Shown here in pieces: positions 1 to 64,000 of a DNA stretch of 64,000 nucleotides. The notes beneath the pieces were generated by a model that worked only from the letters and a program-made list of their open reading frames with translations, ran no database searches and was not told the DNA's origin. Numbering within the stretch: the stretch's first letter is position 1; the number at the start of each line of letters is the position of its first letter. The stretch lies in IMG/VR virus record IMGVR_UViG_3300025892_000008; one strand, written 5' to 3'. The position numbers were made by a program, and so were the translations under genes. Source of the stretch: a virus. Lineage: Duplodnaviria; Caudoviricetes.

Positions 1-219
1 CAACCAACTGACTTTGATGGCAAGAAACTACAGACAAGCAAACAAGGTAATTCAACTGTAAAAGTAAAGGGCGAGGCAAAAGATAAAGAATCTGTAAGCG
101 AAGAAATTTTAGTAGCAGATCCTGGTGGCACTATCACAGTAGGGCCTATACCACCCGGAGAAGGCTATGACTTACCAGGTGATGACGGTGACTACGGACC
201 GCAAAACGGACCGCAATAA
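1..219 (+). CDS. Partial CDS (C-terminal 72 aa), probably a baseplate/hub protein
   Basis: Frame 1 is open from base 1 to TAA at 217-219 (QPTDFDGKK...GPQNGPQ*). The function guess rests only on its position upstream of the gp5-like gene. Confidence 0.6.
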   Translation, partial: QPTDFDGKKLQTSKQGNSTVKVKGEAKDKESVSEEILVADPGGTITVGPIPPGEGYDLPGDDGDYGPQNGPQ

Positions 220-228
220 GGAATAAAA

Positions 229-2025
229 ATGGCAATACAAAGAAGAAGACCTAGTAAAGAAACAGCAGGCGTAAATTTAGGCGCCGGAGTCATTCTTGCG
301 AAAGTTATTAGTGTCATGGATCCTACCTTCAACGGAAGACTTCGTGTAAGTCTTTTAAAATCACAAGGTAATGATGTAGGAGCAGACAGACAAACGTATA
401 CAGTTAACTATGCATCTCCATTCTTTGGTTATACACCTTATCCTGCTTTAGGAAAGAATAATGAGGATTTCAACGACACTCAAAAATCTTATGGTATGTG
501 GTTTGTTCCACCCGATATAGGTGTAACAGTCATGTGTACTTTTGTTGACGGCGATCCTGGCGAAGGATATTGGTTCGCCTGTTTACCACCCAACTTTGCA
601 AATAATATGGTACCAGCCATAGCGGGAAGTACACAAGTAGATTTAACAGATGCAGATAAGAAAAAGTTTGATACAACACAGCCACTTCCTGTAGGTGAGA
701 TAAACAAAATATCTAATAAAGAAGAATTAGAAAAAGACCCAGATAAAATTAAAAAACCTGTTCATCCTATTGCTGATAGATTTCTTGAAGCAGGAACTTT
801 AGAAGATGATGTTCGTGGTGTTACTACCACTTCAGCTCGAAGACAAACTCCTAATGCTGCTTTTGGTATTTCTACTCCTGGACCTCTAGATTGGAGAGAC
901 GGTAGTAAAAGAATGACAACAGGTACAACAGAGAATTCATCACTTATAGGTGTTGCAGTAAGTAGACTTGGCGGCACACAGTTTGTTATGGATGACGGTG
1001 ATGATAGATATGTTAGACAAACGCCAGCAGCCAGTGGTCCTGTAAAATATATTGATGTTATAGAAAAAAGATTTGCTGATGCTGAAGGAGCTCAAACAAA
1101 TGACAAAGGTGACGTAACTGTTCCTTATAATGAATATACAAGACTAAGAACAAGAACAGGACATCAGATACTATTACATAACTCAGAAGACTTAATTTAT
1201 ATTGGTAATTCAAGAGGAACGTCATGGATTGAAATGACATCAAATGGTAAAATTGATGTGTACGCAGCAGATAGTATAAGTGTGCATACTGAAAATGATT
1301 TAAACATCAAAGCCGATAGAGATGTTAATATTGAAGCCGGAAGAAATATAAACATGAAAGCAACTGCTGAATATGTTTCAACTAATGAATTACATAGAAG
1401 AGATGCAGATGGAAATCCTATATCTAAAATACAAGACGGAAATGAATATGAATCAGGTAGAATACAAATTGAAAGTGCATTCAACACAAACATACTAATT
1501 GGCGCTAATGGTAAGATAGAAACTAGAAATTATGAAAATGCAGAAGGTGTAAAAGTTGACGGATCTTTAGACATCAGCGTAATAGGCTCTACAAAAATTG
1601 CTACAGGATATGGAATAGTTGGTGCACATGATCTTGACTTGAAAGTATCTGGAGATACACTTATAAAAACTACTGGTAATCTGGATCTGAATACAGATGG
1701 TAACAATGCATATACAGCCGGTGGTACAACAGATATTTTAAGTGGTGGCAATCATACTGAGACAGCAGCAGAAATACACATGAATGGCCCACAAGCAAGA
1801 GAAGCAGAAGAAGCAAGTCAAGCAGCAACTATTACTGCCTTGCATCTACATACAACATTGTTTACAAATCCTGCTGTTGGATGGCCTAAACTTAAATACA
1901 CTGACGGAAAAATAAAAACAATAATGAAAAGAGTACCTATGCATGAGCCGTGGCCGTTGCATGAGAATAATTCTCCTGCATTACAAAATGAAACGTTTAC
2001 CGACAGAGAACCAAAAGAGGAGTAG
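229..2025 (+). CDS. Baseplate central spike, T4 gp5/VgrG-like (OB-fold plus beta-helix, no lysozyme domain seen)
   Basis: N-terminal Gp5_OB-type motif (SYGMWFVPPDIGVTVMCTFVDGDP..GYW), RTRTGHQILLH segment, C-terminal beta-helix repeats. Lies next to a gp25-like gene. Confidence 0.8.
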   Translation: MAIQRRRPSKETAGVNLGAGVILAKVISVMDPTFNGRLRVSLLKSQGNDVGADRQTYTVNYASPFFGYTPYPALGKNNEDFNDTQKSYGMWFVPPDIGVTVMCTFVDGDPGEGYWFACLPPNFANNMVPAIAGSTQVDLTDADKKKFDTTQPLPVGEINKISNKEELEKDPDKIKKPVHPIADRFLEAGTLEDDVRGVTTTSARRQTPNAAFGISTPGPLDWRDGSKRMTTGTTENSSLIGVAVSRLGGTQFVMDDGDDRYVRQTPAASGPVKYIDVIEKRFADAEGAQTNDKGDVTVPYNEYTRLRTRTGHQILLHNSEDLIYIGNSRGTSWIEMTSNGKIDVYAADSISVHTENDLNIKADRDVNIEAGRNINMKATAEYVSTNELHRRDADGNPISKIQDGNEYESGRIQIESAFNTNILIGANGKIETRNYENAEGVKVDGSLDISVIGSTKIATGYGIVGAHDLDLKVSGDTLIKTTGNLDLNTDGNNAYTAGGTTDILSGGNHTETAAEIHMNGPQAREAEEASQAATITALHLHTTLFTNPAVGWPKLKYTDGKIKTIMKRVPMHEPWPLHENNSPALQNETFTDREPKEE

Positions 2026-2028
2026 TAT

Positions 2029-2466
2029 ATGAAAAAAATATACAATCAAAAAGCAGTAGCAGTTAACCAAGCAAGTGTTGGGTCTGCAGGAGCGAACACG
2101 TTTACATATAGAGGATTCTCTTCAAAAAACAAAAAAAGCGGATTTAAATTATATGATATTGACTTGGTAAAACAGGATATTATCAACAACTTCTACATAA
2201 GAAAAGGTGAAAAGTTAGAAAATCCGACCTTTGGTACTGTAATATGGGATATGATCTTTGAACAGTTTACTGAAGAAGTAAAGAATATTATAGCCAAAGA
2301 CGTAGAAACTATTATAAACTATGACCCTAGAGTTGTAGTTCAAAGCGTTAGTGTTGATAGCACAGAACAAGGCATGAGAATTGAAGCAGATGTAGTGTAT
2401 GTTCCATTTAATGTAACTGAAAGAATGCGCTTTAATTTTGATAGAAATAACTCGGTTATAAACTAA
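2029..2466 (+). CDS. Baseplate wedge subunit, gp25-like
   Basis: LVKQDIINNFYIRKGEKLENPTFGTVIWDMIFE...YDPRV pattern, 145 aa, between gp5-like and gp6-like genes. Confidence 0.85.
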   Translation: MKKIYNQKAVAVNQASVGSAGANTFTYRGFSSKNKKSGFKLYDIDLVKQDIINNFYIRKGEKLENPTFGTVIWDMIFEQFTEEVKNIIAKDVETIINYDPRVVVQSVSVDSTEQGMRIEADVVYVPFNVTERMRFNFDRNNSVIN

Positions 2467-2484
2467 GCACTTAATTACAAGGGC

Positions 2485-2490
2485 TAAATA
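2485..2490 (+). promoter_or_regulatory. T4-late-like promoter core TAAATA
   Basis: In the intergenic gap before the gp6-like gene. The same motif recurs in front of many gene starts. Confidence 0.55.
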
Positions 2491-2510
2491 TTACAATAGG
2501 AATATAGTTA

Positions 2511-5500
2511 ATGAGCACAACGTCAAGACAGAACAATTTAATACTAAATCAGGACTGGACTCGCATCTATCAAACGTTTAGAAATGCGGATTTTAAGTCT
2601 TATGATTTTGAAAATATCCGCAGGGTAATTATTTCTTATCTAAGAGAAAACTATCCTGAAGATTTTAATGACTATATTGAAAGTTCTGAGTACATGGCTC
2701 TAGTTGATGCAGTAGCATTTTTAGGCCAAAGCATCAGTTTCAGACTAGATTTAGCAAGTAGAGAAAACTTTTTAGAATTAGCAGAGCGTAAAGAAAGTGT
2801 TCTTAGAATTGCTAGAATGTTGTCCTACAACGCAAAAAGAAATATAGGATCTAGTGGCTTATTAAAATTTAATACAATATCAACTACAGAAAATATTATT
2901 GATAGTAATGGTAGAAACTTAGCACAACAAACTGTTAAATGGAATGATCCTACAAACAGTAACTGGGCAGAACAGTTTGTGTTAATTCTTAATTCTGCTA
3001 TGTCTGACAATACAGAGTTTGGTAGAAGTGAAGGCGCTGCTACAATACAAGGTATACCTACCGAGCAATATAGATTTAGAACTACTTCAAATGATGTTCC
3101 ATTATACAACTTTTCAAAATCTGTTGCTGGTAGAAGCATGGCATTTGAAATAGTAAGCACAGCGTTTAAGGAACAAGAATTTATATATGAAGAAGCACCA
3201 ACACCAGGTAACCAGTTAGGGTTTGTATACAGACAAGATGGAAAAGGTTCAGCAAGTGCAAACACAGGTTTCTTTTTACAATTTAAACAAGGAAGTTTAG
3301 AGTTTGCAGACTTTGATATTAGTACTCCAACAACAAATGAAACAATTTCTGTAGAGACAAACAATATTAATAATGATGATCTTTGGTTGTTTGGTTTGAA
3401 TAGCGCAGGCGGCCAAGACCGTGAATGGGCTAAAGTAAGTAATCTAACAGGAAACAATATTGCATACAATAGTATAGTAGGTAATATTAGAAACATCTAT
3501 TCAGTGTCTACACAACCTGACGATAAAGTCAATCTTGTATTTGCTGATGGCACATATGGAAATTTACCGCAAGGATCTTTTAGAACGTATTACAGAGTAA
3601 GTAATGGACTCGAGTATGCCATTGCTCCTAATGATATGAAAGGTATCTCAATCGATATCAATTATTTAAATAAATCAGGTATTGCACATACACTTACTGT
3701 AAACTTAGGTTTGCAATATACTGTTAATAATGCAGCGGCAACAGAAAGTACTGATACAATTAGGCAAAATGCTCCTGCACTTTATTATACACAAAACAGA
3801 ATGGTTACTGGAGAAGATTATAATCTTGCTCCGTTAGCAAGTTCTCAAAACATTTTAAAAATAAAAGCAGTAAACAGAACTTCAAGTGGTATTAGTAGAA
3901 ATTATGACATTGTAGATGCAAGCGGAAAATATAGTGCAGTAAATGTTTTTGCTGATGATGGATACATTTATAGACAAGAAGCAGAAAGAAGTTTATTTTT
4001 AAAGTTCACAAGCAAAACTGAAATTATCAATTTCATAAGGCAAAACATTGAAGGTGCATTTACTGATAAAGACTTATATAATTTTTACATTACCAAATAT
4101 GAAAGAGTAACATTTAGTGAAAAAACAACAGTGTGGAAAAGTATTACTAACGATTTAAATAGCGGAACTGGTTATTTTACAAACACTATTGATAACAGTC
4201 TACTTAAAGTTGGCACATACTCAACGAGTAGTTTAAAATTCCTTACTGTTGGGTCAACAATTAAATTTACTGCCCCTGATGGTTTTCACTTTATGACAAA
4301 TCAAAATAATAAATTGATGGCCGGCACCGCAGATCATACAGGAAGTTCAACTTATATTTGGGCCAAAGTACAATCAATTATAGGAGATGGTACAAATGCT
4401 AATAGAGGTGCTCTTGCAAACGGATTAGGACCAATTACTTTTAATGAAAATATTCCAGAAGGCGCAATAGCAAATAGTATTGTTCCAAAGTTTGTTAACG
4501 ATTTGAGTGTAGCACTTGAAACAGAAATTACTAACCTTATGTTTGCAAGTTTAAACTTTGGTTTAAGATATGATACTGCTGACACTTCATGGAAAATTAT
4601 ACAAAATCAAAACTTAGATTTAGTCAATAACTTTAATTTAGGTAAGGCAGGTGATATAACAAATGAGAATCTTGATGGTTCTTGGTTGTTTGCATTTGTA
4701 AAAGAAAACGATCAGTATGTAATTAGAATTAGAACATTAAATTATGTATTTGGAAGTGTTGAGCAAAACAGGTTTTATTTTGATAAAAACGAAATTGCTT
4801 ACAATAATTTGACAGGAAAAATTGCAAAAGATATTGTTAATATTTTAGGTATTAATAGTCAAACAACTACTGCATCAGCATTAGGCAGAGATTATAAATT
4901 TGAAATCACAGATACTATATCGTTTGATGACGGGTATGAAAGCAACAAAGAAATAAAATTAAGTTTTAGTGATAGCGATAGCGATGGTGTTATTGACGAT
5001 CCTGATTCATTTATACAAGTTGCAGGTGCTGATTCTGAGTTAAACTATTTGTTCTTTGAAAGAAAAGTAGACGAATACGGTACAGACGTATTAAATCTTT
5101 TTGATAATAGTACAGGTACAATTATTATAAGAGATAAAGAAGCAGATGTTAATGTAAATGATTACACTAATGGTCAATTAATTTATTTTAGTGACATTGC
5201 TGAAGATGTAGTTAAAACAGTTAATAGAACAACTAACATACTTGAATTAAACAGTAACTATGTTGCATATATAGGTAGAAGAAATTTAAAATTTCAATAC
5301 ACACATGCTGCTAGTGAAAATAGAAGAATCGATCCTAGCGTAACTAACATTGTTGATTTATTTTTATTAACTAAAAATTACGATACTGCATATAGAAATT
5401 ATCTTGCAGGTGCAACAACAGAACCTGATGCTCCTACAACAGATAGTTTAAGAATAGAATTTGGTGCTAATCTAAATGAAATTAAAACTATTAGTGATGA

Positions 5501-6026
5501 AGTAATTTATCACCCTGTGAAATATAAAGTATTATTTGGTTCTCAGGCAGCAACTAAATTACAGGCCGAATTCAAAGTAGTTAAAAATTCAGATAAAGCA
5601 ATTAATGATAACAATTTAAAAGTAAGAATTGTTACAGCAATAAACAGATTCTTTGAAATTCAAAACTGGGATTTTGGTGACAGATTCTATCTAAGTGAAT
5701 TAACAACCTACGTTATTAACACAGTAGCACCTGATGTTACTAACTTTGTAATTTTACCTAGATCATCAGCACAATCATTTGGCAGTCTTTTTGAAATACA
5801 AAGCAACCCAGATGAAATTTTTGTAAGTGGTGCAACAGTAGACGACATCAAAATTGTTACTAGCATTACCGCCGCTGAAATTAGATCAAGCACAGGAACA
5901 GTAGAAAGTGATTCACAATCAAACACAACAAGTTCAAGCACAAGTACAGGTACAACTACAACTACAAACACAAGCACTACGAGTACAGGTACTACAGGTT
6001 CTAGCAGCGGAGGTTCTAGTTACTAA
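2511..6026 (+). CDS. Baseplate wedge subunit, gp6/baseplate-J-like
   Basis: DFKSYDFENIRR...YPEDFNDYIESSEY...ENFLELAERKESVLRIARMLSYN and QNRMVTGEDY motifs. Ends in a Ser/Thr/Gly-rich tail. Confidence 0.85.
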   Translation: MSTTSRQNNLILNQDWTRIYQTFRNADFKSYDFENIRRVIISYLRENYPEDFNDYIESSEYMALVDAVAFLGQSISFRLDLASRENFLELAERKESVLRIARMLSYNAKRNIGSSGLLKFNTISTTENIIDSNGRNLAQQTVKWNDPTNSNWAEQFVLILNSAMSDNTEFGRSEGAATIQGIPTEQYRFRTTSNDVPLYNFSKSVAGRSMAFEIVSTAFKEQEFIYEEAPTPGNQLGFVYRQDGKGSASANTGFFLQFKQGSLEFADFDISTPTTNETISVETNNINNDDLWLFGLNSAGGQDREWAKVSNLTGNNIAYNSIVGNIRNIYSVSTQPDDKVNLVFADGTYGNLPQGSFRTYYRVSNGLEYAIAPNDMKGISIDINYLNKSGIAHTLTVNLGLQYTVNNAAATESTDTIRQNAPALYYTQNRMVTGEDYNLAPLASSQNILKIKAVNRTSSGISRNYDIVDASGKYSAVNVFADDGYIYRQEAERSLFLKFTSKTEIINFIRQNIEGAFTDKDLYNFYITKYERVTFSEKTTVWKSITNDLNSGTGYFTNTIDNSLLKVGTYSTSSLKFLTVGSTIKFTAPDGFHFMTNQNNKLMAGTADHTGSSTYIWAKVQSIIGDGTNANRGALANGLGPITFNENIPEGAIANSIVPKFVNDLSVALETEITNLMFASLNFGLRYDTADTSWKIIQNQNLDLVNNFNLGKAGDITNENLDGSWLFAFVKENDQYVIRIRTLNYVFGSVEQNRFYFDKNEIAYNNLTGKIAKDIVNILGINSQTTTASALGRDYKFEITDTISFDDGYESNKEIKLSFSDSDSDGVIDDPDSFIQVAGADSELNYLFFERKVDEYGTDVLNLFDNSTGTIIIRDKEADVNVNDYTNGQLIYFSDIAEDVVKTVNRTTNILELNSNYVAYIGRRNLKFQYTHAASENRRIDPSVTNIVDLFLLTKNYDTAYRNYLAGATTEPDAPTTDSLRIEFGANLNEIKTISDEVIYHPVKYKVLFGSQAATKLQAEFKVVKNSDKAINDNNLKVRIVTAINRFFEIQNWDFGDRFYLSELTTYVINTVAPDVTNFVILPRSSAQSFGSLFEIQSNPDEIFVSGATVDDIKIVTSITAAEIRSSTGTVESDSQSNTTSSSTSTGTTTTTNTSTTSTGTTGSSSGGSSY

Positions 6027-9000
6027 TGGTAGATAAGGTTTACCCTAACAGTCAGTTACCTATTAGAAAAAGTTCCGAGCTTCTTCCAGAAACTTTTAGA
6101 ACAGACGCTAATGACAAATTTCTATCAGGAGTAGTTGATCCTCTTGTACAACCAGGTGCATTGGATAAACTATCAGGATATGTTGGTAGAAGATTTGGCA
6201 AAACTTATAACGGTAATAGTGTATATTTAGATACTGACGATACTTTAAGAAGTAGATATCAGTTAGAGCCAGGCGTTACAGTTGAAAACAATCAGGTTGT
6301 AACTAAGTTTTACGATTATCTAGATTTTAAAAATATTGAAACTTTCTTTGGTAATTCAAACGAAAGAGATGATAAAACTACATTCCAAGAGCATTATAGT
6401 TGGAATCCACCTATAGACTGGGATAAGTTTATAAATTATAGAGAATACTATTGGGTACCTGCTGGTCCACCTACGGTGGCTATCTTTGGTCAAACACAGG
6501 ATATTCAATCTACATATAAAGTTAATCAAGGGATTGGTTCTTCTTGGGTGTTTACTCCAGATGGACTTACAAACAATCCAACACTTACTTTATACAGAGG
6601 TCAAACATATAAGTTTACTATTAACTCACCAGGCGAGCCTTTTGCACTAAGAACAAATTATGATACTGGTAGTTTAAATTTTGACCCATTAATAACTTAT
6701 TTTCCAGGTGACTTAGCAGCATTTGATGGAAAACTTTGGAGAGCAAAAGAAGAAGTTAGTCCTGCAGACGGAAGTTCGATAGACTTAGATAGTCAAGACT
6801 GGGAACTAGTTGATAGCAACGCTTCGTTTAACAGTTTAATTTATAATAGCGGAGTTACAAATAATAGTATTGAAGTAGGCACACTTACATTTACAGTTCC
6901 TTTAAATGCTCCAGATGTACTTTTTTATCAAAGTGAAACAGATCCTAATAGACTAGGCAGATTTATTATTGCTGATATTGAAAGTAATACAGCAATTAAT
7001 GTTGAAAAAGAAATTTTAGGAAAAACTTATTATAAAAGTGCTAATGGAGTAGAACTATCAAACGGAATGGTAGTTGAATTCCGTGGACAAGTTGAAAGTG
7101 AAAAGTATGCTACAGACACATGGCTAGTTGAAGGAATAGGAAAAGAAATAACGCTAATAAGATTTGCTGATCTAATTCCACCTAACATTAGTGCAAACAC
7201 TCCTGAAATATTATTTGATAATGAAGGGTTTGATTCACAACCTTTTGACGATGCAACTTTGTATCCTGCAAATAAAGATTATGTAACAATTAACAGAAGC
7301 AGTAATGATTCAAATCCGTGGAGCAGATATAATAGATGGTTCCATCGTAGTGTCCTTGAGTATGCATTTAAATATAGAGATAGTGATTTTGATGGTCTTG
7401 AAACAGCAAGAGCAAAGAGACCAATTATTGAATTTCATCCTGGTATAAAACTTTACCAGCAAGGAACAATTGCAAAAGCCTCAGTTGATTATATTGATGA
7501 TTATACAAAAGATGTATTTTCAACTATTGAAGGTAGTACAGGATATAGTGTAGACGGTGAGTTTCTTTTTGAAGGCGCAAGAGTACTTGTTACAGCAGAT
7601 GATGATAATCTTGCAAACAACAAAATATACGAAGTTAAGTTTATTGTCCACAACGGAACAAGACAGATTACTTTACAAGAAACTACAGATTCCAAACCAA
7701 CAATCAATGAATGTGTTCTTGCTAGTAGAGGTACTTCTAATTCAGGTAAGCAGTTTTACTTTGACGGCACATCTTGGAAAAAGAGTCAAGAGAAAACAAC
7801 TGTAAACCAAGCACCTTTATTTGACAGTTTTAATGAAACAGGTGTTGCACTTGATAATTCAAATACGTATCCAGTAAGTAGTTTTGCAGGAAGCAAAATT
7901 TTTAGTTATAAACAAGGTACCGGACCAGTTGACAACGAATTGGGTATAAGTATTTCTTATCAAAATATTGATAATGTAGGTGATATAGAATTTGATTGGA
8001 GTTGGGAAACTGAACAATTTACATACACAATTAACCAACAGGCAATTATTGATAACACCAATAAACATTATTATCAGGTAAACGGCAAATATGAAAATGG
8101 TTGGGTTAGAACACAATCTAAATACTTACAGCCTATTGTTGATAGCGTTACAATTATAGATGCTACAAACATTGTACAAACTGATATTATTGATTTTGAT
8201 AATATAGATGATACTGTTGAAATTATATTTTTTAGAAATGGTGATGAATTAAAAGAATCTTATACACGTGATAGAAACCAGTTTACTTTTACTACTGTGT
8301 TTCAACCTAACGATATTATTACAATTAAAGTAGTTGGCGAAATAATTCCTAAAAATGGTTACTATGAAATTCCTGTAGGATTAGAAAAAAATCCGTTAAA
8401 TGAAACACTAAAAACTTTTACTCTTGGGCAAGCGGCTGATCATGTTAAAACAGCATTAGAATTTGACACAAGATTTACTGGTGTACTTCCAGGAGTATCT
8501 AATTTAAGAGATATTTCAGACTTTACTGTAAACGCAAAAAGATTTCTAAAACATTCAGGCGTTGCAGCGTCAGCATTATTGATGCTTGCAGACAAAGAAA
8601 TTAATATTGTTAAATCATTGCAATATGCTAAAAAACAGTATTCGTTATTCAAAGAAAATTTTATAAAAAAATCTTTTGAAGTTGATGACACATCAAGCAT
8701 ACCAGATTTAGTAGATGCTATTTTTGAACAATTAACAAAAACAAAAAGCTCAGCAAGTCCTTTTGCAGATAGTGACACATTAGGTACAGGAGCATTTACA
8801 AAAATAAACTATACAGTTGATGACCCTGGATTAAAGACATTTTCACTAAATGATACTTTTGATTTAGATACATTAAGTAGACGTGCAGTATATGTGTATA
8901 AAAATAATACACAGTTATTGCATGGTAAAGACTACACGTTTAGTTCAGAGTTTGCATTTTTAACTATACTAGGCAATTTAATACAAGGTGACAGTATAGA

Positions 9001-12000
9001 AATACGCGAGTACGTATCAACAGCGTCTTGCCATGTGCCACCGACTCCTACGTCAATTGGATTATACAAAAAGTATACTCCGATGAAGTTTATTGACGAC
9101 ACATATAGAGTACCTACAGAAGTTATACAAGGTCACGATGGTAGTATTACTGTTGCGTATGGCGATTTCCGTGATGATGTTTTATTAGAATTAGAATATA
9201 GAATTTATAATAATATTAAACAATCTTATGAACCTAGTGTATTTGATATAGATGCTAATCTTGGAGGTTATTATAAAAATTCAGTATTTACAAAAGCAGA
9301 ATTTGATGCAATAGCAAGCCAAGAATTTTTAAAATGGGTAGCAAATACTAATCTTGCTTATACTGCTAACACATACCTAAAAGATACAGAAACATTTACA
9401 TATACCTATTCTAATATGACAACACCAGATGGTGATGAAAATTTACCAGGATGGTGGAGAGGTGCTTATAACTATTTCTATGATACAGATAGACCGCATC
9501 GTTGTCCTTGGGAAATGCTTGGGTTTAGTGAAAAGCCAAGTTGGTGGGATACACAATACGGTGAAGCACCGTATACAAGTGGAAACCTAATTCTTTGGGA
9601 AGATATTAGAGACGGTATTATTAGAAAAGGCGAAAGAGCAGGTACATATAAAAGATATGCTAGAACAAGTATATTAAGACATATACCTGTAAATGAATAC
9701 GGTGAATTATTAAGTCCTCTTGATAGTGGATTAGCAACAAACTTTACATTAACAAATAATAAAGGAAGTTTCAAACTAGGTGATATTTCGCCTACTGAAT
9801 ATGCTTACAGAAGCAGTTCAGAATTTCCATTTGTTGTAACAATGGCATTGTGCCTACTTCGTCCGTTTGAATATATTGTTGCAAACTTTGATAGAAGCAA
9901 AACAAAACGAAATATTGCAGATCAAATTATTAGTAAGAGTACAGGAATTTTTATTAAACCTGATGAAATAGTATTACCTGTTACAGGCAGTACTGATATT
10001 ACAAGTGGTTTAGCATTCTATATAGGTAGTTATTTGCTTTCATCAGGTAAGCCTATTGCAACTGCACAAAGTTTATTATCAAATATTAATGTAAGATTGA
10101 CTAGTAGGTTAAATGGTTTTGTTGATAAGACTCAACAAAAATATTTGCTAGATTCTAAAAGTCCTGCTGCTGCAAGTTCAAGTATATTCATACCAGAAGA
10201 AAATTATAACATATTCTTTAATGTTTCTTCTCCAATACAAACTGTTAGTTACAGCGGAATTATATTTGAAAAAACAGAAGGTGGCTGGATAGTAAACGGT
10301 TACGATGATGTACATCCTTACTTTAGGATTTATAAATCAATTCCAAATCAAGCAGATCCAACATTATCTGTAGGCGGAGTTAGTGCAACGTTTGTAAATT
10401 GGACCGAAGATCAACTTTACAACAACGGAGCAATAGCTCAGTACAGAAGTATGTTTTATAGAGCAAAGTTAACTCATACAAGCACTGATAAATTTGAAAC
10501 AGATAATTGGACTAAGTTACCAGAGTTACCAATAGTAGGTGCTGCAACTGCACAGCGCAGAAGAAACTTCAATCAATTCGCTACTGAAGATGTAAGTTAT
10601 GGAACTACATTTAACACAGTTCAACAGGTTGTAGATTTCCTACTAGGATACGAGCATTATCTAAAAGTACAAGGGTTTATTTTTGAAAACTATAGTACAG
10701 ATAATCAAGCAATGCAAGACTTTACAACTGCTGCTAAAGAATTTATGTTCTGGACACGTAATGAATGGGCAGTTGGATCATTACTTGCAGTAAGCCCAGG
10801 CGCTGAAAAACTTAAAGTTACTGTACCGATCGGAGTAGTTGATAATATACTTGATAGTTTTTATGACTATAATGTATTGACTGATAATGGCGAACCGATG
10901 GAAATTAAAAACTTTGATGTCAACAGAGAATTCCAAACATTCACATTTACAATAAATGAAACTACTAGAGGACTTTTTTATCTAAAATTAAATTATGTTC
11001 TTAAAGAACATGTTGCTATTTTTAATGATAGAACAGTTTTCAATGATGTAATTTTTGATAAACCAACTGGATATAGACAAGAAAGAATTAAAGTACAAGG
11101 GTTTAGAACTGTAGACTGGGACGGCGATTATACTAGCCCGGGATTCTTATTTGATAATGTTAATATTATATCTTGGCAGCCGTTTACTGATTATAAACTT
11201 GGCGACATTATAAATTACCAAGGTGTCAACTACACTAGTAAACGTAATCATACAAGCGATGAAGAATTTAATGCTATTAATTGGACAGTACTTGACTCAA
11301 CACCTGAGAAAAAATTAGTTCCTAACTTTGATTTTAAAATAAATCAAATGGAAGATTATTTTGATGTTGATACTGAAGGACTGTCACAAAGTCAAAGAGA
11401 GTTAGCAAGACATACAATTGGCTATCAAACAAGAGATTATTTACAAAACCTATCTGAAGATAGTGTAACACAGTTTAGATTATATCAAGGATTTATTAGA
11501 GAAAAAGGAACAAATAATTCTTTTACTAAAATATTTAACAAACTTGGTAGAACTGATAACGAAGGAGTAAATTTAAAAGAAGAATGGGCATTCAAAGTTG
11601 GACAGCTCGGTGGCACAGATCAAACTAAAGTAGTAGAAATTAAATTAGATACAGATAATTTTGTTCTTAATCCACAGCCGTTATTAGTTACTAATACTAA
11701 AAACGTTGCTGAGCTTGATAGATATTATAGAATCAATCAAAGTGATTTTTATTTTGCACCTATACCTTTTACAACTAATATTAATCCTACTACTGTTGAA
11801 AAACAATATCTTAGAACGGCAGGATATGTTAAAGTCGACCAAACAAAATATGTTGTACAGACCAGAGATGATATAGTAAACATAGACATTACAGGGGTAC
11901 TTAATAACGATCATATATGGGTAACTTTTGATGATAGTGATTGGACTGTATTGCGTATTAACTTTGCAAATGAATTGCCTATATCAAACATCACTACAGA

Positions 12001-15000
12001 TAAAAATAAAGTAACTGTCACTTTTACAAAAAGACATAATTTAAATGCAGATGACTTTATTGGATTTAAAACGTTTGGCGATATTGACGGCTTTCATAAA
12101 ATTACTGAAGTAACTAATTTTACTATAAGTTTTGAAACCGAAAAACCACCAGCAGATGTAAACTTTGAACCTAGCACATTAACATATCCTATCTTGTTAA
12201 CAAATGCTAGATTTGCAAGTTATGATACTTTAGATTTAGAACAAACAGCATTATTAGATAGAAAATCTAAATTGTATATAGATAATAACGGAAGTAATAA
12301 GTGGGAAGTTGTTGAAAAGAGAAAACAATTTAGTGCTAAAAAGATTACTGCATATGGAAGTACAGATCCTAAGCATACTGGTAAGAAAGTATTATACTTA
12401 GAATCATTAAATCAAACTATAGCATCAATGCCAGGTTCAGGTATTACTGTTGTTTATGTTGAAACTTCAGATGGTTTAGCAGTTAAACAATTATTGCAAC
12501 TAACAACAGGATTTACTACAGCAGTCACAAATACATATGGAGAAGAACTTGCAACAACACCAGACAACAAATGGTTAATTGTTGGTTCACCTAATGCATC
12601 AGGAGTACCATCAAATTATCAAGGTATGTTTAGCACATATAAAAATTATTCTGCTAATGATATTGTATTGTATGAAGGACAATTGTGGAAAGCAAAAAAT
12701 ACTATTATAGGCGATGGCAGCAGTATTAATGTTTATACAGAAGACTGGGAACAAACATTCAACATCAATGCTTTAGAAAGTGGATCTAATGAAGGTTATA
12801 GTAACCAAGGTATGATTTCGCTGTATAGTTATAGTGCTCAACAATGGAATTATGTAGAAAGTTTTGTAAGTCCAAGAGCAGACGGTGATAAACTTTTTGG
12901 TAGTAAAATTACTGTAGCACAAACAGCCACAGGGTATACAATGGCGGTAAGTGCTCCTGGATTGGATGATACAAAGGGTAGAGTTTATCTTTACAATTAT
13001 ACAACAGCAGGCGGCTGGGAACTAATTCAGAACAAAGATTACAGAGGCATATATCAGCCAGGTGGAACACTTACAGCAACAGAAATACTTGCAGGCCGTA
13101 CATACACAATTGAAACATTAGGAACTACAGACTTTATGTCACTAGGAGCATTAACTAATACTCCAGGATTAGAGTTTGTATCAACAGGTAGAGGTGATGG
13201 CACAGGAACTGTTTCTGTAGAAAGTTACTATCCTAAAGGATCGATTGTATTCTACAATGGTAACTTATGGAAAGCACTTGCAGACAATCAAGGCGATGGT
13301 AGCACTATATCTATTGAAAGCAATGATTGGATCAAACTAGATTCAGTAAACACAAATGTATCTCTTCCAAGTAGCGTTAGTATAGAAGATGACGGGTCCA
13401 CACTTGCATCAGGAATATTATCTGCGGATCAACTTGCAGAGTTGATTAAGGAAGGTGATAAGTTTGGTAGTTCCCTTGCATTTAATAATGACGGTACGAC
13501 TTTAATAATAGGTGCAGTAGAAGCAGACGGACAATACTTTCAAAACTATAAAGGTAACTGGCAACCTAATTATGAATACATGGAAAATGATGTTGTAAAA
13601 TATCAAGGCGGTTATCACAAATTAGAAAACCTTGGCGCCACAGCAGTGGGTCCAGACAGCACTATTAGAAGTTACAATCAGGCACCTGATGATGGTTATC
13701 CGTGGGTGAACGTTGGAGATAGTTCTACTGAATCAGTAGGTAAAGTTTTTGTTTATACTAAAAATGATGTAGGCTTTTATAGTTTACAACAAACTATAAC
13801 TGCTGAAAGTCTTGCAGAAATAAGTGATTTACCTGCAGAAGAAATTATTAGCACAGGTGATATGTTTGGTTACGCTGTTGACATGGATATGTCAGGCACA
13901 ACACTTGTTATTACAAGTCCTAAAGCAGATAAAAACTTTCAAAATCAAGGAAGTGCATATATCTTTAAATACGAATCAGATTCTTCAGCATCACGTTATA
14001 GATTAAAACAAAAAATAGAAAGTTACGGAATATATCCAAACGAATATTTTGGGCAATCAGTTTGTATGACGTCTAATGCTGCTCAAATAGTAATTGGCGC
14101 AAATAATACCGGTTACAATTTGCCTATAAGATTTGATACAAGTTCAACGACATTTGATGAATTAAACACATCATTTACAACATACGGTGGATACAGTGGT
14201 GCTGTTTATGTGTTTAAATTAAAAGGTACAAGATATTTACTAACAGAAAAATTAGAAGATGATTTAAGCACTAACGAGTCATTTGGTTATAGTGTATCTT
14301 GTTCTAATAATATTATTGCTGTAGGTTCACCAAAATATATTGCTCCGGTAGTACATGGACCAACGTTAGATTTTACAGGTCCAGAAGCCGGCATGGTTAG
14401 ATTATTTAGAAAAGACCCTAATGTTAACAGTCTTGAAATTATAGGATCAGAACCAGATAAAATTGATTTAGCAAGAATTAAAAGAATTAGTCTTTACAAA
14501 GATAGTGGCGACACAAAGATACAAGATCTAGAAGTAGTAGATCCTGCTAAATTAAAAGTTCTTGCAGCAGCAGAAAAAGAACTTACATATAAAACATTGT
14601 ATGATCCAGCAACGTACAATATAGGAACCGAAGATGTTGTTGTAGACGATACAATTGCATGGTTTGGTAAAAATGTTGGAAAACTATGGTGGAATGTTAG
14701 CACTGCAAAATGGTTAGATTACGAGCAAGCAGATATCGCATATAGATCTGCAAATTGGGGAGCGCAGGTACAAGGATCTAGTATTGATGTTTACGAATGG
14801 GTTGAATCTAAACTTTTACCATCTGAATGGTCTGTACTTGCAGACACAAATGAAGGATTACAGTTAGGTGTATCAGGACAGCCTTTATATGCTGACGATA
14901 CTGTTTATAGTGTAAAAGAATTTTTAAATGTAAACACAGGATTAGTAACTGAAACAAAATATTACTTCTGGGTGAAAAACAAAGTTACAGTTCCAGAAAA

Positions 15001-18000
15001 TATATTAGGCAGACAGATCAGTGCTGGAGAAGTAGCATCATTGATTAATAATCCGTCAACATTAGGTAATACATATATTGCACTTGCAGATGCAGATAAA
15101 ATCTTCTTCTACAATTACAAAAATATAGTTTCAGATAATATTTCCATATTAAATCTCGAATATTATAATACAAGCAGCAATAATAATGTAGCACATAAAG
15201 AATTTTTATTACTTACTGAAGGCGATGAAAATAGTGTTCCTAATAGTAAACTTGAAAAGAAATGGATTGACAGTTTAGTTGGTTACGATATACAAGGAAA
15301 TAGAGTCCCTGATACCAACTTACCAGCCAAACAAAAATATGGTTTAAGTTTCCGTCCAAGACAAAGTATGTTTGTAAATAGAAAACAAATATTAAAACAA
15401 ACAGTTGAAAGTGTAAATGCAATATTAGTTAAAGAAGCATTTGCAAACACAATAGATTTTACTAATTTAAATCTTGTTGATCCAGAACCTGCAGAAGTTT
15501 TATATCTATATGATGTAAAAGTTGACAGTATTGTAGATCTAGAAAATGTAGGTACTGTTAGAGTAAAACAGGCTAAACTATCTGCTAATATTGTAGACAA
15601 CGAAATAACTTCTATTAACATTGTTGATCCTGGGTTTGGTTACAAGCCACAACAAATATTTACAACTGAAGCATCTGGAGTGTATCCTGGACCAGCAGTT
15701 ACATTACAAGGCGATGGAGTTGGCGCTGAAGTACTAACACACATTGACAATCAAGGTAGAATTGTACAAGCAGTCGTTGTTAACAGCGGAAAAAATTATA
15801 CCTATGTAAATCCTGTTGTAAGACAGTTTAGTGTACTTGTTAGTAGTGATTCTACAGCAGGCAATTATTGGTCAATATATGCATGGGATGATATTAGAAA
15901 AACATTTTATAGAAGTGCATCTCAAGCCTTTGATACAACAAAATATTGGACTTACATTGATTGGTGGAAAACAGGTTACAGTGAAACAACTAGAGTTACT
16001 AAAGAAATATTAGATACATCTGAAGAGCCATCAATTCAAGTAGCCATTGGCGATTTGATAAGAATTAAAGAATATGGATCAGGCAGTTGGGCTGTATTCA
16101 AAAAAGAGACTGACACTAGTGATTTACCTTTAGGTAATTACACATTAGTTGGTAGAAGACAAGGTACAATTAAATTATCAGAAAGTTTATATAATTTACA
16201 AGTCTCTGGTACTGGATATGATAATACAGTAAACTTTGATACAGGATTGTATGATTTAGAACCTACTGTAGAATTAAGAAATATATTCACTGCAATTAAA
16301 GAAAATATATTTATAGGTGATAATAAAGTTGAATGGAACAAAACGTTCTTTAACAGTATAAGATATGTGTTACATGAGCAAGTTTATGTAGATTGGCTAT
16401 TCAAAACTAGTTTCTTAAAAGCAACTCACAATGTTGGAAACTTAAAAGTTGTTCCTAATTACAGTAACGATAACCTTGAAAGTTTCCAGAAATATATTGA
16501 AGAAGTAAAACCTTACAGAACAACTATTAGAGAATACGTAAGTAAATATAATCAACTTGAAGGTAACGGAGTAGCAGCAAATGACTTCGACTTACCAGCA
16601 GTGTATTCTAGTAATGATGGAAAGATTGTTACAGTAAATGAAAATAGTGAACTAGTTACACAAGAGCCGTGGAAAACATGGTTTGACAATAAAGGTTACA
16701 GTATAACAGATATTGTTATTGCTAACGGTGGAAGTGGATATACAAGTCCACCGAATGTTGTAATTGAAGGCAATGGTACAGGAGCATCTGCACAAGCATT
16801 TGTCTCAAGCGGAAAAGTTACAGGTGTTCGCATACTTAATAAAGGTAAAGGTTATACATCAACACCTACAGTTAACTTAGTTGGCGGTAACGGAGCATCA
16901 ATTTACGATGCTGTAGCAGTTGCATATCTAGGTGAAGGTACAACTAGAAGTTTTGAATTAAAAGTAAAATTTGATAGAATTGCAAAAGAAGGATTATTTA
17001 CAACATTTACTGACAGTCAAACATTTACTGCAACAGGAACAACTGCTGTTTTTGATTTAAGATATGCACCTACAATTGATAAAACTAAAATTAGTATTAC
17101 AAAAAATAATCAAACAGTTTTAGGAAGTGATTATACAGTGTCAGTCTTTACCAAGAAAGTAGACGGATATAGTTTTATACATGGTAGAATAATATTAAAT
17201 GATGCACCACAAATAGGTGATGTAATCAAAATTAATTATTCTAAAAATGATGAATTACTTGATAGTGTTAATAGAATAAACAAATACTACAATCCAACTG
17301 ACGGTATGAAAGGTAAAGAATTAAATCAGTTAATGACTGGTATAGATTATGGTGGAGTTCAAATTCAAGGAACAACATTTGATGTCACAGGCGGGTGGGA
17401 CGCATTGCCTTGGTTTAGTGATAGTTGGGATAGTGTTGAAAGTAGTGCAGACTACTATGTTGTTGCTGATGGTAGCACCAATGAAGTAACGCTTCCTTAT
17501 GTGCCCGCAGATGGACAAGAGATAAACATCTATCTAAAACGTGCAGGAGAAGGAACGCTGTCAACTATTGATAATTTGCAGTATAGTGAATCAGTAAAAA
17601 ATCCTCCTGTAATTAGAATTGATGATCCATATTTTGGATCAGGTTCGCCAGCAATACCAGCAGTACCTGGTGTGCCGGCAGATGCAGAATACAACAATGG
17701 TGCATTAATTACTGAGAACAATGGTACAGTGTTTGACAGAGCCTTAACTGTAAACGGATTGAAACTGGTTGTTGCAGGAGCAGTAGGCGGACAACTTGCA
17801 GTACCAGATGAATGGGCAAAGAAAACTGCAAGAACATTTGAATTAATGACTGATCCTAACGGTGCTGGCATTAACACTACACATCAACGCAATTTTCTTA
17901 AAACACTAAAAGGTGACGTAGGAACAAAACACGCAGGAATACCTACAGTGCAAAGAGTTGGCTATGGCGGCGGAAGTACATATACACCTAACTGGTTAGA

Positions 18001-20962
18001 AGATGCCGGCATAGCAAGTTATGCAGGACTACAAGCATTTAATGACAGTGTTGCTCAAAAGGATATGGTATGGTATAAAAATATCAACGGAAACAATCCT
18101 CCAACACAGCGTAGAGATATCGAAGAAATATTCGAACACATATTCCACACTATACACGCATTTGGTATTCCAGGTGCAGTGCCTGGTAGTTCAGACGCAG
18201 TGGAAATGAATCCAGATATTAGAATTGGTAATGAACCAAGTTTTGATTGGCAAAACACAGCATTACATCTTGCTATGAAAGAAGCAATTGACGCAGGATT
18301 ATATGATCCAAGTGGTTATGCTCCTGATTGGAATACAGATCCAGAGAAAGCGGCAGTGGCATACACAGAATACACTTACTTGGTAAACTGGTCAATGTGG
18401 GATATGAGTGTATACTGGGATGGCGGCTCCCTTAGTCCTGAATGGGATGATAGTTTAAAGACACCAGCAGGTATGTTGGCAAATAACCCATTAGGTTATG
18501 CATTGTTCAATACATACTTTGCTCCAGTGTTGAGCAAACCAGATTTTGCCACAATAGAAAGTATCTTTGGCGAAAATGACACAGGCGTGTCAGGATATGT
18601 TGTTGATGCATTAGTAGGCGGATCACCAGCAGTACCAGCAGTTGGGGATAGTTCTCTTATAACTAATCGAAACGCAGCAATGCCAACATTTATAGGTGAC
18701 GGCTCTACAACTACAATTGAAATAGGAGCCTATGTTACAACCAATGACGGAGACATATTAATTTTCCGTCCTATTGATAGCGATGGTGCAGTAACAATTA
18801 CAGATCCTAATATTGTAGATACCAATTTAACTGGCGGATCTCTTTCTGCAATAGACGGCGCATATGCAACAGCAACAGGATTAACAGTTGAAGAAATAAA
18901 AATTACAGGTGGTCAGTATATAGGTCCAGATCAAGTACCTTCTCCAGAAGAGAATATACCAGGTCAGGTACTTGACAATTTAAGTATTAAAGTATTCCAA
19001 ACAACTAACAACGGCGCAGCACCTCTTGAATCAAATATTTTTACAGGTGACGGCAGTACTACAATATATGAAATAGGACAAGATATAATTGAAGATACTT
19101 CGTTGTTGGTTTATGTAGATGGAATTAAGCAAGTATTAAACACGGATTATACTGCTACAAATACAACTGTAGAATTTACTACACCTGTGGCTGACAAAAA
19201 AATTGAAATTATATCTATTGGAATTGGCGGTGTAGGATTATTAGATTACCAAGAGTTTACAGCAGATGGAGCAACAGGATTATATCTTACAGACGCACCA
19301 TATAGTTTAACAAGTAGCATATTTGTTACTGTTGACGGTGTTGCAAAAGACGCTGTGTTTAGTGATAGCACAGACACTGTTGATACTGTTGGCAGAAGCC
19401 TAGTAGAGTTTGGGCAAATTCCTGCAAAAAATAGTATTATTAAAATAGTTGCTTTCCAGGCTAGCGCAAATATTGATAGTGGACAACTAGGATTAGTAAG
19501 AGTAAACAGACAAACAACAACACTTACTTCTGATAAAACAGTTGACCTAGATAATTTTGTACAATTAACTAGAGAAAGTTCAATATCATCTATGGTAGTT
19601 GAAATCAATAATATTAAACTTAAAGGACCAGACACAGTTTATTCAGTTTATGATGGAGTTACAAATTCATTTATTATTGGACAAGATCCTATAGAAGCAT
19701 CTGGTGCAATACTTTCTGCAAATATCAAAGTATACATTAACAGTGAACTTAAAACTTTTATTACAGATTATGTTTATGATGGTACATCAAAACTTTTAAC
19801 AATTAATACTGATTCTTTAAACAAAGGCGACGTAATAAAAATTGAAAATGATTTACGTGCTGAATTTTCTATTAGTGCAAACAGAATTGTAATTGATGAT
19901 TCGGTATCTTACAACCCAGGAGATATACTAGAAGTTACATGGTTTAGCGAATATCCAAGTATGGAAATTTACAGTGATAGAAATACAGGTGGTAAAGTTA
20001 ATTACGAACTTCCGTATGCTCCACTAGGAATTTCTTATGTTTGGGTTTACAAAAACGGAGTCAGACTTGTTAGAGATACAGATTATACTATCTCATTACC
20101 AAGAGGCGTTGTGTATTTAGAAGTTGATTCAGATGAAAATGATACAATTACTATTACAGCCTTTGGTGCAGATATTTACAAACTACCTAGCTCATACGAA
20201 ATAAGCAAAGACATGCTAAATGTTTACAGATACAATAGATATGCAACAGATAGCAAAATTACTTTAACTTCAGATTTAAATTATTATGATGATAAGATAG
20301 AACTTACTGATGGTAGTAATTTATATAATCCTGTAAGAAACAGAAATATTGCAGGTGTTATTGAGATACATGGAGAAAGAATAGAATACCTTAAAAAGAC
20401 TGGCAATACAATTAGTCAATTACGTAGAGGTGTAAATGGCACAGCAATTAAAGAACTGCACGCCGCAGGTTCTAGTGTTGCTGATATTGGACCAAATGAA
20501 GTTATTCCTTATACAGACAGTCAAGAAAGAACTGATTTTGTAAGTGATGGAAGTTCAAGTCTAATAGGACCGTTAGAGTTTGTACCAACTAAGAGTACTG
20601 TAGGTACATGGACTGCTACAACAATTCCTACAGATTACGGTAGATGTGATACAGTAGAAGTGTTTGTTGGCGGAACTAGACTGCGTAAAACACCGTTAAC
20701 TGTATACGATGAATCTCTTGGACCAGTAAGCCCAGGCGCAGATAAAGAATTAGAAGCAGAATTTGCTGCAGACGGTGTTAATCCTTATATAAGGTTAACA
20801 ACAGCACCAGCAGCAGGAACACGTATAACTGTAATAAAAAGGACAGGAAACACATGGTATGACAAAGGTTTAACTACTGCAAGTAACGGAGTTACACTAT
20901 TAGATAATAATACAGCAATTAGTAAGTTCATTGCTGCGAAGACAACCAGTTTACCTGAATAA
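6026..20962 (+). CDS. Giant (4978 aa) baseplate/virion structural protein, gp7-like position, with CBM-like repeats and FG-GAP-like propeller repeats
   Basis: 14.9-kb uninterrupted ORF directly after the gp6-like gene. About six W/F-x3-Y-x2-GD-x-V-x-Y-x-G-x2-W/Y-x-A repeats; FGxSV-x6-8-(I/V)xG(A/S) repeats around 12500-14400. Confidence 0.75.
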   Translation: MVDKVYPNSQLPIRKSSELLPETFRTDANDKFLSGVVDPLVQPGALDKLSGYVGRRFGKTYNGNSVYLDTDDTLRSRYQLEPGVTVENNQVVTKFYDYLDFKNIETFFGNSNERDDKTTFQEHYSWNPPIDWDKFINYREYYWVPAGPPTVAIFGQTQDIQSTYKVNQGIGSSWVFTPDGLTNNPTLTLYRGQTYKFTINSPGEPFALRTNYDTGSLNFDPLITYFPGDLAAFDGKLWRAKEEVSPADGSSIDLDSQDWELVDSNASFNSLIYNSGVTNNSIEVGTLTFTVPLNAPDVLFYQSETDPNRLGRFIIADIESNTAINVEKEILGKTYYKSANGVELSNGMVVEFRGQVESEKYATDTWLVEGIGKEITLIRFADLIPPNISANTPEILFDNEGFDSQPFDDATLYPANKDYVTINRSSNDSNPWSRYNRWFHRSVLEYAFKYRDSDFDGLETARAKRPIIEFHPGIKLYQQGTIAKASVDYIDDYTKDVFSTIEGSTGYSVDGEFLFEGARVLVTADDDNLANNKIYEVKFIVHNGTRQITLQETTDSKPTINECVLASRGTSNSGKQFYFDGTSWKKSQEKTTVNQAPLFDSFNETGVALDNSNTYPVSSFAGSKIFSYKQGTGPVDNELGISISYQNIDNVGDIEFDWSWETEQFTYTINQQAIIDNTNKHYYQVNGKYENGWVRTQSKYLQPIVDSVTIIDATNIVQTDIIDFDNIDDTVEIIFFRNGDELKESYTRDRNQFTFTTVFQPNDIITIKVVGEIIPKNGYYEIPVGLEKNPLNETLKTFTLGQAADHVKTALEFDTRFTGVLPGVSNLRDISDFTVNAKRFLKHSGVAASALLMLADKEINIVKSLQYAKKQYSLFKENFIKKSFEVDDTSSIPDLVDAIFEQLTKTKSSASPFADSDTLGTGAFTKINYTVDDPGLKTFSLNDTFDLDTLSRRAVYVYKNNTQLLHGKDYTFSSEFAFLTILGNLIQGDSIEIREYVSTASCHVPPTPTSIGLYKKYTPMKFIDDTYRVPTEVIQGHDGSITVAYGDFRDDVLLELEYRIYNNIKQSYEPSVFDIDANLGGYYKNSVFTKAEFDAIASQEFLKWVANTNLAYTANTYLKDTETFTYTYSNMTTPDGDENLPGWWRGAYNYFYDTDRPHRCPWEMLGFSEKPSWWDTQYGEAPYTSGNLILWEDIRDGIIRKGERAGTYKRYARTSILRHIPVNEYGELLSPLDSGLATNFTLTNNKGSFKLGDISPTEYAYRSSSEFPFVVTMALCLLRPFEYIVANFDRSKTKRNIADQIISKSTGIFIKPDEIVLPVTGSTDITSGLAFYIGSYLLSSGKPIATAQSLLSNINVRLTSRLNGFVDKTQQKYLLDSKSPAAASSSIFIPEENYNIFFNVSSPIQTVSYSGIIFEKTEGGWIVNGYDDVHPYFRIYKSIPNQADPTLSVGGVSATFVNWTEDQLYNNGAIAQYRSMFYRAKLTHTSTDKFETDNWTKLPELPIVGAATAQRRRNFNQFATEDVSYGTTFNTVQQVVDFLLGYEHYLKVQGFIFENYSTDNQAMQDFTTAAKEFMFWTRNEWAVGSLLAVSPGAEKLKVTVPIGVVDNILDSFYDYNVLTDNGEPMEIKNFDVNREFQTFTFTINETTRGLFYLKLNYVLKEHVAIFNDRTVFNDVIFDKPTGYRQERIKVQGFRTVDWDGDYTSPGFLFDNVNIISWQPFTDYKLGDIINYQGVNYTSKRNHTSDEEFNAINWTVLDSTPEKKLVPNFDFKINQMEDYFDVDTEGLSQSQRELARHTIGYQTRDYLQNLSEDSVTQFRLYQGFIREKGTNNSFTKIFNKLGRTDNEGVNLKEEWAFKVGQLGGTDQTKVVEIKLDTDNFVLNPQPLLVTNTKNVAELDRYYRINQSDFYFAPIPFTTNINPTTVEKQYLRTAGYVKVDQTKYVVQTRDDIVNIDITGVLNNDHIWVTFDDSDWTVLRINFANELPISNITTDKNKVTVTFTKRHNLNADDFIGFKTFGDIDGFHKITEVTNFTISFETEKPPADVNFEPSTLTYPILLTNARFASYDTLDLEQTALLDRKSKLYIDNNGSNKWEVVEKRKQFSAKKITAYGSTDPKHTGKKVLYLESLNQTIASMPGSGITVVYVETSDGLAVKQLLQLTTGFTTAVTNTYGEELATTPDNKWLIVGSPNASGVPSNYQGMFSTYKNYSANDIVLYEGQLWKAKNTIIGDGSSINVYTEDWEQTFNINALESGSNEGYSNQGMISLYSYSAQQWNYVESFVSPRADGDKLFGSKITVAQTATGYTMAVSAPGLDDTKGRVYLYNYTTAGGWELIQNKDYRGIYQPGGTLTATEILAGRTYTIETLGTTDFMSLGALTNTPGLEFVSTGRGDGTGTVSVESYYPKGSIVFYNGNLWKALADNQGDGSTISIESNDWIKLDSVNTNVSLPSSVSIEDDGSTLASGILSADQLAELIKEGDKFGSSLAFNNDGTTLIIGAVEADGQYFQNYKGNWQPNYEYMENDVVKYQGGYHKLENLGATAVGPDSTIRSYNQAPDDGYPWVNVGDSSTESVGKVFVYTKNDVGFYSLQQTITAESLAEISDLPAEEIISTGDMFGYAVDMDMSGTTLVITSPKADKNFQNQGSAYIFKYESDSSASRYRLKQKIESYGIYPNEYFGQSVCMTSNAAQIVIGANNTGYNLPIRFDTSSTTFDELNTSFTTYGGYSGAVYVFKLKGTRYLLTEKLEDDLSTNESFGYSVSCSNNIIAVGSPKYIAPVVHGPTLDFTGPEAGMVRLFRKDPNVNSLEIIGSEPDKIDLARIKRISLYKDSGDTKIQDLEVVDPAKLKVLAAAEKELTYKTLYDPATYNIGTEDVVVDDTIAWFGKNVGKLWWNVSTAKWLDYEQADIAYRSANWGAQVQGSSIDVYEWVESKLLPSEWSVLADTNEGLQLGVSGQPLYADDTVYSVKEFLNVNTGLVTETKYYFWVKNKVTVPENILGRQISAGEVASLINNPSTLGNTYIALADADKIFFYNYKNIVSDNISILNLEYYNTSSNNNVAHKEFLLLTEGDENSVPNSKLEKKWIDSLVGYDIQGNRVPDTNLPAKQKYGLSFRPRQSMFVNRKQILKQTVESVNAILVKEAFANTIDFTNLNLVDPEPAEVLYLYDVKVDSIVDLENVGTVRVKQAKLSANIVDNEITSINIVDPGFGYKPQQIFTTEASGVYPGPAVTLQGDGVGAEVLTHIDNQGRIVQAVVVNSGKNYTYVNPVVRQFSVLVSSDSTAGNYWSIYAWDDIRKTFYRSASQAFDTTKYWTYIDWWKTGYSETTRVTKEILDTSEEPSIQVAIGDLIRIKEYGSGSWAVFKKETDTSDLPLGNYTLVGRRQGTIKLSESLYNLQVSGTGYDNTVNFDTGLYDLEPTVELRNIFTAIKENIFIGDNKVEWNKTFFNSIRYVLHEQVYVDWLFKTSFLKATHNVGNLKVVPNYSNDNLESFQKYIEEVKPYRTTIREYVSKYNQLEGNGVAANDFDLPAVYSSNDGKIVTVNENSELVTQEPWKTWFDNKGYSITDIVIANGGSGYTSPPNVVIEGNGTGASAQAFVSSGKVTGVRILNKGKGYTSTPTVNLVGGNGASIYDAVAVAYLGEGTTRSFELKVKFDRIAKEGLFTTFTDSQTFTATGTTAVFDLRYAPTIDKTKISITKNNQTVLGSDYTVSVFTKKVDGYSFIHGRIILNDAPQIGDVIKINYSKNDELLDSVNRINKYYNPTDGMKGKELNQLMTGIDYGGVQIQGTTFDVTGGWDALPWFSDSWDSVESSADYYVVADGSTNEVTLPYVPADGQEINIYLKRAGEGTLSTIDNLQYSESVKNPPVIRIDDPYFGSGSPAIPAVPGVPADAEYNNGALITENNGTVFDRALTVNGLKLVVAGAVGGQLAVPDEWAKKTARTFELMTDPNGAGINTTHQRNFLKTLKGDVGTKHAGIPTVQRVGYGGGSTYTPNWLEDAGIASYAGLQAFNDSVAQKDMVWYKNINGNNPPTQRRDIEEIFEHIFHTIHAFGIPGAVPGSSDAVEMNPDIRIGNEPSFDWQNTALHLAMKEAIDAGLYDPSGYAPDWNTDPEKAAVAYTEYTYLVNWSMWDMSVYWDGGSLSPEWDDSLKTPAGMLANNPLGYALFNTYFAPVLSKPDFATIESIFGENDTGVSGYVVDALVGGSPAVPAVGDSSLITNRNAAMPTFIGDGSTTTIEIGAYVTTNDGDILIFRPIDSDGAVTITDPNIVDTNLTGGSLSAIDGAYATATGLTVEEIKITGGQYIGPDQVPSPEENIPGQVLDNLSIKVFQTTNNGAAPLESNIFTGDGSTTIYEIGQDIIEDTSLLVYVDGIKQVLNTDYTATNTTVEFTTPVADKKIEIISIGIGGVGLLDYQEFTADGATGLYLTDAPYSLTSSIFVTVDGVAKDAVFSDSTDTVDTVGRSLVEFGQIPAKNSIIKIVAFQASANIDSGQLGLVRVNRQTTTLTSDKTVDLDNFVQLTRESSISSMVVEINNIKLKGPDTVYSVYDGVTNSFIIGQDPIEASGAILSANIKVYINSELKTFITDYVYDGTSKLLTINTDSLNKGDVIKIENDLRAEFSISANRIVIDDSVSYNPGDILEVTWFSEYPSMEIYSDRNTGGKVNYELPYAPLGISYVWVYKNGVRLVRDTDYTISLPRGVVYLEVDSDENDTITITAFGADIYKLPSSYEISKDMLNVYRYNRYATDSKITLTSDLNYYDDKIELTDGSNLYNPVRNRNIAGVIEIHGERIEYLKKTGNTISQLRRGVNGTAIKELHAAGSSVADIGPNEVIPYTDSQERTDFVSDGSSSLIGPLEFVPTKSTVGTWTATTIPTDYGRCDTVEVFVGGTRLRKTPLTVYDESLGPVSPGADKELEAEFAADGVNPYIRLTTAPAAGTRITVIKRTGNTWYDKGLTTASNGVTLLDNNTAISKFIAAKTTSLPE

Positions 20963-20965
20963 ATA
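20960..20965 (+). promoter_or_regulatory. T4-late-like promoter core TAAATA overlapping a stop codon
   Basis: GAATAAATACACTATG: the motif overlaps the TAA of the giant ORF and sits 4 nt before the ATG at 20970. Confidence 0.55.
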
Positions 20966-20969
20966 CACT

Positions 20970-21638
20970 ATGAAACACGAAGAGAAAAATATGCCAGATA
21001 ATCAAAAACAAGTACAAGAAGACAAAAAACCAGCGGTAAATGAAACCGGTGGGTTTCACTTTGAAGGACATATTAAGATATTTGATCCTGAATCAGGAGA
21101 AGTTTTCCAGGATAAAAGGAATGCAATTCACTATGAAAACATGAGTGTTGCAATGGTGCAAGCATTATCTAATCAAGGTTTAGGTACAATCTATGAAATG
21201 GCTTTTGGTAGTGGTGGTACATCAGTTGATCCTACAGGATTAATAACGTATCTTACTCCAAATACAGTTGGTATTAATTCAAGTTTATATAATCAAACAT
21301 ACACAAAAATAGTAGACCAGAATGCAATTGCAAACTCTGATCCAACTAGAAACAAGATGGAAGTACGACACATTAGTGGTGCTACTTACAGTGATATTAT
21401 TATATCATGTTTACTAGATTACGGTGAGCCAGACGATCAAGAAGCATTTGATAATAGTGTAAATTTAGATGGTAACTTTGTTTTCGATGAATTAGGTATT
21501 AAATCATATAATCCTGCAGGTGCCGGAAAACTATTAACACATGTTATTTTCCACCCAGTTCAAAAATCACTGAATAGATTACTTCAAATCGATTACACGG
21601 TTAGAATACAAAGTTTAACAGGATTTAATGAGGGATAA
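20970..21638 (+). CDS. Conserved virion/baseplate structural protein
   Basis: ORF in the structural cluster. The track start at 20931 overlaps the upstream gene, so ATG 20970 or 20991 is more plausible. Confidence 0.6.
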   Translation: MKHEEKNMPDNQKQVQEDKKPAVNETGGFHFEGHIKIFDPESGEVFQDKRNAIHYENMSVAMVQALSNQGLGTIYEMAFGSGGTSVDPTGLITYLTPNTVGINSSLYNQTYTKIVDQNAIANSDPTRNKMEVRHISGATYSDIIISCLLDYGEPDDQEAFDNSVNLDGNFVFDELGIKSYNPAGAGKLLTHVIFHPVQKSLNRLLQIDYTVRIQSLTGFNEG

Positions 21639-21641
21639 TAA

Positions 21642-23783
21642 ATGCCATATATTGTAAATTTTACGGATAGAGATAACAAATCCCCAATTACTGTTTTTGA
21701 TAATACGTCAAGTAATGATACAAGTATAACTTTTCCAGGAAGAAACGTAACTGGTTACGGACAAATCATTGCTGAAAACTTTTTATCTTTATTAGAAAAT
21801 TTTGCAAGTGCAAATCAGCCAGTAAATCCTGTAGAAGGACAACTATGGTACGACACAACAAACGGTGTTTTACAGTTATATGATAATACAAGTTGGAAAG
21901 CAGCATCAAACATTCAAAAAGGACCAACAGAGCCTAGTGTACAAACTAGCAAAGTTGGTGAACTCTGGGTTGACACAACAAATCAACAGTTAAGAATTTA
22001 TACAGGTAGTAGATGGTTGCTAGTTGGACCTAGCGAAAGTTCAATTGATGGTAAAAGATATGGACCAGCAGTAGAAAAAATTGTTGACCAAGACAACTTT
22101 GACAAAAACGTTTTAACATTTTACATTGCAGACACACCGGTTGTAATTTTATCTAGAGATTCATTTACACCAAAAATTGAGATTAAAGGATTTGATCAAA
22201 TCAAATCAGGTTTAAATATTGCAACACCGGCAAACGCTGCAGAAGAAACAGAATTTTCAACAATATTCTTAGGAGGAGAACTTCCTAAACTTATAGGAAC
22301 TGCTAAGAATGCTGATGCATTGAATATTGGTGGCGTAGAAGTTGCAGCAGGAAAATTTTTAAGAAGTGATACTACTAATACTACTGAACAAGGATTTAAT
22401 ATTAGAAGTAATACAGGTATTACTATTGGTATTGATGGTAACTTCCAGTTAACTACTTCTGCTACATCATCAAAAATTTATAATAGTGCAGCAGGTAGTT
22501 CGATAGATTTACAGATTAACAGAAATGGTATTCCTGATACTATTCTAAGAGTTATTGACGATAAGGTTGGCATTAATATTGCTGCTCCTAATAATGCATT
22601 AGACGTTGGTGGCGACATAGGTGTTACAGGAAGTATAATTCTTTCTAATACAAATGATGCTATTAACTTGTCAACTGGTGCAATACGTACAGAAGGCGGT
22701 GTTTCTATTAAGAAAACATTGCGTGTAGGACAAGGATTAAATGTAACAGGAACAATTAGTGCAACTAATATATACCCTGATGCTAATGAAACTTATGACT
22801 TAGGTGCTGATGCACTTAGATGGAATAACATTAAAGCCAAGAAAGTAATTGCTGATGAAATACAAGGTACTATCAGCGGTAACATTACAGGAAATGCTAA
22901 TACGTCAACAAACCTAAAAAATGTAACTAACTTTACAATGGCAGGCGATGTTGTATCAAGTGGATTTACTTTTGACGGTATCGGCGATCCAAAAGTTTTT
23001 AATACACAATTAACAGCAAATATTATTACAAGTAAAAATGAACCATTACCAGTTGTTTCAGGTGAAAATGATCAAATACTTGTTTATAGAGCTAATCCTT
23101 TAACAGGAAGCACATCAACAGGACTTTTAAAACAAGACAGAGATACGTTTGTAGGTGATTTAGGTATACCGTTAGCAGGAATACTTCCATATGCAGGAGC
23201 AAATGTGCCATACGGTTTCTTACTTTGCGATGGTGGTGAAGTTGAAATTGCAAAGTTCAGAGCACTTTATGATATTATAGGAACAACATATAACGGATCA
23301 GCAGCACTAAATGGTGCCGCAGGAAAAACTTTTAGAATTCCGGACCTAAGAGGTAGATTTGCTCTTGGACGTCATAACATGGACAACAATATTACTGTAC
23401 CAAATGACGTAGGCGGGTTTGTTGATAACGGTGGCGGTTCACCGGTTCCTGCAAGAATCAGTGGTACTGAACCAGAAACACTTTCAGCATCAAGCGGAAG
23501 TAGTTCTGTTACATTAGGTCTTTCTAACTTACCAGATCATACACACAGTATGGTTGCAGATGGAGAACAATTTGCTGCGGTAAGAGTTGATACTGCACCA
23601 ACTGTAAGTTCAACATCAGGTAGAGGACCAAATAACCCAGGTGAAGCACAGTATCTTCCAGACTCAGGACCAATTAAAACTCCTACAGGAACTACTTTAA
23701 GTTCACCAGTTGGTATTATGAATCCATACTTGACAATAAATTATATAATTAGATCAGGTCCGCCTGCATTTACAACGACATAG
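21642..23783 (+). CDS. Tail fibre protein with C-terminal phage tail-collar domain (gp12-like)
   Basis: Collar motif GILPYAGANVPYGFLLCDG...LYDIIGTTY...FRIPDLRGRF. N-terminal attachment domain shared with the next fibre genes. Confidence 0.8.
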   Translation: MPYIVNFTDRDNKSPITVFDNTSSNDTSITFPGRNVTGYGQIIAENFLSLLENFASANQPVNPVEGQLWYDTTNGVLQLYDNTSWKAASNIQKGPTEPSVQTSKVGELWVDTTNQQLRIYTGSRWLLVGPSESSIDGKRYGPAVEKIVDQDNFDKNVLTFYIADTPVVILSRDSFTPKIEIKGFDQIKSGLNIATPANAAEETEFSTIFLGGELPKLIGTAKNADALNIGGVEVAAGKFLRSDTTNTTEQGFNIRSNTGITIGIDGNFQLTTSATSSKIYNSAAGSSIDLQINRNGIPDTILRVIDDKVGINIAAPNNALDVGGDIGVTGSIILSNTNDAINLSTGAIRTEGGVSIKKTLRVGQGLNVTGTISATNIYPDANETYDLGADALRWNNIKAKKVIADEIQGTISGNITGNANTSTNLKNVTNFTMAGDVVSSGFTFDGIGDPKVFNTQLTANIITSKNEPLPVVSGENDQILVYRANPLTGSTSTGLLKQDRDTFVGDLGIPLAGILPYAGANVPYGFLLCDGGEVEIAKFRALYDIIGTTYNGSAALNGAAGKTFRIPDLRGRFALGRHNMDNNITVPNDVGGFVDNGGGSPVPARISGTEPETLSASSGSSSVTLGLSNLPDHTHSMVADGEQFAAVRVDTAPTVSSTSGRGPNNPGEAQYLPDSGPIKTPTGTTLSSPVGIMNPYLTINYIIRSGPPAFTTT

Positions 23784-23792
23784 GAACTAAGA

Positions 23793-25688
23793 ATGGCATA
23801 TCAAGTTAATAAAACAGACGGAACAATTGTAGCAACAGTTGCTGACGGCCAGATAGATACGCTATCCACTGATCTAACACTTATAGGTAAAAACTATAGT
23901 GGATTTGGCGAATCACTAAATGAAAATTTTGTAAAATTACTTGAAAACTTTTCAAGTACAACACAACCTAGTAATCCTATCAAAGGACAAATATGGTTTG
24001 ACGGTACAGAAAACAAACTTAAAGTATACAGTGGTACAGCATTTGTACCAGTAAGTTCTGCAACAATTAGTAACGCCCAGCCTACAACACTAGGTGTTGG
24101 TGACTTATGGTTTAATGATACAGACAAACAGTTATACTTTTTTGATGGTGCAAACATAATACTTTTAGGTCCTGATTATTCTGAATTACAAGGATTAAGC
24201 GGAGTCAAAGTTACAAGTGTACTAGACTCACTTAACCAGACACGTGTAATTACAAGTTTATACAACAACGGAGTTTTATTAGGAATATTTTCTAAAGATT
24301 CGTTTACACCTAAGAATGCTATTGAAGGATTTACTGGAAGTATAAACCCTGGATTTAATCAAGGTACACTTGCAGGCATAAAATTTGATGTAACTGCTAC
24401 AAATGCAGATAAACTAGGTAATGTTGATGCTACTACATATGCAAGACGTGATACTTCAAATCAGTTTGCAGGACAAATTAGAATCAATTCAGATTTAGGA
24501 ATTGTATTTGGTGCAGGTGACCAAGGTAACATTACAGTTACTGATGGTAACTTGTTCTTTAGTAATACAGCATCAGATAAAGGAATAACTTTTAACGTAA
24601 GAAAAGGTATTGTTCAAGAAGAAGCGTTTGTAGTTAATTCGCTTGATAGAAAAGTAAGTTTCTATGAAAATTTTACAAACAGTGAAGCAGTATTTGGCGG
24701 AAGTGTTGAAATAAAAGGTAATACAACTATTAGAGGACAGTTAACAATTGAAGATGGTGACATCATTTCTCTTAATACACAAAACTTAGTAGTTGAAAAC
24801 AAACAGATTGAATTAGCAAACACCGGAGATACTGCAACAAATTCAGATACAGTTGCAGATGGCGGTGGTATAGTACTTAAAGGCCCAGCAGCAAATGTAG
24901 ATCATGTGTTGCTTTGGAGTAATTTAGGTTTAACAGCAACAGCAAAAACACCAGCTCTTGCAGCACAAGCATGGACAAGTTCAGAACATATCAATCTTGC
25001 TACAGGAAAAGCATTTAAGATTGATGGTGTTACAGTTCTTAATGGAACAAGCCTAGGTACAGGTATTACTGCTATTCCAGGTGTTACTTCTTTTGGTACA
25101 CAGAACGTTGTTAACATTGGCGCTAGTCCTCCAACAGCGGACTTTAAACTAGAAACTGATAGTGGTAGTAGTAAACCAAGAATTACAACATTAACTACCG
25201 ATAGTGATTTAGAAATAGCACCAAACGGAACAGGTAATGTTGCATTGATAGGATCACCTAGAATTACTGGACTTGCAGATCCAACAGGTGCACAAGATTC
25301 TGCAACAAAAGAATATGTTGATAACACTATTGAAACTAGAAGTCTTGCATTTAGCATGGACTTATCGGATGGTAAACCTAACAGTTATATTTCAGGTACA
25401 ATACTAACACAATTAGCACCACCTGCAGATTTTAGAAATGGTACACTTGCAAGAATATTATGTACAACATTACAAAACAGTACAACAAGTTTAGAAATTA
25501 ATCCATTAAGATCAGAAACAAGAGATGACTTTGATTTAACAAGCGGCGGATCAGCATCTGCCTTACAACAACTTGCATTTAGCACAGCGACAGTTGCTGC
25601 ACCAGCAGTTACAACTTTGAGAGTTATTAAAACTTTCCAACTTGTAGCAGGTGCATGGTCGTTTGTGTCTGAAGTGTCATTACCATAG
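23793..25688 (+). CDS. Tail fibre / baseplate-attached protein (paralog 2)
   Basis: Shared N-terminus MAYQVNKTDG...LTLIGKNYSGFGE..NENFVKLLENF...P..GQIWFD; Gly/Thr-rich body. Confidence 0.7.
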   Translation: MAYQVNKTDGTIVATVADGQIDTLSTDLTLIGKNYSGFGESLNENFVKLLENFSSTTQPSNPIKGQIWFDGTENKLKVYSGTAFVPVSSATISNAQPTTLGVGDLWFNDTDKQLYFFDGANIILLGPDYSELQGLSGVKVTSVLDSLNQTRVITSLYNNGVLLGIFSKDSFTPKNAIEGFTGSINPGFNQGTLAGIKFDVTATNADKLGNVDATTYARRDTSNQFAGQIRINSDLGIVFGAGDQGNITVTDGNLFFSNTASDKGITFNVRKGIVQEEAFVVNSLDRKVSFYENFTNSEAVFGGSVEIKGNTTIRGQLTIEDGDIISLNTQNLVVENKQIELANTGDTATNSDTVADGGGIVLKGPAANVDHVLLWSNLGLTATAKTPALAAQAWTSSEHINLATGKAFKIDGVTVLNGTSLGTGITAIPGVTSFGTQNVVNIGASPPTADFKLETDSGSSKPRITTLTTDSDLEIAPNGTGNVALIGSPRITGLADPTGAQDSATKEYVDNTIETRSLAFSMDLSDGKPNSYISGTILTQLAPPADFRNGTLARILCTTLQNSTTSLEINPLRSETRDDFDLTSGGSASALQQLAFSTATVAAPAVTTLRVIKTFQLVAGAWSFVSEVSLP

Positions 25689-25704
25689 GTGATCAGGAGC
25701 GAAT

Positions 25705-27948
25705 ATGGCATACGTAATTAACAGAAGTGATGGAACAGCGTTTACAACGTTGCAAGACTCTACAATTGATACTACCTCAAGTTTAACACTAGTTGGTAGA
25801 AACTACATAGGGTATGGAGAAATCCAAAACGAAAACTTCTTGTTTTTATTAGAAAATTTTTCTAACACCACTGCTCCAAATAAACCACTAAGCGGCCAGT
25901 TATGGTGGGACACAACAGGTCCTGTTCTCAAGATATACGACGGAACTAAATGGTCAGAAGTTGGTGCAGCAACTATTTCAGCAACAGCACCAGTTGACCC
26001 ACAAGCAGGAGCGTTTTGGTACAAGTCAGGATCAAACACATTATACACATACAACGGAACAAGTTGGGTATTTATAGGTCCAGAAACAGCAGAAGGATTC
26101 GGAGTTACTAGAGCAAGAAGTACTACACTTAGAGCAGATACAGGTACAGATTATCCAGTAATAATAATTACTGTTGCTGACATTGCGGTTGGTATAGTAT
26201 CAACAAATACATTTACAATAGATTCTAGTGCAGCAATTACAGGATTTACTACAGTTGACACAGGCATTACACTAAGTTCTGCATATTTTGTCAACGGTGC
26301 TCTAAAAGGAAATGCAGATACTGCTACAGCATTTAAAACTGTTAGACAGATAAACGGTGTAGGATTTGACGGAACACAAAATATTGATATTACTGCTCCT
26401 ACAACACACAACCTAACTGCAGGCAACTATATTGCAGGTAATGACTTTAACGGAAGTGCAACAACAAATTGGTCAGTTGATGCAACGTCAGTAAATACAA
26501 TAGGAAAAGTTGTAGCAAGAAACTCCAGTGGAGGTTTCAGTGCAGGTTTGATAACTGCTGATCTAGAAGGCGACGTAACAGGTAACGTAACAGCAGCCTC
26601 AGGCACATCAAGATTTGATATAGTTGAAGCAAACACATTTATAGGCGCAACTCTAACAGGTAATGCGTTTAGTGCAACAAAATTAAGAACAGCAAGAGAT
26701 ATCAACGGTGTACCTTTTGATGGACTTACTGATGTAACAGTTCCAGCAAGTGCAAGAACACTTACTGATACTGCACTTGCAGCAAACGTTGTAACTTCTC
26801 AATTAGAAAGCGTAGGCGCACTTACAAGTCTAGTAGTAAACGGTACAATTACTGTAAGCACTAACCATACAATTGCAGCAGGCGGTGCTGGCTCAACTAC
26901 AACAGCAACACGTTTAATGAGATTAGTTGCAGACGATGGTACAGATACTTCAGTAGTTGATTTAATCTCACCAGATAGTTCAGTATCATCAGGATATGGA
27001 CCAAAAGGTGCAATTATTCCTAATGTAGATGAAGCACTAGACCTTGGTAAAAGTACAAAAAGATTTGACAATGTTCATGCAAATACATTCAATGGTGCGT
27101 TAGTTGGTAATGCAGATACAGCCACTTCGGCAACAACCGCTACCAACATCGCTGGCGGAGCCGCAGGCTCCGTTGCTTACCAGACTGCGTCTGGCGCAAC
27201 TGCGTTGCTTCCTATCGGAGCGGCTAACCAAGTGCTTAAATCCACAGGTACAACAGTACAATGGGGTGCACCTAGTTTAGCAGAGATTATTTCAGGGAAT
27301 TATATCACAGGAAGTAATTACGATGGATTGTCAACACAAACTTGGGCAGTTGATGCAGACACAGCAAACACTGCTAGTAAGGTTGTAGCAAGAGATAGCA
27401 GCGGAAATTTTGCAGCAGGCACAATTACTGCATCATTATCAGGCAATGCAACAACAGCAACTACAGCAGGTTTACTAAGTGGTAGCAGAACAATAAATGG
27501 TGTTGTATTTGATAACAGTGGAAACATCACAGTAACAGCAACAGATACAAATGCAGTTGCTAAAGCAGGCAGCACAATGACAGGTAGGTTAACGCTTTCA
27601 GCAGATCCTACAAGTTCAATGCACGCCGCTACAAAACAGTATGTTGATGCTAGTTCTGGATATACAATTGTTTCAGGATCATCGTCAGCAGTAGGTTACA
27701 CTAACCAAGTAGGTAGTTTTAATAATGGATCTAACTATTTTGATGTGTATCCACCGGCAGGAAAATCTATGAGCAACCTAATTGCATTTATTCCATCAAT
27801 AAGAACTATTCATTATGCAGGTGGTGTAGATGGTAACGATAGTTTAAGATGTACATACACATATTTGAGTAATAGAATAAGAGTATATGTACAAAACACA
27901 GAACAAAGAAGCAAACCTGCGGCTAATTACTTAGGAGTATGGAGTTAA
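25705..27948 (+). CDS. Tail fibre protein (paralog 3) with internal repeats
   Basis: Same N-terminal domain; three RxINGVxFD repeats and two KVVARxSSGxF repeats; followed by a small chaperone-like ORF. Confidence 0.8.
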   Translation: MAYVINRSDGTAFTTLQDSTIDTTSSLTLVGRNYIGYGEIQNENFLFLLENFSNTTAPNKPLSGQLWWDTTGPVLKIYDGTKWSEVGAATISATAPVDPQAGAFWYKSGSNTLYTYNGTSWVFIGPETAEGFGVTRARSTTLRADTGTDYPVIIITVADIAVGIVSTNTFTIDSSAAITGFTTVDTGITLSSAYFVNGALKGNADTATAFKTVRQINGVGFDGTQNIDITAPTTHNLTAGNYIAGNDFNGSATTNWSVDATSVNTIGKVVARNSSGGFSAGLITADLEGDVTGNVTAASGTSRFDIVEANTFIGATLTGNAFSATKLRTARDINGVPFDGLTDVTVPASARTLTDTALAANVVTSQLESVGALTSLVVNGTITVSTNHTIAAGGAGSTTTATRLMRLVADDGTDTSVVDLISPDSSVSSGYGPKGAIIPNVDEALDLGKSTKRFDNVHANTFNGALVGNADTATSATTATNIAGGAAGSVAYQTASGATALLPIGAANQVLKSTGTTVQWGAPSLAEIISGNYITGSNYDGLSTQTWAVDADTANTASKVVARDSSGNFAAGTITASLSGNATTATTAGLLSGSRTINGVVFDNSGNITVTATDTNAVAKAGSTMTGRLTLSADPTSSMHAATKQYVDASSGYTIVSGSSSAVGYTNQVGSFNNGSNYFDVYPPAGKSMSNLIAFIPSIRTIHYAGGVDGNDSLRCTYTYLSNRIRVYVQNTEQRSKPAANYLGVWS

Positions 27949-27949
27949 T

Positions 27950-28315
27950 ATGAAATATATCTGTATAGAAGCCGGCGAAGTAACATCATTAATGAGTTAT
28001 GAACCTGAAGTACCATCAGGTGTAACTGTTGTTGAAATAACTGATGAAAAGGCTGATCAACTAGAAGCAGGAACACATGTTTTTGATGTTCCAACGCAGA
28101 GTGTTACACTCAAAACAGAACAGGTTGTTAGACGTGAAAATACAATTGAATCTAATGGTCAAGAGAGAGAATTTCTAAATTCAACAGACTGGAAGGTATT
28201 ACGTCATATTAGGCAAAAACACCTTGGTATTGCTACAACTTTAACTGAAGAACAATACACAGAACTTGAAAATCAACGAGAAGCAGCAGCCCAGAGAGTT
28301 GTTGATATTGAATAA
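27950..28315 (+). CDS. Tail fibre assembly chaperone-like protein
   Basis: 121 aa directly after a fibre gene; EREFLNSTDWKVLR resembles the LxxTDW motif of Tfa-like chaperones. Confidence 0.6.
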   Translation: MKYICIEAGEVTSLMSYEPEVPSGVTVVEITDEKADQLEAGTHVFDVPTQSVTLKTEQVVRRENTIESNGQEREFLNSTDWKVLRHIRQKHLGIATTLTEEQYTELENQREAAAQRVVDIE

Positions 28316-28318
28316 ATA
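28313..28318 (+). promoter_or_regulatory. T4-late-like promoter core TAAATA
   Basis: Overlaps the stop of 27950..28315, upstream of the SD (AGGA) and ATG at 28342. Confidence 0.5.
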
Positions 28319-28341
28319 TAGTTACAAACTAGGAAAAATAC

Positions 28342-30084
28342 ATGGCATATCAAGTAGATAAATTTAACGGAACTTTTTTAACATCTGTAGCGGATGGTAC
28401 TATTGATACAACCACAGATTTAAGATTTGTTGGTAAAAATTATGCTGGATATGGTGAAGTACAAAACGAAAATTTCTTACACATACTTGAAAACTTTGCC
28501 AATACTACTGCTCCTCCTAAAGCAATTGAAGGACAGGTTTGGTATGATAGCGGAAACAAAAAATTAAAATTTTACGATGGCACAAAATTTAAATCAGCAT
28601 CAGGCGCTGAAATAAGTGCAACTGCTCCAGGCGGATTAGGCATAGGTGATTTTTGGTGGGATACATCAGCAAAACAAATGTATGCTTATGATGGCGGTTC
28701 ATTTATTTTAATAGGTCCTGAAGCAAGTCCAGACTTAGGTACAAGTGGTGTTGTAGCACAAGTTGTAAAAGACAGCGGTAATGCAAACCATTCTATACTT
28801 AAAGTTTTAGCAGGTGGAAAAACTGTTGCCATTGCATCACAAACAGCATTTACATTAAACAGTTCAGTAAATCCAATTGTTGACTTTACAGCAATCAAAA
28901 AAGGATTAACACTTGCAAATACAGATACGAATGGAATTAGTGCAAGTGATTATGTGTATTGGGGAACATCTTCAAATGCATTAAGACTTGGTGGATTACA
29001 AGCAAGCGATTATATTACTAAAGGTACAGTTGAATTTACAAGCACTGTATTATATGATGACCCAGGATTTAAAGTTGGTGATCAAAGAGATTTACATATA
29101 TTTGTAAACAGTGCTGACGAACCTAGAATTAACAGTTTGTTAGGAAACCCAATTGACTTAGTTGTTACAGATGGCGGTGTTGATTATAAAACTGTACAAG
29201 TAACTTTATCATCTTTACGTCCAGGTACAAGTGCAACATTTGATTTAGGTGAGGCTACGTATAAATGGAAAGACATTTATGCACAAACTATTACAGCAAA
29301 TTTAACAGGTAATGTTACAGGTGACGTTACAGGTACAGTTAAAGGAAATGTACTTGCTAATGACACACAGGTAATGATTAATGCATCAACTAAAGAAATT
29401 GGTTATACAGGTGCACAACTTGTAGGAACACTAGTTGGTAACGTAAGTGGTAACGTAACAGGAACTGCTTCTAATGCAAACAACCTTAACAATATTGCTC
29501 CGTCAATTGGAATACCTAGTCCATTAGTTACAACTATTCCAGTTAGAGATGTAAATGGAGATATCACAGCAAATCAATTTATAGGTATAGCAGACAACGC
29601 AGATAAACTTGCTGTTGATGGTACTTATAGAGTTGCTGATACAGATCCAGTAGCAAGTACAGTAGCAGCAAGAGATAGTGCAGGTAACTTAGAGGCTGTA
29701 TTATTTGAGGGAACTGCAACTTCAGCAAGATACGCTGACTTAGCAGAAAAATATTTAACAGATAAAAATTATGAAGATGGAACAGTTGTCAGTGTTGGCG
29801 GCCCACAAGAAGTAACAGCCGCTAAAGAAGGTGATAGAGCATTAGGTGTTATATCTCCAAGTCCAGCATACATGATGAATGCACATTTAGCAGGCGGACA
29901 ATTTGTTGCATTAAAAGGTAGATTACAAGTTAATGTTATAGGTGCAGTAAACAAAGGCGACAGATTAGTTGCAACTGATAATGGTTGTGCTAAATCATCA
30001 GCAAGTAGTGCAGACGTTTTTGGAATAGCATTAGAAAGCAGTACTGAAGTAGGCGTCAAAAAAGTTGAAGCGGTAGTTTTATAA
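28342..30084 (+). CDS. Tail fibre protein (paralog 4) with C-terminal peptidase-G2/intramolecular-chaperone-like domain
   Basis: Shared N-terminal domain; C-terminus ARYADLAEKY...GTVV..GG...GVIS.SPAYMMN...VALKGR..V.V.G...KGDRLV. Confidence 0.7.
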   Translation: MAYQVDKFNGTFLTSVADGTIDTTTDLRFVGKNYAGYGEVQNENFLHILENFANTTAPPKAIEGQVWYDSGNKKLKFYDGTKFKSASGAEISATAPGGLGIGDFWWDTSAKQMYAYDGGSFILIGPEASPDLGTSGVVAQVVKDSGNANHSILKVLAGGKTVAIASQTAFTLNSSVNPIVDFTAIKKGLTLANTDTNGISASDYVYWGTSSNALRLGGLQASDYITKGTVEFTSTVLYDDPGFKVGDQRDLHIFVNSADEPRINSLLGNPIDLVVTDGGVDYKTVQVTLSSLRPGTSATFDLGEATYKWKDIYAQTITANLTGNVTGDVTGTVKGNVLANDTQVMINASTKEIGYTGAQLVGTLVGNVSGNVTGTASNANNLNNIAPSIGIPSPLVTTIPVRDVNGDITANQFIGIADNADKLAVDGTYRVADTDPVASTVAARDSAGNLEAVLFEGTATSARYADLAEKYLTDKNYEDGTVVSVGGPQEVTAAKEGDRALGVISPSPAYMMNAHLAGGQFVALKGRLQVNVIGAVNKGDRLVATDNGCAKSSASSADVFGIALESSTEVGVKKVEAVVL

Positions 30085-30968
30085 TGGCCAACATTAAAGC
30101 CAGTGACATAAACACAATCAGACAAAAAATTACTGATGTCCTAGGTACAGGTGCTACAACTTTTGGCTATGGCCAAACAGTTTATAGTTCTGCTATTACA
30201 GCAGGAACAATAATTCAAAAATCTCAATGGGATGCTGTAAGATTTGATATTGTAAATGCTTACGTTCATCAAACAGGTAATAGTCCAAGTGCAATTACTG
30301 TTAGCACAGGAGATACTATAAATGATGATGCAAGTGGTGCATATCAAAACTACGATTATTTTGCTGATGTATTAAGAAACAATAGATTCGATGTTTCTAC
30401 AGGACAATTTACCCAAACTTCAATTGATACTAAACTAACAACAGCAACTTGGAATAGCACAGCAACTTGTACTGTTACAATTGATTTTGCATCTGCAGAA
30501 GACGGTAGACACTTTTTTAATAGTGGCGGAGCAATTAGAATAGAAACAAGTCATGTTAATGGAACTTCAGCGCAAGCAGGTGCTTGGTCAACTATGTTAG
30601 CATCAATTGCCCCACAAGATTTTGCAGGCGATTTAATAGCATCAACTGGATATTACACATTAACTAATTCATTTCAAACATATTTTTCAAATGCAGCAAG
30701 TACACCGTATAGTGGCAACACGTATAATCTCAAAGCAAAATGTAATGTTGCAAATAATAGTGCAGGAACAGCCACGCAGGTAGTAATACAAGTAAATTTA
30801 GCAGATACATATGTAGATCCAGGATCACCGCCTCCAGGTGATTTAGTAGACGGTAAATTAACAATAGATGTAAACAAAATACAAGCAGCAGGAACATTAG
30901 CACCATCAGGCACCTTTGCAGTTACTGGTCCAAGCAGTACTACTGTTTCAGCAATTAGTGTAGCATAA
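30084..30968 (+). CDS. Virion structural protein (paralog A)
   Basis: Thr/Ser/Ala-rich; shares FGYGQ.V.S and RHFFNxGGxI motifs with 31001..32011. Confidence 0.6.
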   Translation: MANIKASDINTIRQKITDVLGTGATTFGYGQTVYSSAITAGTIIQKSQWDAVRFDIVNAYVHQTGNSPSAITVSTGDTINDDASGAYQNYDYFADVLRNNRFDVSTGQFTQTSIDTKLTTATWNSTATCTVTIDFASAEDGRHFFNSGGAIRIETSHVNGTSAQAGAWSTMLASIAPQDFAGDLIASTGYYTLTNSFQTYFSNAASTPYSGNTYNLKAKCNVANNSAGTATQVVIQVNLADTYVDPGSPPPGDLVDGKLTIDVNKIQAAGTLAPSGTFAVTGPSSTTVSAISVA

Positions 30969-30977
30969 CTCTGCTAT

Positions 30978-30985
30978 TATAAATA
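30978..30985 (+). promoter_or_regulatory. T4 late promoter consensus TATAAATA
   Basis: Exact 8-nt consensus in the gap before the GAGG SD and ATG at 31001. Confidence 0.7.
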
Positions 30986-31000
30986 CTTGTGAGGTAAAAA

Positions 31001-32011
31001 ATGGCAGGTGTAAACCAAAAAATCAGAAAAGTTGACTATAACAGTGTCCAAAGTGATATTGATAGTATCTTAGGTACAGGTACTAGTAATTTTGGATATG
31101 GACAGCCTGTTTTAAGCAACCAAGTTGATGAATCTAATTCAGTTACTGTAAACGAATACGCAGCACTACGTTTTGATATAATCAACGCTTACAAACATTT
31201 ATTTAATAGTTTACCACCTGATGTAGATGCACAAACAATTGGCGCAACAGTAAGGTTTGATAGTGCACCACCAGATGCTGCACCTATAGGTTATTGGGCA
31301 AGTGTAGTAAATTCTATAAGTACAAACAGACTAGCATTAGCAGTTAGTGGACAACGTGTAACAGTAAATCACGGAACAACAAATTTTAGTAGTGCCTGGG
31401 GTGCATCAGCACCTTTAGGTTCACCGTCGCCACAATTATCATGCCAAGTTGATGTTGAATGGACTACTAGTGAACAAGCAAGACACTTTTTTAACGCAGG
31501 CGGCAGTATACAATTTACAAGTACAAGAACAGGCGGAAGTTCATCTGCACAAAATACAAGTTGGACAACTTTATTAAGTACTGCTGGTACAAGAGTATTT
31601 GGAGGCAATACTCCTGGAACAGGAACAACACCATCTAATGGACAAAATTGGTTTAGAGCAAGAAGCATAGCAGATGCATGGAGTACTTCTACTGCATCAA
31701 GTCCTTACGCATTAAATGAATTTAAAATTACAGTACAAACAAATGATTCACCCACAGTATCTAGTAACAGTTCGGGTGCTTCAAGAAAATTAAGATTCAT
31801 CCTATATTGGCTTGACAATCACTTTCCACTTGGAGGAGACTCAGATTCAGGAACTCCTGTACAACCAGGAGTACTAGGACCGGATACTGTAGATGGTACT
31901 ATTGCATTAACTGTACAAACAGTCAAAGCATCAGGCGTTTTGGAACCAGCAGCCTCTGGAAACTTTGAAGTATCAACACCTACTGTAACAATTGGATCAA
32001 TTGTAAACTAA
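31001..32011 (+). CDS. Virion structural protein (paralog B)
   Basis: Paralog of 30084..30968 (FGYGQPV, QARHFFNAGGSIQF). Confidence 0.6.
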   Translation: MAGVNQKIRKVDYNSVQSDIDSILGTGTSNFGYGQPVLSNQVDESNSVTVNEYAALRFDIINAYKHLFNSLPPDVDAQTIGATVRFDSAPPDAAPIGYWASVVNSISTNRLALAVSGQRVTVNHGTTNFSSAWGASAPLGSPSPQLSCQVDVEWTTSEQARHFFNAGGSIQFTSTRTGGSSSAQNTSWTTLLSTAGTRVFGGNTPGTGTTPSNGQNWFRARSIADAWSTSTASSPYALNEFKITVQTNDSPTVSSNSSGASRKLRFILYWLDNHFPLGGDSDSGTPVQPGVLGPDTVDGTIALTVQTVKASGVLEPAASGNFEVSTPTVTIGSIVN

Positions 32012-32040
32012 TAAATTTTTCACCCCAACACAACTACCGA

Positions 32041-32046
32041 TAAATA
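32041..32046 (+). promoter_or_regulatory. T4-late-like promoter core TAAATA upstream of the glycan-modification cluster
   Basis: Intergenic; a second TAAATA at 32061-32066 runs into the GGAG SD of the 32076 gene. Confidence 0.55.
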
Positions 32047-32075
32047 ATATGCTACTATAATAAATAGGAGATATT

Positions 32076-32426
32076 ATGCAGGAACACTTAGATAAAGCAC
32101 TTGAGTTTGCTAATTATAGACAAACATTTGCTATCCAAAGAAAAACACTAAAAGAAAAAATTGATGCACAGTTAACCTACGGAGTTAATGGTGGCATATT
32201 TAAAATTGACAGATCATTATTAAACTTTGTTGAAATGTTAATTTTTAAATCTAGAAGAGAAAATGTAGTTCTACTTGATAAGAACGACAACCCAATATTA
32301 ATTGAAGATTTAACAAAATTTAGAGATGAAATATTTGATAGGTACTTTTCAGCAACCTTTGCATATTTGGAAGAATACCAAAAAATTAAAAAGGCAAGAT
32401 CTGTAGAAACAATATTGGAAGTTTAA
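32076..32426 (+). CDS. Hypothetical protein
   Basis: Strong SD (AGGAG); its stop overlaps the next start. Confidence 0.75.
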   Translation: MQEHLDKALEFANYRQTFAIQRKTLKEKIDAQLTYGVNGGIFKIDRSLLNFVEMLIFKSRRENVVLLDKNDNPILIEDLTKFRDEIFDRYFSATFAYLEEYQKIKKARSVETILEV

Positions 32427-33292
32427 TGAGCAAGGGTGTAATAATATTTGCTCACAATAATCGGCAGATTGATTATATCCGCATGAGCATACTTGCGGCA
32501 AAATTAGCAAATAAGAATTTGCAAGTTCCTGTATCACTAGTTACTGATCCATCTACAATTGATTGGATGAAAGAGTCTAATATTGAAAAAACAGTAACTG
32601 AAACATTCGATAATATTATTATAACAGAAAGACCAGACGATACAAATAATGTAAAAAATTACAATGATGGAAAATATAAAGTGCATGCGCCTTTCAATAA
32701 CGGTAATAGAGGTAGTGTTTGGGATCTTACACCTTACGATAGAACGTTGATGATAGATAGTGACTACCTTACTTTGACAGATACATTATCTAACTATTGG
32801 GATATAGACGAAGATTTATTAATAAGTCCTAAGTATAATGATATACAAGGTGTCGAAAGAATAGGATATCTTGATACACATATCTCAGAAACAAGTATAG
32901 ATATGTTATGGGCAACAACTGTAATGTTTACAAAAAATGAAACTACTAAAATATTTTTTGACTTAGTTGCACATGTAAAAGAAAAATATAAAATGTACAG
33001 CGATATCTATAGATTTAATCCAATTGTTTTTAGAAACGATATTGCATTTAGTATTGCAAAACACATAATGAATGGCTATCAAAAGATAGACGAACCTAAC
33101 TTACCTGATATTTTTTCAACAGCAGACAAAGATATTTTAGTTGATGTTTCCAACGAAAGATTAAAATTTTTAATTGCACAAATTAACAGTGACAATTATG
33201 TCGCTACTAGTGTGTGCAATAAAGATGTGCATGTAATGAATAAGTTTAGCATTATGAGAAACTATGATAACCTTATGGAGTTGGCACAATGA
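32426..33292 (+). CDS. Glycosyltransferase-like protein (GT-A, GT8-like)
   Basis: TPYDRTLMIDSDY DxD motif, WATTVMF and FRNDIAFSIA segments. Confidence 0.6.
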   Translation: MSKGVIIFAHNNRQIDYIRMSILAAKLANKNLQVPVSLVTDPSTIDWMKESNIEKTVTETFDNIIITERPDDTNNVKNYNDGKYKVHAPFNNGNRGSVWDLTPYDRTLMIDSDYLTLTDTLSNYWDIDEDLLISPKYNDIQGVERIGYLDTHISETSIDMLWATTVMFTKNETTKIFFDLVAHVKEKYKMYSDIYRFNPIVFRNDIAFSIAKHIMNGYQKIDEPNLPDIFSTADKDILVDVSNERLKFLIAQINSDNYVATSVCNKDVHVMNKFSIMRNYDNLMELAQ

Positions 33293-34134
33293 CGTTTGGA
33301 TATTTAATTATTGTTAATGATACTGATACATCTAACTATACTAAATTAGCATACACCCTTGCATTAAGTATTAAGAACACACAGAAAGAAGGTTTTGATA
33401 AAGTAGCATTAGTTATAAATGATAAAACAAAAGTAGAAAGTTATACTTCAACTTGGGTATTTGATGAAATAATAGAATGGGATGGTGCTGTACACTGGGA
33501 CGGCAGATCTTATATGGACGAACTTACACCATGGGATGCTACTATTTGTTTAGATGCAGACATGTTGTTCTTAAGAGATTACAGTCATTGGGCAGAATAC
33601 TTTATTAAGAATAGTGAATTATATATTGCAAATAAAGCATATACATATAGAGGTGATATAGTTACTAATGATTATTATAGAAAATGCTTTACAGCAAATG
33701 AATTACCTAACTTATATTCTTTTTATACATTCTTTGTAAAAAACAGTTCAGTAGCAAAAGAGTTTTTTAATCTACAAAGACAAATTATTAAAAACCCTGA
33801 ACTTTATGCTAATAATTTTTTAGCAAAACACAAACCAACTATTGTAGGTACAGATGAAGCGTTTGCACTTGCATCAAAAATATTAGATATCACTGATGAG
33901 ATTGCGTATCCTTTAGAATTTCCTAGAGTAGTACACATGAAGGGAATGGTACAGAATTGGCCATACGGTGCAGATGATTGCTACGATCATATAGGATTTT
34001 ATTTAAACAAACAAGGAAAATTAAAACTTGGTAATTTTGAACAAACTGACATAGTTCATTATGTTAACAAGGAAACAGTCACGCTGGAAACAGTAAACAT
34101 ATTGGAGGAAATAGCATGGCAGAAAAACAAATAG
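33289..34134 (+). CDS. Glycosyltransferase-like protein (GT-A, GT8-like), paralog of the previous gene
   Basis: TPWDATICLDADMLF DxD motif, GTDEAFALA segment. Confidence 0.6.
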   Translation: MTFGYLIIVNDTDTSNYTKLAYTLALSIKNTQKEGFDKVALVINDKTKVESYTSTWVFDEIIEWDGAVHWDGRSYMDELTPWDATICLDADMLFLRDYSHWAEYFIKNSELYIANKAYTYRGDIVTNDYYRKCFTANELPNLYSFYTFFVKNSSVAKEFFNLQRQIIKNPELYANNFLAKHKPTIVGTDEAFALASKILDITDEIAYPLEFPRVVHMKGMVQNWPYGADDCYDHIGFYLNKQGKLKLGNFEQTDIVHYVNKETVTLETVNILEEIAWQKNK

Positions 34135-34760
34135 AAATTCCTGATTTCGACGAATGGATTGCAAACTACAAGCATAAGCCTGTGGCATATAATGCAGCAT
34201 TTGATGTTGAAACAGGCCGTGTGTTATCTGTAGGGCCAGATCATACTGTAAACGAAAAAGAGTTTGAAAATGTCATACCTCTTGAAGCAGATATTGCTGA
34301 AAAAATTATATCTAGCGAAATTAGTATGAGTAAATGTTTTATCGATCCTGACCAAGGCGAATTAGAAATTGTTGAAAGAAGAGATTTGTATAAAATAGAT
34401 GATGTACTACATAGAATTATTGTTAGAAAATATTCAGAGATTAAAAAACCAGACATCTATTTAGAACACAATGCTAAAACAAATATATTGTCTGTAGAAC
34501 TTAGTGAAGAATTTGGTGGAACATACAAACAACAAAAAGGAATTGATGTTGTAAAAAGAAAAATGTTCTGGAATGGCGAAACACAACTTGATTTTACAGT
34601 TACAGATTATAATGATCCTAATATTGTAACTGATAATTTTAGTGTAACAATTAATGATCTGATTGGTAACAAAGTTGAACTTAAAGAACTTAATATAAAC
34701 AGGTTCTTTAGCGTATATACAAGACGCTTATTTAAAAACTATATGATTGAGGAAAGATGA
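34116..34760 (+). CDS. Hypothetical protein
   Basis: Overlapping ORF in the operon; no recognisable motif. Confidence 0.7.
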   Translation: MAEKQIEIPDFDEWIANYKHKPVAYNAAFDVETGRVLSVGPDHTVNEKEFENVIPLEADIAEKIISSEISMSKCFIDPDQGELEIVERRDLYKIDDVLHRIIVRKYSEIKKPDIYLEHNAKTNILSVELSEEFGGTYKQQKGIDVVKRKMFWNGETQLDFTVTDYNDPNIVTDNFSVTINDLIGNKVELKELNINRFFSVYTRRLFKNYMIEER

Positions 34761-35665
34761 AACGGGTAATTGAGTTTGATGTATTCTTTTTGAGTTATGA
34801 TGAACCTAATGCAGATCTTCATTATGCAGATCTATGTAATAAAGTTCCATGGGCAAAACGTATACACGGTGTAAAAGGTAGCGATCATGCACACAAAGCA
34901 GCAGCAGAGCAATCAGAAACTGATTGGGTGTTAACTGTAGATGCTGACAATATTGTGTATCCACAATTTTTTGATATTGAAATAGATATGGACAATCCGG
35001 ATATACAAGCATACAGTTGGTGCGGTAGGAATAACGTAAATGGTTTAAGATATGGCAACGGTGGATTAAAACTGTGGAATGTTGATCATGTTAAAAATAT
35101 GAAAACTCACGAGAACGCTGATAGTGACAGAGCTCAGGTAGATTTCTGTTGGGAAACAGGATACAGAAACTTTCCAAAGACTTTCAGCGATACTGTAATT
35201 AATTATAATCCGTTTATGGCATGGCGTGCAGGATTTAGAGAAGGTGTTAAGATGACACTAGACAACGGATTAAAAGTTCCACCACAAGAAATTGAAAAGC
35301 GTATATGGTGGCACAACATACATAGACTAGGAATATGGAGTACAATTGGTAGTCATGTTGAAAATGGACTATTTGCAGTTTATGGTGCAAGACTAGGAAC
35401 ATATCTTACAAATTGTACAGATTGGGACCATATACAAGTAAGAGATTTTGAATCACTACGTGAATTATACAATGAGCAATGTAAACAATATGAAGATGGT
35501 GTTGGATTAGAACAAGAAGTAAAACGTTTAGGAACCGAATTAAAAAACCAACTTGGTTTTAATTATCCATATCTAGATGAATCTATGAGCAAATATGTGT
35601 TAAACTTATATGAGCAAACTATTGATCTAGCAAAAACGTATTATAGGACTACAGATGATCTATGA
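34757..35665 (+). CDS. Glycosyltransferase-like protein (GT-A/GT2-like)
   Basis: FDVFFLSYDEPNAD, HGVKGSDHAHKAAA, VLTVDADN (DxD), LRYGNGGLKLW, AWRAGFREGVK. Confidence 0.6.
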   Translation: MKRVIEFDVFFLSYDEPNADLHYADLCNKVPWAKRIHGVKGSDHAHKAAAEQSETDWVLTVDADNIVYPQFFDIEIDMDNPDIQAYSWCGRNNVNGLRYGNGGLKLWNVDHVKNMKTHENADSDRAQVDFCWETGYRNFPKTFSDTVINYNPFMAWRAGFREGVKMTLDNGLKVPPQEIEKRIWWHNIHRLGIWSTIGSHVENGLFAVYGARLGTYLTNCTDWDHIQVRDFESLRELYNEQCKQYEDGVGLEQEVKRLGTELKNQLGFNYPYLDESMSKYVLNLYEQTIDLAKTYYRTTDDL

Positions 35666-36695
35666 TTTATTTTATGTCAGTCAAGGCAAAGCAGAACACT
35701 GGCAAGAGTTTAAGTCTAGATTCTCTAATGCCCAACTGATTGAAGATGTTGAATCTCTAGATCAAATAAAGCAAAAGACATTAACTAGAATGTTTTGGGT
35801 AGTGTGGGATGATATGAAAGTAAAAGATGATTTTGACTTTGAATATCGTGCTACTGAGTGGGACCTAGAATACGTTCATGTATTCAAGAATGGTAATCAC
35901 TTCAATGGTGTTACCCTTATGCCTAAGAATGCTCCAGCATCTAACAAAGAATTCAAGTTCCGATTCTTTATCAACAAAAAAGAAATAGATATAGTAGCCA
36001 GCGATCCTAGGAGTATAGGAAGTAGTTTTGATATTGTGTTTATTTCTTACTATGAACCTTATGCAGATAAAAATTGGCAGCGGTTAAAAAGTAGATTCCC
36101 AAGAGCAAAAAGAATTTCAAACGTAAAAGGAATTCATCAAGCACATTTAGAAGCAGCAAAAATTGTTGAAAGTGATATGTTCTGGGTAGTAGATGGCGAT
36201 GCACATATAGTTGAAGAATTTAATTTTGATTACCAAGACCCGGAAATGTATACTGTGCATGTATGGCGTAGTATCAATCCAGTAAATGACTTAGAGTACG
36301 GATACGGTGGCGTTAAATTATTACCAACGCAGATGACTTTAGATATGGATATGTCTAAACCAGATATGACTACTAGTATTAGCAATAAATTTAAAGCCGT
36401 TAATGAACTTTCTAACATAACAGCATTTAATACAAATGAGTTTGAAGCATGGAAAGGTGCATTTAGAGAATGCTGTAAGTTAGCAAGTAAAACTATACGA
36501 GGACAAAACGAAGATGAAACTAATGAAAGGTTGGCTAAATGGTGTTCAGCCTATGGCAGAGATCGTCCGTTTGGTGATTACGCCATTCAGGGAGCCCGTG
36601 CTGGCAGGAAATATGGTGTGGCTAACAGTACTAATCCTGATGCTCTTAGATTAATAAATGACTTTGATTGGTTAAAGGAGCAGTTTGATGCATGA
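35655..36695 (+). CDS. Glycosyltransferase-like protein of the same family, with a duplicated N-terminal module
   Basis: FDIVFISYYEP, NVKGIHQAHLEAA, FWVVDGDA, LEYGYGGVKLLP, AWKGAFRECCK. Confidence 0.6.
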   Translation: MIYDLFYVSQGKAEHWQEFKSRFSNAQLIEDVESLDQIKQKTLTRMFWVVWDDMKVKDDFDFEYRATEWDLEYVHVFKNGNHFNGVTLMPKNAPASNKEFKFRFFINKKEIDIVASDPRSIGSSFDIVFISYYEPYADKNWQRLKSRFPRAKRISNVKGIHQAHLEAAKIVESDMFWVVDGDAHIVEEFNFDYQDPEMYTVHVWRSINPVNDLEYGYGGVKLLPTQMTLDMDMSKPDMTTSISNKFKAVNELSNITAFNTNEFEAWKGAFRECCKLASKTIRGQNEDETNERLAKWCSAYGRDRPFGDYAIQGARAGRKYGVANSTNPDALRLINDFDWLKEQFDA

Positions 36696-38052
36696 CAAAG
36701 ATAGGATAGAAAAATTTATACCTATCATGGACGAGATATCGCCTACCTTCTGCTTGGCTAAATGGCATCACACTACTATCTATTTAGGAACAGGAGAAAC
36801 ACATAGTTGTTATCATCCTGCTCCACATAAAATTCCGCTGGAAGGACTAGAAGAAAATCCTAGTCTATTGCATAATACCCCTCAAAAGAAAGCCGAAAGG
36901 CAGGCTATGATAAACGGAGAGAAACCTAGCGGTTGTAACTATTGTTGGAATGTTGAATGTATGGGTAAAGATTACATTAGTGATCGTAAAGAACGGAATG
37001 CAAGTATACATACACCAAAACGTTTTAATGATATTAAACAAAATCCAATGGCAGATGTTAATCCACAATATGTGGAAGTTAGTTTCGGTAATGAATGTAA
37101 TTTTAAATGCGGATATTGTCATCCTAAACATTCTAGCAGTTACTATAAAGAAATTGAAAAAGAAGGTCCATACACTATGGTTAAGAATCATAGGAATGAT
37201 ATTGACTGGTTTAAAATACACAAAGACGAAGAAACAAATCCATATGTTAAAGCATGGTGGAAGTGGTGGCCTGAATTGCGTAAGACACTTACAATTTTAC
37301 GTATTACAGGTGGTGAACCGTTACTACAGCAAAGCACATGGCGTATGTTCGACGAACTAGAAAAGAATCCATGCCCTGAATTAGAATTAAACATTAACAC
37401 TAACTTAGGTGTTAAGCCTATCCTTATTGAAAGATTTACTGACAAAGTAAACAGTTTAGTTGAAAAAGGCTGTATCAAAGACTTTAAAATTTTTACTAGT
37501 ATTGATACATGGGGACCACAAGCAGAGTATATCAGAACAGGCTTAGATTTAGAGCTGTGGGAAAAGAACTTAGACATGTACATGACTAGAACTAATATGC
37601 CTTTAACATTTATGGTTACATTTAATATTTTAACTGTAACTAACTTTAGTAAACTATTGCAAAAGTTTTTAGACTGGCGAATAAAGTATAATAGTGATAA
37701 TCAAACTAAATGGCAGCGTATTAGATTTGATACTCCGTATCTGAAAGAACCGTTGCAATATGATATGAATATACTTCCTAAAGATGCATTTGTTCCTTAT
37801 ATGAAACAGCACTTACAATTTATAGCAGAAAATTTAGATGATGCAGACAAACACAAATTTAGTATACTTGAATATGAGAAGTTTAGACGTGTAGTTGATT
37901 ACATGGCTTCTACAAATTATACTCCAGAGCGTGTACAAGAAGGTCGAAGAGATTTTCACAATTGGTTTACTGAATATGATCGAAGAAGAAATGTAAGTTT
38001 TGTAGAAACGTTTCCCGAACTAGAGGAATTTTATTTTGACTGTGCCCAGTAA
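36685..38052 (+). CDS. Radical SAM protein with N-terminal Cys-rich (twitch/SPASM-like) region
   Basis: CNFKCGYC (CxxxCxxC), ITGGEPLL, N-terminal FCLAKW...SCYH...GCNYCW. Confidence 0.85.
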   Translation: MMHDKDRIEKFIPIMDEISPTFCLAKWHHTTIYLGTGETHSCYHPAPHKIPLEGLEENPSLLHNTPQKKAERQAMINGEKPSGCNYCWNVECMGKDYISDRKERNASIHTPKRFNDIKQNPMADVNPQYVEVSFGNECNFKCGYCHPKHSSSYYKEIEKEGPYTMVKNHRNDIDWFKIHKDEETNPYVKAWWKWWPELRKTLTILRITGGEPLLQQSTWRMFDELEKNPCPELELNINTNLGVKPILIERFTDKVNSLVEKGCIKDFKIFTSIDTWGPQAEYIRTGLDLELWEKNLDMYMTRTNMPLTFMVTFNILTVTNFSKLLQKFLDWRIKYNSDNQTKWQRIRFDTPYLKEPLQYDMNILPKDAFVPYMKQHLQFIAENLDDADKHKFSILEYEKFRRVVDYMASTNYTPERVQEGRRDFHNWFTEYDRRRNVSFVETFPELEEFYFDCAQ

Positions 38053-39223
38053 AACATTTTGCATATTGCCTTGGATACATCTGTATGCCAATCCTGACGG
38101 CACTGTTCTACCTTGTTGTGTAGGAGACTGGCAGCAATCTATGGGTAATGTTCAGAACACAAAATTAGAAGATGTCTTTAATAATGAAAAGTTTAAGCAG
38201 ATGCGTAAGAACATGTTGGCTGGAAAAAAATGTAGCCAATGTACTGCATGTTACCGCGATGAAGATTCAGGTAACAGTAGTTTTCGTAAGCACAGCAACG
38301 AGCAGTTTGAAAAATATATTGATGATGCAGTTTTAAACACTAATGATGATGGCAGTATGGACGATTTTAGGTTGCGATATTTAGATGTTAGATGGAGTAA
38401 TATTTGCAATTTTAAATGTAGATCTTGCGGTCCTTTGTATTCAAGTAGTTGGGCGCAAGAACACGGTAGCGAAAAAATCTTTACCTATGCAGGCGGAGTT
38501 AGCAATGATGAACTATACAAACAGTTTGAACCTCACTTTGACACTATAGAAGAATTTTACTTTGCAGGCGGCGAGCCATTACTTACAGATAAGCATTACG
38601 AAATATTAGAATATCTAATTGATCACGATCGAACAGATGTAAAGTTAAGATACAACACAAACATGAGTGTGTTAAAATATAAAGGAAAGAGTGTTTTAGA
38701 CTTATGGAAAAAATTTAGTAACGTTATGATTGGAGCGAGCCTAGATCATTATGGATCTAAGGCTGAATATATACGGCACGGGACAGATTGGCCTTTAGTT
38801 GAAAGTAATTTAAAATTAATTCGGAAGGAAACTCCACATGTAGAATTGCATACAAACACGGTAGTATCTATTTTTAATATAAAGACTTTACCTAAGTTTA
38901 TTCAGTATATTATTGATAATGATTTAGTCAGTACAAAAAATTATAACCCTAATTTTTATAATATAATGAATCCAGACTATTATAGTTTTAAAATAATCCC
39001 AGAAGAGGACAAGGTAGATATCATAAAATCCTTGGAAGAGTTTGCTACACAGCACGGTGGAAACATCAAATATGGAATGCAGGGTGTTATAAATGGATTA
39101 CGAACATCGATGTATTCTCCCAAACTTAAAACAAAGTTATCGGTAGAAACAAAACATTACGATCATCTGCGCAAAGAAAGCGTAGAAGAAACTTTTCCTG
39201 AAATACAAGGATGGATTCAATGA
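38036..39223 (+). CDS. Radical SAM protein with N-terminal twitch/SPASM-like region
   Basis: CNFKCRSC, FAGGEPLL, N-terminal FCILPW...PCC...CSQCTAC. TTG start with a GAGG SD. Confidence 0.85.
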   Translation: MTVPSKTFCILPWIHLYANPDGTVLPCCVGDWQQSMGNVQNTKLEDVFNNEKFKQMRKNMLAGKKCSQCTACYRDEDSGNSSFRKHSNEQFEKYIDDAVLNTNDDGSMDDFRLRYLDVRWSNICNFKCRSCGPLYSSSWAQEHGSEKIFTYAGGVSNDELYKQFEPHFDTIEEFYFAGGEPLLTDKHYEILEYLIDHDRTDVKLRYNTNMSVLKYKGKSVLDLWKKFSNVMIGASLDHYGSKAEYIRHGTDWPLVESNLKLIRKETPHVELHTNTVVSIFNIKTLPKFIQYIIDNDLVSTKNYNPNFYNIMNPDYYSFKIIPEEDKVDIIKSLEEFATQHGGNIKYGMQGVINGLRTSMYSPKLKTKLSVETKHYDHLRKESVEETFPEIQGWIQ

Positions 39224-40446
39224 AGATATACTTCGATACACTATTAAGTAATGAATCTAATCAAAACAAATTAGCAACTAAAGGTAACACAGACTATTGG
39301 CTTGTTGCACCGGGTGCGCCTATTAAACAAAAGTGTATTAACATGAAACTAAATGTTTCGGAGTTAACAGATGTTAACGAAAAAGGAATATATTTTGTAG
39401 ATGTTAGAGGAGATCCCCAGTGGTGGGCAGGAGTTTTAACTAATGCCGGAGTCCCTCATAAGCACATTTTGTCTTGTATACCAAAACAAATTAGAAAATT
39501 AGTTAAAGATAAAAAAATTAGACTTGTGATAAATGCTGACAGAGAAGGTGGCCCGATGGTTACACAACATTGGGATTGTTTCTTATCTACACATAACACT
39601 ATGATTGAACTTGGATTACCTAAGGACAGCGTTCTAATACTACAGGGTAATAAAAAGGTTGAACATCAATATCGAAGATGGAGAAAATACAAAAGTGTTG
39701 ACAAGATGTATGATATAATGTATAGTAATCACTTTGGAAACATATTTGGAGATGCGAATTTGCCTACTAGTCCTGTCATAAAGTATGCAATGGCTAATCC
39801 TAGTAGTAAAGATTACAATAGTTTAAATAGAATATACCGTCCACATCGCGGCGCACACTTATATAGATTAATGAAAGACGGCTTTCTAAGTAACGGAATA
39901 GTAAGCGGCAATGAAATAACACTCAAAGATAAAGATACAGAAAATTTAGTCGGTGACTATCAAGATATAACAAAAGAGTTTCCTAAGTTTATAGACGGAG
40001 ACTGGAGCAAAACGAATGCTGCTAATCAGTATAACGCTGACATATATAAAAATAGTCTGCTTACAGTAATAACAGAAACTATATTCCTGCATGACGTTGC
40101 TTTTATTACTGAAAAAATATTTAAACCTATTACAATGGGGCATCCGCTTATACTATTTGCTAGCCAAGGAACTCTTAAAAGTCTTGAACGAATGGGATTT
40201 AGAACAGATTGGTGTGGAATAGATCCTGAATACAATGACATAGAGGATAATATAGAACGCTTCAATGCCACACAACAAGTATTATATGATTGGATTACAC
40301 TCTCACAGGAAGAAAAGATAGCAAGATTAGAAAAGAGCATGGACACAATACAGCATAATTTTAATTTAATTAGACACAGTGACTTTTATGCTGATGCAAT
40401 ACACGAAGCAGTTGCTAGAACGGAGAAGTATTATGAAACCGTTTAA
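39211..40446 (+). CDS. Glycosyltransferase-like protein (GT10/fucosyltransferase-like C-terminus)
   Basis: SLNRIYRPHRG and VITETIF...ITEKIFKPI..GHP motifs; paralogous to 41170..42324. Start may be 39220. Confidence 0.5.
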   Translation: MDSMKIYFDTLLSNESNQNKLATKGNTDYWLVAPGAPIKQKCINMKLNVSELTDVNEKGIYFVDVRGDPQWWAGVLTNAGVPHKHILSCIPKQIRKLVKDKKIRLVINADREGGPMVTQHWDCFLSTHNTMIELGLPKDSVLILQGNKKVEHQYRRWRKYKSVDKMYDIMYSNHFGNIFGDANLPTSPVIKYAMANPSSKDYNSLNRIYRPHRGAHLYRLMKDGFLSNGIVSGNEITLKDKDTENLVGDYQDITKEFPKFIDGDWSKTNAANQYNADIYKNSLLTVITETIFLHDVAFITEKIFKPITMGHPLILFASQGTLKSLERMGFRTDWCGIDPEYNDIEDNIERFNATQQVLYDWITLSQEEKIARLEKSMDTIQHNFNLIRHSDFYADAIHEAVARTEKYYETV

Positions 40447-41170
40447 TCAATACAAGAGATTTTTTGCATTCGGTTGCAGTCTAACAAGTTATAATTGGCC
40501 TACGTGGGCTGATATTATATCCAAAGAAGTTCCTGAATATTACAATTATGCAAAAAGCGGTGGCGGCAATTTATTCATATCTAATAGCATAGTAGAGGCT
40601 AACCTAACACACAAATTTACAGAAAATGATCTAGTAATAGTAATGTGGAGCAGCATTTCAAGAGAAGATAGATATAAAGATAATAATTGGCAAACACCAG
40701 GAAACATACACACTCAAGATGTTATAGATGTAGAGTTTGTAAATAAATGGAGCAATGAAAGATTTTATCTAATTAGAGATTTAGCATTAGTAGAACAAGC
40801 AAGAGTTTATCTAAATCATCTTCCTTGTGACACAGATATGCTTAAGATGGTAGATTTTGTAAAAGGTAATGAATTACAAGATGTTGTTGATACGTATACA
40901 AATACAATACAAAGTATAAAGCCTGCTATAGTTGATGTCGTTTACAAAGGCACATGGCCTATTACTCCTATTAAAGGATGGAGTGGTAAAGGTCAAAGTG
41001 CAGACTATCATCCAACACCTTTAGGATATTTAAAGTATCTTGAACATTTTTATACAGTTACTGATAATATGAAACAGTTTGCAAAAGAGTATGATGCAAA
41101 AGTTTTAAATTGTAGCACACTAGATGATACATTAAAATTTTGGTCCCCTTCGTATGTAAGGAGATTATAA
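40433..41170 (+). CDS. SGNH/GDSL-like protein (possible acyl transfer or hydrolysis)
   Basis: FAFGCSLT (block I-like), NYAKSGGGN, VIVMWS, C-terminal DYHPT (DxHP). Start placed at the ATG after GGAG. Confidence 0.6.
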   Translation: MKPFNQYKRFFAFGCSLTSYNWPTWADIISKEVPEYYNYAKSGGGNLFISNSIVEANLTHKFTENDLVIVMWSSISREDRYKDNNWQTPGNIHTQDVIDVEFVNKWSNERFYLIRDLALVEQARVYLNHLPCDTDMLKMVDFVKGNELQDVVDTYTNTIQSIKPAIVDVVYKGTWPITPIKGWSGKGQSADYHPTPLGYLKYLEHFYTVTDNMKQFAKEYDAKVLNCSTLDDTLKFWSPSYVRRL

Positions 41171-42324
41171 TGCCCTGCATAAACACAAACAATTTAATTT
41201 ATGTGTTAACCTATAATGCCAATAACCCACAGGTGCTTAACATTTCAAATAGTACAGGGGTTATAGCAAAGTGGAAAATACCTCAAGAGTTTTTCTACAT
41301 ACAATTTTCTAATGACAAAAGTTTTAAGGTATTTGATATTAACGCACTAGTACCGGAAAAAGAATTCAAAGAAATTAAGGATCCTGACTCTAACATACAT
41401 CTGATGCTAGATAATGGACTAGAACATTTTTATTCTTGTGCTGATAGTATTTACGAAGATATTATTATTAAGCATTCAATTCCTGCACACAAGATTATAT
41501 TCCTTAGTGCAATACCAACTATGCATGACCATATTAAAAAATTATCAGCAAAATATAATTTGCCTGAGATAAAACTAGACTGGTTTAGTCTTTTTGAATC
41601 TACTGGAAAGGATACGATACTCAAGTCTAAGAATGTTCTAACCTTACAGAAAAAACAAAAGTATGAAAGAGCATATCTCAATCTAAACAGGAGATGGAGA
41701 TCACACCGAACTTTAATGTTTACTCTATTAAAGGATAGAAATCTTTTGGATCGAGGATATGTAAGTTTTGCTCCATCTGATGATGGGTGGAATTGGAATG
41801 CGGCTTACAATAGGTTGATAGCTCTATATAGAGACCATGATCGAATAAAACCGATACTGGAAAGAAACAAGGATGTTGTTGATACTCCGCCTTTATATTT
41901 GGATACGGAGGATTTAGTAACAAATAGGGCAGAGCATGAGACATCAATAAATGATTACTATGCAAGAACATATTTTAGTGTAATAAATGAAACTACATAT
42001 CACGAAGGAGTTCCTTTCTTTAGCGAAAAAATTTTTAAGGCTATTGGAATAGGTCACCCATTTGTAATAGCAACTGCACCAAATAGTTTAAAATATTTGA
42101 GGGAACTAGGTTACAAAACCTTTCATCCTTTCATCAATGAATCATACGATACTATTGATGACCATGGAGATAGGATGATATCCATAGTTAATGAAATCGA
42201 GCGACTTTGCAAAATGGATAAGAATGAATTTAAAAGTTGGAGATCTAATATCGAACCTATTGTTAAACACAATAAGATGATTTTGGATAATAAGAAGATT
42301 ATTACAAAACCTATGAACTACTAG
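41170..42324 (+). CDS. Glycosyltransferase-like protein (GT10-like C-terminus), paralog of 39211..40446
   Basis: LNLNRRWRSHR, FSVINETT...FSEKIFKAI..GHPF...YLRELGYKTF. Confidence 0.5.
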   Translation: MPCINTNNLIYVLTYNANNPQVLNISNSTGVIAKWKIPQEFFYIQFSNDKSFKVFDINALVPEKEFKEIKDPDSNIHLMLDNGLEHFYSCADSIYEDIIIKHSIPAHKIIFLSAIPTMHDHIKKLSAKYNLPEIKLDWFSLFESTGKDTILKSKNVLTLQKKQKYERAYLNLNRRWRSHRTLMFTLLKDRNLLDRGYVSFAPSDDGWNWNAAYNRLIALYRDHDRIKPILERNKDVVDTPPLYLDTEDLVTNRAEHETSINDYYARTYFSVINETTYHEGVPFFSEKIFKAIGIGHPFVIATAPNSLKYLRELGYKTFHPFINESYDTIDDHGDRMISIVNEIERLCKMDKNEFKSWRSNIEPIVKHNKMILDNKKIITKPMNY

Positions 42325-42325
42325 C

Positions 42326-42431
42326 ACAGTTTTAAGGCGCCTTAAACGCATTTTAAGCGTCATACAGCGGTGTTATATACCAAGAGCTACAGTTACGCTA
42401 TACTGCTGTAAACCACGTTTAAATGCACTGT
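42326..42431 (+). ncRNA. Candidate structured RNA or structured intergenic element (three-way junction)
   Basis: Pairings read by eye: 42326-30/42427-31, palindrome 42331-46, 42348-60/42415-26, 42363-73/42400-10, including three G-U pairs. Strand inferred from the G-U pairs. Confidence 0.45.
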
Positions 42432-42444
42432 AATAAGAAGATTG

Positions 42445-42450
42445 TAAATA
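42445..42450 (+). promoter_or_regulatory. T4-late-like promoter core TAAATA
   Basis: Intergenic, upstream of the GGGAG SD and GTG at 42479. Confidence 0.5.
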
Positions 42451-42478
42451 TGTTTGTACCAAAATTGGGAGAAGAAAC

Positions 42479-43663
42479 GTGAAGATAGGATTTATTGGAT
42501 TAGGTAAATTAGGATTGCCATGTGCAGAAGTAATTGCTAAAAAAGGACATAGTGTACTAGGTTATGATATTGATACAGTACATAGTGATTATGTAATTGT
42601 AGAAGATACTATACAAGATGCAGTAAAGGATAGAGATATTGTGTTTGTTGCTGTTCCTACACCACATGATCCTAATTATGATGGTAGAGCACCTACAGCA
42701 CATTTAGAACCAAAAGATTTTTCATACGATATTGTTCATAGTGTCCTTAAAGAAGCAAATAAGCATATGAATAAAGACCAATTGCTTGTGCTTATTAGCA
42801 CAGTATTGCCAGGTACAGTACGCAGAGAATTTATACAACACATTACTAATACACGGTTTGTTTACAATCCATACTTAATTGCAATGGGAACTGTTGCTTG
42901 GGATATGGTAAATCCGGATATAGTAATGATAGGAACACATGACGGAAGTGCTACAGGCGATGCTATCGAACTTGTAAGATTTTATCACACAATAATGGAA
43001 AACAATCCTAAGTATGAAATTGGAACTTGGGACGAATGTGAATGTATAAAAGTATTCTACAATACATTTATTTCAACTAAGATTGGATTAGTAAACATGA
43101 TGCAAGATGTTGCTGAGCGACAAGGTAATATAAATGTTGACAAAGTTACTGATGCATTATCTAACTCTACAAAAAGAATTACTAGTTCTGCATATATGAA
43201 AGCAGGAATGGGAGATGGCGGCGCATGCCATCCTAGAGATAATATAGCATTACGCTATATGGCTAAAAAATTAGATTTAGGTTATGATATCTTTGATGCA
43301 ATTATGAATGCTAGAGAAGTACAAGCACAAAATATTGCAACCAAACTCTGTGAAATTGCAAAAGAAAAAGAACTTCCTATTTTAATAAATGGTATTGCTT
43401 ATAAACCAGGTGTGCCTTATGTTGACGGAAGTTATGCATTACTAGTTTCACAATACTGTCACGAATACGGATTTAATCCAATGAAAATTGATCCATTAGT
43501 ATATGGACCTGACAAAGGACCTTATAGAGCAGTAGTTCTTCTTGCGCATCCAGAAATGTATATTGATGTTACTAATGATAGTGTTGTAGTTGATCCATGG
43601 AGAGAACATACTTCGGATACATACGAAGTTGTACATTACGGTAATACTAGAGAATCTTCTTAG
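42479..43663 (+). CDS. ugd: UDP-glucose/GDP-mannose 6-dehydrogenase family protein
   Basis: Rossmann GFIGLGKLGLP, FVAVPTP, ISTVLPGT, YNP, KVFYNTFISTKI, GMGDGGACHPRD (catalytic Cys), GIAYKP. Substrate specificity not determined. Confidence 0.85.
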   Translation: MKIGFIGLGKLGLPCAEVIAKKGHSVLGYDIDTVHSDYVIVEDTIQDAVKDRDIVFVAVPTPHDPNYDGRAPTAHLEPKDFSYDIVHSVLKEANKHMNKDQLLVLISTVLPGTVRREFIQHITNTRFVYNPYLIAMGTVAWDMVNPDIVMIGTHDGSATGDAIELVRFYHTIMENNPKYEIGTWDECECIKVFYNTFISTKIGLVNMMQDVAERQGNINVDKVTDALSNSTKRITSSAYMKAGMGDGGACHPRDNIALRYMAKKLDLGYDIFDAIMNAREVQAQNIATKLCEIAKEKELPILINGIAYKPGVPYVDGSYALLVSQYCHEYGFNPMKIDPLVYGPDKGPYRAVVLLAHPEMYIDVTNDSVVVDPWREHTSDTYEVVHYGNTRESS

Positions 43664-43952
43664 TCTTTTTTGCTATATCGGCTTTTAATAAACCAACATC
43701 TATTTTAAAATCTAAATTTTTGATTGTGTCTTTATACTCAGTCAAGGAGTTTAATAACTTTTTTGCAACATTATCTGGGTCGTCATTTTCCAGTTGTTGT
43801 TTGACATTGATTTCCCAGATACGTCCATCTGTAAATTCAATAATCATCTTCTCGACATAAGCAACCGGCATGGTGTCCATATATAAATCTTTGAACACCT
43901 CCGGCCACTCGTCTACTAGATGTTTAGGCGGCTTGAAGTAATGCCTATGCAC
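43647..43952 (-). CDS. Hypothetical protein
   Basis: Last gene of the minus block, GTG start, overlaps the ugd stop convergently. Confidence 0.65.
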   Translation of the reverse strand: MHRHYFKPPKHLVDEWPEVFKDLYMDTMPVAYVEKMIIEFTDGRIWEINVKQQLENDDPDNVAKKLLNSLTEYKDTIKNLDFKIDVGLLKADIAKKTKKIL

Positions 43953-43956
43953 TTGT

Positions 43957-44589
43957 TTATGCTTCTGCTTCTACTTTTGCCTTAGAAGTTTTCTTCTTAG
44001 GCGGATCTAATTCGTCTGCTTGTCTACGTAATTGTGCTGCTTCTTTATACATAGCATCTGCTTGACTACGATATGATTTTGCAAGATCTGAATCAGATAA
44101 TACACCATCCGTTTTAGGAGCCGCTATTGGCTCTTGGCTTGGTGTGCTTTCTGGTACTGTAGTTTGTGCTGCTACTTGTTCTTTTGTCGGAGCACCACTT
44201 ACTAGTGTATATAACTCATCTACAGACATACCTTTTTGCTCTGCAATTAAAGTATTTAATTGTGCAAGATTAACTTCGGATGTCGGTGTAGGAGTCATTG
44301 TTACATTATCAGTAGGAACTTTTCTTAAACGTCCTTCACTTTGCATTGCTTGTAGCATTGGTCTTCCGTCTGAAAAAGTTCTAGAGAACATTAATTCTCC
44401 TAGTTCATTTGTTTGTTGTGCTTGATCGGAATCGATCATAGCCATCAACGAATCATGAATCTCATCTTTCAGTGTTGCAGTTTGCAATACTAAAGCATTA
44501 TTCGATTCTCCCGGAACTGTTCTAAATACTACAGCAACTTTGTCGCCTGTATTTTTCAGTTTTCCTACGTGTTTGATTTCTTTAGCCAT
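43957..44589 (-). CDS. Hypothetical protein with C-terminal coiled coil
   Basis: Tightly packed ORF; C-terminal YRSQADAMYKEAAQLRRQADEL. Confidence 0.75.
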   Translation of the reverse strand: MAKEIKHVGKLKNTGDKVAVVFRTVPGESNNALVLQTATLKDEIHDSLMAMIDSDQAQQTNELGELMFSRTFSDGRPMLQAMQSEGRLRKVPTDNVTMTPTPTSEVNLAQLNTLIAEQKGMSVDELYTLVSGAPTKEQVAAQTTVPESTPSQEPIAAPKTDGVLSDSDLAKSYRSQADAMYKEAAQLRRQADELDPPKKKTSKAKVEAEA

Positions 44590-44592
44590 AAT

Positions 44593-44889
44593 TTACTTCC
44601 CTTGTGTTTGTTGTTCTTGTTGCTGCTTAGATACATGATCTAAGAACAATGTCAACTTGTTATAAGTTTTACCAACTGCTTCAAGTTCGTTAGCCTTAAA
44701 TGCACCTCTTGTTGTAGCAATATCAATAATGCTTTTTACTGCATTTAGATCACTAATATTAAGATCAGGTGCTGCTGGTGCTTCTTCTACACCAGGCGTT
44801 GGTACTGGACCGCTTACCGGAGCAGCAGTCGCTTCTGTGTTTACTTCTGCTTCAGCAGGAGCATCAGTTTTGTTTACTTCTTCAGCCAT
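44593..44889 (-). CDS. Hypothetical protein
   Basis: SD AGGAG; Ala/Glu/Pro-rich N-terminus followed by a helical domain. Confidence 0.75.
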   Translation of the reverse strand: MAEEVNKTDAPAEAEVNTEATAAPVSGPVPTPGVEEAPAAPDLNISDLNAVKSIIDIATTRGAFKANELEAVGKTYNKLTLFLDHVSKQQQEQQTQGK

Positions 44890-44890
44890 T

Positions 44891-45163
44891 CTAGTTTCTC
44901 CTTAAGTATGGGCAAGCCAACATAAAAAATGTCAACTCTTTTTGTTCTTCAAACCCAACAAATGTTGCTGTTTGAAATTTGTCGTTACTTGTTACAGTAG
45001 GGTATGTTAAAACACAATATCTTCCTGCAAGTTTAGATCTAATCCAATTTGTAACATCTCTATAGTTCCTATCTGCACCAGCAATCTTAGTTTTGCAGAA
45101 GTGCGGAGGCATTGTTTCCAATTTTCTAATATTCAAAACATCCAACGGATTTAGTTCTAACAT
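44891..45163 (-). CDS. Hypothetical protein
   Basis: 90-aa ORF that fits the gene packing. Confidence 0.7.
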   Translation of the reverse strand: MLELNPLDVLNIRKLETMPPHFCKTKIAGADRNYRDVTNWIRSKLAGRYCVLTYPTVTSNDKFQTATFVGFEEQKELTFFMLACPYLRRN

Positions 45164-45168
45164 AAAAT

Positions 45169-45174
45169 TATTTA
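45169..45174 (-). promoter_or_regulatory. TAAATA promoter core, 5 nt before ATG 45163
   Basis: Minus strand reads TAAATA-ATTTT-ATG with no SD. Confidence 0.55.
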
Positions 45175-45190
45175 TTAACTGCTACTATAA

Positions 45191-45586
45191 CTATGATGAT
45201 TCTTGGCTTAATCTTTTACTCAAAGCCTTGTTATATCCTAGTTTTTGGACATCTCCACTAAAAAGATATAGTTCAAATGCAGCCTTCTCCTTTAATACTG
45301 ATATTGATCGTTTAGTAATATAATACGGTGAATCTATAAATTTGTCAAGCCATAAAAGTATCTGTGGAGTAATAGAAAAGTCTTTCGGAAAGTCAATCTT
45401 ATAGATTTTGATTTCGGATTCATTCTTAATAAAATCCATTGCTTGGTCTGTTAGTCTTAGTCCACCATCATTTTTAACACGCACATTCCACCACCAATCC
45501 ATTCTTTTGCTCTTTACTAGTTCGGCAGTAATGTCTAATTCAGCGGCTTTTAAAAAAATATTTGTGTAATTGTCTTTAACGTCCAT
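45191..45586 (-). CDS. Hypothetical protein
   Basis: 131-aa ORF in the packed minus block. Confidence 0.7.
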   Translation of the reverse strand: MDVKDNYTNIFLKAAELDITAELVKSKRMDWWWNVRVKNDGGLRLTDQAMDFIKNESEIKIYKIDFPKDFSITPQILLWLDKFIDSPYYITKRSISVLKEKAAFELYLFSGDVQKLGYNKALSKRLSQESS

Positions 45587-45590
45587 TCCA

Positions 45591-45872
45591 CTATTCTTTT
45601 TCTCCAGTGTTTAATTTATATACAGAAAAGTCAGTAGTGTTAAACAGTTTGTTAAGTTTCTTGGCTAAGTTTCTAGCATGACCAGGATTTGAAAATGAAA
45701 CCTTTTTATATTTCGGACCAGGATAACTTGATACAGCACTACCGCTTTTTAAATTAAAAGGCTTGTGTTTATAAAATACAGCCCATATAGCCTCGCTTTC
45801 AAGTATCTGTTCTACTTTATAGGTCTCTCGGTTGGTATGTTCGAGAATGATTTTTGGTTTTGGTCTACTCAT
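45591..45872 (-). CDS. Hypothetical basic protein
   Basis: 93 aa, SD-like AGGA upstream. Confidence 0.7.
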   Translation of the reverse strand: MSRPKPKIILEHTNRETYKVEQILESEAIWAVFYKHKPFNLKSGSAVSSYPGPKYKKVSFSNPGHARNLAKKLNKLFNTTDFSVYKLNTGEKE

Positions 45873-45903
45873 ATATACGTAAATTCCTAATTAACTACGT
45901 ATA

Positions 45904-45909
45904 TATTTA
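45904..45909 (-). promoter_or_regulatory. TAAATA promoter core
   Basis: In the gap upstream of the gene starting at 45872. Confidence 0.5.
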
Positions 45910-45916
45910 TCCTTTT

Positions 45917-46165
45917 TTAGAACTTTCCACCGTCAAATTTAACATCAACTTCGTTAGCAGTCTTGTTTATCTCTTTTAGCAATGTATGTATTTCCGCTAC
46001 TGTAGACCCTAATTTAGTTGTTATTAGTGCAAGTTCTGTAACAAGTGTTCTTGCTTCTTCAATTGTAATACGTATTTCACGTTGCTGTGTTTTTTCAGCA
46101 GACGATACTCGTTGAAGAAGTTTTTGCACTGATGCTAGGTTAGTTGGAATACTATTTGTTGACAC
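45917..46165 (-). CDS. Hypothetical protein
   Basis: 82-aa helical ORF with a GTG start. Confidence 0.65.
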   Translation of the reverse strand: MSTNSIPTNLASVQKLLQRVSSAEKTQQREIRITIEEARTLVTELALITTKLGSTVAEIHTLLKEINKTANEVDVKFDGGKF

Positions 46166-46628
46166 TTGATAATACCTGTTTCATTTCTAAGTCAGTCTTA
46201 AAAGGACCTTTAGATTCATATCTTTGTAGTGTAATAAGTTTAGGACAAAAAGACTTAACCCAACCCTTATCAAACTTAATTACATAGTAACCTGCACAAT
46301 ATAAACTTTTACTATCTTTACTTTTTGTAAACAACGGAAGTTTTTGACGTATATCATACATTGAATTATGCGGAACAGTACTTGATGCATACCCATGTAC
46401 TTCTTTTGGATTTGAATTATCTGCTTCTTTAATAATTTTAGCAATAAAGAAATCGTCACCAAACTCATTTGTTATAACTTTTTTGTTCTTATAAATTTTA
46501 ACACCGTCTTTGTTTTGTAATACAAATTGCGAAAACTCATCTTTTCTTAAAGTTCCAACTCGTTGTCCTTCATCTTCTACAATCCAAAACTTACCTTCAA
46601 GAACTGGTTTTGCTTTTAAAAACGTCAT
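46152..46628 (-). CDS. Hypothetical protein
   Basis: 158-aa ORF whose start overlaps the exonuclease stop. Confidence 0.7.
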   Translation of the reverse strand: MTFLKAKPVLEGKFWIVEDEGQRVGTLRKDEFSQFVLQNKDGVKIYKNKKVITNEFGDDFFIAKIIKEADNSNPKEVHGYASSTVPHNSMYDIRQKLPLFTKSKDSKSLYCAGYYVIKFDKGWVKSFCPKLITLQRYESKGPFKTDLEMKQVLSSVNK

Positions 46629-47617
46629 ACTGTATACCTCGCATTTAACGGCTCAGCATATGCTTGCGCCTGATCTGAAATTTTCTTTAAATCGTATAAG
46701 TGACAAAACTTCATCAACCTTACACCGACTTGGCTTATATTTTTATCTGCATCAATTGCTGTTTTAATTGTGCTTTCAATCTTTTCTTTAATATCTGCAG
46801 GTTGTGCAGTAAGATCAATAATAGTTTTATTACGTTCGTAATCTTCTAGTACACGATGTTCTTCACCGTTATGATCAACCCAACGTTGTAACATTAGGTT
46901 ATTCCAATTAAATCCTTTAGTTTGTCTATCTGCAAATGCTTCAACAAGACCAACTTTGTTCTTAGAGCCTTTTTTGCGTACACCTGGATATGCACTAAAC
47001 ACATTATCACTAGTATCGCCACGCATACATTTCTCAAACAACATCCATTCAGCATCTACAACCTTAGGCAGTTTAGTCTTCTTGTCAATAACTAGTTCGC
47101 CTTTCTTGTCAAAGAAGCCTTCTGGTGTAGTAGTAACTTCTTGCACACCATTATAAAGTCTACAGTTAGGAGCAATTAACTGTTGAAAGTCTGTGTCAGT
47201 ACTAACAATAACATGATCTGCATCTGGGTGTTGCTGTACCCAACCAGCAATTAAATCATCTGCTTCTAGCTCTTTGTGTTGTAATACAGTACAGTTAGTT
47301 TTATCTGTAACAAAATTCTTAAATGTATCAAATGCTTCCCAGAACACAGTATCTTCTTCTTGCTGTTTTTCTGTAAGTGCATCACGAGCAACTTGTCTGT
47401 TACGCTTATAAGGCTCATAATGGTCTTTACGCCAACTACGTCCTTCTAAGCAGAACACAACATGTGAACCGTTAAAGTCTTGCCATGCCTTCTTAATGCT
47501 GTTAAGTGTAATATGAAAAGCCATACCTAACTTAACATCTGCATCACCATTAATTACATGTCTTGCACGAAAGAATGTATTTGCTGTATCAACTATTATA
47601 TGTGTCATTTTACTCAT
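46625..47617 (-). CDS. rnh: 5'-3' exonuclease / T4 RNase H-like (FEN1 superfamily)
   Basis: IIVDTAN, EGRSWRK, ELEADDLIA, VSTDTDFQQL, GDTSDNVFSAYPGV motifs. Confidence 0.85.
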   Translation of the reverse strand: MSKMTHIIVDTANTFFRARHVINGDADVKLGMAFHITLNSIKKAWQDFNGSHVVFCLEGRSWRKDHYEPYKRNRQVARDALTEKQQEEDTVFWEAFDTFKNFVTDKTNCTVLQHKELEADDLIAGWVQQHPDADHVIVSTDTDFQQLIAPNCRLYNGVQEVTTTPEGFFDKKGELVIDKKTKLPKVVDAEWMLFEKCMRGDTSDNVFSAYPGVRKKGSKNKVGLVEAFADRQTKGFNWNNLMLQRWVDHNGEEHRVLEDYERNKTIIDLTAQPADIKEKIESTIKTAIDADKNISQVGVRLMKFCHLYDLKKISDQAQAYAEPLNARYTV

Positions 47618-47964
47618 TTAGCCTTCTTTATGATATCTGGATCTATACTTCCAGTATCTAGTGGTCCTCCGTAGTCACCATCGACTACAACGTTTGCACA
47701 AAGTTCTCGAAACCAACGATCAACAATATCTTCATCCTTGTCACCATCAACTCCATATCCTTGTTGTTTTAATTGTACTATGAAATGGTCGTTCCAGTCA
47801 AGCTCAAAAAAGCCATTTCGGACATTTTCTTTGTTTACATGTGTATTCAATACACCAACCCATGGTTCTTTCTTCATCGTTGCCTTTTGTTTATCACTAA
47901 TTCCAGGCGCAGACACATCAGTATCAGGTTGTTTCTTACTGAACAGTTTCTTTATAAAGTTCAT
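47614..47964 (-). CDS. Hypothetical protein
   Basis: 116-aa ORF with an AAGGA SD. Confidence 0.7.
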   Translation of the reverse strand: MNFIKKLFSKKQPDTDVSAPGISDKQKATMKKEPWVGVLNTHVNKENVRNGFFELDWNDHFIVQLKQQGYGVDGDKDEDIVDRWFRELCANVVVDGDYGGPLDTGSIDPDIIKKAK

Positions 47965-47973
47965 AATTTATCC

Positions 47974-48885
47974 TTATGTTCCGATAGCATTACCAAACAA
48001 GTATACATGTACCCTTGCGGCTACATTATATCCACGTTCGAATGCCATCTTAGCAACTGCTCCGGCTGTTGCTGTTTGTTCTTCTTCTCTAGCACCTACA
48101 GGCATAACCCATACAGGATAATTTACACCTTGTGCCTTAAATTGTGAGATAGCATCTTCCATCTCATCCCACTGTTGTTGTTCGGAACCTACAACAAATT
48201 TTAATTGTCCTATAGACAACTTACTATACTGTGCAACTATCTCAGGCTTAATTGCTTTCTTTGCAGCCTCGCCTGCTACACTCCACAGTTTAGGACTTAC
48301 ACTAAAGAACAGTTCGATTTCGTTATCTGCTTCATAAGTCCAGTAATTAATAAATTCTTGTGTTAATGCTTGTGTACCATTAGTTTCAAATGTAACACTA
48401 GCAGGCATATTGCCCATACTCTTAAACTCACGCATGATACCAATGAATGCTTCTTGTCCGTGCTTCATCAACGGCTCACCACCTGTAACACAAAAGTGTT
48501 GTCTTTGTTGTGTAACAGGATGTAGAAACAAACCTTGTGGATTGCTATCTGTTTTAAGTGTATCAATAATTTGTTGTGCTAGTTCAACAGCAGTCTTTTG
48601 ACCCATTAAGTGTTTAAACTTTTTGCTCCATGTGTAACTACTATCACAGCCTTTGTCCCATACAGGCAAATCTTCTACACGTTTTACAGTTGAAGTATCA
48701 AATGTTTCAAACGGCAAATCATATGTATCAGGATTAGTAGGATCAATCTGACCAAATCCGTTACACTGTAAGTTGCATAAGAAAAACCGTATCCAAGCAG
48801 TAGGCACACCTGTATAGTGTCCTTCACCTTGAATACTGTGAAAGATTTCGCTGTAGTAATATTTCTTATCAGTTGCTATTGTCAT
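47974..48885 (-). CDS. queE: 7-carboxy-7-deazaguanine synthase QueE (radical SAM)
   Basis: SEIFHSIQGEG..TGVP..WIRF..CN..C...CDSSYTW, VTGGEPL, FETNGT, SVSPK, GQLKFVV, RVHVYLFG. Start moved to ATG 48885, downstream of the promoter. Confidence 0.9.
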   Translation of the reverse strand: MTIATDKKYYYSEIFHSIQGEGHYTGVPTAWIRFFLCNLQCNGFGQIDPTNPDTYDLPFETFDTSTVKRVEDLPVWDKGCDSSYTWSKKFKHLMGQKTAVELAQQIIDTLKTDSNPQGLFLHPVTQQRQHFCVTGGEPLMKHGQEAFIGIMREFKSMGNMPASVTFETNGTQALTQEFINYWTYEADNEIELFFSVSPKLWSVAGEAAKKAIKPEIVAQYSKLSIGQLKFVVGSEQQQWDEMEDAISQFKAQGVNYPVWVMPVGAREEEQTATAGAVAKMAFERGYNVAARVHVYLFGNAIGT

Positions 48886-49081
48886 TATGTTTATTATACG
48901 CTTTCTTATTGGATTTGTCAACCTCTTTAGTAAGTGAAAAGGAGCCATCGAAATTGTCTGTCCAAACTAAATCGTCTCCAATATCCCATCCCATTTGGTT
49001 TAGTAACTCAGTGGGAATAGGAAGAACCAAATCCTTCGATTTCGGATCTTCCTTTAATTTGATTTTTTGGGTACTAGTCAC
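48869..49081 (-). CDS. AbrB/MazE-like small DNA-binding protein
   Basis: DLVLPIPTELLNQMGWDIGDDLVW matches the swapped-hairpin pattern. GTG start at 49081 inferred from overlap with the upstream stop. Confidence 0.6.
   Translation of the reverse strand: MTSTQKIKLKEDPKSKDLVLPIPTELLNQMGWDIGDDLVWTDNFDGSFSLTKEVDKSNKKAYNKHNDNSN
48893..48921 (-). promoter_or_regulatory. Sigma70 consensus promoter for queE
   Basis: TTGACA (48921-48916), 17-nt spacer, TATAAT (48898-48893), then 7 nt to the ATG. Confidence 0.85.
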
Positions 49082-49283
49082 CAAAATGCTTGTCCAGCAT
49101 TTCGACTCTATCATGTGCAGTTGCCATTTTATCTAACTCTTTTTGGATAGTTTCGATAATATCGCTATGCTCACCAATTCCTACAACCTGTTGCATGTAT
49201 ACTTCAATATTGGCTTTATGCAGATCAATTTCTGCCTCAGCATGCTTCCTTGCTGCATTGATTAATGTTTGTTTCAATGTCAT
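49074..49283 (-). CDS. Hypothetical protein
   Basis: 69-aa helical ORF with an AAGGA SD. Confidence 0.7.
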   Translation of the reverse strand: MTLKQTLINAARKHAEAEIDLHKANIEVYMQQVVGIGEHSDIIETIQKELDKMATAHDRVEMLDKHFGD

Positions 49284-49663
49284 AACCTTTCCTTATAGTT
49301 TTGTTTTGATGGAATTACGCCGCGAACGCCGCCTCTAGGATTCTCCGTATCGCCATCACGACGGAAAATTAAGTGAACATGTGGATAAAGACAAGTTTGT
49401 CCGGCACTCTTGCCCATATTGATACCCACATTGTAACCTGTAATATTGTTATTCTCTGACTTAATGTTGTCATTACCCATAGTAAGAGCAAAATTAAAAC
49501 ACTTTAAAATGTTTTCTTCTGTATTTTGTCTAGGTACAACAAGTGTATGCCCTTCTGTAACAGGATAGATATCGTTATACACAACAAATTCACGTGTATC
49601 AATCTCGACTTGTTTCCAAGGAGCTCTACCATCTTGTTGTGCTATTTCTAAAGTGTCTGTCAT
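49280..49663 (-). CDS. HIT-family nucleotide hydrolase
   Basis: DIYPVTEGHTLVVPR, YNVGINMGKSAGQT, YPHVHLI (first His of the triad replaced by Tyr). Confidence 0.85.
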   Translation of the reverse strand: MTDTLEIAQQDGRAPWKQVEIDTREFVVYNDIYPVTEGHTLVVPRQNTEENILKCFNFALTMGNDNIKSENNNITGYNVGINMGKSAGQTCLYPHVHLIFRRDGDTENPRGGVRGVIPSKQNYKERL

Positions 49664-49980
49664 TCTTCTAGTCCTGAAACATATTCTTCAAATTCTTCTT
49701 GTCCGTACCATGTTTTAAAATCTTCTTGAAAGTCTTCGTCTTCTTGAGCATAGTGCCAAATCACATCTTGTTGATCTTGCGGAAGTCCATTAAACTCAGA
49801 ACGGAAATACCCTGCTTGTTCATAAGAAGCGTCTTCTCTTGCTTCTTCAGCACGACCCCAATCTTCTTCATCATCGCTATCGCCAATTTCATCTGCTTCT
49901 GACCAACTATCATATGCCATTGAATGTGCTTCTTCATTTATATCACTGATGATAGTGTGTGCCTCTTCTTTAGTTAACAT
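49660..49980 (-). CDS. Highly acidic small protein
   Basis: ATG 49980 with an AAGGAG SD; 35 Asp/Glu against 5 Lys/Arg in 106 aa by my count. Confidence 0.75.
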   Translation of the reverse strand: MLTKEEAHTIISDINEEAHSMAYDSWSEADEIGDSDDEEDWGRAEEAREDASYEQAGYFRSEFNGLPQDQQDVIWHYAQEDEDFQEDFKTWYGQEEFEEYVSGLEE

Positions 49981-50128
49981 TATTAATGTACTCCTTAATG
50001 TACCATTCTTTAAATTCTGGATTATCGTTAAAAATAGCAACTACTTCAGGAGCAGAAATTTGTTCAGATCTAATACATACTGCTACACTTTTCCAATCTT
50101 CTTTATCGTAAATTACTTTTATTGTCAT
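49970..50128 (-). CDS. Small hypothetical protein (52 aa, absent from the ORF track)
   Basis: MTIKVIYDKEDWKSVAVCIRSEQISAPEVVAIFNDNPEFKEWYIKEYINNVN; TAATG coupling with the upstream gene; fills the gap exactly. Confidence 0.65.
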   Translation of the reverse strand: MTIKVIYDKEDWKSVAVCIRSEQISAPEVVAIFNDNPEFKEWYIKEYINNVN

Positions 50129-50358
50129 TAAAATCCTCTACCTTTGTTAATTTGAAATATTCTAGGACCAGGTGTTGTAAATTCAAACCCCATCTTATTA
50201 CCAACATAAACTCTACCGTTATATTCCATATGTATTTTATTTGTTGCTAGAAAGATATCTAGAAACTCTTTTTCTTTAAATCTATCAACTTCTGCCTCTG
50301 CTACTTTGTCATTATCTGTGCAAGTAACTGTGCATACATTATCATGTCCTGTTGGCAT
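50128..50358 (-). CDS. Hypothetical protein
   Basis: ATG 50358 coupled to the PRTase stop. Confidence 0.65.
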   Translation of the reverse strand: MPTGHDNVCTVTCTDNDKVAEAEVDRFKEKEFLDIFLATNKIHMEYNGRVYVGNKMGFEFTTPGPRIFQINKGRGF

Positions 50359-50915
50359 TAATACTCTCCTACATTTTCCCAAGGATAAACTAACCAAACA
50401 TCTTCCTCAGATTTATTAACTTCATCACAATAGTAATTAACTAAACCAAATTCGCTTGATAAGTTTTCTGTTAATACTGCAAAGCGAACATTATCTCCCC
50501 ATGCTTGATCCCATATAGGCGATTGAGGTAAACAACTGGATTTCCAATCATCTCTAATCCAGTTAAATGTTGCACCAGTATCATTTATATCATCTACAAT
50601 AAGAATGTTTTTGCAATTAGTATCGTGTTTAAACTGCCCCATCTCAGGAGCATAGTCTCCACTATCATCGTAACCATATGCATCTTCGGCCATCCAACAG
50701 TTGCTTTCACTTTCACTAGTATCATCACGTAGACTTACTTTAATCGCTTCGCAACGTATGCCAGTCATGTTACTAATAATAGTAGCAGGAACATTACCAC
50801 CACGTGTAATACCTACAATGTAATCAGGCTTCCAGTTGTCAGCATACATTTTGTTTACAATATTAACGCACATTTTTTCTACGTCAGCCCAACTATAATA
50901 TTTCTTTTTAATCAT
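50358..50915 (-). CDS. Purine phosphoribosyltransferase (Gpt/Hpt-like)
   Basis: IVGITRGG..PA and the PRPP-binding loop ILIVDDINDTGAT; C-terminal WLVYPWE. Confidence 0.85.
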   Translation of the reverse strand: MIKKKYYSWADVEKMCVNIVNKMYADNWKPDYIVGITRGGNVPATIISNMTGIRCEAIKVSLRDDTSESESNCWMAEDAYGYDDSGDYAPEMGQFKHDTNCKNILIVDDINDTGATFNWIRDDWKSSCLPQSPIWDQAWGDNVRFAVLTENLSSEFGLVNYYCDEVNKSEEDVWLVYPWENVGEY

Positions 50916-51387
50916 TGCGTCCTTCCAAATATTTTTCATTATGTACCCAACGGTATCCTAATGTTTTTACAAAAGGTAAAAAGCCCCATTCCTTTTGTTT
51001 CTTGCCCATATAGAACAAACTCCAACAAGGAATCTCTTTACCGTCTTTATCTTCCTTAAGTTTTAGGTAATGCAGATCATCTGATGATCTAAACCTAAAA
51101 TGCCCAGGCCCACGCCATCTTGCTGTGGCTCCTACTACGTTACCTTCTTGACTATAACAAGGAATGTATTCATAGTATCCGCCTTTTAAAATAAGTGTTG
51201 CATACGACCACGGATGATCGTGTAGTACTGACTCATCACTTACCATAACTTTGTGTAGTGTTATGTTAAAAGGAAAGTTCTTTCGTTCCTTTAAAAACAA
51301 ATAATAACGATCAAGATAAGGTATTTTACCATCTCTATCGTATATAGTTCTTTTTCTACCTAACTTATCAAGCAGTTTCAACAACAT
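50908..51387 (-). CDS. Cupin-like hypothetical protein
   Basis: LHDHPWSYATLILKGGYYE ... DLHYL metal-binding cupin-type pattern. Confidence 0.55.
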   Translation of the reverse strand: MLLKLLDKLGRKRTIYDRDGKIPYLDRYYLFLKERKNFPFNITLHKVMVSDESVLHDHPWSYATLILKGGYYEYIPCYSQEGNVVGATARWRGPGHFRFRSSDDLHYLKLKEDKDGKEIPCWSLFYMGKKQKEWGFLPFVKTLGYRWVHNEKYLEGRND

Positions 51388-51775
51388 CAAAAACCTCTTC
51401 CTTTAAATAACGTTTTAACTCACCGTCAATGGGTTGTACGTTATAGTTATCTTTGAAAAATATCTCATAACTATCAGAGCCATATTTTCCAATTCCGTAT
51501 AACATTGTAGCATCATTTCCGTCCCAAGTCAAGTAATCTTTTGACATTCTACGTAGCCGGTGTTCACGTACATTAACCATTCCTAATGGTTTAATAATCA
51601 TTTTAATTGTATCTGGCGCAGTATTAATCAAATGTACTGGTGTAGGACAAATACCAAATAACAAAGGTAATACTCTTTTTACTTGTTTACGGTTTGTTTG
51701 ATTAAGACAGATAACACCTACCATGTGTTGCCAAGAGCCATCAATTTGCTGTTGCACCATAAGTTCGTCTTTCAT
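51368..51775 (-). CDS. HhH-GPD DNA glycosylase, MBD4-like
   Basis: WQHMVGVICLNQT, LGMVNVR..RL..MS..YL, LYGIGKYGSDSYEIF. Confidence 0.75.
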   Translation of the reverse strand: MKDELMVQQQIDGSWQHMVGVICLNQTNRKQVKRVLPLLFGICPTPVHLINTAPDTIKMIIKPLGMVNVREHRLRRMSKDYLTWDGNDATMLYGIGKYGSDSYEIFFKDNYNVQPIDGELKRYLKEEVFDVVETA

Positions 51776-51981
51776 CCTAGTGTGACCCAATTACTATGTT
51801 TCGGCTTGAACAAAGAATAAACCTGTTTTACTCTTTTGTTATATTCTTCTTCATTCACCGAAATATTATTTAGGTGTTGTCTCCAAATTCTTTTCATATC
51901 GTCTGAAAGTTTTGGGTTTGCTAGAATTAATTTTAAACTTGCTCTACGCTGAGACTGTTTGATTTCCGAATAAGGTCCCAT
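51772..51981 (-). CDS. Hypothetical protein
   Basis: 69-aa ORF whose stop overlaps the next start. Confidence 0.55.
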   Translation of the reverse strand: MGPYSEIKQSQRRASLKLILANPKLSDDMKRIWRQHLNNISVNEEEYNKRVKQVYSLFKPKHSNWVTLG

Positions 51982-52177
51982 AATTTATTCCTTTCATTGG
52001 ACAATTCTTTCTACTCATTCTTACAATGTGTGGTGTAAGATTATGTAACTTAGTCATATCAATTAGTTTTATACCACGTAAGTTAAACATGAGTGCTTCA
52101 TTAGGTGTAAGAATTCTAATATCGTTCTGAGTTTTTTGCGGTTGAAGTGCATAAACTCTTTCTTCATTAAGATTCAT
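51944..52177 (-). CDS. Hypothetical protein
   Basis: Start coupled to the upstream stop, but a 38-nt overlap with the downstream ORF lowers confidence. Confidence 0.45.
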   Translation of the reverse strand: MNLNEERVYALQPQKTQNDIRILTPNEALMFNLRGIKLIDMTKLHNLTPHIVRMSRKNCPMKGINYGTLFGNQTVSA

Positions 52178-52425
52178 TATACTATTTCCTCAACTATTCC
52201 TAACACTTCTGCTAAAAATAATACTGCTCCACCAAGCATCATTAAAAATCCTGCATCAGCAATAAAAATATCAGTGTACTCGTTTGCTGTCCATAAAATA
52301 TATCCTGCAACAGCCATTAAGCCTGATGCTATAAATCTAAATATACTTTTTACAATACTAACTGCAAAGTGTCCTAAGCCGGGATCTTTAGCCGCAGGAA
52401 CAAATACTCTTTCTGGAATAGGCAT
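52177..52425 (-). CDS. Small membrane protein
   Basis: Two hydrophobic segments; GGAGG SD. Confidence 0.7.
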   Translation of the reverse strand: MPIPERVFVPAAKDPGLGHFAVSIVKSIFRFIASGLMAVAGYILWTANEYTDIFIADAGFLMMLGGAVLFLAEVLGIVEEIV

Positions 52426-52607
52426 TATTTTACCTCCACAAGTGGATCACTTAAAAAACTATCATGGTAGTCACCACTTTTATGAAACTGCCTGATTGAA
52501 GTCTCCTTAATCAGGTGCCCATTCTTTATAGTATACGTAACATATTCTGCTTTGATCATACCTTCCGTGCTTCTGTTGATATGTTCAGTCATAGGTCCAT
52601 CTTTCAT
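52425..52607 (-). CDS. Hypothetical protein
   Basis: 60 aa, AGGAG SD. Confidence 0.65.
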   Translation of the reverse strand: MKDGPMTEHINRSTEGMIKAEYVTYTIKNGHLIKETSIRQFHKSGDYHDSFLSDPLVEVK

Positions 52608-52617
52608 TTATATCTCC

Positions 52618-53307
52618 TTATTGATTACAAGCATATGATTGTTGAAGTTTAATGTTATCCATAAACTCTTTCTTAGTAGCCGCATCGTCTTTGAATGCAC
52701 CTTTAAGAACAGTTGTTTGTGTAAGACTACTGTGTGCCTTAACACCCCTATTCTCAACACAACCGTGTGTTGCTTGTATATACACACCTAAGTGTTCTGC
52801 ACCTGTTGCTTTTTGTATTTCACGGGTAATATCATTTGCAAGTTCTTCTTGCAATGTACCACGTTCAGCACACCATTGTGCAATACGTGTATACTTAGAC
52901 AAGCCAATTAGTTTGTCTGCGGCAATTATACCAATGTATGCTACGCCTCTTACAATCTGATGATGATGTGAACACATACTTGTTAGTTCTGAACGTACTA
53001 CTAGCATACCTTCATAACGTGAAGCACTGTCATTTGGAAATGCTGTTGCACTAGGAATAGGATCATAACGTCCTGCCATTAGTTCATTGATATACATCTT
53101 TGCAAGACGTTTACCAGTTCCCATACTGTTAGGGTCATTATGCCTGTCAATTACAAGTGCATCTAGTACACCTTCAAACTTCTCGGCGGCTTCGTTGATA
53201 AGTTGTTCTTTTTCGCCTTCAAAAATAAAGTCACTGATATTGTCACCTGCCCAATATCTATTTTCTGTATCTTGTAAGCGTTTTGCTATTTCTTCGTATT
53301 TCTTCAA
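52618..53307 (-). CDS. folE: GTP cyclohydrolase I
   Basis: TGKRLAKMY, SMCSHHH, IGLSKYTRIAQW, LQEEL, ATHGCVENRGV. TTG start with a GGAG SD. Confidence 0.92.
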   Translation of the reverse strand: MKKYEEIAKRLQDTENRYWAGDNISDFIFEGEKEQLINEAAEKFEGVLDALVIDRHNDPNSMGTGKRLAKMYINELMAGRYDPIPSATAFPNDSASRYEGMLVVRSELTSMCSHHHQIVRGVAYIGIIAADKLIGLSKYTRIAQWCAERGTLQEELANDITREIQKATGAEHLGVYIQATHGCVENRGVKAHSSLTQTTVLKGAFKDDAATKKEFMDNIKLQQSYACNQ

Positions 53308-53346
53308 TTTAATCTCCGATGTTAACGCAGTGGATTGCGTATAGTA

Positions 53347-54387
53347 TTAATGTAACACGTCTAGTAAACCTTTGCAACTAAAATAATCTCCATTCAGTTT
53401 GTTTACTTGTTTATTTAGGTCTGGAAGATAGTTTTTATAATTTTCCATGTATTCTGTAATAAGATTCATTACTTTGGGTTTGTTCTTTTTATATGAATCT
53501 AATGAATCTGTCCATTCACTTGGATATTTAAACTTAGGTAATGCCATTTCAGAATAACTTAACCTATCTGGAACCATTGGAATTGCACCAACAATTGCAC
53601 CTTCATACCAACTTATACCTAGTGTTTCTTGTAAGTTGGCACTAAACACAATTTTTGCTTCTCCTAGTAAGTTGTGATATTCGTTCTTTGAAAGATCTCG
53701 TTCTTGACAAACCACAAAGTTATATTGTGGTAATGCTTCTTTCAAGTCTTGGAATATTGATAGTTGTTTTTCAGGAGCAATCCTGTGTGGGAATAATATA
53801 GTATCCTTTTTAGGCATTCCTTTATACATTGTAAGTGTATCTTCCATGTATTCAAAAGGCCAACCTGTTCTTACTATTTTTTGTTTATCTAAATCAGGAA
53901 AGGCTTTAAAGAACATAAGAATATGGAATTCACTTGCAAAGAAATTATGATCAAAACATTCATACATACTTCTTTCAGCATTTCTTACCCAAGGCTTATC
54001 GCCAATTATCCTACCAAGAAAATCAGCAGGATCGTAACTGCCAGCATGCCATAACCCACCAATTCTGATCTTAACATTAAGTAGCTCAGCCATGTATTTA
54101 AGTTGTATAACAGACGGGTTCCAAGCATCTGTATATAGGAAATAATCCCCATCCTTTACTTCTCCTTTGCAAAATGCATCAGCAATCTGCATCAATTGAT
54201 TTGATTTGTAAACATTAGTCCCACCAAAGTTGAGGAACGCACCAGGTGTTGTTGCCTGTGGCGTATCCCCTCCATTGACTACTCGCACTTTATGGCCGTG
54301 AGCTTCTAGCAGTTTAGGAAACTTTGTTTTCCACTGTTTAGTGTATCGTGTTTCTACTGCTTCAAGATCAACTAGCCAAATATTCAT
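53347..54387 (-). CDS. GT-B glycosyltransferase (GT4-like) inside the deazaguanine cluster
   Basis: LFPHRIAPEK, EX7E motif ETLGISWYE, GAIPMVPDRLSYSE. Confidence 0.75.
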   Translation of the reverse strand: MNIWLVDLEAVETRYTKQWKTKFPKLLEAHGHKVRVVNGGDTPQATTPGAFLNFGGTNVYKSNQLMQIADAFCKGEVKDGDYFLYTDAWNPSVIQLKYMAELLNVKIRIGGLWHAGSYDPADFLGRIIGDKPWVRNAERSMYECFDHNFFASEFHILMFFKAFPDLDKQKIVRTGWPFEYMEDTLTMYKGMPKKDTILFPHRIAPEKQLSIFQDLKEALPQYNFVVCQERDLSKNEYHNLLGEAKIVFSANLQETLGISWYEGAIVGAIPMVPDRLSYSEMALPKFKYPSEWTDSLDSYKKNKPKVMNLITEYMENYKNYLPDLNKQVNKLNGDYFSCKGLLDVLH

Positions 54388-54590
54388 CTGCGCTTACTCC
54401 TTTTATCTTTAAATTTCCGATTACCTTTACTAAATGCTCTCCATACATAACTAGAGTTATTATAGAGATCCTTTTCATGAAAAGGATAAAAGTTACCACG
54501 GTTGTCACTGTTAAAGCGACAAAAATTTTTGAATTGTTCAAGATCGTTAAAAACCTTATCGTAGGCTCTACGATTGAATTGAATCGCCAT
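54384..54590 (-). CDS. Hypothetical protein
   Basis: 68 aa with a GAGG SD; basic C-terminus. Confidence 0.65.
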   Translation of the reverse strand: MAIQFNRRAYDKVFNDLEQFKNFCRFNSDNRGNFYPFHEKDLYNNSSYVWRAFSKGNRKFKDKRSKRR

Positions 54591-54602
54591 TTTAATAATC
54601 CT

Positions 54603-55043
54603 CTATCTAGCATACTCAATGTGGGCACCGTTTTCTCCATCTTCACTTACGTCAATATGGACTTCACGGCCTGGGTGTTTAGCAATAATTTGTTCATATA
54701 AATCATCACTCATCATTTCACAACTTTTATAATCTAATTCAATTGTCTTCTCCTCATACAGTTTCTCAAGCCAACGCTTGAATTGGATGAATTCAATATC
54801 TCTGTCGTTGTGTGTAACAGTGATACCTACCTTAAAATGAAATATGTGTCTATGGGGATAACCCAAAAAACTAACATCATATTCATCTCCTGTTGCAAGA
54901 CTAGGATCATCTAGTGCCGCAGGATACTTATGGATACCTTCTTTAGTAAAGGTTACCCAAATCATTCGTTTTGCTGTAGACATAATGCGTCTATGATTGT
55001 CTTCTGCTGTTGCTTCTTTTATCATTGTTTCCATTGTACTCAT
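54603..55043 (-). CDS. QueD-like T-fold protein with LxxxHRHxF motif (DpdL-like candidate)
   Basis: FLGYPHRHIFHF, HNDRDIEFIQFK, KSCEMMSDDL, VSEDGENGA. Lacks the CxxxHGH motif of canonical QueD. True start may be 55034 or 55025. Confidence 0.75.
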   Translation of the reverse strand: MSTMETMIKEATAEDNHRRIMSTAKRMIWVTFTKEGIHKYPAALDDPSLATGDEYDVSFLGYPHRHIFHFKVGITVTHNDRDIEFIQFKRWLEKLYEEKTIELDYKSCEMMSDDLYEQIIAKHPGREVHIDVSEDGENGAHIEYAR

Positions 55044-55072
55044 AGTATACTACCTTTTTGTTCTGTTGTCAA
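55044..55072 (-). promoter_or_regulatory. Sigma70 promoter for the QueD-like/GT/folE unit
   Basis: TTGACA (55072-55067), 17-nt spacer, TATACT (55049-55044). Confidence 0.8.
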
Positions 55073-55073
55073 G

Positions 55074-55577
55074 TTAGTCTTTAATATCATCATCGCCATA
55101 TTTGCTCCAATCCGTAAACTTATTGCGTTGTAATAGTGGATGAATATTGTGTACCCATACACCCGGATTAGAATGATCAAAGTCTGCATCATCAATCTTA
55201 ATACAAGCATTGTAGTTAAGTTGATTTACGTATGGCAGTTTAACACTAATCATACTAATAAAGTTATGATTCTCATTAAACCCACTTTCAAGTATCCATT
55301 CATGATACTTTACATCATAGTCTAATGTAACTAAAAATTTCTTATTAAGTAGGCCTTGTACAAGATCTTCCCAACTTTCTTTTGGAACAAAACTGTGATT
55401 AGCACCTAAGTAAATATGGTCAACTGTGTGTTCTTTTGCTTTTGCAAGAACATCTTCTAATGGTTGACATCCTGTTACAAACAGTGTATGCATTTCATAA
55501 GCAGGAGTTTTCTCTACTTCATATCCTGTAAAGTAAGTAACATCTTCTTTTACACCATCTGCATATTCTCGTTTCAT
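55074..55577 (-). CDS. Hypothetical protein between the dpdA-like and queD-like genes
   Basis: 167 aa; ATGA overlap with the upstream ORF. Confidence 0.75.
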   Translation of the reverse strand: MKREYADGVKEDVTYFTGYEVEKTPAYEMHTLFVTGCQPLEDVLAKAKEHTVDHIYLGANHSFVPKESWEDLVQGLLNKKFLVTLDYDVKYHEWILESGFNENHNFISMISVKLPYVNQLNYNACIKIDDADFDHSNPGVWVHNIHPLLQRNKFTDWSKYGDDDIKD

Positions 55578-55753
55578 TCAGCGTTTACCTTTTCTAACCT
55601 ATCAATTTGGTCTTTCATTTTTAATCGACTACGTTTCATTTCAGATATTTCTTCATCTGCAAACCTACCGGTTTTTTCCATAGTATCAATTTTTTTATTT
55701 AGGAAATTGTGTGTTTCTTTTAAAACTTTTAGTCTCTGAGTGTAGTCACCCAT
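55574..55753 (-). CDS. Small coiled-coil protein, DUF465/YdcH-like (59 aa, absent from the ORF track)
   Basis: MGDYTQRLKVLKETHNFLNKKIDTMEKTGRFADEEISEMKRSRLKMKDQIDRLEKVNAE; LxxxHxxLxxxI...KxxRLxxKDxI pattern. Confidence 0.7.
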   Translation of the reverse strand: MGDYTQRLKVLKETHNFLNKKIDTMEKTGRFADEEISEMKRSRLKMKDQIDRLEKVNAE

Positions 55754-55754
55754 T

Positions 55755-57302
55755 TTACGCCTCCTGTAGTTGTTGCTCTAGTTTATCTAGTTCACCATCT
55801 TCTCTATCATCTGCCCAAGGTGTTTTTTCTTCACCTTCTTCGTCTACTTCTACAAACATTCTGTTAAACTCATTGGTAACACCACCACGTAGTCTTGCAC
55901 CTTCTAAGTTTTTAAGGAAACTGTCACCTTCTTTAATCATAGCAAACGCTGCTTCTTTAGTAGGCTGTTCGAACAGTTCTTCGACAAATTTATCAAAGTA
56001 TAAAATGTTACGCGGCACCCAATCAGAATATTCATCACTCTTATCTGCTTCTTTTACTTTTCTCCAACTTCTCCAGTCTGGACGATCCTTTGCCAATTCA
56101 ATATCTGTTAAGTTGTTAGCACGTTGTACCGCAACAATATGTTGATAAACGTTATGTGCCATCATTAGTGCATAACCAAAACTATCCCAAGATGTTTTAC
56201 CTTCTTTACCAATCTTGTTTAACATACCTGGAGCATAATGACAAATGTCAGCAATGCTTAGTCGTCTACCAATTTCACTTTCGAAAGGAAAAGGAATATC
56301 GTGCCTCTTGGCAAGTGCTTTGTTATCAGGAGCCTTGTCCATTATAACTGACCATCTCTTACTTGTATGCTGGCTGTTAGTGTACACTAGTCCGTGTGCT
56401 GTAGCAATAAAAGGACTTGCACAATCAAAACTAACTGTAAAGTTCTCATTAATGTGTTTTCTAACCTGTCGTTGAATTGAAGTAAGATAACATGACCAAT
56501 CAAGTTGTGCAGTACCTAAGAAGTGCATCCAGTCCTTGCCTTCTAGCATACCATCAAATTTCATAGTCATTATACGTCTTAGTGTAATAGGCATTTTGCA
56601 CATATTAGCGCCACCCATTGCCCAGCCTTCACAAGCCTTGTCTTTCCATATAGCAGGATCGGAGAATTCTTTAACACCTTCGTACCACCTTTCAGCAGTA
56701 TCCCAGTCTGAACCCTGTAATACATTTAAGAACTTAGTTGCACCAAGTCTGCGCTCTAACCAATATTTGTTATTAAATCTTGTTTTTTCTAAACAATCTT
56801 CAAAACTCTTTAGTCCTGTTTTAGGCGAATGAATATGATCACATGCCCAAGTAGGAACGTCAAGTAGCATACTCCAGTCTGCTGTAAGTTCGAGCCAATT
56901 AAGAATATCTTCTCTAACCTTATTAGCAGCAGGACCTTCAAAGTTTAGCCAATCAAATTTAAGAACACCTTTACCAACTTGATAACCACCTGAGTCACCA
57001 AGTATCATAGTGTTGCCACGATCACGTGTTTGCACCATACTGTCTTGATCCATTGTTTTATCAAGATTTAATTGTGCGTGTCCTGCGGAATACAATCCAT
57101 ATTTGTATGTAAAGTATCCTTCTTCTTCATTTAAAAAGTTCATACCTTCGATGCCGCGATCAAAGCCTTGCGGAATACGGTCAGTTGGAACGAACTCTTG
57201 CTTACGTTGTTTAGCAATATAAGTGCTGAAGAAAGAACTAATAGCAGGCAAATACACTGCGTAGTCTTTCTGTAATGGTGTTAAGTTGACTGGTTTTTTC
57301 AT
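55755..57302 (-). CDS. dpdA: TGT-superfamily guanine transglycosylase, DpdA-like (probably DNA-acting)
   Basis: TGT active-site motifs in order: DSGGYQ, MLLDVP, NVLQG, WAMGG, HFLG, SFDC. No CxCxxC zinc site of tRNA TGT. Context of folE, queE and a queD-like gene, next to clamp and polymerase. Confidence 0.75.
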   Translation of the reverse strand: MKKPVNLTPLQKDYAVYLPAISSFFSTYIAKQRKQEFVPTDRIPQGFDRGIEGMNFLNEEEGYFTYKYGLYSAGHAQLNLDKTMDQDSMVQTRDRGNTMILGDSGGYQVGKGVLKFDWLNFEGPAANKVREDILNWLELTADWSMLLDVPTWACDHIHSPKTGLKSFEDCLEKTRFNNKYWLERRLGATKFLNVLQGSDWDTAERWYEGVKEFSDPAIWKDKACEGWAMGGANMCKMPITLRRIMTMKFDGMLEGKDWMHFLGTAQLDWSCYLTSIQRQVRKHINENFTVSFDCASPFIATAHGLVYTNSQHTSKRWSVIMDKAPDNKALAKRHDIPFPFESEIGRRLSIADICHYAPGMLNKIGKEGKTSWDSFGYALMMAHNVYQHIVAVQRANNLTDIELAKDRPDWRSWRKVKEADKSDEYSDWVPRNILYFDKFVEELFEQPTKEAAFAMIKEGDSFLKNLEGARLRGGVTNEFNRMFVEVDEEGEEKTPWADDREDGELDKLEQQLQEA

Positions 57303-57307
57303 AATGT

Positions 57308-57313
57308 TATTTA
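57308..57313 (-). promoter_or_regulatory. TAAATA promoter core, 5 nt before the dpdA-like ATG
   Basis: TAAATA-ACATT-ATG overlapping the clamp stop codon; no SD. Confidence 0.55.
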
Positions 57314-58048
57314 GGCCGCCTGTGCTGGAATGATATATTTGTAATTTGCTAATCCACTATCTAGTGTAATTTGAATAGCACCTTCGTTTGAAATACTCAT
57401 CTTAGTATTATTAACATCAGCAATTTTAAGGATAGCAAGAATACTAGCCACTGGCCAAGTCCAACCTTTATCTAATGTACCTTCAACATTTTGTGCGAAT
57501 ACAAATTCACCACCATGTGTACTTGCATCACCAAAGATAAACTTCAAGTTATTATCTTCAGTTTTTGCTAAGAACGTTGGATGTTCAGGATTAGCGCCTG
57601 CTTGGAAACTAAACCTTTGTACTGCTGGCAAAGTTGGAGTTACCTCAACATTCCAGTTAACACCACGAAACTTAACAGTTTTCATTTTTTCGTTAATAAT
57701 TTCTTGATTCATAAAACGATAGTCGTTTTTAAAATCACCATCAGCATTTTCAAAATGAATACCTACTGGAATAGTAGCACCATTTCTTTCAGCATTTGTA
57801 ATAGTAATTTTTGCATCCTTTTGATATTCAGTACCATCAATTAAGTATTTCAACTTATTAAGTTGAGGCATACCAAATGTACCAATCATATCTGGATACG
57901 GGTTATGTGTGTCTGCTTCCATAATAACTGATCTGTCATCAGCCATTGAAAACATTCCTGTCTTATCTTCTTCGCCAGATACCTTAACAGTTGTTAGGAA
58001 ACCTAAGTTCTGTGTGTGGCTGACGATATCTTGTAAAATGTCTTTCAT
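57311..58048 (-). CDS. DNA sliding clamp (gp45/PCNA-like)
   Basis: 245 aa, two-domain size, ends AIQITLDSGLANYKYIIPA as PCNA-fold clamps do; adjacent to PolB. Confidence 0.7.
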   Translation of the reverse strand: MKDILQDIVSHTQNLGFLTTVKVSGEEDKTGMFSMADDRSVIMEADTHNPYPDMIGTFGMPQLNKLKYLIDGTEYQKDAKITITNAERNGATIPVGIHFENADGDFKNDYRFMNQEIINEKMKTVKFRGVNWNVEVTPTLPAVQRFSFQAGANPEHPTFLAKTEDNNLKFIFGDASTHGGEFVFAQNVEGTLDKGWTWPVASILAILKIADVNNTKMSISNEGAIQITLDSGLANYKYIIPAQAA

Positions 58049-58069
58049 TGAATTCTCCTATACATTTAC

Positions 58070-58098
58070 ATTATAATTAAGTTTTGTATAAAACGCAA
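58070..58098 (-). promoter_or_regulatory. Sigma70 promoter for the clamp gene
   Basis: TTGCGT, 17-nt spacer, TATAAT (58075-58070); AGGAG SD downstream. Confidence 0.7.
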
Positions 58099-58106
58099 GT
58101 GCTTTT

Positions 58107-60770
58107 TTACTCAAAATCAAATAAACTGTTAAAGTTATTATCATTACGTGTTTGACTTATGTCCCATTCCAAAACGCCAATTAAGTTTTTAAGTTTTTCA
58201 TCGATAACTGTGTTTTCCATAGTAGCATCATCGAATGGTAACTCTTTGAACCAATCCGGAAGTCTTAGTTCGTCAACCGGATATGCTACACTGGTGTAAG
58301 CCATTGGATTATCTTTAACCTTACATACAATAACTTTTGCACCATCTGTTATGTTTACTGAGTACTTGTCGCCGTTCATACGTTTAAGTGTATTCCAATT
58401 GATACTTGCTCTTACGTGTCCAGGCATATTCACCTTACCTGCTTTCTTTTCCTTTGCTCCATACTCTGTAATCTTATTTGCACGCTTAGGAGAACCTTTC
58501 TCCCAACCTGGACGTGACTTAAACTCTGTTCTAAATTCAGTAATGTAGTCTAGTACATCTTCTTTGTCTTTACCTGCTAGTACCATTTCTAATACATTAC
58601 TCAAAAAGTCTTGAATAACAACAGGAGTATCAGAACGTTTCAAGTCTAAGCCCATTGCTTTAATCTTGCCTGCCTTGCCTTCTGTATCTGTTCTAAATCC
58701 TTCAATGTCATAGTATAACACTGCATAACGTTTCTTTGTAATAAACAGACCTTTACTTGCAACAATCTCTCTAGCAGCCGCAATAACTTCGGAACGTTTT
58801 TTAGGACAATGAAATGCTTGGCTCATAAACTTAGGAAATGTTGCATTAGCATTTTCGCCGATTGTATCATATAGTTCTATAACGCTGTCTTTTGTCCACG
58901 GAATACTACCTGCTTCAATATCTTTTTTCAGTGTGCTATACGCACTGAAGTATGTAGAGTCAGTGTCACCATAAACAATTGCTTTGCCTGTATGATCATA
59001 TTCGCCTGTTACTATCTCATTGATCTTAGCAGCCATATGTTTTGTGATACTTCTTCCTGTAAGTGTAACACTTTGACCGATCCTATTATCGAAAAACCTA
59101 CAACCAGGATTAAGAATAGCGCCATACAAACTGTTAAGTAGAATTTTCTTAACCAACTGTCGCTTTGCCCAGTATTCTTCTTCAATTTTGTTTCCTGCAT
59201 TTTGACTTTCTTTCTGTTTAGCCTGCATTTCTTTACGTTCTTTGTACCAACGTGCAAGTAGTCCAGGAATAATACCTTCTTTTTCGTATGTAAAGATTGT
59301 ACCATTAGCACTTAGCATCCAAGGTTGATTGCTTTCGTAGATTAAATCATATATCTGTGCGGCACTAAGTTTGTCATTGTCGCCATTTTCCCAGTCGACA
59401 GTAATCTCTCTGCTAATCTCTTTGTCCATTACAGAACTATATTCAACACTACCAAACATACCTTCCCATGCACTTGCAAATGATTTGCCCTTTGCCATCT
59501 GTCCATCGATATGTGCTTTTGTTCCTTCTTGACGTAGTTGTCCGACTACAGTCTCAGGACCCATATTCAATGCTCTAATAACAGACGGATACAGTGAATT
59601 CAAGTCAACACTGCCAATCCATTCATGAATACCTTTTTTAGGATAAGCAACATAAGCACCTGCCGCAGGCTCACTGCCTGGCTCACGTTTTACTCTGTTC
59701 GGAACAATCATTCCACGTCTGTGTGCTTCGTTGATAATACCTTGTTCTGTAACTGCAACAGCACCCATTGTTGTTTGTATAAGAACTGTGTTTTCATGTG
59801 CAATAGTATTTGCAAGATCGATAAACTTTAGTTTCTTGTCTAGTTTGTCAAGTAGTGCAGTATCTTGTCTATTGTATTCGATGAATGTTCTAAAGTCGTT
59901 GTTGTATAGTGCATCAAGACTACCTTCATAAACAGTTTTCTTTTCACCTACTTCTAGTTCACCAATAGCATCTAGTCTGTATGTATGGCGTTCTTCATAG
60001 TTGTACTTACGATATAGTTCTAAACTATCTACGTGTACACGACCAATTAGATCATATGTTTGTGATTCCTTACCAAACTTTTCATATATTCTTTTCTTAG
60101 GCTTTTGATCCCACAAGCACAAGCGTCTAGTATCATCTGCGCTTAATACTTTAATGATACGGTTAACAGTGTAAGGCATATCATAACCTTCACTGTTCCA
60201 ACCACTTAGTACATCAGCATCTTGAATAAGATCTAAAAAAGCATCAAGCATATCTGCTTCATTGTCATACAGTATTGTATTTGGAATACCTTCAATTGCT
60301 TTTTGTGCTTCTGCCATTGAAAGTGTCTTAGGAGGAATAGCCAAACAAATAAGTTCATCTAGCCACTGTAAATGCACAGCAATTGATGTAATAGGCATAA
60401 ACGCATCTTCTGGACTTGCGTACCCACGCTCAGGATCAAAGTCAACCTCGATATCCCAAAACGCTACATTTAGTTTAGGAGCATCAACGTTTAAATAGTT
60501 GTCTTCTAAACAGCGATAAATTGGATTTATATCGCTTTCATATAATTTATGATTAGAATGAATTGCAAGTTCCTTGCGCAATTCCTTAATGTTTTTTGCA
60601 GTTACACGCTGTAAAGGATCACCGTAAATAGATTGATGTTTGCCTCTTGGGTCTTTATAATAAAATACGTGTCTTGGGGAATATTCTGTAAAATGTCTTT
60701 TATTGTTTTTTCTTTCTACTACTCGAATAGTATCTTCACTTCGATCATAGAATGCATCTACGTAACTCAT
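58107..60770 (-). CDS. Family B DNA polymerase with 3'-5' exonuclease (gp43-like)
   Basis: ExoI WDIEVD, ExoII GWNSEGYDMPY, ExoIII YNRQD, motif A DLNSLYPS, motif B KILLNSLYG, motif C YGDTDS. C-terminal clamp-type motif NSLFDF. ATG 60770 follows an AGGAG SD. Confidence 0.95.
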   Translation of the reverse strand: MSYVDAFYDRSEDTIRVVERKNNKRHFTEYSPRHVFYYKDPRGKHQSIYGDPLQRVTAKNIKELRKELAIHSNHKLYESDINPIYRCLEDNYLNVDAPKLNVAFWDIEVDFDPERGYASPEDAFMPITSIAVHLQWLDELICLAIPPKTLSMAEAQKAIEGIPNTILYDNEADMLDAFLDLIQDADVLSGWNSEGYDMPYTVNRIIKVLSADDTRRLCLWDQKPKKRIYEKFGKESQTYDLIGRVHVDSLELYRKYNYEERHTYRLDAIGELEVGEKKTVYEGSLDALYNNDFRTFIEYNRQDTALLDKLDKKLKFIDLANTIAHENTVLIQTTMGAVAVTEQGIINEAHRRGMIVPNRVKREPGSEPAAGAYVAYPKKGIHEWIGSVDLNSLYPSVIRALNMGPETVVGQLRQEGTKAHIDGQMAKGKSFASAWEGMFGSVEYSSVMDKEISREITVDWENGDNDKLSAAQIYDLIYESNQPWMLSANGTIFTYEKEGIIPGLLARWYKERKEMQAKQKESQNAGNKIEEEYWAKRQLVKKILLNSLYGAILNPGCRFFDNRIGQSVTLTGRSITKHMAAKINEIVTGEYDHTGKAIVYGDTDSTYFSAYSTLKKDIEAGSIPWTKDSVIELYDTIGENANATFPKFMSQAFHCPKKRSEVIAAAREIVASKGLFITKKRYAVLYYDIEGFRTDTEGKAGKIKAMGLDLKRSDTPVVIQDFLSNVLEMVLAGKDKEDVLDYITEFRTEFKSRPGWEKGSPKRANKITEYGAKEKKAGKVNMPGHVRASINWNTLKRMNGDKYSVNITDGAKVIVCKVKDNPMAYTSVAYPVDELRLPDWFKELPFDDATMENTVIDEKLKNLIGVLEWDISQTRNDNNFNSLFDFE

Positions 60771-60775
60771 TTTTT

Positions 60776-60829
60776 CTCCTATATGCAATTTCAGGCTTGC
60801 AAATACCAATGTGTCGCTTAATGGCCGAC
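60776..60829 (-). promoter_or_regulatory. Structured 5' leader of the polymerase gene (candidate translational operator)
   Basis: Hairpin UGCAA-GCCUGAAA-UUGCA (60784-60801) just before the SD; second hairpin GUCG...CGAC (60813-60829). Confidence 0.5.
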
Positions 60830-60849
60830 TTTACCTTCTTCGTTAGTAC

Positions 60850-61104
60850 TTATACAGCAAAAACGTTGATTAAATGTTTTGTGACTCCGTATATATAAAT
60901 TAACGAAAGCACACCATTCAAAACAATTAAACTTTTCTCTTTCCACAATATACCAACACTTGTCCAAATAACAGATGCAAAAAAGAAACCATATACTCCA
61001 TACATCTCATTTGGAAATGTACTAATGAGCATAGCGGCTGTTAGCAATACAGTTGTACCTGCCCATGCTAACGGTTGGTAAGGTTTACTCGCTTGTGTCG
61101 TCAT
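60850..61104 (-). CDS. Small membrane protein (about three TM helices)
   Basis: Three hydrophobic segments in about 84 aa. Confidence 0.7.
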   Translation of the reverse strand: MTTQASKPYQPLAWAGTTVLLTAAMLISTFPNEMYGVYGFFFASVIWTSVGILWKEKSLIVLNGVLSLIYIYGVTKHLINVFAV

Positions 61105-61372
61105 TATCAATTTCTTCAATGTTATCAGGTTTCAAAATAGGCATACCACCGTTATCAAAATAACGCCCATCGTCTGTAATATAAATGTGTGTTGTAATAT
61201 TAGATCCATCAATAGCAGACTTTTTATAGATACGCTTTTTCTTAATAGTACCTTTATAGTCTGTGTAATCAGCATTCACTAAACGTACTTTATCATTTAT
61301 GCCACCATAGATCCTATCAGCAGGTTCGCCACCTGGACCAATATGGTTTGAAACTATAAGTGTATTACCCAT
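61085..61372 (-). CDS. Hypothetical protein
   Basis: Overlapping starts and stops with both neighbours. Confidence 0.65.
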   Translation of the reverse strand: MGNTLIVSNHIGPGGEPADRIYGGINDKVRLVNADYTDYKGTIKKKRIYKKSAIDGSNITTHIYITDDGRYFDNGGMPILKPDNIEEIDNDDTSE

Positions 61373-61592
61373 TGCGTTCATCTATTACTTTTTTAATGTG
61401 TATAAGGTGATCAGGAACTTCCCAATTAAACACTGATGCTAAGTTTACACCACTGTTTTCATAATCTAGATCTTTCACACCTTTTTTCATACCAAACCCT
61501 AGTCCACCTTTTGTCTTAATATGTCTTTTAGGGTCATATTGAGATTCATCTTTATATTGCACTTTTTTAATTCTCTTTCTTTGTTTAGGCAT
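61365..61592 (-). CDS. Hypothetical basic protein
   Basis: 75 aa, directly downstream of a sigma70 promoter. Confidence 0.65.
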   Translation of the reverse strand: MPKQRKRIKKVQYKDESQYDPKRHIKTKGGLGFGMKKGVKDLDYENSGVNLASVFNWEVPDHLIHIKKVIDERNG

Positions 61593-61599
61593 TGTTATA

Positions 61600-61628
61600 A
61601 TAGTAACACAATTATATTACATTGTCAA
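61600..61628 (-). promoter_or_regulatory. Sigma70 promoter
   Basis: TTGACA (61628-61623), 17-nt spacer, TACTAT (61605-61600), then 7 nt to ATG 61592. Confidence 0.8.
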
Positions 61629-61635
61629 GTTATTT

Positions 61636-61917
61636 TTACCACCAACCTGCTGCTATACCGTATCCAAATACGTTAACACAAGCAAAGTAGAAAGTTAATA
61701 GTGTTACCCATGCTGCACCTCTACGTAACGATGCATAGCATTGAGTAATACTACCTACAAAGAATCCTGGATATACTATAAGCATATTAGGATCCCTAGC
61801 AGTAAGAGCAAGAGTCATACTTGCACCTACTGTAAAGATAAAACTTATTAATTCGAAACCAAAAGCAACTTTATCGCTTTGGTAAGAATTAACCCAAAAG
61901 TTTTTTATCTTTTCCAA
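61636..61917 (-). CDS. Small membrane protein (about three TM helices)
   Basis: 93 aa, hydrophobic, TTG start right after the upstream stop. Confidence 0.7.
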   Translation of the reverse strand: MEKIKNFWVNSYQSDKVAFGFELISFIFTVGASMTLALTARDPNMLIVYPGFFVGSITQCYASLRRGAAWVTLLTFYFACVNVFGYGIAAGWW

Positions 61918-62208
61918 TTATTCGTCATCCACACGTGGACCTGAAACATCATCAGGAAGATTTTTAGTAATACCTAAAATACCTTCAATGTCACTCCATT
62001 CTTCTTCGTGTTTTGCCCAATCACCTTTGTGTGCAATTTTAATTGCTTTATTAATTGTGCTTGGTTTAATTTGTAGTTCTTCTGCTACTGCTTTTACAGT
62101 ATCTTTAAGTCCTTCGTTCAAATCTTCTACTTCACGTAGTACAGTTGAACCTTCGCTAATTAGTCTTTCTAATTTCGCTTTTTCTTCGGGGCCATAACTT
62201 TTTGACAT
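61918..62208 (-). CDS. T4 DsbA-like dsDNA-binding protein
   Basis: KLERLISEG...LNEGLKDTVKAVAEELQIKPSTINKAIKIAHK helical pattern; AGGAG SD. Confidence 0.6.
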   Translation of the reverse strand: MSKSYGPEEKAKLERLISEGSTVLREVEDLNEGLKDTVKAVAEELQIKPSTINKAIKIAHKGDWAKHEEEWSDIEGILGITKNLPDDVSGPRVDDE

Positions 62209-62233
62209 ATCATTCTCCTGGTTTGAGTTTATT

Positions 62234-62262
62234 ATTATACACTATTTAGGTTTGTGTGTCAA
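62234..62262 (-). promoter_or_regulatory. Sigma70 consensus promoter with a nested TAAATA
   Basis: TTGACA (62262-62257), 17-nt spacer, TATAAT (62239-62234); TAAATA at 62248-62243 inside the spacer. Confidence 0.85.
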
Positions 62263-62265
62263 CAC

Positions 62266-62799
62266 TTACTTGTAGATTTTCCAACCATTTTTATCAACTA
62301 AATTCAAAATAAATATTTTTTCTTTGTTGTAGTCGTGTTGTCCTTTGTTTCTGGTTTCGTAGAATGTTCTAGTTTCTTTAAAATCAAAACCAAAAATATT
62401 AACTTGTTTATTATTCGTTTCACTTAGATAATACAAAACCTGTAATCCTGTAGATGGTGGCGCATTAAGATTATTTTCTAACCATTGTGATTGAAACAAA
62501 GGTAAGATTATTCTTTTTGCTTTAAATTTTGCTTTTTTTATTTTATATTCCAATTCCTTTTTAGTAGGAGTGAATATTAAAGTATGGAATTTTGGTGTTT
62601 CAGAATTATATTTTTCAAAAGTGTTTACTTCACTTGAAGCCAAAAAGTCCCAACGACTTCCTTGAGATTCTTCATTAATTATACCTGCTCGATTAAATCT
62701 TACAGTAGGAAGACTATCAATAATGTGTCCGTTAGTTTTTGAAAATATACTTTCTGCGTTGCCAATTACATTTAAAGCCTGATTTAAATCTGTTAACAT
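62266..62799 (-). CDS. GT29 sialyltransferase-like protein
   Basis: Sialylmotif L-like VIGNAESI...GHIIDS..TVRFN, S-like PSTGLQVLYYL...VNIFGFDF, VS-like HDYNKE. Confidence 0.7.
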   Translation of the reverse strand: MLTDLNQALNVIGNAESIFSKTNGHIIDSLPTVRFNRAGIINEESQGSRWDFLASSEVNTFEKYNSETPKFHTLIFTPTKKELEYKIKKAKFKAKRIILPLFQSQWLENNLNAPPSTGLQVLYYLSETNNKQVNIFGFDFKETRTFYETRNKGQHDYNKEKIFILNLVDKNGWKIYK

Positions 62800-62804
62800 A
62801 CAGG

Positions 62805-62810
62805 TATTTA
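62805..62810 (-). promoter_or_regulatory. TAAATA promoter core, 5 nt before the GT29-like ATG
   Basis: TAAATA-CCTGT-ATG, just downstream of a terminator; no SD. Confidence 0.6.
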
Positions 62811-62814
62811 CGTC

Positions 62815-62846
62815 ATAAAAAAAGCCGGCAGTTGAATACCGGCTTT
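62815..62846 (-). terminator. Intrinsic (rho-independent) terminator
   Basis: Minus strand AAAGCCGG-TATTCAACTG-CCGGCTTT running into a T tract, right after the 62870 stop. Confidence 0.85.
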
Positions 62847-62869
62847 AGTTTGTATTTAAATTCTTTTTG

Positions 62870-63808
62870 TTAGCAGTCTGGACCGCAGTTGCAGTCGTCA
62901 CCGCATTTGCCTTTACAAGCACACTCTGGACCACAATTGCAGTCCTTGCCTTCAGTTAAGCCTTTTTCCACAACGTCATACATTTCAAAACGTCCGCCGT
63001 TTCTTTCATATAGTATAGCAGCAAAAATTTCTTGCTTGTTTGTTTCTTCTACTTTTGTTACAGCGACTCTATTAGCCCAATTCCAAAGAACATCATCCAT
63101 TGGATCAATTGCTTGTTGTCCGCCACTTTCTTTAACCATTTTAAACATTTCGATAAATGTCATTTTAGGTTCTACTGATTCTTTAACAGTTTTCTTTTTC
63201 TTTTTGCCGTAAGCACCTTCGTCCATGTCTTTTTCTTTATCATCGGACGTCTTGCCTTTTTTCTTATCTAGCATTTTTTGGAATGCTGCTTTTTGTTTAG
63301 CAGACTGTGCTTCTACAATTTCGCCGTCCATGTCTTTAAATGTCACAGATTCATTTTTAGATTCATCTTTCTTCTTGTATTCTTCCATACAAGATTCGCA
63401 CATTTCTTTTAGTTCTTTCTGATCGCAGTCTGGGTGTGCTTCGCACATTTCTTTCACACTCATGCCCTTACCACACATCATTAAGATGCTTTTCTTGCTA
63501 GGTAATTTTTTAGGTTTCTTTTCTGCTTTAATAATTTGCTCTGCTTCTTTAACAGGCTCTTTCTTTTTCTTAGCATCTTTAGCAGCCTTCTTCATGGGCT
63601 CTTTCTTGTCGCCATCTTTGTCCATATCAAGAAAGTCTGGTTTTGCTGCTTCTTTTACTTTTGTATCTTTTTTTGCTTCGGTAACTACTTGTTTAGCACC
63701 TAGCGCAATACCTGTTGATTCCGCCAGTGTTGAATAATGCTGTAAATCTTGACTTGGCGTAGTCGGATCTAAGTCACGCATTTTTGTTATAATTTTTCTA
63801 AAGTCCAT
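62870..63808 (-). CDS. Charged (Lys/Glu-rich) protein with a DxDxDG motif and Cys-rich tail; possibly head-assembly related
   Basis: DFLDMDKDGDKKE, low-complexity charged body, C-terminal 8-Cys segment; TAAATA promoter upstream. Confidence 0.7.
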   Translation of the reverse strand: MDFRKIITKMRDLDPTTPSQDLQHYSTLAESTGIALGAKQVVTEAKKDTKVKEAAKPDFLDMDKDGDKKEPMKKAAKDAKKKKEPVKEAEQIIKAEKKPKKLPSKKSILMMCGKGMSVKEMCEAHPDCDQKELKEMCESCMEEYKKKDESKNESVTFKDMDGEIVEAQSAKQKAAFQKMLDKKKGKTSDDKEKDMDEGAYGKKKKKTVKESVEPKMTFIEMFKMVKESGGQQAIDPMDDVLWNWANRVAVTKVEETNKQEIFAAILYERNGGRFEMYDVVEKGLTEGKDCNCGPECACKGKCGDDCNCGPDC

Positions 63809-63831
63809 AGTAGTTTCCTTTGTATAGTAAG

Positions 63832-63837
63832 TATTTA
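63832..63837 (-). promoter_or_regulatory. TAAATA promoter core
   Basis: Overlaps the upstream stop, ahead of the AAGGA SD and ATG 63808. Confidence 0.55.
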
Positions 63838-63999
63838 TCTTCTTACTGGGTTCTCTCCAAATATACTGTTCTTCATATCTAGTGCATTTTTAGCAGTTCC
63901 GTTACCCGTTTTTGGTTGTTTAACCACTGGTTGCGGCGGTGCTTTTGTGCCTGATTTTCCACCCCATGGATTACCTGTATAGCTCTTCTTACCACGTGC
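63835..63999 (-). CDS. Partial CDS (C-terminus), hypothetical
   Basis: Open frame ARGKKSYTGNPWGGKSGTKAPPQP...IFGENPVRR* running off the window edge. Confidence 0.6.
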   Translation of the reverse strand, partial: ARGKKSYTGNPWGGKSGTKAPPQPVVKQPKTGNGTAKNALDMKNSIFGENPVRR

Positions 64000-64000
64000 T

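What the first reader, a model, noticed from the sequence alone, without database searches (positions are those of the whole stretch)
32041..43663. 11.6-kb late-type glycan-building cluster directly behind the tail-fibre genes: possible virion glycosylation
Seen: eleven tightly overlapping genes followed by ugd, including three paralog pairs of GT-like proteins (GT8-like, GT2-like, GT10-like), two radical SAMs and an SGNH protein. The cluster is co-oriented with the structural genes and preceded by TAAATA motifs. Established: some large eukaryotic viruses glycosylate capsids or fibrils with their own enzymes, and some phage GTs modify host surfaces. Inference: the phage builds a complex decorated glycan on Ser/Thr-rich virion proteins, or remodels the host envelope. 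The GT family calls are tentative.
Basis: partly seen in the sequence, partly recalled or inferred. Interest (0 to 1): 0.7.

Follow-up and report, generated by a model that had tools for sequence, protein, structure and literature searches.

The report
Fibre-linked phage glycan-building operon
An uncultured marine giant phage carries, right behind its tail-fibre genes, a real operon of six sugar-transferring enzymes, two unstudied radical-SAM enzymes, an esterase-like protein and a sugar-nucleotide dehydrogenase that always travels with a fibre-type protein, so it most likely puts a variable sugar coat on the virus particle, though product and target are untested.

Summary
Window 32076-43663 has eleven overlapping + strand genes plus a nucleotide-sugar dehydrogenase gene, behind the baseplate and tail-fibre genes.

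- **Enzyme families.** There are four paralog pairs, not three: a GT8-like GT-A pair, a GT2-like GT-A pair, a GT-B pair (GT10 not shown) and two radical SAM enzymes of NCBIfam NF033640. The SGNH call rests on motifs and a DUF6071 link. "ugd" is a divergent family member of unknown substrate.
- **New here.** The true unit starts upstream, with a Ser/Thr-rich fibre-type protein "X", duplicated at 30084-32011.
- **Core and tail.** An eight-gene core (X, g1, A1, A2, g4, B1, B2, rSAM1) recurs in fixed order in hundreds of phage contigs and in the cultured Ralstonia phage RsoM2USA. It also occurs once away from fibre genes. The distal half (rSAM2, D1, SGNH-like, D2) is swapped as cassettes between near-identical phages.
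- **Location in the cell.** No protein has a membrane helix.

Best reading (0.45): a cytoplasmic pathway builds a variable glycan on virion protein, probably X. Rivals are host-surface remodelling (0.25), another product (0.13) and DNA modification (0.07).

The scan found this module before on other DNA. Fibre-linked glycosyltransferase islands are also described for marine myophages (PMC7029224).

The parts
30084..30968 (+). X1: 294-aa Ser/Thr-rich (24%) fibre-type protein and first gene of the conserved module. Candidate glycan acceptor.
   Evidence: Paralog of X2 (E 1e-32). The X family precedes g1 in every relative examined. X also occurs as a domain in longer proteins with Gly_rich_2, Ig, fn3 and lectin-type domains.
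31001..32011 (+). X2: 336-aa paralog of X1. TATAAATA lies 21 nt upstream of its start.
32040..32070 (+). Conserved promoter-like element: ATAAATA, then 4-7 nt, then GCTACTATAA, then AGGAG, just before g1.
   Evidence: The element is conserved in window, L007, L027, L030, L041, L044, L052 and L060, although their proteins are only 50-70% identical. Function is inferred.
32076..32426 (+). g1: 116-aa conserved protein of unknown family. Core member.
   Evidence: No Pfam, NCBIfam or PHROG hit. Present in 41 of 41 loci with enough upstream DNA, and in RsoM2USA ORF354.
32426..33292 (+). A1: GT8-like GT-A glycosyltransferase with a DxD motif.
   Evidence: The profile of 18 A-family proteins hits glycogenin-1 at E 2.4e-7, aligned through the DxD. 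D113 is invariant.
33289..34134 (+). A2: paralog of A1 (GT8-like GT-A).
   Evidence: Atlas look-alike clusters carry PF03407, PF01501 and PF11051.
34116..34760 (+). g4: 214-aa conserved protein of unknown family. Core member.
   Evidence: No family hit. Present in 40 of 41 loci and in RsoM2USA ORF351.
34757..35665 (+). B1: GT2-like GT-A glycosyltransferase with a C-terminal helical domain.
   Evidence: AF2 model with pLDDT 84.7. The best Foldseek match is the PBCV-1 A64R capsid-glycosylating GT, followed by GT2 enzymes. VIA Z is 9-11 to GT-A transferases over residues 1-150. D62 and D64 are invariant.
35655..36695 (+). B2: paralog of B1 with an extra N-terminal domain of about 120 aa. That domain is repeated up to three times in relatives.
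   Evidence: Most distant homologs are fused B1-B2 proteins of about 530 aa, and a few carry PF00535.
36688..38052 (+). rSAM1: radical SAM enzyme with an N-terminal twitch domain. It is the most conserved gene of the cluster and a core member.
   Evidence: NF033640 scores 315 bits against a cut-off of 170. The CX3CX2C motif and N-terminal Cys residues are invariant. Median identity in relatives is 89%. 37% identical to RsoM2USA ORF349.
38036..39223 (+). rSAM2: paralogous N-terminal-twitch radical SAM enzyme in the variable part.
   Evidence: NF033640 scores 396 bits. Only 50% identical in the nearest relative L007, whose flanks are 93-99% identical.
39211..40446 (+). D1: GT-B fold glycosyltransferase in the variable part.
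   Evidence: Paralog of D2. Shares the invariant E..EK and GHP motif region.
40433..41170 (+). SGNH-like (DUF6071-related) esterase or acyltransferase candidate.
   Evidence: Invariant G-C-S, N and H. DUF6071 is found in 4 of 9 relatives and Lipase_GDSL_2 in one at E 0.041. No PDB sequence match.
41170..42324 (+). D2: GT-B fold glycosyltransferase in the variable part.
   Evidence: AF2 model with pLDDT 86.1. Foldseek and VIA return only GT-B transferases, Z 7.5-10.6. Atlas structural neighbours include fusions to an NDP-sugar epimerase/dehydratase and to a methyltransferase.
42442..42450 (+). Conserved TTGTAAATA element before the dehydrogenase gene.
   Evidence: Present at the same place in L007, L027, L041, L044 and L060.
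42479..43663 (+). Nucleotide-sugar 6-dehydrogenase family protein (Ugd-like). Substrate not assignable.
   Evidence: Pfam UDPG_MGDP_dh_N and central domains are present. TIGR03026 scores 165 bits, below its cut-off of 189.8. 50% identical over its full length to a Bdellovibrio gene that lies beside an N-twitch rSAM and a D-like GT.

Best explanation
This is a self-contained, cytoplasmic glycan-assembly and tailoring operon of a jumbo myophage.

Proposed steps:
1. A divergent nucleotide-sugar dehydrogenase supplies an NDP-uronic acid.
2. Two GT8-like, two GT2-like and two GT-B transferases add sugars one after another.
3. Two N-terminal-twitch radical SAM enzymes change sugars by oxygen-independent radical chemistry, and an SGNH-like protein adds or removes an acyl group.

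The acceptor is most likely a phage-made virion protein. The best candidate is the Ser/Thr-rich fibre-type protein X (30084-32011), which always heads the module. The conserved core (X, g1, A1, A2, g4, B1, B2, rSAM1) would make a common inner glycan. The cassette-swapped distal genes (rSAM2, D1, SGNH-like, D2) would vary its outer part, giving related phages different surface glycans.

Shown: the folds and families, the synteny, the cassette swapping, and the absence of predicted membrane helices. Inferred: the order of steps, the chemistry of the radical SAM enzymes, the acceptor, and the late timing.
For: - **Enzyme identities.** A pair: glycogenin profile E 2.4e-7. B pair: GT-A model with invariant DxD, and the best Foldseek match is the PBCV-1 capsid-glycosylating A64R. 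D pair: GT-B model. rSAMs: NF033640 well above cut-off.
- **Nearest solved rSAM relatives.** They are small-molecule, sugar or nucleotide enzymes: viperin 2.5e-8, MoaA 9e-6, and the BtrN twitch domain 1.5e-5 aligned to the N-terminus.
- **Dehydrogenase.**
- **No sign of a membrane pathway.** All twelve proteins lack a hydrophobic stretch typical of a membrane helix (maximum KD19 1.42). No initiating phosphoglycosyltransferase, flippase, polymerase or ligase is in the operon.
- **X heads the module everywhere.** It was found in 41 of 41 loci recruited by pair B that have enough upstream DNA. It is also there in RsoM2USA ORF355-348, in L096 and L077, and in two jumbo-phage contigs binned as Haliscomenobacter. 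In L149 the module sits beside thyA and DHFR rather than fibre genes.
- **X is a surface-type module.** In RsoM2USA it is fused to the N-terminal domain shared by the tail fibres. Elsewhere it is fused to Gly_rich_2, Ig, fn3, Calx-beta, FG-GAP and ConA-like lectin domains. S+T is 24%, against 16-17% in the neighbouring fibre and the gene before it.
- **Mosaic divergence.** L007 is 93-99% identical in the fibre, X, core genes and ugd, but 50, 83, 64 and 55% in rSAM2, D1, SGNH-like and D2. Other relatives have swapped B2 or replaced the distal genes.
- **Shared upstream element.** A conserved TAAATA-containing element lies before g1 and before ugd, and also before three structural genes.
Against: - No glycan, glycoprotein or expression timing has been observed.
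- Pair B, the N-twitch rSAMs, D-like GTs and the same dehydrogenase subfamily also occur together in Bdellovibrionales chromosomes, where no X homolog was found. The enzymes therefore do not need X in principle.
- X may simply be the last fibre gene, with g1 as its chaperone.
- The 41 of 41 count comes from loci at least 61% identical in B1, so it is biased towards one broad clade.
- Peripheral transferases without membrane helices can still act on lipid-linked acceptors at the inner membrane.
- D2 matches T4 DNA glucosyltransferases as well as any other GT-B (Z about 10).
- Another note of this scan reports TAAATA before DNA-modification genes too, so 'late' is not secured.
Confidence: 0.45

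Rival explanations
1. Host-envelope remodelling. The soluble transferases act at the inner face of the host membrane on lipid-linked LPS, O-antigen or capsule intermediates, using the host's carrier lipid, flippase and ligase. This would change the infected cell's surface, for example to exclude superinfecting phages or to stop progeny from re-adsorbing. It is the published reading for fibre-linked GT islands of marine myophages.
For: - PMC7029224 describes a hypervariable host recognition cluster in pelagimyophages and cyanomyophages. It holds tail fibres, glycosyltransferases (GT8 the commonest), UDP-glucose 6-dehydrogenase and radical SAM cassettes, and the authors read it as O-chain modification.
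- Large cyanomyophages carry many such genes.
- GT8, GT2 and GT-B families and Ugd are typical of LPS and capsule loci (established knowledge).
- Cassette swapping resembles O-antigen loci.
- Cellular homologs exist in Bdellovibrionales.
Against: - The core enzymes keep the same order and 35-42% identity between a Ralstonia (Betaproteobacteria) phage and marine phages of other hosts. That is hard to reconcile with host-specific lipid-linked acceptors.
- No membrane component is encoded.
- The module is always headed by a phage structural-type protein.
- A change to the envelope made late in a lytic cycle would have little time to act (inference).
Confidence: 0.25
2. Another soluble product. 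The operon makes a free or protein-bound glycoside or nucleoside-type metabolite, or glycosylates a non-virion phage or host protein. Here the radical SAM enzymes would act on a uronic-acid glycoside, as in peptidyl-nucleoside antibiotic pathways.
For: - The nearest solved relatives of the rSAMs act on small molecules (viperin, MoaA, BtrN).
- Bacterial loci combine the rSAMs with an AMP-binding enzyme, further rSAMs and an amidinotransferase-like protein.
- The L149 version adds fatty-acid desaturase-like, QueC-like and SDR genes.
- The L071 version adds a carbamoyltransferase.
Against: - Six transferases in three paralog pairs fit an oligosaccharide better than a small glycoside.
- Constant linkage to X and the usual position in the fibre block are left unexplained.
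Confidence: 0.13
3. DNA hypermodification. The transferases glycosylate modified bases of the phage genome.
For: - Phage GT-B and GT-A enzymes are known to glycosylate DNA. T4 alpha- and beta-glucosyltransferases are among the tied best matches of D2 (Z 9.9-10.5).
- According to other notes of this scan, the same genome has a 7-deazaguanine module containing its own GT.
Against: - The cluster lies in the structural super-operon on the opposite strand from, and away from, the replication and DNA-modification genes.
- No hydroxymethylase, kinase or base-exchange partner is present in it.
- Linkage to X is unexplained.
- The DNA-modification module already has its own transferase.
Confidence: 0.07

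Closest known systems
Host recognition cluster (HRC) of pelagimyophages and cyanomyophages (Zaragoza-Solas et al. 2020, PMC7029224)
   Same: Both are hypervariable islands inside the structural region of marine myophages. Both combine tail fibres with glycosyltransferases (GT8 prominent), UDP-glucose 6-dehydrogenase and radical SAM cassettes, and both gain or lose cassettes gradually.
   Different: The HRC is described in T4-like phages between VrlC and gp14, from annotation only, and is read as host O-chain modification. Here the phage is a jumbo phage with an RsoM2USA-type layout of baseplate hub, wedge and giant protein. A fixed eight-gene core headed by protein X is defined, and the families are assigned by profile and fold. 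Whether the HRC genes are homologous to these was not tested.
Mycobacteriophage virion glycosylation (Freeman et al. 2023, as summarised in PMC12619734)
   Same: In both, phage-encoded soluble glycosyltransferases are encoded with the structural genes. In the mycobacteriophages, glycans sit on the C-termini of capsid and tail-tube subunits. X1 also ends in a Ser/Thr-rich tail.
   Different: Hosts, transferase families and scale differ: two or three GTs there, against six GTs plus radical SAM enzymes, an SGNH-like protein and a dehydrogenase here. The proposed acceptor is a fibre-type protein, and nothing has been shown experimentally. The paper itself is not held, so it was read only through a citing paper.
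Chlorovirus PBCV-1 capsid glycosylation enzyme A64R (PDB 2P6W, 2P72, 2P73)
   Same: It is the best Foldseek match of B1 (E 4e-5) and is a virus-encoded cytoplasmic GT-A that glycosylates a virion protein. VIA gives Z 10.3.
   Different: Sequence identity is 13-18% and TM-scores are low (0.24-0.41). Many GT2 and other GT-A enzymes score equally, so this is a fold-level likeness and not orthology. A64R is from a eukaryotic virus.
NCBIfam NF033640, N_Twi_rSAM (twitch domain-containing radical SAM protein)
   Same: Both radical SAM genes score far above the family cut-off and have the N-terminal Cys cluster and CX3CX2C.
   Different: The family has no characterised member that I could find, so membership names no reaction.
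Ralstonia phage RsoM2USA ORF355-348 (MG752970; PMC8504454)
   Same: It has the same core in nearly the same order: X-type protein, g1, A1, A2, g4, B1, rSAM1, B2. Identities are 34-42%. The core lies behind the giant structural protein and the baseplate genes.
   Different: All these ORFs are annotated hypothetical. No D-type GT-B, SGNH-like gene, second rSAM or dehydrogenase was found in that stretch. It is a soil phage of a betaproteobacterium.

Membership tests
GT8 (glycogenin / LgtC type retaining GT-A), for A1 and A2 | Sequence-profile relation to GT8 members, including the DxD region | tested here: met
   The profile of 18 A-family proteins hits 19 PDB sequences, all glycogenins. The best is E 2.4e-7 (34 bits), aligned over query positions 13-109 through the DxD. 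A smaller profile gave E 0.033.
GT8 (Pfam PF01501 Glyco_transf_8), for A1 and A2 | Score above Pfam's gathering threshold | tested here: not met
   The window proteins have no Pfam hit even at E 10. PF01501 did not match any of the 18 relatives at E up to 1, and one matched PF11051 at E 0.0059. The pair is therefore GT8-like, not a Pfam GT8 member.
GT2-type GT-A glycosyltransferase, for B1 and B2 | GT-A Rossmann-like fold with a DxD motif | tested here: met
   AF2 model with pLDDT 84.7. Foldseek matches to A64R and GT2 enzymes at E 4e-5 to 1e-3. VIA Z 9-11.2, rmsd 3.0-3.6 over about 140 residues. D62 and D64 are invariant in 24 sequences.
GT2 (Pfam PF00535 Glycos_transf_2), for B1 and B2 | Score above Pfam's gathering threshold | tested here: not met
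   Only PF13704 was found, at E 0.022. A few distant fused homologs carry PF00535, and it is marked 'faint' for P0211.
GT10 fucosyltransferase, for D1 and D2 | GT-B fold | tested here: met
   AF2 model with pLDDT 86.1. All listed Foldseek and VIA matches are GT-B transferases.
GT10 fucosyltransferase, for D1 and D2 | Specific relation to GT10 rather than to other GT-B families | tested here: inconclusive
   FUT9 (Z 9.9), FUT11 (9.3) and H. pylori FucT (9.3) are tied within 1 Z unit with GT4, GT63, GT72 and other families. There is no Pfam or PDB sequence hit. The E..(S/T)EK motif resembles the GT10 motif only by eye. Atlas neighbours fused to a GDP-mannose-dehydratase-type domain are a lead.
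NF033640 N_Twi_rSAM | Score above the curated cut-off (170 bits), with the full-length model matched | tested here: met
   315.4 bits (model positions 1-398) and 395.7 bits (1-396).
Radical SAM superfamily with twitch auxiliary cluster | CX3CX2C motif plus a separate conserved Cys cluster | tested here: met
   C124, C128 and C131 are invariant, and so are C9, C28, C69 and C72 in the N-terminal domain. Pfam SPASM matches residues 9-72 of rSAM2. The BtrN twitch domain aligns there.
SGNH / GDSL hydrolase | Invariant Ser, Gly, Asn and His in four blocks | tested here: met
   G14-C15-S16, N46 and H193 are invariant in nine homologs. A Gly in the block before N46 is present in the window's nearest relatives.
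SGNH / GDSL hydrolase | Profile or fold relation to known SGNH proteins | tested here: inconclusive
   Lipase_GDSL_2 matched one of nine relatives at E 0.041, and DUF6071 matched four of nine. There was no PDB sequence match.
UDP-glucose 6-dehydrogenase (Ugd) | UDPG_MGDP_dh N-terminal and central domains | tested here: met
   PF03721 at E 3e-20 and PF00984 at E 8e-18. A GGxCxP(K/R)D-like motif with Cys is visible in the alignment.
UDP-glucose 6-dehydrogenase (Ugd) | Equivalog or subfamily cut-off, which implies substrate identity | tested here: not met
   TIGR03026 scores 165 bits against a cut-off of 189.8. The Ugd equivalogs score 48-116 bits against cut-offs of 670-757. The C-terminal UDP-binding Pfam domain was not detected.
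Virion glycosylation system (mycobacteriophage or chlorovirus type) | Glycan covalently bound to virion protein and dependent on the phage's own GTs | not testable with these tools
   This needs glycoproteomics of virions.
Host recognition cluster (PMC7029224) | Hypervariable island in the structural region holding fibres plus GT, Ugd and rSAM genes | tested here: met
   Position behind the fibres. Mosaic divergence and cassette replacement.

The most novel reading that the evidence does not exclude
Jumbo phages carry a portable 'glyco-fibre' module. In this reading a dedicated fibre-type protein (X) is glycosylated in the cytoplasm by its own GT8-like and GT2-like enzymes. The sugars are then rebuilt by a so far uncharacterised family of N-terminal-twitch radical SAM enzymes, perhaps acting on a uronic acid supplied by the linked dehydrogenase. 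A cassette-swapped outer part would give related phages different virion glycotypes. That would be a phage counterpart of bacterial O-antigen variation and the first radical-SAM-tailored protein glycan.
Probability: 0.2. Interest if true: 0.85.

Novelty: new variant of a known kind. Interest (0 to 1): 0.6.

Why it matters
Virion glycosylation in phages has been shown only for mycobacteriophages. The many sugar-transferring genes of marine phages are usually assumed, without a test, to alter the host surface.

This module is widespread:
- Pair B has at least 7998 hits in the protein collection.
- X has 2334 cluster representatives.
- Hundreds of viral contigs carry the module.

It has a fixed core and contains a radical SAM family with no known reaction. 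It also exists in a culturable phage, RsoM2USA, so both the target and the chemistry can be tested directly.

If the glycan sits on fibres, it bears on host recognition, on phage-phage competition, and on why fibre regions of marine phages recruit metagenomic reads poorly.

Tried and rejected
- **Megablast of the cluster against 50,697 phage records:** no match.
- **Single-sequence Pfam, PHROG and NCBIfam scans:** nothing for 8 of the 12 proteins.
- **PDB profile searches:** nothing meaningful for pair B, pair D, the SGNH-like protein or X. The sphingomyelinase hit (E 0.014) and the coronavirus spike hit (E 0.068) are taken as chance.
- **Ferritin hit in D2:** E 5e-4, below the cut-off, short, and judged spurious.
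- **PF01501 search of G001:** returned no loci from the control genomes, so an hhalign test against GT8 could not be built that way.
- **Atlas look-up of g4:** only unnamed viral clusters.
- **Sigma-70 promoter and terminator scans inside the cluster:** not above shuffles. The exact motif TATAAATA is under-represented in the window, 3 found against 12 expected.
- **Metatranscriptome runs:** four runs of one study hold the stretch. Their contigs cover the cluster and the opposite-strand genes at equal word depth, so neither transcription nor timing can be inferred.
- **Complex prediction of X1 with g1:** no verdict, score 0.00.
- **'Haliscomenobacter', 'Rickettsiales' and 'Verrucomicrobia' MAG loci:** first taken as cellular examples, then rejected. 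They are phage contigs.
- **Literature searches:** nothing on N-terminal twitch rSAM function, or on rSAM plus GT in jumbo phages.
- **Freeman et al. 2023:** the paper is not held.

Full report
**1. What is there**

The + strand of the window carries one long structural block:
- baseplate hub and wedge genes (229-6026);
- a 4978-aa giant ORF (6026-20962);
- four fibre proteins that share an N-terminal domain (21642-30084, the last with a Peptidase_G2 intramolecular-chaperone domain);
- then the stretch in question.

GC skew changes sign near 44 kb, where genes switch to the - strand. From 32076 to 42324 eleven genes overlap by 1-19 nt. After a 154-nt gap comes a dehydrogenase gene at 42479-43663. 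Alignments with relatives move three starts: rSAM1 to 36688, the SGNH-like gene to 40433 and D2 to 41170.

BLASTP of all against all shows four paralog pairs in the cluster:

| Pair | Genes | E-value |
|---|---|---|
| A | A1 / A2 | 1.7e-6 |
| B | B1 / B2 | 1.3e-23 |
| rSAM | rSAM1 / rSAM2 | 6e-23 |
| D | D1 / D2 | 5.4e-15 |

The two genes just upstream form a fifth pair: 30084 and 31001, here called X1 and X2 (E 1e-32).

**2. Family assignments**

Eight of the twelve proteins have no Pfam, NCBIfam or PHROG hit on their own. I therefore built alignments from related loci.

- **Pair A.** A profile of 18 diverse members hits only glycogenins (GT8) in the PDB. The best is E 2.4e-7, aligned through the invariant DxD. 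Atlas look-alikes carry GT8-clan families. Pfam's own GT8 model is not matched. The pair is GT8-like.
- **Pair B.** The AlphaFold model of B1 (pLDDT 84.7) has an N-terminal GT-A domain and a helical C-terminal domain. The best Foldseek match is the PBCV-1 A64R capsid-glycosylating transferase, followed by GT2 enzymes. An independent structural search gives Z 9-11 to GT-A transferases. D62 and D64 are invariant. The family is very large: at least 7998 hits, mostly fused B1-B2 proteins of about 530 aa, a few with PF00535.
- **Pair D.** The model of D2 (pLDDT 86.1) is a GT-B transferase. All best matches are GT-B enzymes at Z 7.5-10.6. Fucosyltransferases are tied with many other families, so GT10 is not shown. 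Atlas structural neighbours include fusions to an NDP-sugar epimerase/dehydratase and to a methyltransferase.
- **Radical SAM enzymes.** Both are full-length members of NF033640 (315 and 396 bits, cut-off 170), with the auxiliary-cluster (twitch) domain at the N-terminus. Their nearest solved relatives are viperin, MoaA and BtrN, which act on nucleotides or sugars and not on peptides.
- **SGNH-like protein.** It keeps an invariant Gly-Cys-Ser, Asn and His. Relatives match DUF6071 and, weakly, Lipase_GDSL_2.
- **'ugd'.** It belongs to the nucleotide-sugar dehydrogenase family but scores below the subfamily cut-off, so its substrate is open.
- **g1 (116 aa) and g4 (214 aa).** Both remain without a family.

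None of the twelve proteins has a stretch hydrophobic enough for a membrane helix.

**3. Relatives and the real unit**

The cluster is syntenic in 64 IMG/VR marine contigs found with rSAM1. More distant versions showed that the conserved unit begins upstream.

- **L149 (355-kb contig).** The order is X, g1, A, A, g4, fused B1-B2, rSAM1. Here it lies next to thymidylate synthase, DHFR and an NDP-sugar epimerase, not next to fibres.
- **Ralstonia phage RsoM2USA (cultured).** ORF355-348 are X-type protein, g1, A1, A2, g4, B1, rSAM1, B2, at 34-42% identity. All are annotated hypothetical. They lie behind the giant structural protein and the baseplate genes. Its X-type protein carries the N-terminal domain shared with the window's tail fibre.
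- **Contigs filed under bacterial MAGs.** Contigs labelled Rickettsiales, Verrucomicrobia and Haliscomenobacter turned out to be phage contigs with the same order. The Haliscomenobacter ones hold a baseplate wedge gene 38% identical to the window's, up to six rSAMs alternating with four D-type transferases, and a carbamoyltransferase.
- **Viral loci recruited with pair B (77 new loci).** Every one of the 41 with enough upstream DNA has X, g1 and pair A. Of the 46 with enough downstream DNA, 42 have the rSAM, 27 a D-type transferase and 11 the SGNH-like gene.

So there is an eight-gene core (X, g1, A1, A2, g4, B1, B2, rSAM1) followed by a variable tail.

True cellular homologs do exist. Bdellovibrionales chromosomes combine pair B, arrays of N-twitch rSAMs, D-like transferases and a dehydrogenase 50% identical to the window's. 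No X homolog was found there.

**4. Protein X**

X1 and X2 are 24% Ser+Thr and are among the most divergent genes of the block (median identity 37-46%). The family has 2334 cluster representatives. In many of them X is one domain of a 400-1455 aa protein, together with Gly_rich_2, Ig-like, fn3, Calx-beta, FG-GAP or ConA-like lectin domains. This is the make-up of surface-exposed fibre or adhesin proteins. X has no Pfam family and no solved relative.

**5. Variation**

The nearest relative, L007 (which is G001), has 94% DNA identity. Its proteins compare as follows:

| Genes | Protein identity to the window |
|---|---|
| Fibre, X1, X2, g1, A1, A2, g4, B1, B2, rSAM1, ugd | 93-99% |
| rSAM2 | 50% |
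| D1 | 83% |
| SGNH-like | 64% |
| D2 | 55% |

Other close relatives have exchanged B2 alone, or have replaced the distal genes altogether. rSAM1 is the most conserved gene (median 89%) and ugd the next (81%). A conserved frame with swapped tailoring cassettes is what one sees in loci that determine the structure of a surface glycan.

**6. Regulation**

Before g1 lies ATAAATA, then 4-7 nt, then GCTACTATAA, then AGGAG. This is conserved in relatives whose proteins are only 50-70% identical. Before ugd a conserved TTGTAAATA is found. TAAATA also precedes three structural genes (2511, 28342, 31001). In all, five of 24 + strand starts have it within 50 nt, against about 0.5 expected. No internal terminators or sigma-70 promoters stand out.

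That these are late promoters is an analogy with T4, and another note of this scan reports the hexamer before DNA-modification genes. Metatranscriptome contigs cover both strands evenly and say nothing about expression.

**7. Interpretation**

It is well supported that this is a glycan-assembly and tailoring operon (about 0.85). The target is inferred.

I favour a virion protein, probably X (0.45), for three reasons:
- The enzymes are soluble, and no lipid-carrier, flippase, polymerase or ligase genes accompany them.
- The core keeps its order and 34-42% identity across phages of very different hosts. This fits a phage-encoded acceptor better than host-specific lipid-linked ones.
- X heads the module even where the module is detached from the fibre genes.

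Several points weigh against this:
- The cellular versions have no detectable X.
- X with g1 might be just a fibre and its chaperone.
- Peripheral transferases can act on membrane-bound acceptors.
- There is no experimental datum.

The published reading for comparable islands in pelagimyophages and cyanomyophages is host O-chain modification (PMC7029224). I give it 0.25. A free glycoside or another protein target gets 0.13, and DNA modification 0.07.

**8. Novelty**

- Fibre-linked GT, Ugd and rSAM islands in marine myophages are described at annotation level.
- A paper on aquatic jumbo 'moraphages' lists four core glycosyltransferase orthogroups and mentions virion glycosylation as one option. 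Whether those are these genes was not tested.
- This scan has met the same module on other DNA several times, with similar conclusions.
- What is added here for this window:
  - the family and fold assignments;
  - the eight-gene core headed by X;
  - X as a widespread surface-type domain;
  - the cassette mosaic;
  - re-assignment of the mis-binned contigs.

I class it as a new variant of a known kind. It is of good but not exceptional interest, mainly because an unstudied radical SAM family and a testable virion-glycan hypothesis come together in a culturable phage.

Noticed in passing
window 6026-20962 (+): A single 4978-aa ORF lies between the baseplate wedge gene and the fibre genes. RsoM2USA has a 2541-aa structural protein, found in its virions, at the same place.
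   Followed up: no
L071/L151/L154 and L075/L152/L153 (NZ_JBBAKG010000001.1 and ...003.1, 'Haliscomenobacter sp.' MAG): Two contigs of 183 and 148 kb in a RefSeq MAG are jumbo-phage contigs. Each has a baseplate wedge gene 38% identical to the window's, an X gene and the glycan module with five to six rSAMs. This is either mis-binning or a hint that the host is a member of the Bacteroidota.
   Followed up: partly
L096 (NZHE01000008.1, 'Rickettsiales' MAG) and L077 (NHDJ01000025.1, 'Verrucomicrobia' MAG): Short MAG contigs that are really phage contigs with the order Peptidase_G2 fibre, X, g1, A, A, g4, B, rSAM and so on. L096 has a 735-aa rSAM ORF (not examined further) and a DUF6071 protein where the window has its SGNH-like gene.
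   Followed up: partly
window 35655-36020 (N-terminus of B2); L027:8377-10011, L041:8380-10011: B2 carries an N-terminal domain of about 120 aa (motif WD..Y.HVFKNG..YDG). In some relatives it is repeated three times, giving 545-aa proteins. It has no family.
   Followed up: no
window 42326-42431: The gap before ugd holds a GC-richer stretch with a perfect palindrome (TTTTAAGGCGCCTTAAA around 42331-42346). Another note of this scan reads it as a three-way junction. I only saw the sequence.
   Followed up: no
window 32251, 32795 and 42333-42375: Contigs from several metatranscriptome runs branch away from the window at these points, near the two ends of the cluster. This suggests co-occurring strains with other versions of the island (table 7).
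   Followed up: no
L149:13551-16303 and 16298-17746: In a 355-kb relative, the core is followed by a QueC-like protein, two fatty-acid-desaturase-family proteins, another radical SAM enzyme and an SDR, instead of the D and SGNH-like genes.
   Followed up: no
MG752970.1 289223-289654: RsoM2USA has a second X-like stretch far from the module.
   Followed up: no
Vibrio phage KVP40 group (e.g. NC_005083.2 143522-144466): 36 Vibrio schizoT4-like phages encode a distant (23% identity) full-length relative of rSAM2. It is variously annotated as QueE, heme biosynthesis or MoaA/NifB/PqqE protein.
   Followed up: no

What the first reader, a model, noticed from the sequence alone, without database searches (positions are those of the whole stretch)
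47974..57302. 7-deazaguanine DNA-modification system with a DpdL-type QueD-like protein and no QueC or QueF in view
Seen: queE, folE, a TGT-fold protein without the tRNA-TGT zinc site, and a T-fold protein with LGYPHRHIF instead of QueD's CxxxHGH, all within 9.4 kb next to clamp and PolB. Established: FolE, QueD and QueE make CDG, and DpdA enzymes insert 7-deazaguanines into phage DNA. From memory, LxxxHRHxF was the signature reported for DpdL, the predicted CDG decarboxylase; this needs checking against the paper. Inference: this phage replaces G with dDG or dCDG rather than preQ0/G+, and a canonical QueD must be elsewhere in the genome or supplied by the host.
Basis: partly seen in the sequence, partly recalled or inferred. 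Interest (0 to 1): 0.8.

Follow-up and report, generated by a model that had tools for sequence, protein, structure and literature searches.

The report
Deazaguanine DNA-modification module with sugar transferase
A giant marine phage carries, beside its DNA polymerase, genes to make a 7-deazaguanine base and swap it for guanine in its own DNA, together with a conserved sugar-adding enzyme, which suggests that the final base may be a kind not yet described.

Summary
On the minus strand, 47974-57302 encodes a QueE-like radical SAM enzyme, FolE, a T-fold protein with the exact DpdL signature LxxxHRHxF, and a 515-aa protein that no Pfam, NCBIfam or PHROG model recognises. That protein folds confidently (pLDDT 92) into a tRNA-guanine transglycosylase barrel. 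Its three catalytic aspartates are invariant, and the structural zinc site is absent.

No QueD, QueC or QueF turned up in the window ORFs I scanned. An 82%-related 278-kb contig carries a QueD gene 63 kb from its transglycosylase-like gene. All 11 complete DpdL phage genomes have a QueD-family match, often distant.

A GT4-type glycosyltransferase (53347-54387) sits in the module. In six cultured lineages checked by whole genome (PA5oct, Phosso, ACP17, X1, BCSR5, BUCT-ZZ01) it lies beside or within about 3 kb of DpdL. All six carry a long transglycosylase-like gene. The phiST type, proven to carry dDG, has a short DpdA3, a kinase-like gene and no such transferase.

I read this as a new variant of the known DpdL system. 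The product could be dDG or a sugar-bearing derivative. First-reader notes from this scan on the same genome had already flagged the glycosyltransferase and a distant queD.

The parts
47974..48948 (-). QueE-like 7-carboxy-7-deazaguanine synthase (radical SAM). The Cys triad is C58-x3-C62-x38-C101, with an insertion of about 36 aa between the second and third Cys.
   Evidence: PHROG 2076 at 6.5e-53. NCBIfam QueE models hit only weakly, over the N-terminus. 36% identical to the PA5oct gene annotated as CDG synthase. Invariant E42, R54, C58, C62, C101, T155-G-G and P159 in alignment A5.
49280..49663 (-). HIT-family nucleotide hydrolase/transferase, an accessory gene.
   Evidence: Pfam HIT 9.6e-8. 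Conserved in the 82% and 86% marine relatives L086 and L048.
50358..50939 (-). 6-oxopurine (xanthine/guanine-type) phosphoribosyltransferase.
   Evidence: Pfam Pribosyltran 4.4e-11 and NCBIfam XPRT 3.5e-12. PDB HGPRT and purine PRTases at about 2e-8. A PRTase also lies inside the clusters of PA5oct and BUCT-ZZ01.
50908..51390 (-). Cupin-like protein. Variable, not core.
   Evidence: PHROG 4786 'cysteine dioxygenase' 1.2e-29. Present in L048, not detected in L086.
51368..51790 (-). Short HhH-GPD (DNA glycosylase superfamily) protein. Variable, not core.
   Evidence: Pfam HhH-GPD 2.2e-6. Present in L048, not detected in L086.
52618..53307 (-). FolE, GTP cyclohydrolase I.
   Evidence: Pfam 4.3e-37, 127.7 bits. 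NCBIfam FolE 5.3e-41.
53347..54387 (-). GT-B, GT4-like glycosyltransferase, conserved partner of DpdL and the long TGT-like gene.
   Evidence: Atlas score 1.00 to viral 'glycosyl transferase family 1' clusters. The family profile A4 hits GT4 structures WlaC/PglH at 1.4e-6 and PimA at 4e-3. D87, D122, R202, K207 and E262 are invariant. Homologues lie next to or within about 3 kb of DpdL in PA5oct, Phosso, ACP17, X1, BCSR5 and BUCT-ZZ01.
54603..55043 (-). DpdL-family T-fold protein (QueD paralogue, proposed CDG decarboxylase).
   Evidence: LGYPHRHIF matches LxxxHRHxF. Homologous to ACP17 DpdL (52%) and phiST DpdL (34%). H64, E109 and E134 are shared with phage QueD in alignment A3.
55074..55577 (-). 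167-aa conserved protein of unknown function with an alpha/beta core.
   Evidence: 34% identical to ACP17 gp122, 1e-17, at the equivalent position. About 1900 metagenomic homologues. AF2 pLDDT 72 and no PDB match.
55755..57302 (-). Zinc-less TGT-fold protein, candidate DNA guanine transglycosylase (DpdA-like).
   Evidence: AF2 pLDDT 92, pTM 0.91. Foldseek and VIA-align match TGT at E 1e-8 and Z 18. hhalign to E. coli TGT gives 92.8%, aligning DSGGYQ, LDVPT, VLQG, WAMGG and FDCASPF. D103, D148 and D293 are invariant in 74, 73 and 74 of 74 members, and there is no Zn motif.
57311..58048 (-). Sliding-clamp-like protein (context).
   Evidence: PHROG 12062. 33% identical to a Phosso gene annotated as sliding clamp and 37% to PA5oct EST35_0314.
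58107..60809 (-). Family B DNA polymerase (context).
   Evidence: Pfam DNA_pol_B 8.1e-34 and exonuclease domain 1.3e-16.

Best explanation
This is a DpdL-class 7-deazaguanine DNA-modification module in the replication region of a marine jumbo phage of about 340-350 kb. I infer the steps from the known pathway. FolE opens GTP. A QueD encoded elsewhere in the genome makes CPH4. The QueE-like radical SAM enzyme makes 7-carboxy-7-deazaguanine (CDG). DpdL converts CDG, by the decarboxylation to 7-deazaguanine that Cui et al. propose. The 515-aa zinc-less TGT-fold enzyme then exchanges guanine in phage DNA for that base by the two-aspartate transglycosylase mechanism (D293 as nucleophile, D103 as acid/base). 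The GT4 glycosyltransferase most likely acts in the same pathway and adds a sugar, so the final base may be a glycosylated 7-deazaguanine rather than plain dDG. The 6-oxopurine PRTase probably returns the released guanine to GMP and GTP, which feeds FolE again.

What is shown: the gene identities, the fold, the conserved catalytic residues, and the cross-phage linkage. What is inferred: every chemical step, DNA as the substrate, and the sugar.
For: - Gene identities: FolE, QueE; DpdL motif and homology to the two DpdLs named in PMC10516641.
- TGT fold with invariant D103, D148 and D293.
- Synteny. The module runs PolB, clamp, TGT-like, DpdL, GT, FolE, QueE, RNase H, as in PA5oct. [quoted passage not shown]
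- QueD. It is present on the same 278-kb contig as an 82% homologue of the TGT-like gene. PF01242 matches in 11 of 11 complete DpdL phage genomes.
- QueC. No match in 9 of 11 complete genomes. None found in the window ORFs scanned.
- GT4 linkage. Found in 6 of 11 complete DpdL phage genomes, beside or within about 3 kb of DpdL, and adjacent to the TGT-like gene in five of them (in Phosso the TGT-like gene lies elsewhere). It accompanies three different long TGT-like subtypes and is never seen with the short phiST-type DpdA3.
- The GT keeps the GT4 donor-site residues R, K and E.
- A PRTase lies inside the cluster here, in PA5oct and in BUCT-ZZ01.
Against: - No biochemical activity is known for any DpdL or any DpdA3-like enzyme. 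Cui et al. detected no dDG when they expressed dpdL plus dpdA of phiST or ACP17 in E. coli.
- The TGT-like protein fails both the Pfam TGT and Pfam DpdA models and lacks the zinc site that tRNA TGTs and bacterial DpdA keep.
- 7-deazaguanine has no obvious hydroxyl to accept a sugar, so the GT's substrate is unknown.
- QueD was found in a relative, not in this genome, which is not held.
- An unchecked note reports a QueC-like gene elsewhere in this genome. If real, it would open preQ0 or ADG routes.
Confidence: 0.7

Rival explanations
1. The system is the same, but the product is plain dDG (or dCDG) as in phiST. The GT4 enzyme works on something else, such as a virion protein, a host glycan or a cofactor, and is linked for regulatory or historical reasons.
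For: dDG is the only product proven for a DpdL phage (phiST). 7-deazaguanine offers no classical acceptor group. The window also has a separate set of sugar-metabolism genes, including a UDP-glucose/GDP-mannose dehydrogenase at 42479-43663.
Against: The GT stays beside or within about 3 kb of DpdL in six cultured lineages with different gene orders. In Phosso it stays beside DpdL even though the TGT-like gene has moved about 170 kb away. It is absent from the three lineages with the short DpdA3.
Confidence: 0.35
2. A pre-replicative, nucleotide-level route. The PRTase couples CDG or 7-deazaguanine to PRPP, as TubE does in tubercidin biosynthesis (recalled from my own knowledge, not checked here). 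Kinases and ribonucleotide reductase then make the dNTP, and the adjacent PolB incorporates it. The TGT-like enzyme would only mop up remaining G or have another role.
For: A 6-oxopurine PRTase and a HIT protein lie inside the cluster. A PRTase is adjacent to QueE in PA5oct and BUCT-ZZ01. Nucleoside ADG was seen in cells infected by phage CP220, according to Cui et al.. The cluster is embedded among replisome genes.
Against: Only 3 of 11 complete DpdL genomes have a PRTase, while a TGT-like gene was identified in 8 of 11. The catalytic aspartates of the TGT-like protein are invariant across 74 diverse members, which argues for a central and not a marginal role. No dGTP-removing enzyme was identified in the window.
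Confidence: 0.12
3. The pathway does not target DNA. It modifies tRNA or RNA, or makes a free 7-deazapurine glycoside or nucleoside metabolite.
For: The fold matches tRNA enzymes as well as it could match DNA enzymes. GT, PRTase and HIT genes are typical of nucleoside natural-product clusters.
Against: There is no tRNA gene in the window. The genes sit between PolB/clamp and RNase H. PA5oct, with the same module, has restriction-resistant DNA. Every phage examined so far with such genes carries the base in its DNA.
Confidence: 0.06

Closest known systems
DpdL/DpdA3 system of Cellulophaga phage phiST (Cui et al. 2023, NAR 51:9214, PMC10516641), with complete replacement of dG by dDG
   Same: Both have FolE, QueE, a QueD gene and no QueC. 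Both have a QueD paralogue with LxxxHRHxF. Both have a TGT-related protein invisible to ordinary profiles and lacking the zinc site.
   Different: phiST has a short (259 aa) DpdA3, which is only marginally similar (hhalign 76.6% over 84 columns). It also has a P-loop kinase-like gene and a MazG gene, and no glycosyltransferase. D479 and Ahp1 share that layout. The window has a 515-aa TGT-like protein, a GT4 enzyme, a 167-aa partner and a PRTase.
Acidovorax phage ACP17 dpdL cluster (named in Cui et al. 2023; product never determined)
   Same: The same four-gene core: small protein (gp122, 34%), TGT-like (gp123, hhalign 96.9%, 1.3e-10), GT4 (gp124, 38%) and DpdL (gp125, 52%). FolE, QueD and QueE are also present.
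   Different: The ACP17 TGT-like protein is a separate subfamily of about 424 aa, shared with X1 and BUCT-ZZ01. QueD is inside the ACP17 cluster. ACP17 has no PRTase.
Pseudomonas jumbo phage PA5oct (Wroclawvirus) locus EST35_0311-0325
   Same: Syntenic replication module with a P0001-type TGT-like gene (41%), GT4 (47%), DpdL (58%), a PRTase-like gene and QueE (36%). QueD lies about 55 kb away and there is no QueC. Its DNA resists G-site restriction enzymes (PMC12191111).
   Different: A soil and clinical Pseudomonas host. No P5 homologue was detected. The DpdL motif reads HFH instead of HRH. In GenBank the TGT-like, GT and DpdL genes are all annotated as hypothetical.
Bacterial DpdA (Salmonella Montevideo, PMC10164549) and tRNA-guanine transglycosylases
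   Same: TIM-barrel TGT fold. Three active-site aspartates, including the nucleophile and the general acid/base.
   Different: Those enzymes keep a CxCxxCx22H zinc site, insert preQ0 or preQ1, and match Pfam PF23859 or PF01702. The window protein does none of these as far as sequence shows.

Membership tests
DpdL (Cui et al. 2023) | Homology to phiST CGPG_00067 and to ACP17 DpdL | tested here: met
   blastp gives 34% and 2.6e-17 to phiST, and 52% and 3e-41 to ACP17. tblastn finds 28 phage records.
DpdL (Cui et al. 2023) | LxxxHRHxF in place of QueD's CxxxHGH | tested here: met
   L60-GYP-H64-R-H66-I-F68. The motif wording was checked in the paper.
DpdL (Cui et al. 2023) | Metal and substrate residues shared with QueD (His and Glu) | tested here: inconclusive
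   H64, E109 and E134 are invariant across 9 DpdL and 4 phage QueD sequences. The full His triad was not mapped on a structure.
DpdL (Cui et al. 2023) | Context: FolE, QueD, QueE and a DpdA present, QueC absent | tested here: inconclusive
   FolE, QueE and the TGT-like gene are in the window. QueD was found only in an 82% relative's contig. No QueC was found in the window ORFs scanned or in the 96 kb walked in the relative. An unchecked note reports a QueC-like gene elsewhere in this genome.
DpdL (Cui et al. 2023) | CDG decarboxylase activity | not testable with these tools
   The activity has never been shown, even for phiST.
TGT/DpdA superfamily | TGT-type TIM-barrel fold | tested here: met
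   AF2 pLDDT 92. Foldseek E 1e-8 with probability 1.0. VIA-align Z 17-18 over about 300 residues.
TGT/DpdA superfamily | Three invariant active-site aspartates | tested here: met
   D103, D148 and D293 align to the DSGGFQ, FDEC and FDC motifs of E. coli TGT. They are conserved in 74, 73 and 74 of 74 members.
TGT/DpdA superfamily | Structural zinc site CxCxxC...H | tested here: not met
   P0001 has one Cys in the region. Of 74 family members, 15 have none there.
TGT/DpdA superfamily | Match to Pfam PF01702 (TGT) or PF23859 (DpdA) | tested here: not met
   No Pfam family at E up to 10. Neither model scores over its cut-off in any of 11 DpdL phage genomes.
DpdA3 (phiST CGPG_00065 type) | Sequence relationship to phiST DpdA3 | tested here: inconclusive
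   hhalign gives 76.6% over 84 columns. blastp finds nothing. The protein is closer to ACP17 gp123 (96.9%). The paper's supplementary table that assigns subfamilies is not held.
DpdA (functional sense) | Acts on DNA and inserts a 7-deazaguanine | not testable with these tools
   This is inferred from the replisome context and from PA5oct's restriction resistance.
QueE (CDG synthase) | Radical SAM Cys triad, QGEG substrate motif and GGE SAM motif | tested here: met
   C58, C62, C101, E42 and T155-G-G-E-P are invariant with phage QueE proteins. PHROG 6.5e-53. NCBIfam scores are far below the equivalog cut-offs.
GT4 (GT-B retaining glycosyltransferases) | C-terminal nucleotide-sugar domain with conserved Arg/Lys and Glu | tested here: met
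   Profile A4 hits WlaC/PglH at 1.4e-6 and PimA at 4e-3. R202, K207 and E262 are invariant. The BUCT-ZZ01 homologue hits Pfam Glyco_trans_1_4 and Glycos_transf_1. P0004 alone has no Pfam hit.

The most novel reading that the evidence does not exclude
DpdL systems come in two kinds. The kind found here pairs DpdL with a long, zinc-less (or in BCSR5 zinc-bearing) transglycosylase and one or two GT4 glycosyltransferases. It occurs in abundant marine jumbo phages, PA5oct-like Pseudomonas phages, Phosso, ACP17, Xanthomonas X1/BUDD, Burkholderia BCSR5 and cyanophage BUCT-ZZ01. Under this reading it makes a sugar-bearing 7-deazaguanine in DNA. That base has not been described in any paper I could search.
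Probability: 0.35. Interest if true: 0.85.

Novelty: new variant of a known kind. Interest (0 to 1): 0.66.

Why it matters
7-deazaguanine bases shield phage DNA from restriction enzymes and CRISPR nucleases, and they are also targets of modification-dependent defences. The transglycosylase-like protein here belongs to a very large family: more than 7,700 clusters at 90% identity and 877 at 50%. No public profile library searched here recognises it. Deazaguanine DNA may therefore be much commoner in marine viromes than annotation suggests.

The conserved glycosyltransferase may explain why DpdL plus DpdA alone gave no product in E. coli. It also points to a possible new hypermodified base. Cultured phages (PA5oct, ACP17, X1, BUCT-ZZ01) carry the same module. 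PA5oct DNA is already known to resist G-site restriction enzymes, but its base is unidentified. One mass-spectrometry run could therefore settle the chemistry.

Tried and rejected
- Megablast of the 9.3-kb region against phage records found no match.
- Pfam, NCBIfam and PHROG gave nothing for the TGT-like, GT and 167-aa proteins.
- phmmer and a family HMM of the TGT-like protein against PDB sequences found nothing. Only structure comparison and hhalign showed the relationship.
- The window's own genome is not held. PF01242 and PF06508 searches of nine IMG/VR fragments of relatives found nothing, because those fragments do not reach far enough. A locus from the look-up of encoding contigs could not be used as a genome handle.
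- One look-up failed because I gave wrong minus-strand coordinates.
- I walked the 278-kb contig from its position 148,920 to 244,728. I found QueD but no QueC.
- The 167-aa protein gave a mediocre AF2 model (pLDDT 72), no significant Foldseek match and no informative Atlas neighbour.
- Complex prediction of the TGT-like protein with GT4 gave no verdict (score 0.00). This counts neither for nor against binding.
- I considered tree placement among DpdA1-4 and dropped it. Identity is about 15% and the paper's subfamily table is not held.
- The N-terminal part of Bakedbeans gp176, which is fused or mis-called upstream of its DpdL, showed no similarity to other cluster proteins.

Full report
**What is in the window.** The window is phage DNA with about 35% G+C. 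Structural genes lie on the plus strand up to about 43.6 kb, and a replication and nucleotide-metabolism block lies on the minus strand after that.

In the flagged stretch the minus strand encodes, in transcription order:
- family B DNA polymerase, 58107-60809
- a clamp-like protein, 57311-58048
- a 515-aa protein, 55755-57302
- a 167-aa protein, 55074-55577
- a 146-aa T-fold protein, 54603-55043
- a 346-aa protein, 53347-54387
- FolE, 52618-53307
- several small ORFs
- a short HhH-GPD protein, a cupin-like protein, a purine PRTase at 50358-50939 and a HIT protein at 49280-49663
- a QueE-like radical SAM enzyme, 47974-48948
- a 5'-3' exonuclease/RNase H gene further on

These assignments rest.

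**Checking the four claimed genes.**

FolE is unambiguous: Pfam gives 127.7 bits against a cut-off of 27.

The QueE-like protein scores far below NCBIfam's equivalog cut-offs. It does match the phage QueE-like PHROG over its full length at 6.5e-53. In an alignment with the QueE proteins of phiST, ACP17, PA5oct, X1, BCSR5 and BUCT-ZZ01 it keeps the QGEG motif, three invariant cysteines and the TGGEP motif. An insertion of about 36 residues separates the second and third cysteine, and PA5oct, X1 and BUCT-ZZ01 share it.

The T-fold protein reads LGYPHRHIF. Cui et al. [quoted passage not shown] The protein is also a plain homologue of the two DpdLs named in that paper: ACP17 at 52% and 3e-41, and phiST at 34% and 2.6e-17.

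**The 515-aa protein.** It has no match in Pfam even at E = 10, and none in NCBIfam, PHROGs or PDB sequences.

It belongs to a very large family. There are more than 7,700 clusters at 90% identity and 877 clusters at 50% identity, and wherever a source names them they are 'hypothetical protein'.

With an alignment of 74 diverse members, AlphaFold2 gives pLDDT 92 and pTM 0.91. Foldseek's first 50 PDB hits are all tRNA-guanine transglycosylases, with E about 1e-8 and probability 1.0. VIA-align gives Z 17-18 over about 300 residues to bacterial, human and archaeal TGTs alike.

Profile comparison with E. coli TGT (92.8%, E 4e-7) lines up the motifs as follows:

| P0001 | E. coli TGT |
|---|---|
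| DSGGYQ | DSGGFQ |
| LDVPT | FDECT |
| VLQG | IIQG |
| WAMGG | YAVGG |
| FDCASPF | FDCVMPT |

D103, D148 and D293 are the counterparts of the acid/base, base-recognition and nucleophile aspartates. They are present in 74, 73 and 74 of the 74 members.

The CxCxxC...H zinc site is missing. Fifteen members have no cysteine at all in that region. This does not mark the protein as DNA-acting, because bacterial DpdA keeps the site (PMC10164549).

Among the sequences I could compare, the nearest is ACP17 gp123 (hhalign 96.9%, 1.3e-10). phiST DpdA3 is only marginally similar (76.6% over 84 columns). I could not learn which subfamily name Cui et al. gave the ACP17 enzyme, because the supplementary table is not held.

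**Relatives and context.** The module is syntenic with the replication region of Pseudomonas jumbo phage PA5oct. That region runs PolB, clamp-like, TGT-like (41%), 353-aa protein (47%), DpdL (58%), PRTase-like, QueE (36%), RNase H (51%).

[quoted passage not shown] The authors conclude that G is modified. They give no mass spectrometry and name no transglycosylase (PMC12191111).

Close relatives of the window abound in aquatic metagenomes. One ENA contig encodes identical proteins for the cluster genes it covers, from PolB through the start of FolE. CheckV estimates, and a 343-kb contig carrying an 84% homologue of the 167-aa protein, point to a genome of about 340-350 kb.

**QueD, QueC and QueF.** I found none in the window. 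The evidence is Pfam scans of most ORFs and tblastn with four phage QueD queries. The window's genome is not held.

To look further, I walked a 278-kb ENA contig whose TGT-like protein is 82% identical. A 167-aa PTPS/QueD gene lies 63 kb upstream of it. That gene has the same CxxxHGY variant as the QueD proteins of ACP17, phiST and PA5oct.

No QueC appeared in the 96 kb walked.

In 11 complete genomes of cultured DpdL phages, PF01242 matches in all 11, over the cut-off in 10. The match is often far from DpdL: about 55 kb in PA5oct, about 220 kb in Phosso and about 98 kb in X1. PF06508 (QueC) is absent from 9 of the 11.

First-reader notes from this scan place a queD about 38 kb and a QueC-like gene about 52 kb beyond the window. 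I could not check either in this genome.

The 346-aa protein is a GT-B, GT4-like glycosyltransferase.
- Atlas neighbours are viral 'glycosyl transferase family 1' clusters.
- A profile of the family detects the GT4 structures WlaC/PglH at 1.4e-6 and PimA at 4e-3. R202, K207 and E262 are invariant.
- The BUCT-ZZ01 homologue hits the Pfam GT1 models.

Its homologues lie beside or within about 3 kb of DpdL in PA5oct-like phages, Phosso, ACP17, Xanthomonas X1 and BUDD, Burkholderia BCSR5 and cyanophage BUCT-ZZ01. BUCT-ZZ01 has two, flanking its TGT-like gene and DpdL. In Phosso the pair DpdL-GT stays together, with overlapping reading frames, even though the TGT-like gene sits about 170 kb away.

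The GT accompanies three different long TGT-like subtypes:
- the P0001 type, in PA5oct and Phosso
- the ACP17 type, in ACP17, X1 and BUCT-ZZ01
- a zinc-bearing type, in BCSR5

It is absent from phiST, D479 and Ahp1. Those phages pair DpdL with a short phiST-type DpdA3 followed or preceded by a kinase-like gene. RHph_I1_18 and Bakedbeans also lack the GT, and I did not identify their transglycosylase.

None of the 11 genomes has a Pfam-recognisable TGT or DpdA.

The 167-aa protein has a homologue at the matching position in ACP17 (34%). It remains of unknown fold.

**Reading.** I put this at about 0.7.

The only DpdL phages with measured DNA are phiST and its relatives phi19:2 and phi13:1 (100% dDG). 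They belong to the GT-less layout. [quoted passage not shown]

The tight, repeated linkage of a donor-competent GT4 enzyme suggests one of two things. Either the GT is one of those missing enzymes, or it decorates the base further. I give about 0.35-0.4 to a sugar-bearing final base and about the same to plain dDG.

The acceptor chemistry is unexplained. That is the main weakness of the sugar idea.

The PRTase is of the xanthine/guanine type. It also recurs inside the clusters of PA5oct and BUCT-ZZ01. Salvage of the excised guanine back to GTP is the simplest role. A nucleotide-level route to a 7-deaza-dGTP is the alternative, and I give it about 0.12.

The HhH-GPD and cupin-like genes are not conserved in the 82% relative, so I treat them as accessory.

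**Novelty.** The kind of system is published, and ACP17 is named in that paper. Three things are not in any paper I could search:
- The long zinc-less TGT-fold family, very abundant in marine viral sequence and unannotated, is the likely transglycosylase of PA5oct-like and marine jumbo phages.
- DpdL systems split into a GT-linked layout and a kinase-linked layout.
- The product of the GT-linked layout may therefore differ from dDG.

Other first-reader notes in this scan, on this same genome, had already flagged the GT and the PRTase/HIT pair. I reached the GT independently. Because cultured phages carry the module, the question can be tested directly.

Noticed in passing
window 6026-20962 (+): A single ORF of 4978 aa in the structural block. 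It lies between a gp25-like baseplate wedge gene (2029-2466) and a tail-collar-domain protein (21642-23783).
   Followed up: no
window 36685-39223 (+) and 42479-43663 (+): Two adjacent radical SAM proteins, one with a SPASM domain. About 3 kb downstream of the pair lies a UDP-glucose/GDP-mannose dehydrogenase family gene, which is about 10 kb from the GT4 gene. It is a possible source of an unusual nucleotide sugar.
   Followed up: partly
window 47974-48948 (-), residues 58-101: The QueE-like protein has its radical SAM cysteines spaced CX3CX38C. The insertion of about 36 aa is shared with PA5oct, X1 and BUCT-ZZ01 and is absent from ACP17, BCSR5 and phiST.
   Followed up: partly
window 62266-62799 (-): A 177-aa protein with a weak Pfam match to GT29 sialyltransferase (3.2e-5, at the cut-off).
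   Followed up: no
L107:5263-6414 (Vibrio phage Bakedbeans gp176): The DpdL domain is annotated as the C-terminal third of a 383-aa protein. The N-terminal 245 residues resemble nothing else in the clusters. This is either a fusion or an over-long gene call.
   Followed up: partly
L109:6692-8094, L108:6426-7876, L002:9323-10583: In D479, Ahp1 and phiST the short DpdA3-type gene is adjacent to a dNMP-kinase-like or P-loop gene. This hints at a nucleotide-level step in the GT-less layout.
   Followed up: partly
L112:10001-20342 (ENA contig k141_1721354, an 82% relative): A run of at least seven radical SAM/SPASM genes begins about 10 kb beyond the QueD gene.
   Followed up: no
L105:2843-3376 (Xanthomonas phage X1): A PAPS-reductase-family PP-loop protein lies directly after FolE in the X1 DpdL cluster. 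It could stand in for QueC-type chemistry.
   Followed up: no

Follow-up and report, generated by a model that had tools for sequence, protein, structure and literature searches.

The window, a stretch of 64,000 nucleotides of caudoviricete DNA, contains a co-oriented block of genes from a marine jumbo phage that runs from a family B polymerase and a sliding clamp through DpdA, P3, DpdL, a glycosyltransferase (GT) and FolE to, farther on, a phosphoribosyltransferase (PRTase), a HIT-family protein and QueE. Its features are as follows:

58,107–60,809, minus strand: family B DNA polymerase (Pfam and PHROG)
57,311–58,048, minus strand: sliding-clamp-like protein (phrog_12062; PAC2 and Phosso homologs carry a PCNA or sliding-clamp annotation)
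55,755–57,302, minus strand: DpdA-like DNA-guanine transglycosylase, P0004, 515 aa, with the TGT-type motif LGDSGGYQ
55,074–55,577, minus strand: P3 (P0003), a conserved cluster protein of 167 aa, 36% identical to its ACP17 homolog
55,044–55,072, minus strand: sigma-70-like promoter consensus, TTGACA-17-TATACT with 11 of 12 positions matched, immediately 5' of the DpdL gene
54,603–55,043, minus strand: DpdL-family T-fold protein, P0002, motif LGYPHRHIF, phrog_17812; predicted 7-carboxy-7-deazaguanine decarboxylase
54,384–54,590, minus strand: 68-aa open reading frame with a basic C-terminus, adjoining the GT start
53,347–54,387, minus strand: GT-B, GT4-like glycosyltransferase (predicted), P0001, 346 aa, ATG start, with R202, K207 and E254-x7-E262
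52,618–53,307, minus strand: GTP cyclohydrolase I, FolE (PF01227, 4e-37)
51,368–51,790, minus strand: small HhH-GPD superfamily protein, 140 aa
50,908–51,390, minus strand: match to phrog_4786 ('cysteine dioxygenase'), a putative, possible oxygenase
50,358–50,939, minus strand: purine phosphoribosyltransferase, XPRT/HGPRT-like
49,280–49,663, minus strand: HIT-family nucleotide hydrolase/transferase
47,974–48,948, minus strand: QueE-like radical SAM 7-carboxy-7-deazaguanine synthase (a 303-aa form according to gene callers)

An earlier note, made from the letters of this DNA, had described a GT4-like protein with an EX7E motif lying between a QueD-like gene and folE. The reading frame it gave is exact, the placement is right, and fold and motif are borne out by an AF2 model, Foldseek and alignment. 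The GT frame is preceded by an AAAGGAG Shine-Dalgarno sequence 9 nt 5' of its ATG, and its start overlaps the stop of the 68-aa frame as ATGA; a small frame occupies the equivalent position in two relatives, L034 and L030. P0001 itself matches nothing in Pfam (E ≤ 0.01), PHROG or NCBIfam, nor anything in the PDB by phmmer, while 33 of 50 aligned homologs match PF00534 Glycos_transf_1 (best 5.7e-9). Its model (pLDDT 96.2, pTM 0.92) has the two Rossmann domains and inter-domain cleft of a GT-B enzyme, and all 476 Foldseek matches in the PDB at E ≤ 1e-3 are GT-B proteins, led by the retaining GT4/GT5 enzymes P. abyssi glycogen synthase (2e-11), BshA, MshA, GlgM and PimA. Across 50 representatives of 27–51% identity, E262 is invariant and E254, R202 and K207 are each at least 90% conserved. 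In a profile search the EX7E motif lines up with that of a solved glycosyltransferase (PDB 8xsg), and R202 and K207 may be the counterparts of the Arg/Lys pair with which PimA and MshA bind the NDP diphosphate. On the model and the alignments, P0001 is thus confirmed as a predicted GT-B, GT4-like glycosyltransferase, probably of retaining mechanism. The N-terminal acceptor domain has a conserved set of its own (E9, R14, Y15, W19, K61, Q64, D87, W89, H114, G116 and E138). None of 150 representatives is fused to DpdA, DpdL, a DNA-binding domain or any other domain, the longer members having insertions only. The protein is near neutral (pI 6.5) and has no special likeness to the T4 DNA glucosyltransferases, so it gives no sign of DNA binding.

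The neighbouring gene does have the T-fold likeness implied by the name QueD-like, but belongs more exactly to the DpdL family, in which LxxxHRHxF replaces the CxxxHGH of a QueD-like T-fold and the catalytic Cys of PTPS/QueD is missing (PMC10516641). P0002 is 34% identical to the DpdL locus of Cellulophaga phiST (5e-11), and its true start may be a Met farther downstream, since the first ATG sits right against the −10 element. The promoter with which the earlier note opened this transcription unit is present as a consensus, but promoter-like sites are no more frequent in the whole region than in shuffled sequence, so we regard it as a consensus match only; a 12 of 12 consensus also lies at 48,921–48,893, inside the long QueE frame. 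P0004 has no Pfam match. It is 41% identical to its PAC2 homolog, aligns at 24% identity over 275 aa (E 1e-5) with the ACP17 protein directly upstream of the GT (likely dpdA), and falls into TGT/DpdA-like clusters in the Atlas (0.94 and 0.89). P3 is modelled with an alpha/beta core (pLDDT 77) that has no Foldseek match in the PDB at E ≤ 1e-3, and its Atlas features are uninformative; STAS-like (best VIA-align Z 8.1) and QueE-like (Z 6.7) assignments were both rejected as within the noise range. A canonical QueD was not recognized in the annotated cluster region of the window (about 44–64 kb); QueD is encoded elsewhere or nearby in PA5oct and ACP17. What had been called the main glycan cluster of the window, about 10 kb away, is borne out only in part: one UDP-glucose/GDP-mannose dehydrogenase gene lies at 42,479–43,663, and the frames at 30–40 kb gave Pfam matches to two radical-SAM/SPASM genes but none to glycan families.

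Megablast of the locus against phage genomes found no match. The family is large and the system abundant in the ocean, with more than 8,000 GT clusters at 90% identity and with this phage itself in runs from 12 marine studies. Conserved linkage of the GT to dpdA, the queD-like gene and folE had been proposed as a check, with unlinked homologs taken as grounds for abandoning the idea. The linkage holds among related phages and well outside them. Of 46 loci examined, 41 have a DpdL homolog in the neighbourhood of the GT, spanning at least nine divergent lineages (the marine clade, Phosso, PA5oct-like phages, ACP17, X1/BUDD, BCSR5 and three IMG/VR clades), and the loci where none is nearby are four truncated ones and Xanthomonas PhiXhv-15, the sole full-length exception. 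The metagenomic loci comprise 22 marine relatives, L034, L036 and 15 loci of three further clades whose GTs are 27–37% identical. Deazaguanine genes were present in every GT-bearing lineage examined, and these lineages cover all 22 records with the GT in a set of 50,697 phage genomes. DpdL is encoded in 17 of these 22 records against 28 of the 50,697 overall (Fisher p = 2e-54, with about five independent lineages); QueE homologs occur in 188.

The association is also close. In PAC2 and other PA5oct-like phages, ACP17, X1 and BCSR5, the GT homolog is immediately or almost immediately adjacent to a DpdA candidate, DpdL or both; the contact with the DpdA candidate is direct in PAC2, ACP17, X1, BCSR5 and the distant clade L042, and in Phosso the GT homolog adjoins DpdL. 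QueE is near the GT in all five of these cultured groups, as is FolE except in PAC2, where it lies elsewhere in the genome. The compact ACP17 cluster reads QueD-FolE-P3-DpdA-GT-DpdL-QueE. In L042 a PRTase lies directly upstream of the GT; in PAC2 a PRTase is weakly seen. QueC was not found in PAC2, ACP17, BCSR5 or a complete 197-kb relative, and X1 has a sub-threshold match only. PhiXhv-15 departs from this arrangement: FolE and a QueE homolog adjoin its polymerase, and its GT, though separated by about 115 kb from the replication genes, is still next to a Gat-QueC fusion (QueC 5.5e-51, with an MCSIFG N-terminus and an SGGMDS loop) and flanked by a PIG-L deacetylase and a Gfo/Idh/MocA oxidoreductase. 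The fusion is mis-annotated as GlmS, and we therefore dropped that gene as evidence for an amino sugar. Other clusters embed a cytidylyltransferase-like NTase, PMM and an NDP-sugar epimerase/dehydratase, Gfo/Idh/MocA and MDR dehydrogenases (L030), or a 2OG-Fe(II) oxygenase directly 5' of DpdL-GT (L028).

The recurrence of this pairing in many unrelated phages, Pseudomonas phage PA5oct among them, points to an undescribed modified guanine that carries a sugar. We consider it probable, at roughly 0.6, that P0001 is an active NDP-sugar-dependent glycosyltransferase, integral to a phage 7-deazaguanine DNA module, that glycosylates deazaguanine either free or in DNA. In the pathway we propose, FolE, a QueD encoded elsewhere and QueE would convert GTP to 7-carboxy-7-deazaguanine (CDG), which the DpdL-type T-fold protein would process, by predicted decarboxylation, to 7-deazaguanine. 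DpdA would then swap guanine in replicated DNA for the deazapurine, and the GT would move a sugar from an NDP-sugar to deazaguanine, whether on DNA after insertion or on the free base before DpdA acts. The product would be 7-deaza-G with a sugar attached, a base that protects the genome against restriction and other defences aimed at DNA, with the PRTase most simply recycling the guanine that DpdA releases.

What the analysis shows is the fold, the conserved donor-site residues, the gene order, the linkage across many lineages and the extra sugar-pathway genes of relatives; the acceptor atom, the identity of the sugar, the sequence of the steps and the gain to the phage are inferred. Several points weigh against the main reading. 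Synteny within an early replication module could in part reflect shared regulation. 7-Deazaguanine, the predicted DpdL product, has no obvious hydroxyl for glycosylation, and the compact ACP17 cluster has no recognizable oxygenase; thus, the acceptor would be N2, a ring carbon, the CDG carboxylate or some other DpdL product. A more specific proposal, which we put at a little under even odds, is that this is the first glycosylated purine analogue in DNA, with the sugar (a hexose, HexNAc/HexN or deoxy-sugar, depending on lineage) placed on 7-deazaguanine by a dedicated GT4-like family whose evolution went together with that of DpdA and DpdL. Because the minimal ACP17 cluster has no oxygenase, the sugar might then be joined in an uncommon way, as an N- or C-glycoside or as an ester. 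The GT would be an add-on to the pathway, not a requirement, because phiST makes 2'-deoxy-7-deazaguanosine (dDG) without one and 11 of 28 DpdL-bearing phage records lack it.

An unlikely alternative is that the substrate of the GT is a small molecule of the pathway that stays free and out of DNA, such as a tetrahydropterin intermediate, the type of acceptor used by cyanobacterial BH4 glucosyltransferase, or a huimycin-like deazapurine metabolite. FolE and a PTPS/QueD-like T-fold gene do flank the GT, the enzyme is neutral and lacks a DNA-binding add-on, HuiG glycosylates a free 7-deazapurine, and PsBGluT (9v0l), a tetrahydrobiopterin glucosyltransferase, turns up in the list of fold matches (E 9e-8, TMq 0.54). 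That structure ranks only 38th, however, below BshA and MshA (TMq 0.68). The conserved partners extend beyond FolE and the T-fold protein to DpdA and QueE, the GT directly abuts the DpdA candidate in PAC2, ACP17, X1, BCSR5 and L042, DpdL is without the catalytic Cys of PTPS/QueD, the cluster showed no gene of the sepiapterin-reductase type, and we see no benefit of a pterin glycoside for a lytic phage.

It is just as improbable that the target is unrelated (another DNA base, a virion or host protein, or an envelope glycan) and that the GT is co-located through a shared early replication module. GT4 acceptors are very diverse, many phages carry glycosyltransferases for other ends, and Foldseek returns generic GT4 matches only. 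Yet GT adjacency outlasts extensive rearrangement of gene order in at least nine lineages at 23–50% GT identity, deazaguanine genes accompany the GT in every lineage examined, and in PhiXhv-15 the GT keeps its Gat-QueC neighbour far from the replication genes. Additionally, three genomes with the GT, those of ACP17, X1 and BCSR5, lack the ThyA family (PF00303) and hence any apparent hydroxymethyl-pyrimidine acceptor.

Slightly less likely again is a transient sugar, in which a glycosyl intermediate such as a glycosyl ester of CDG aids DpdL or DpdA and the final base is plain dDG or dCDG: DpdL and GT are tightly coupled in most lineages, and apart from the CDG carboxylate no obvious nucleophile could do without an oxygenase, but we know of no GT4 enzyme serving as a transient activator, and some lineages have a PIG-L deacetylase and sugar-tailoring oxidoreductases next to the GT, which suggests that the sugar persists and is processed further. 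Expression of ACP17 dpdL and dpdA alone in E. coli gave no dDG (PMC10516641), as a transient sugar would have it, whereas phiST attains 100% plain dDG with DpdL and without this GT.

We found no paper describing a GT in a phage deazaguanine DNA-modification cluster and no characterized product, and the searchable literature thus agrees with the earlier note on the novelty of the gene combination. Eight 7-deazaguanine DNA modifications are known; to our knowledge none carries a sugar, and all the sugar-bearing DNA bases we know of are pyrimidines. If the main reading is true, a glycosylated deaza-G would open a new class of DNA hypermodification. It would account, too, for the failed reconstitution of dDG from ACP17 dpdA and dpdL, and for the guanine modification, not assigned an identity, of PA5oct, whose DNA resists G-containing restriction enzymes (PMC12191111). 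PA5oct, which bears the GT, is a therapeutic-candidate phage. A sugar-bearing deaza-G would bear on how phages considered for therapy evade restriction, CRISPR and END nucleases, and the GT could serve as a new tool for labelling 7-deaza-dG DNA. Six cultured phage groups have the GT gene (PA5oct-like phages, ACP17, X1/BUDD, BCSR5, Phosso and PhiXhv), which puts the hypothesis within direct reach of experiment.

Among known systems, the window is closest in gene content to the phage Dpd systems, which combine DpdA with FolE, QueD and QueE and in some cases DpdL, including that of Cellulophaga phiST, which makes dDG (Cui, Hutinet et al. 2023, PMC10516641). It shares with them a DSGG-bearing DpdA-like enzyme, FolE, QueE, a DpdL with LxxxHRHxF and the proximity to polymerase, and no QueC was found in its relatives. 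It differs in the GT4-like enzyme, embedded and conserved here and missing from phiST (tblastn, E ≤ 1e-3), in P3, present in the window, the marine relatives and ACP17, and in the PRTase and HIT genes added in the window and its marine relatives. The product in DNA is predicted to be heavier than dDG. For a GT acting on a 7-deazapurine the precedent is HuiG of huimycin biosynthesis, which transfers GlcNAc from UDP-GlcNAc to a free 7-deazapurine made by FolE, QueD, QueE and QueC (bioRxiv 10.64898/2026.04.15.718813); we liken it to P0001 by description, and it belongs to an actinomycete secondary-metabolite cluster without DpdA.

In fold, the best matches of P0001 include BshA and MshA, GT4 retaining UDP-GlcNAc transferases (TMq up to 0.68) with which it has the EX7E motif, and possibly the R/K pair, in common, and the PhiXhv-15 GT followed by a PIG-L deacetylase mirrors the BshA-BshB and MshA-MshB pairs. 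Identity is only 10–14%, however, the acceptor-domain residues are its own, and the context is DNA modification, not bacillithiol or mycothiol. In tRNA, mannosyl- and galactosyl-queuosine (made by QTMAN/GTDC1 and QTGAL) show a glycosyltransferase decorating a 7-deazaguanine derivative already in nucleic acid. The acceptor there is the cyclopentenediol hydroxyl of a queuosine side chain, which cannot be made here. A specific likeness of P0001 to QTMAN/GTDC1 was considered and rejected, GTDC1 lying outside the top 30 Swiss-Prot fold matches. Phage T4 uses GT-B alpha- and beta-glucosyltransferases to glucosylate 5-hydroxymethylcytosine in DNA, and base J is also glucosylated. The T4 enzymes are absent from the best 50 of the 476 PDB matches of P0001, which indicates no specific relation, and in BFVD a cyanophage 'DNA alpha-GT' comes no higher than rank 50 (E 7e-6). 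The acceptor proposed here is a purine analogue, and no ThyA-type hydroxymethylase occurs in ACP17, X1 or BCSR5. The proposed logic is nonetheless the same as in T4: a GT-B enzyme would place a sugar on a non-canonical base and so protect the DNA.

The linkage of the glycosyltransferase (GT) gene to 7-deazaguanine genes, set beforehand as the test of an earlier note that proposed a glycosylated deazaguanine, is conserved far past close relatives. The observation of a GT at this locus is confirmed, and its interpretation is borne out at the level of genomic linkage. In the window, the cluster genes are tightly packed and all lie on the same strand as GT:

58107-60809, minus strand, PolB
57311-58048, minus strand, clamp-like protein
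55755-57302, minus strand, TGT/DpdA-like protein of 515 aa, motif LGDSGGYQ
55574-55753, minus strand, 59-aa ORF
55074-55577, minus strand, P3, 167 aa, no assigned function
54603-55043, minus strand, T-fold protein (DpdL), motif LGYPHRHIF
54384-54590, minus strand, 68-aa ORF
53347-54387, minus strand, GT
52618-53307, minus strand, FolE
51368-51790, minus strand, small HhH-GPD protein
50908-51390, minus strand, phrog_4786 ('cysteine dioxygenase') match
50358-50939, minus strand, XPRT/HGPRT-like PRTase
49280-49663, minus strand, HIT protein
47974-48948, minus strand, QueE

The T-fold protein carries LxxxHRHxF, the signature given for DpdL, a predicted 7-carboxy-7-deazaguanine (CDG) decarboxylase leading to a deoxy-7-deazaguanosine product (dDG; Cui, Hutinet et al., PMC10516641), and is 34% identical (5e-11) to the DpdL locus of Cellulophaga phage phiST. 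The promoter proposed to open this unit (55072-55044) lies directly upstream of dpdL and matches at 11 of 12 positions, but stands as a consensus match only. The 5' end of the long QueE ORF contains a 12/12 match to the sigma-70 consensus TTGACA-17-TATAAT (48893-48921, minus strand). Because gene callers settle on a 303-aa form of QueE in identical contigs, translation probably starts further downstream than the long ORF does, and a promoter dedicated to queE is possible. P3, an uncharacterised component of the pathway, is conserved together with the cluster (1901 clusters; 36% identity in ACP17). Its alpha/beta core is confident, but even the best fold match (Z 8.1, STAS-like) is not convincing.

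The GT gene itself is real, encoding 346 aa from an ATG start behind an AAAGGAG ribosome-binding site and overlapping the stop of the 68-aa ORF. Searches of Pfam, PHROG and NCBIfam models and of PDB sequences gave no match to GT itself. Its family is very large (>8000 clusters at 90% identity; among representatives of 50%-identity clusters, 1238 match at E<=1e-3 and 283 at E<=1e-30). In an alignment of 50 representatives, 27-51% identical, 33 match PF00534 Glycos_transf_1. The EX7E motif recognised previously is E254...E262; E262, Q64, G116 and E138 are invariant, while conservation is >=90% at R202, K207 and E254 and at a group of aromatic and charged residues in the N domain. Thus, GT looks catalytically competent.

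The AlphaFold2 model built on this alignment is very confident (pLDDT 96.2, pTM 0.92) and describes a classic two-Rossmann GT-B, modelled as an intact GT4-like enzyme. Foldseek gave 476 PDB matches at E<=1e-3, the top ones being retaining GT4/GT5 enzymes, led by P. abyssi glycogen synthase, BshA, MshA, GlgM and PimA, and Swiss-Prot model matches agree. Among viral structures, close matches were limited to GT's own relative in ACP17 (TM 0.90) and one other viral protein (TM 0.85). T4-type DNA glucosyltransferases bore no specific similarity.

A tblastn search of 50,697 phage genomes returned 22 records with a GT homolog, including Sinorhizobium phage Phosso (47.5% identity), eleven PA5oct-like Pseudomonas jumbo phages (47%), Acidovorax ACP17 (38%), Burkholderia BCSR5 and Xanthomonas X1 and BUDD (25-26%), and five PhiXhv/Ep0xx records (23%). 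DpdL occurs in 17 of the 22, against 28 of all 50,697 (Fisher p = 2e-54; the records are not independent, but the linkage as a whole spans at least nine separate lineages), and QueE homologs in only 188 of the 50,697. GT occurs together with QueE and a DpdL homolog (40-71% identical) in Phosso, PAC2, ACP17, X1 and BCSR5; FolE joins the neighbourhood in all but PAC2, where it lies elsewhere in the genome. Except in Phosso, GT of these phages directly adjoins a large candidate DpdA gene, annotated queuine tRNA-ribosyltransferase in X1; in PAC2, ACP17 and BCSR5 it encodes a hypothetical protein whose similarity to the window's TGT/DpdA-like protein is weak or undetectable. QueC is absent from PAC2, ACP17, BCSR5 and one complete 197-kb relative. 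Gene order differs in each phage, the most compact cluster being that of ACP17 (QueD-FolE-P3-DpdA-GT-DpdL-QueE).

Beyond cultured phages, the analysis covered 22 IMG/VR relatives from marine samples, another two contigs and, from three additional clades, 15 loci whose GTs are only 27-37% identical to that of the window; in these metagenomic loci DpdL lies near GT wherever flank exists. Overall, DpdL lies near GT in 41 of 46 loci, and the loci without it are four truncated ones and PhiXhv-15. The exact GT protein occurs on 48 contigs (longest 266,598 bp) and the window locus in runs of 12 marine studies, two metatranscriptome assemblies among them; the phage is widespread.

In PhiXhv-15, GT is flanked by a PIG-L family deacetylase and a Gfo/Idh/MocA oxidoreductase, and neighbours a Gat-QueC fusion (L009:5816-7339; PV764602.1 107369-108892) with a QueC domain (5.5e-51), an Ntn amidotransferase N-terminus (MCSIFG) and an SGGMDS loop. 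We reject the deposited name of this gene, 'L-glutamine-D-fructose-6-phosphate aminotransferase' (GlmS). FolE lies by the polymerase elsewhere in the genome, as does a 'GTP 3',8-cyclase' that is a QueE homolog (31% identity, 5e-32). Thus, the PhiXhv group has an unrecognised deazaguanine pathway, every GT-bearing phage lineage examined is a deazaguanine phage, and their common denominator is, by gene content, 7-deazaguanine rather than DpdL specifically. The deacetylase mirrors the BshA-BshB and MshA-MshB pairs, an analogy that suggests GlcNAc transfer then deacetylation in this lineage.

We suggest, with a probability of about 0.6, that GT is the tailoring enzyme in a Dpd-type system, adding a sugar to 7-deazaguanine either after DpdA inserts the base into DNA or beforehand on the free base. 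The data establish that the enzyme is intact and GT4-like, that its gene is coupled across lineages to DpdA, DpdL and Gat-QueC, and that relatives' clusters carry sugar-pathway genes; acceptor, sugar and step order are inferred. HuiG, from the huimycin pathway, uses UDP-GlcNAc to glycosylate a free 7-deazapurine (bioRxiv 10.64898/2026.04.15.718813). The main chemical difficulty is that 7-deazaguanine has no hydroxyl, and the compact ACP17 cluster contains no recognisable oxygenase. Thus, alternative acceptors may be listed: the exocyclic N2, as in huimycin; the pyrrole carbon, which is electron-rich and would yield a C-glycoside; the carboxylate of CDG; a hydroxyl from a lineage-specific oxygenase, such as the 2OG enzyme of one relative (L028) or the window's phrog_4786 match; or an unrecognised DpdL product. 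Hydroxymethyl-pyrimidines require ThyA-family genes. As ACP17, X1 and BCSR5 have none, that rival acceptor looks unlikely.

GT might instead glycosylate a pterin or other free metabolite, which we think improbable. Just as doubtful, beside a conserved coupling to predicted DpdA, DpdL and Gat-QueC genes in differing orders, is a GT that acts on an unrelated target and is co-located solely through its module. Slightly less probable still is that the glycosyl intermediate is transient and the end product plain dDG or dCDG.

Relatives' clusters also contain sugar-chemistry genes. Between polB and clamp, L028 encodes a cytidylyltransferase-like nucleotidyltransferase, a phosphomannomutase and an NDP-sugar epimerase/dehydratase, and its 2OG-Fe(II) oxygenase (L028:8760-9305) is encoded just upstream of DpdL-GT; L028 may represent a variant that first hydroxylates, then glycosylates, and supplies a sugar donor of its own. 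In another relative, L030, dehydrogenases of the Gfo/Idh/MocA and MDR types are inserted between DpdA and P3, while an IMPDH/GMP-reductase-like gene (L030:12854-13936; PF00478, 1e-68) lies between the PRTase and HIT genes. Pairing PRTase with GMP-reductase recalls toyocamycin/tubercidin nucleotide chemistry, and thus some relatives may also make deazapurine nucleotides. In a distant clade (L042) a PRTase is immediately upstream of GT. For the PRTase of these clusters, salvage of guanine released by DpdA would be the simplest explanation. Near the region that the earlier note took for the window's main glycan cluster, about 10 kb from GT, a UDP-glucose/GDP-mannose dehydrogenase (42479-43663) is the sole clear sugar-nucleotide gene found.

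In that supposed glycan region, two adjacent radical-SAM genes, one with SPASM, lie among ORFs without Pfam matches (36685-39223, plus strand). The structural, plus-strand half of the window has a single 4978-aa ORF (6026-20962). It lies between ORFs of 1171 aa and 713 aa, the second of which has a phage tail collar domain, and probably encodes a giant tail-fibre or virion protein.

PA5oct is predicted to contain modified G, and END nucleases targeting PA5oct-like hypermodified DNA sense it by an inactivated EndoIII domain (PMC12191111); the EndoIII-like HhH-GPD protein (140 aa; 51368-51790, minus strand) within the modification cluster is thus of possible interest. In full-text literature searches, neither a connection between a glycosyltransferase and DpdA-type DNA modification nor a glycosylated deazaguanine in DNA came up in any paper. 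The GT-bearing cluster is a variant of known phage deazaguanine systems, and a sugar-bearing deaza-G, if true, would be a new class of DNA hypermodification.
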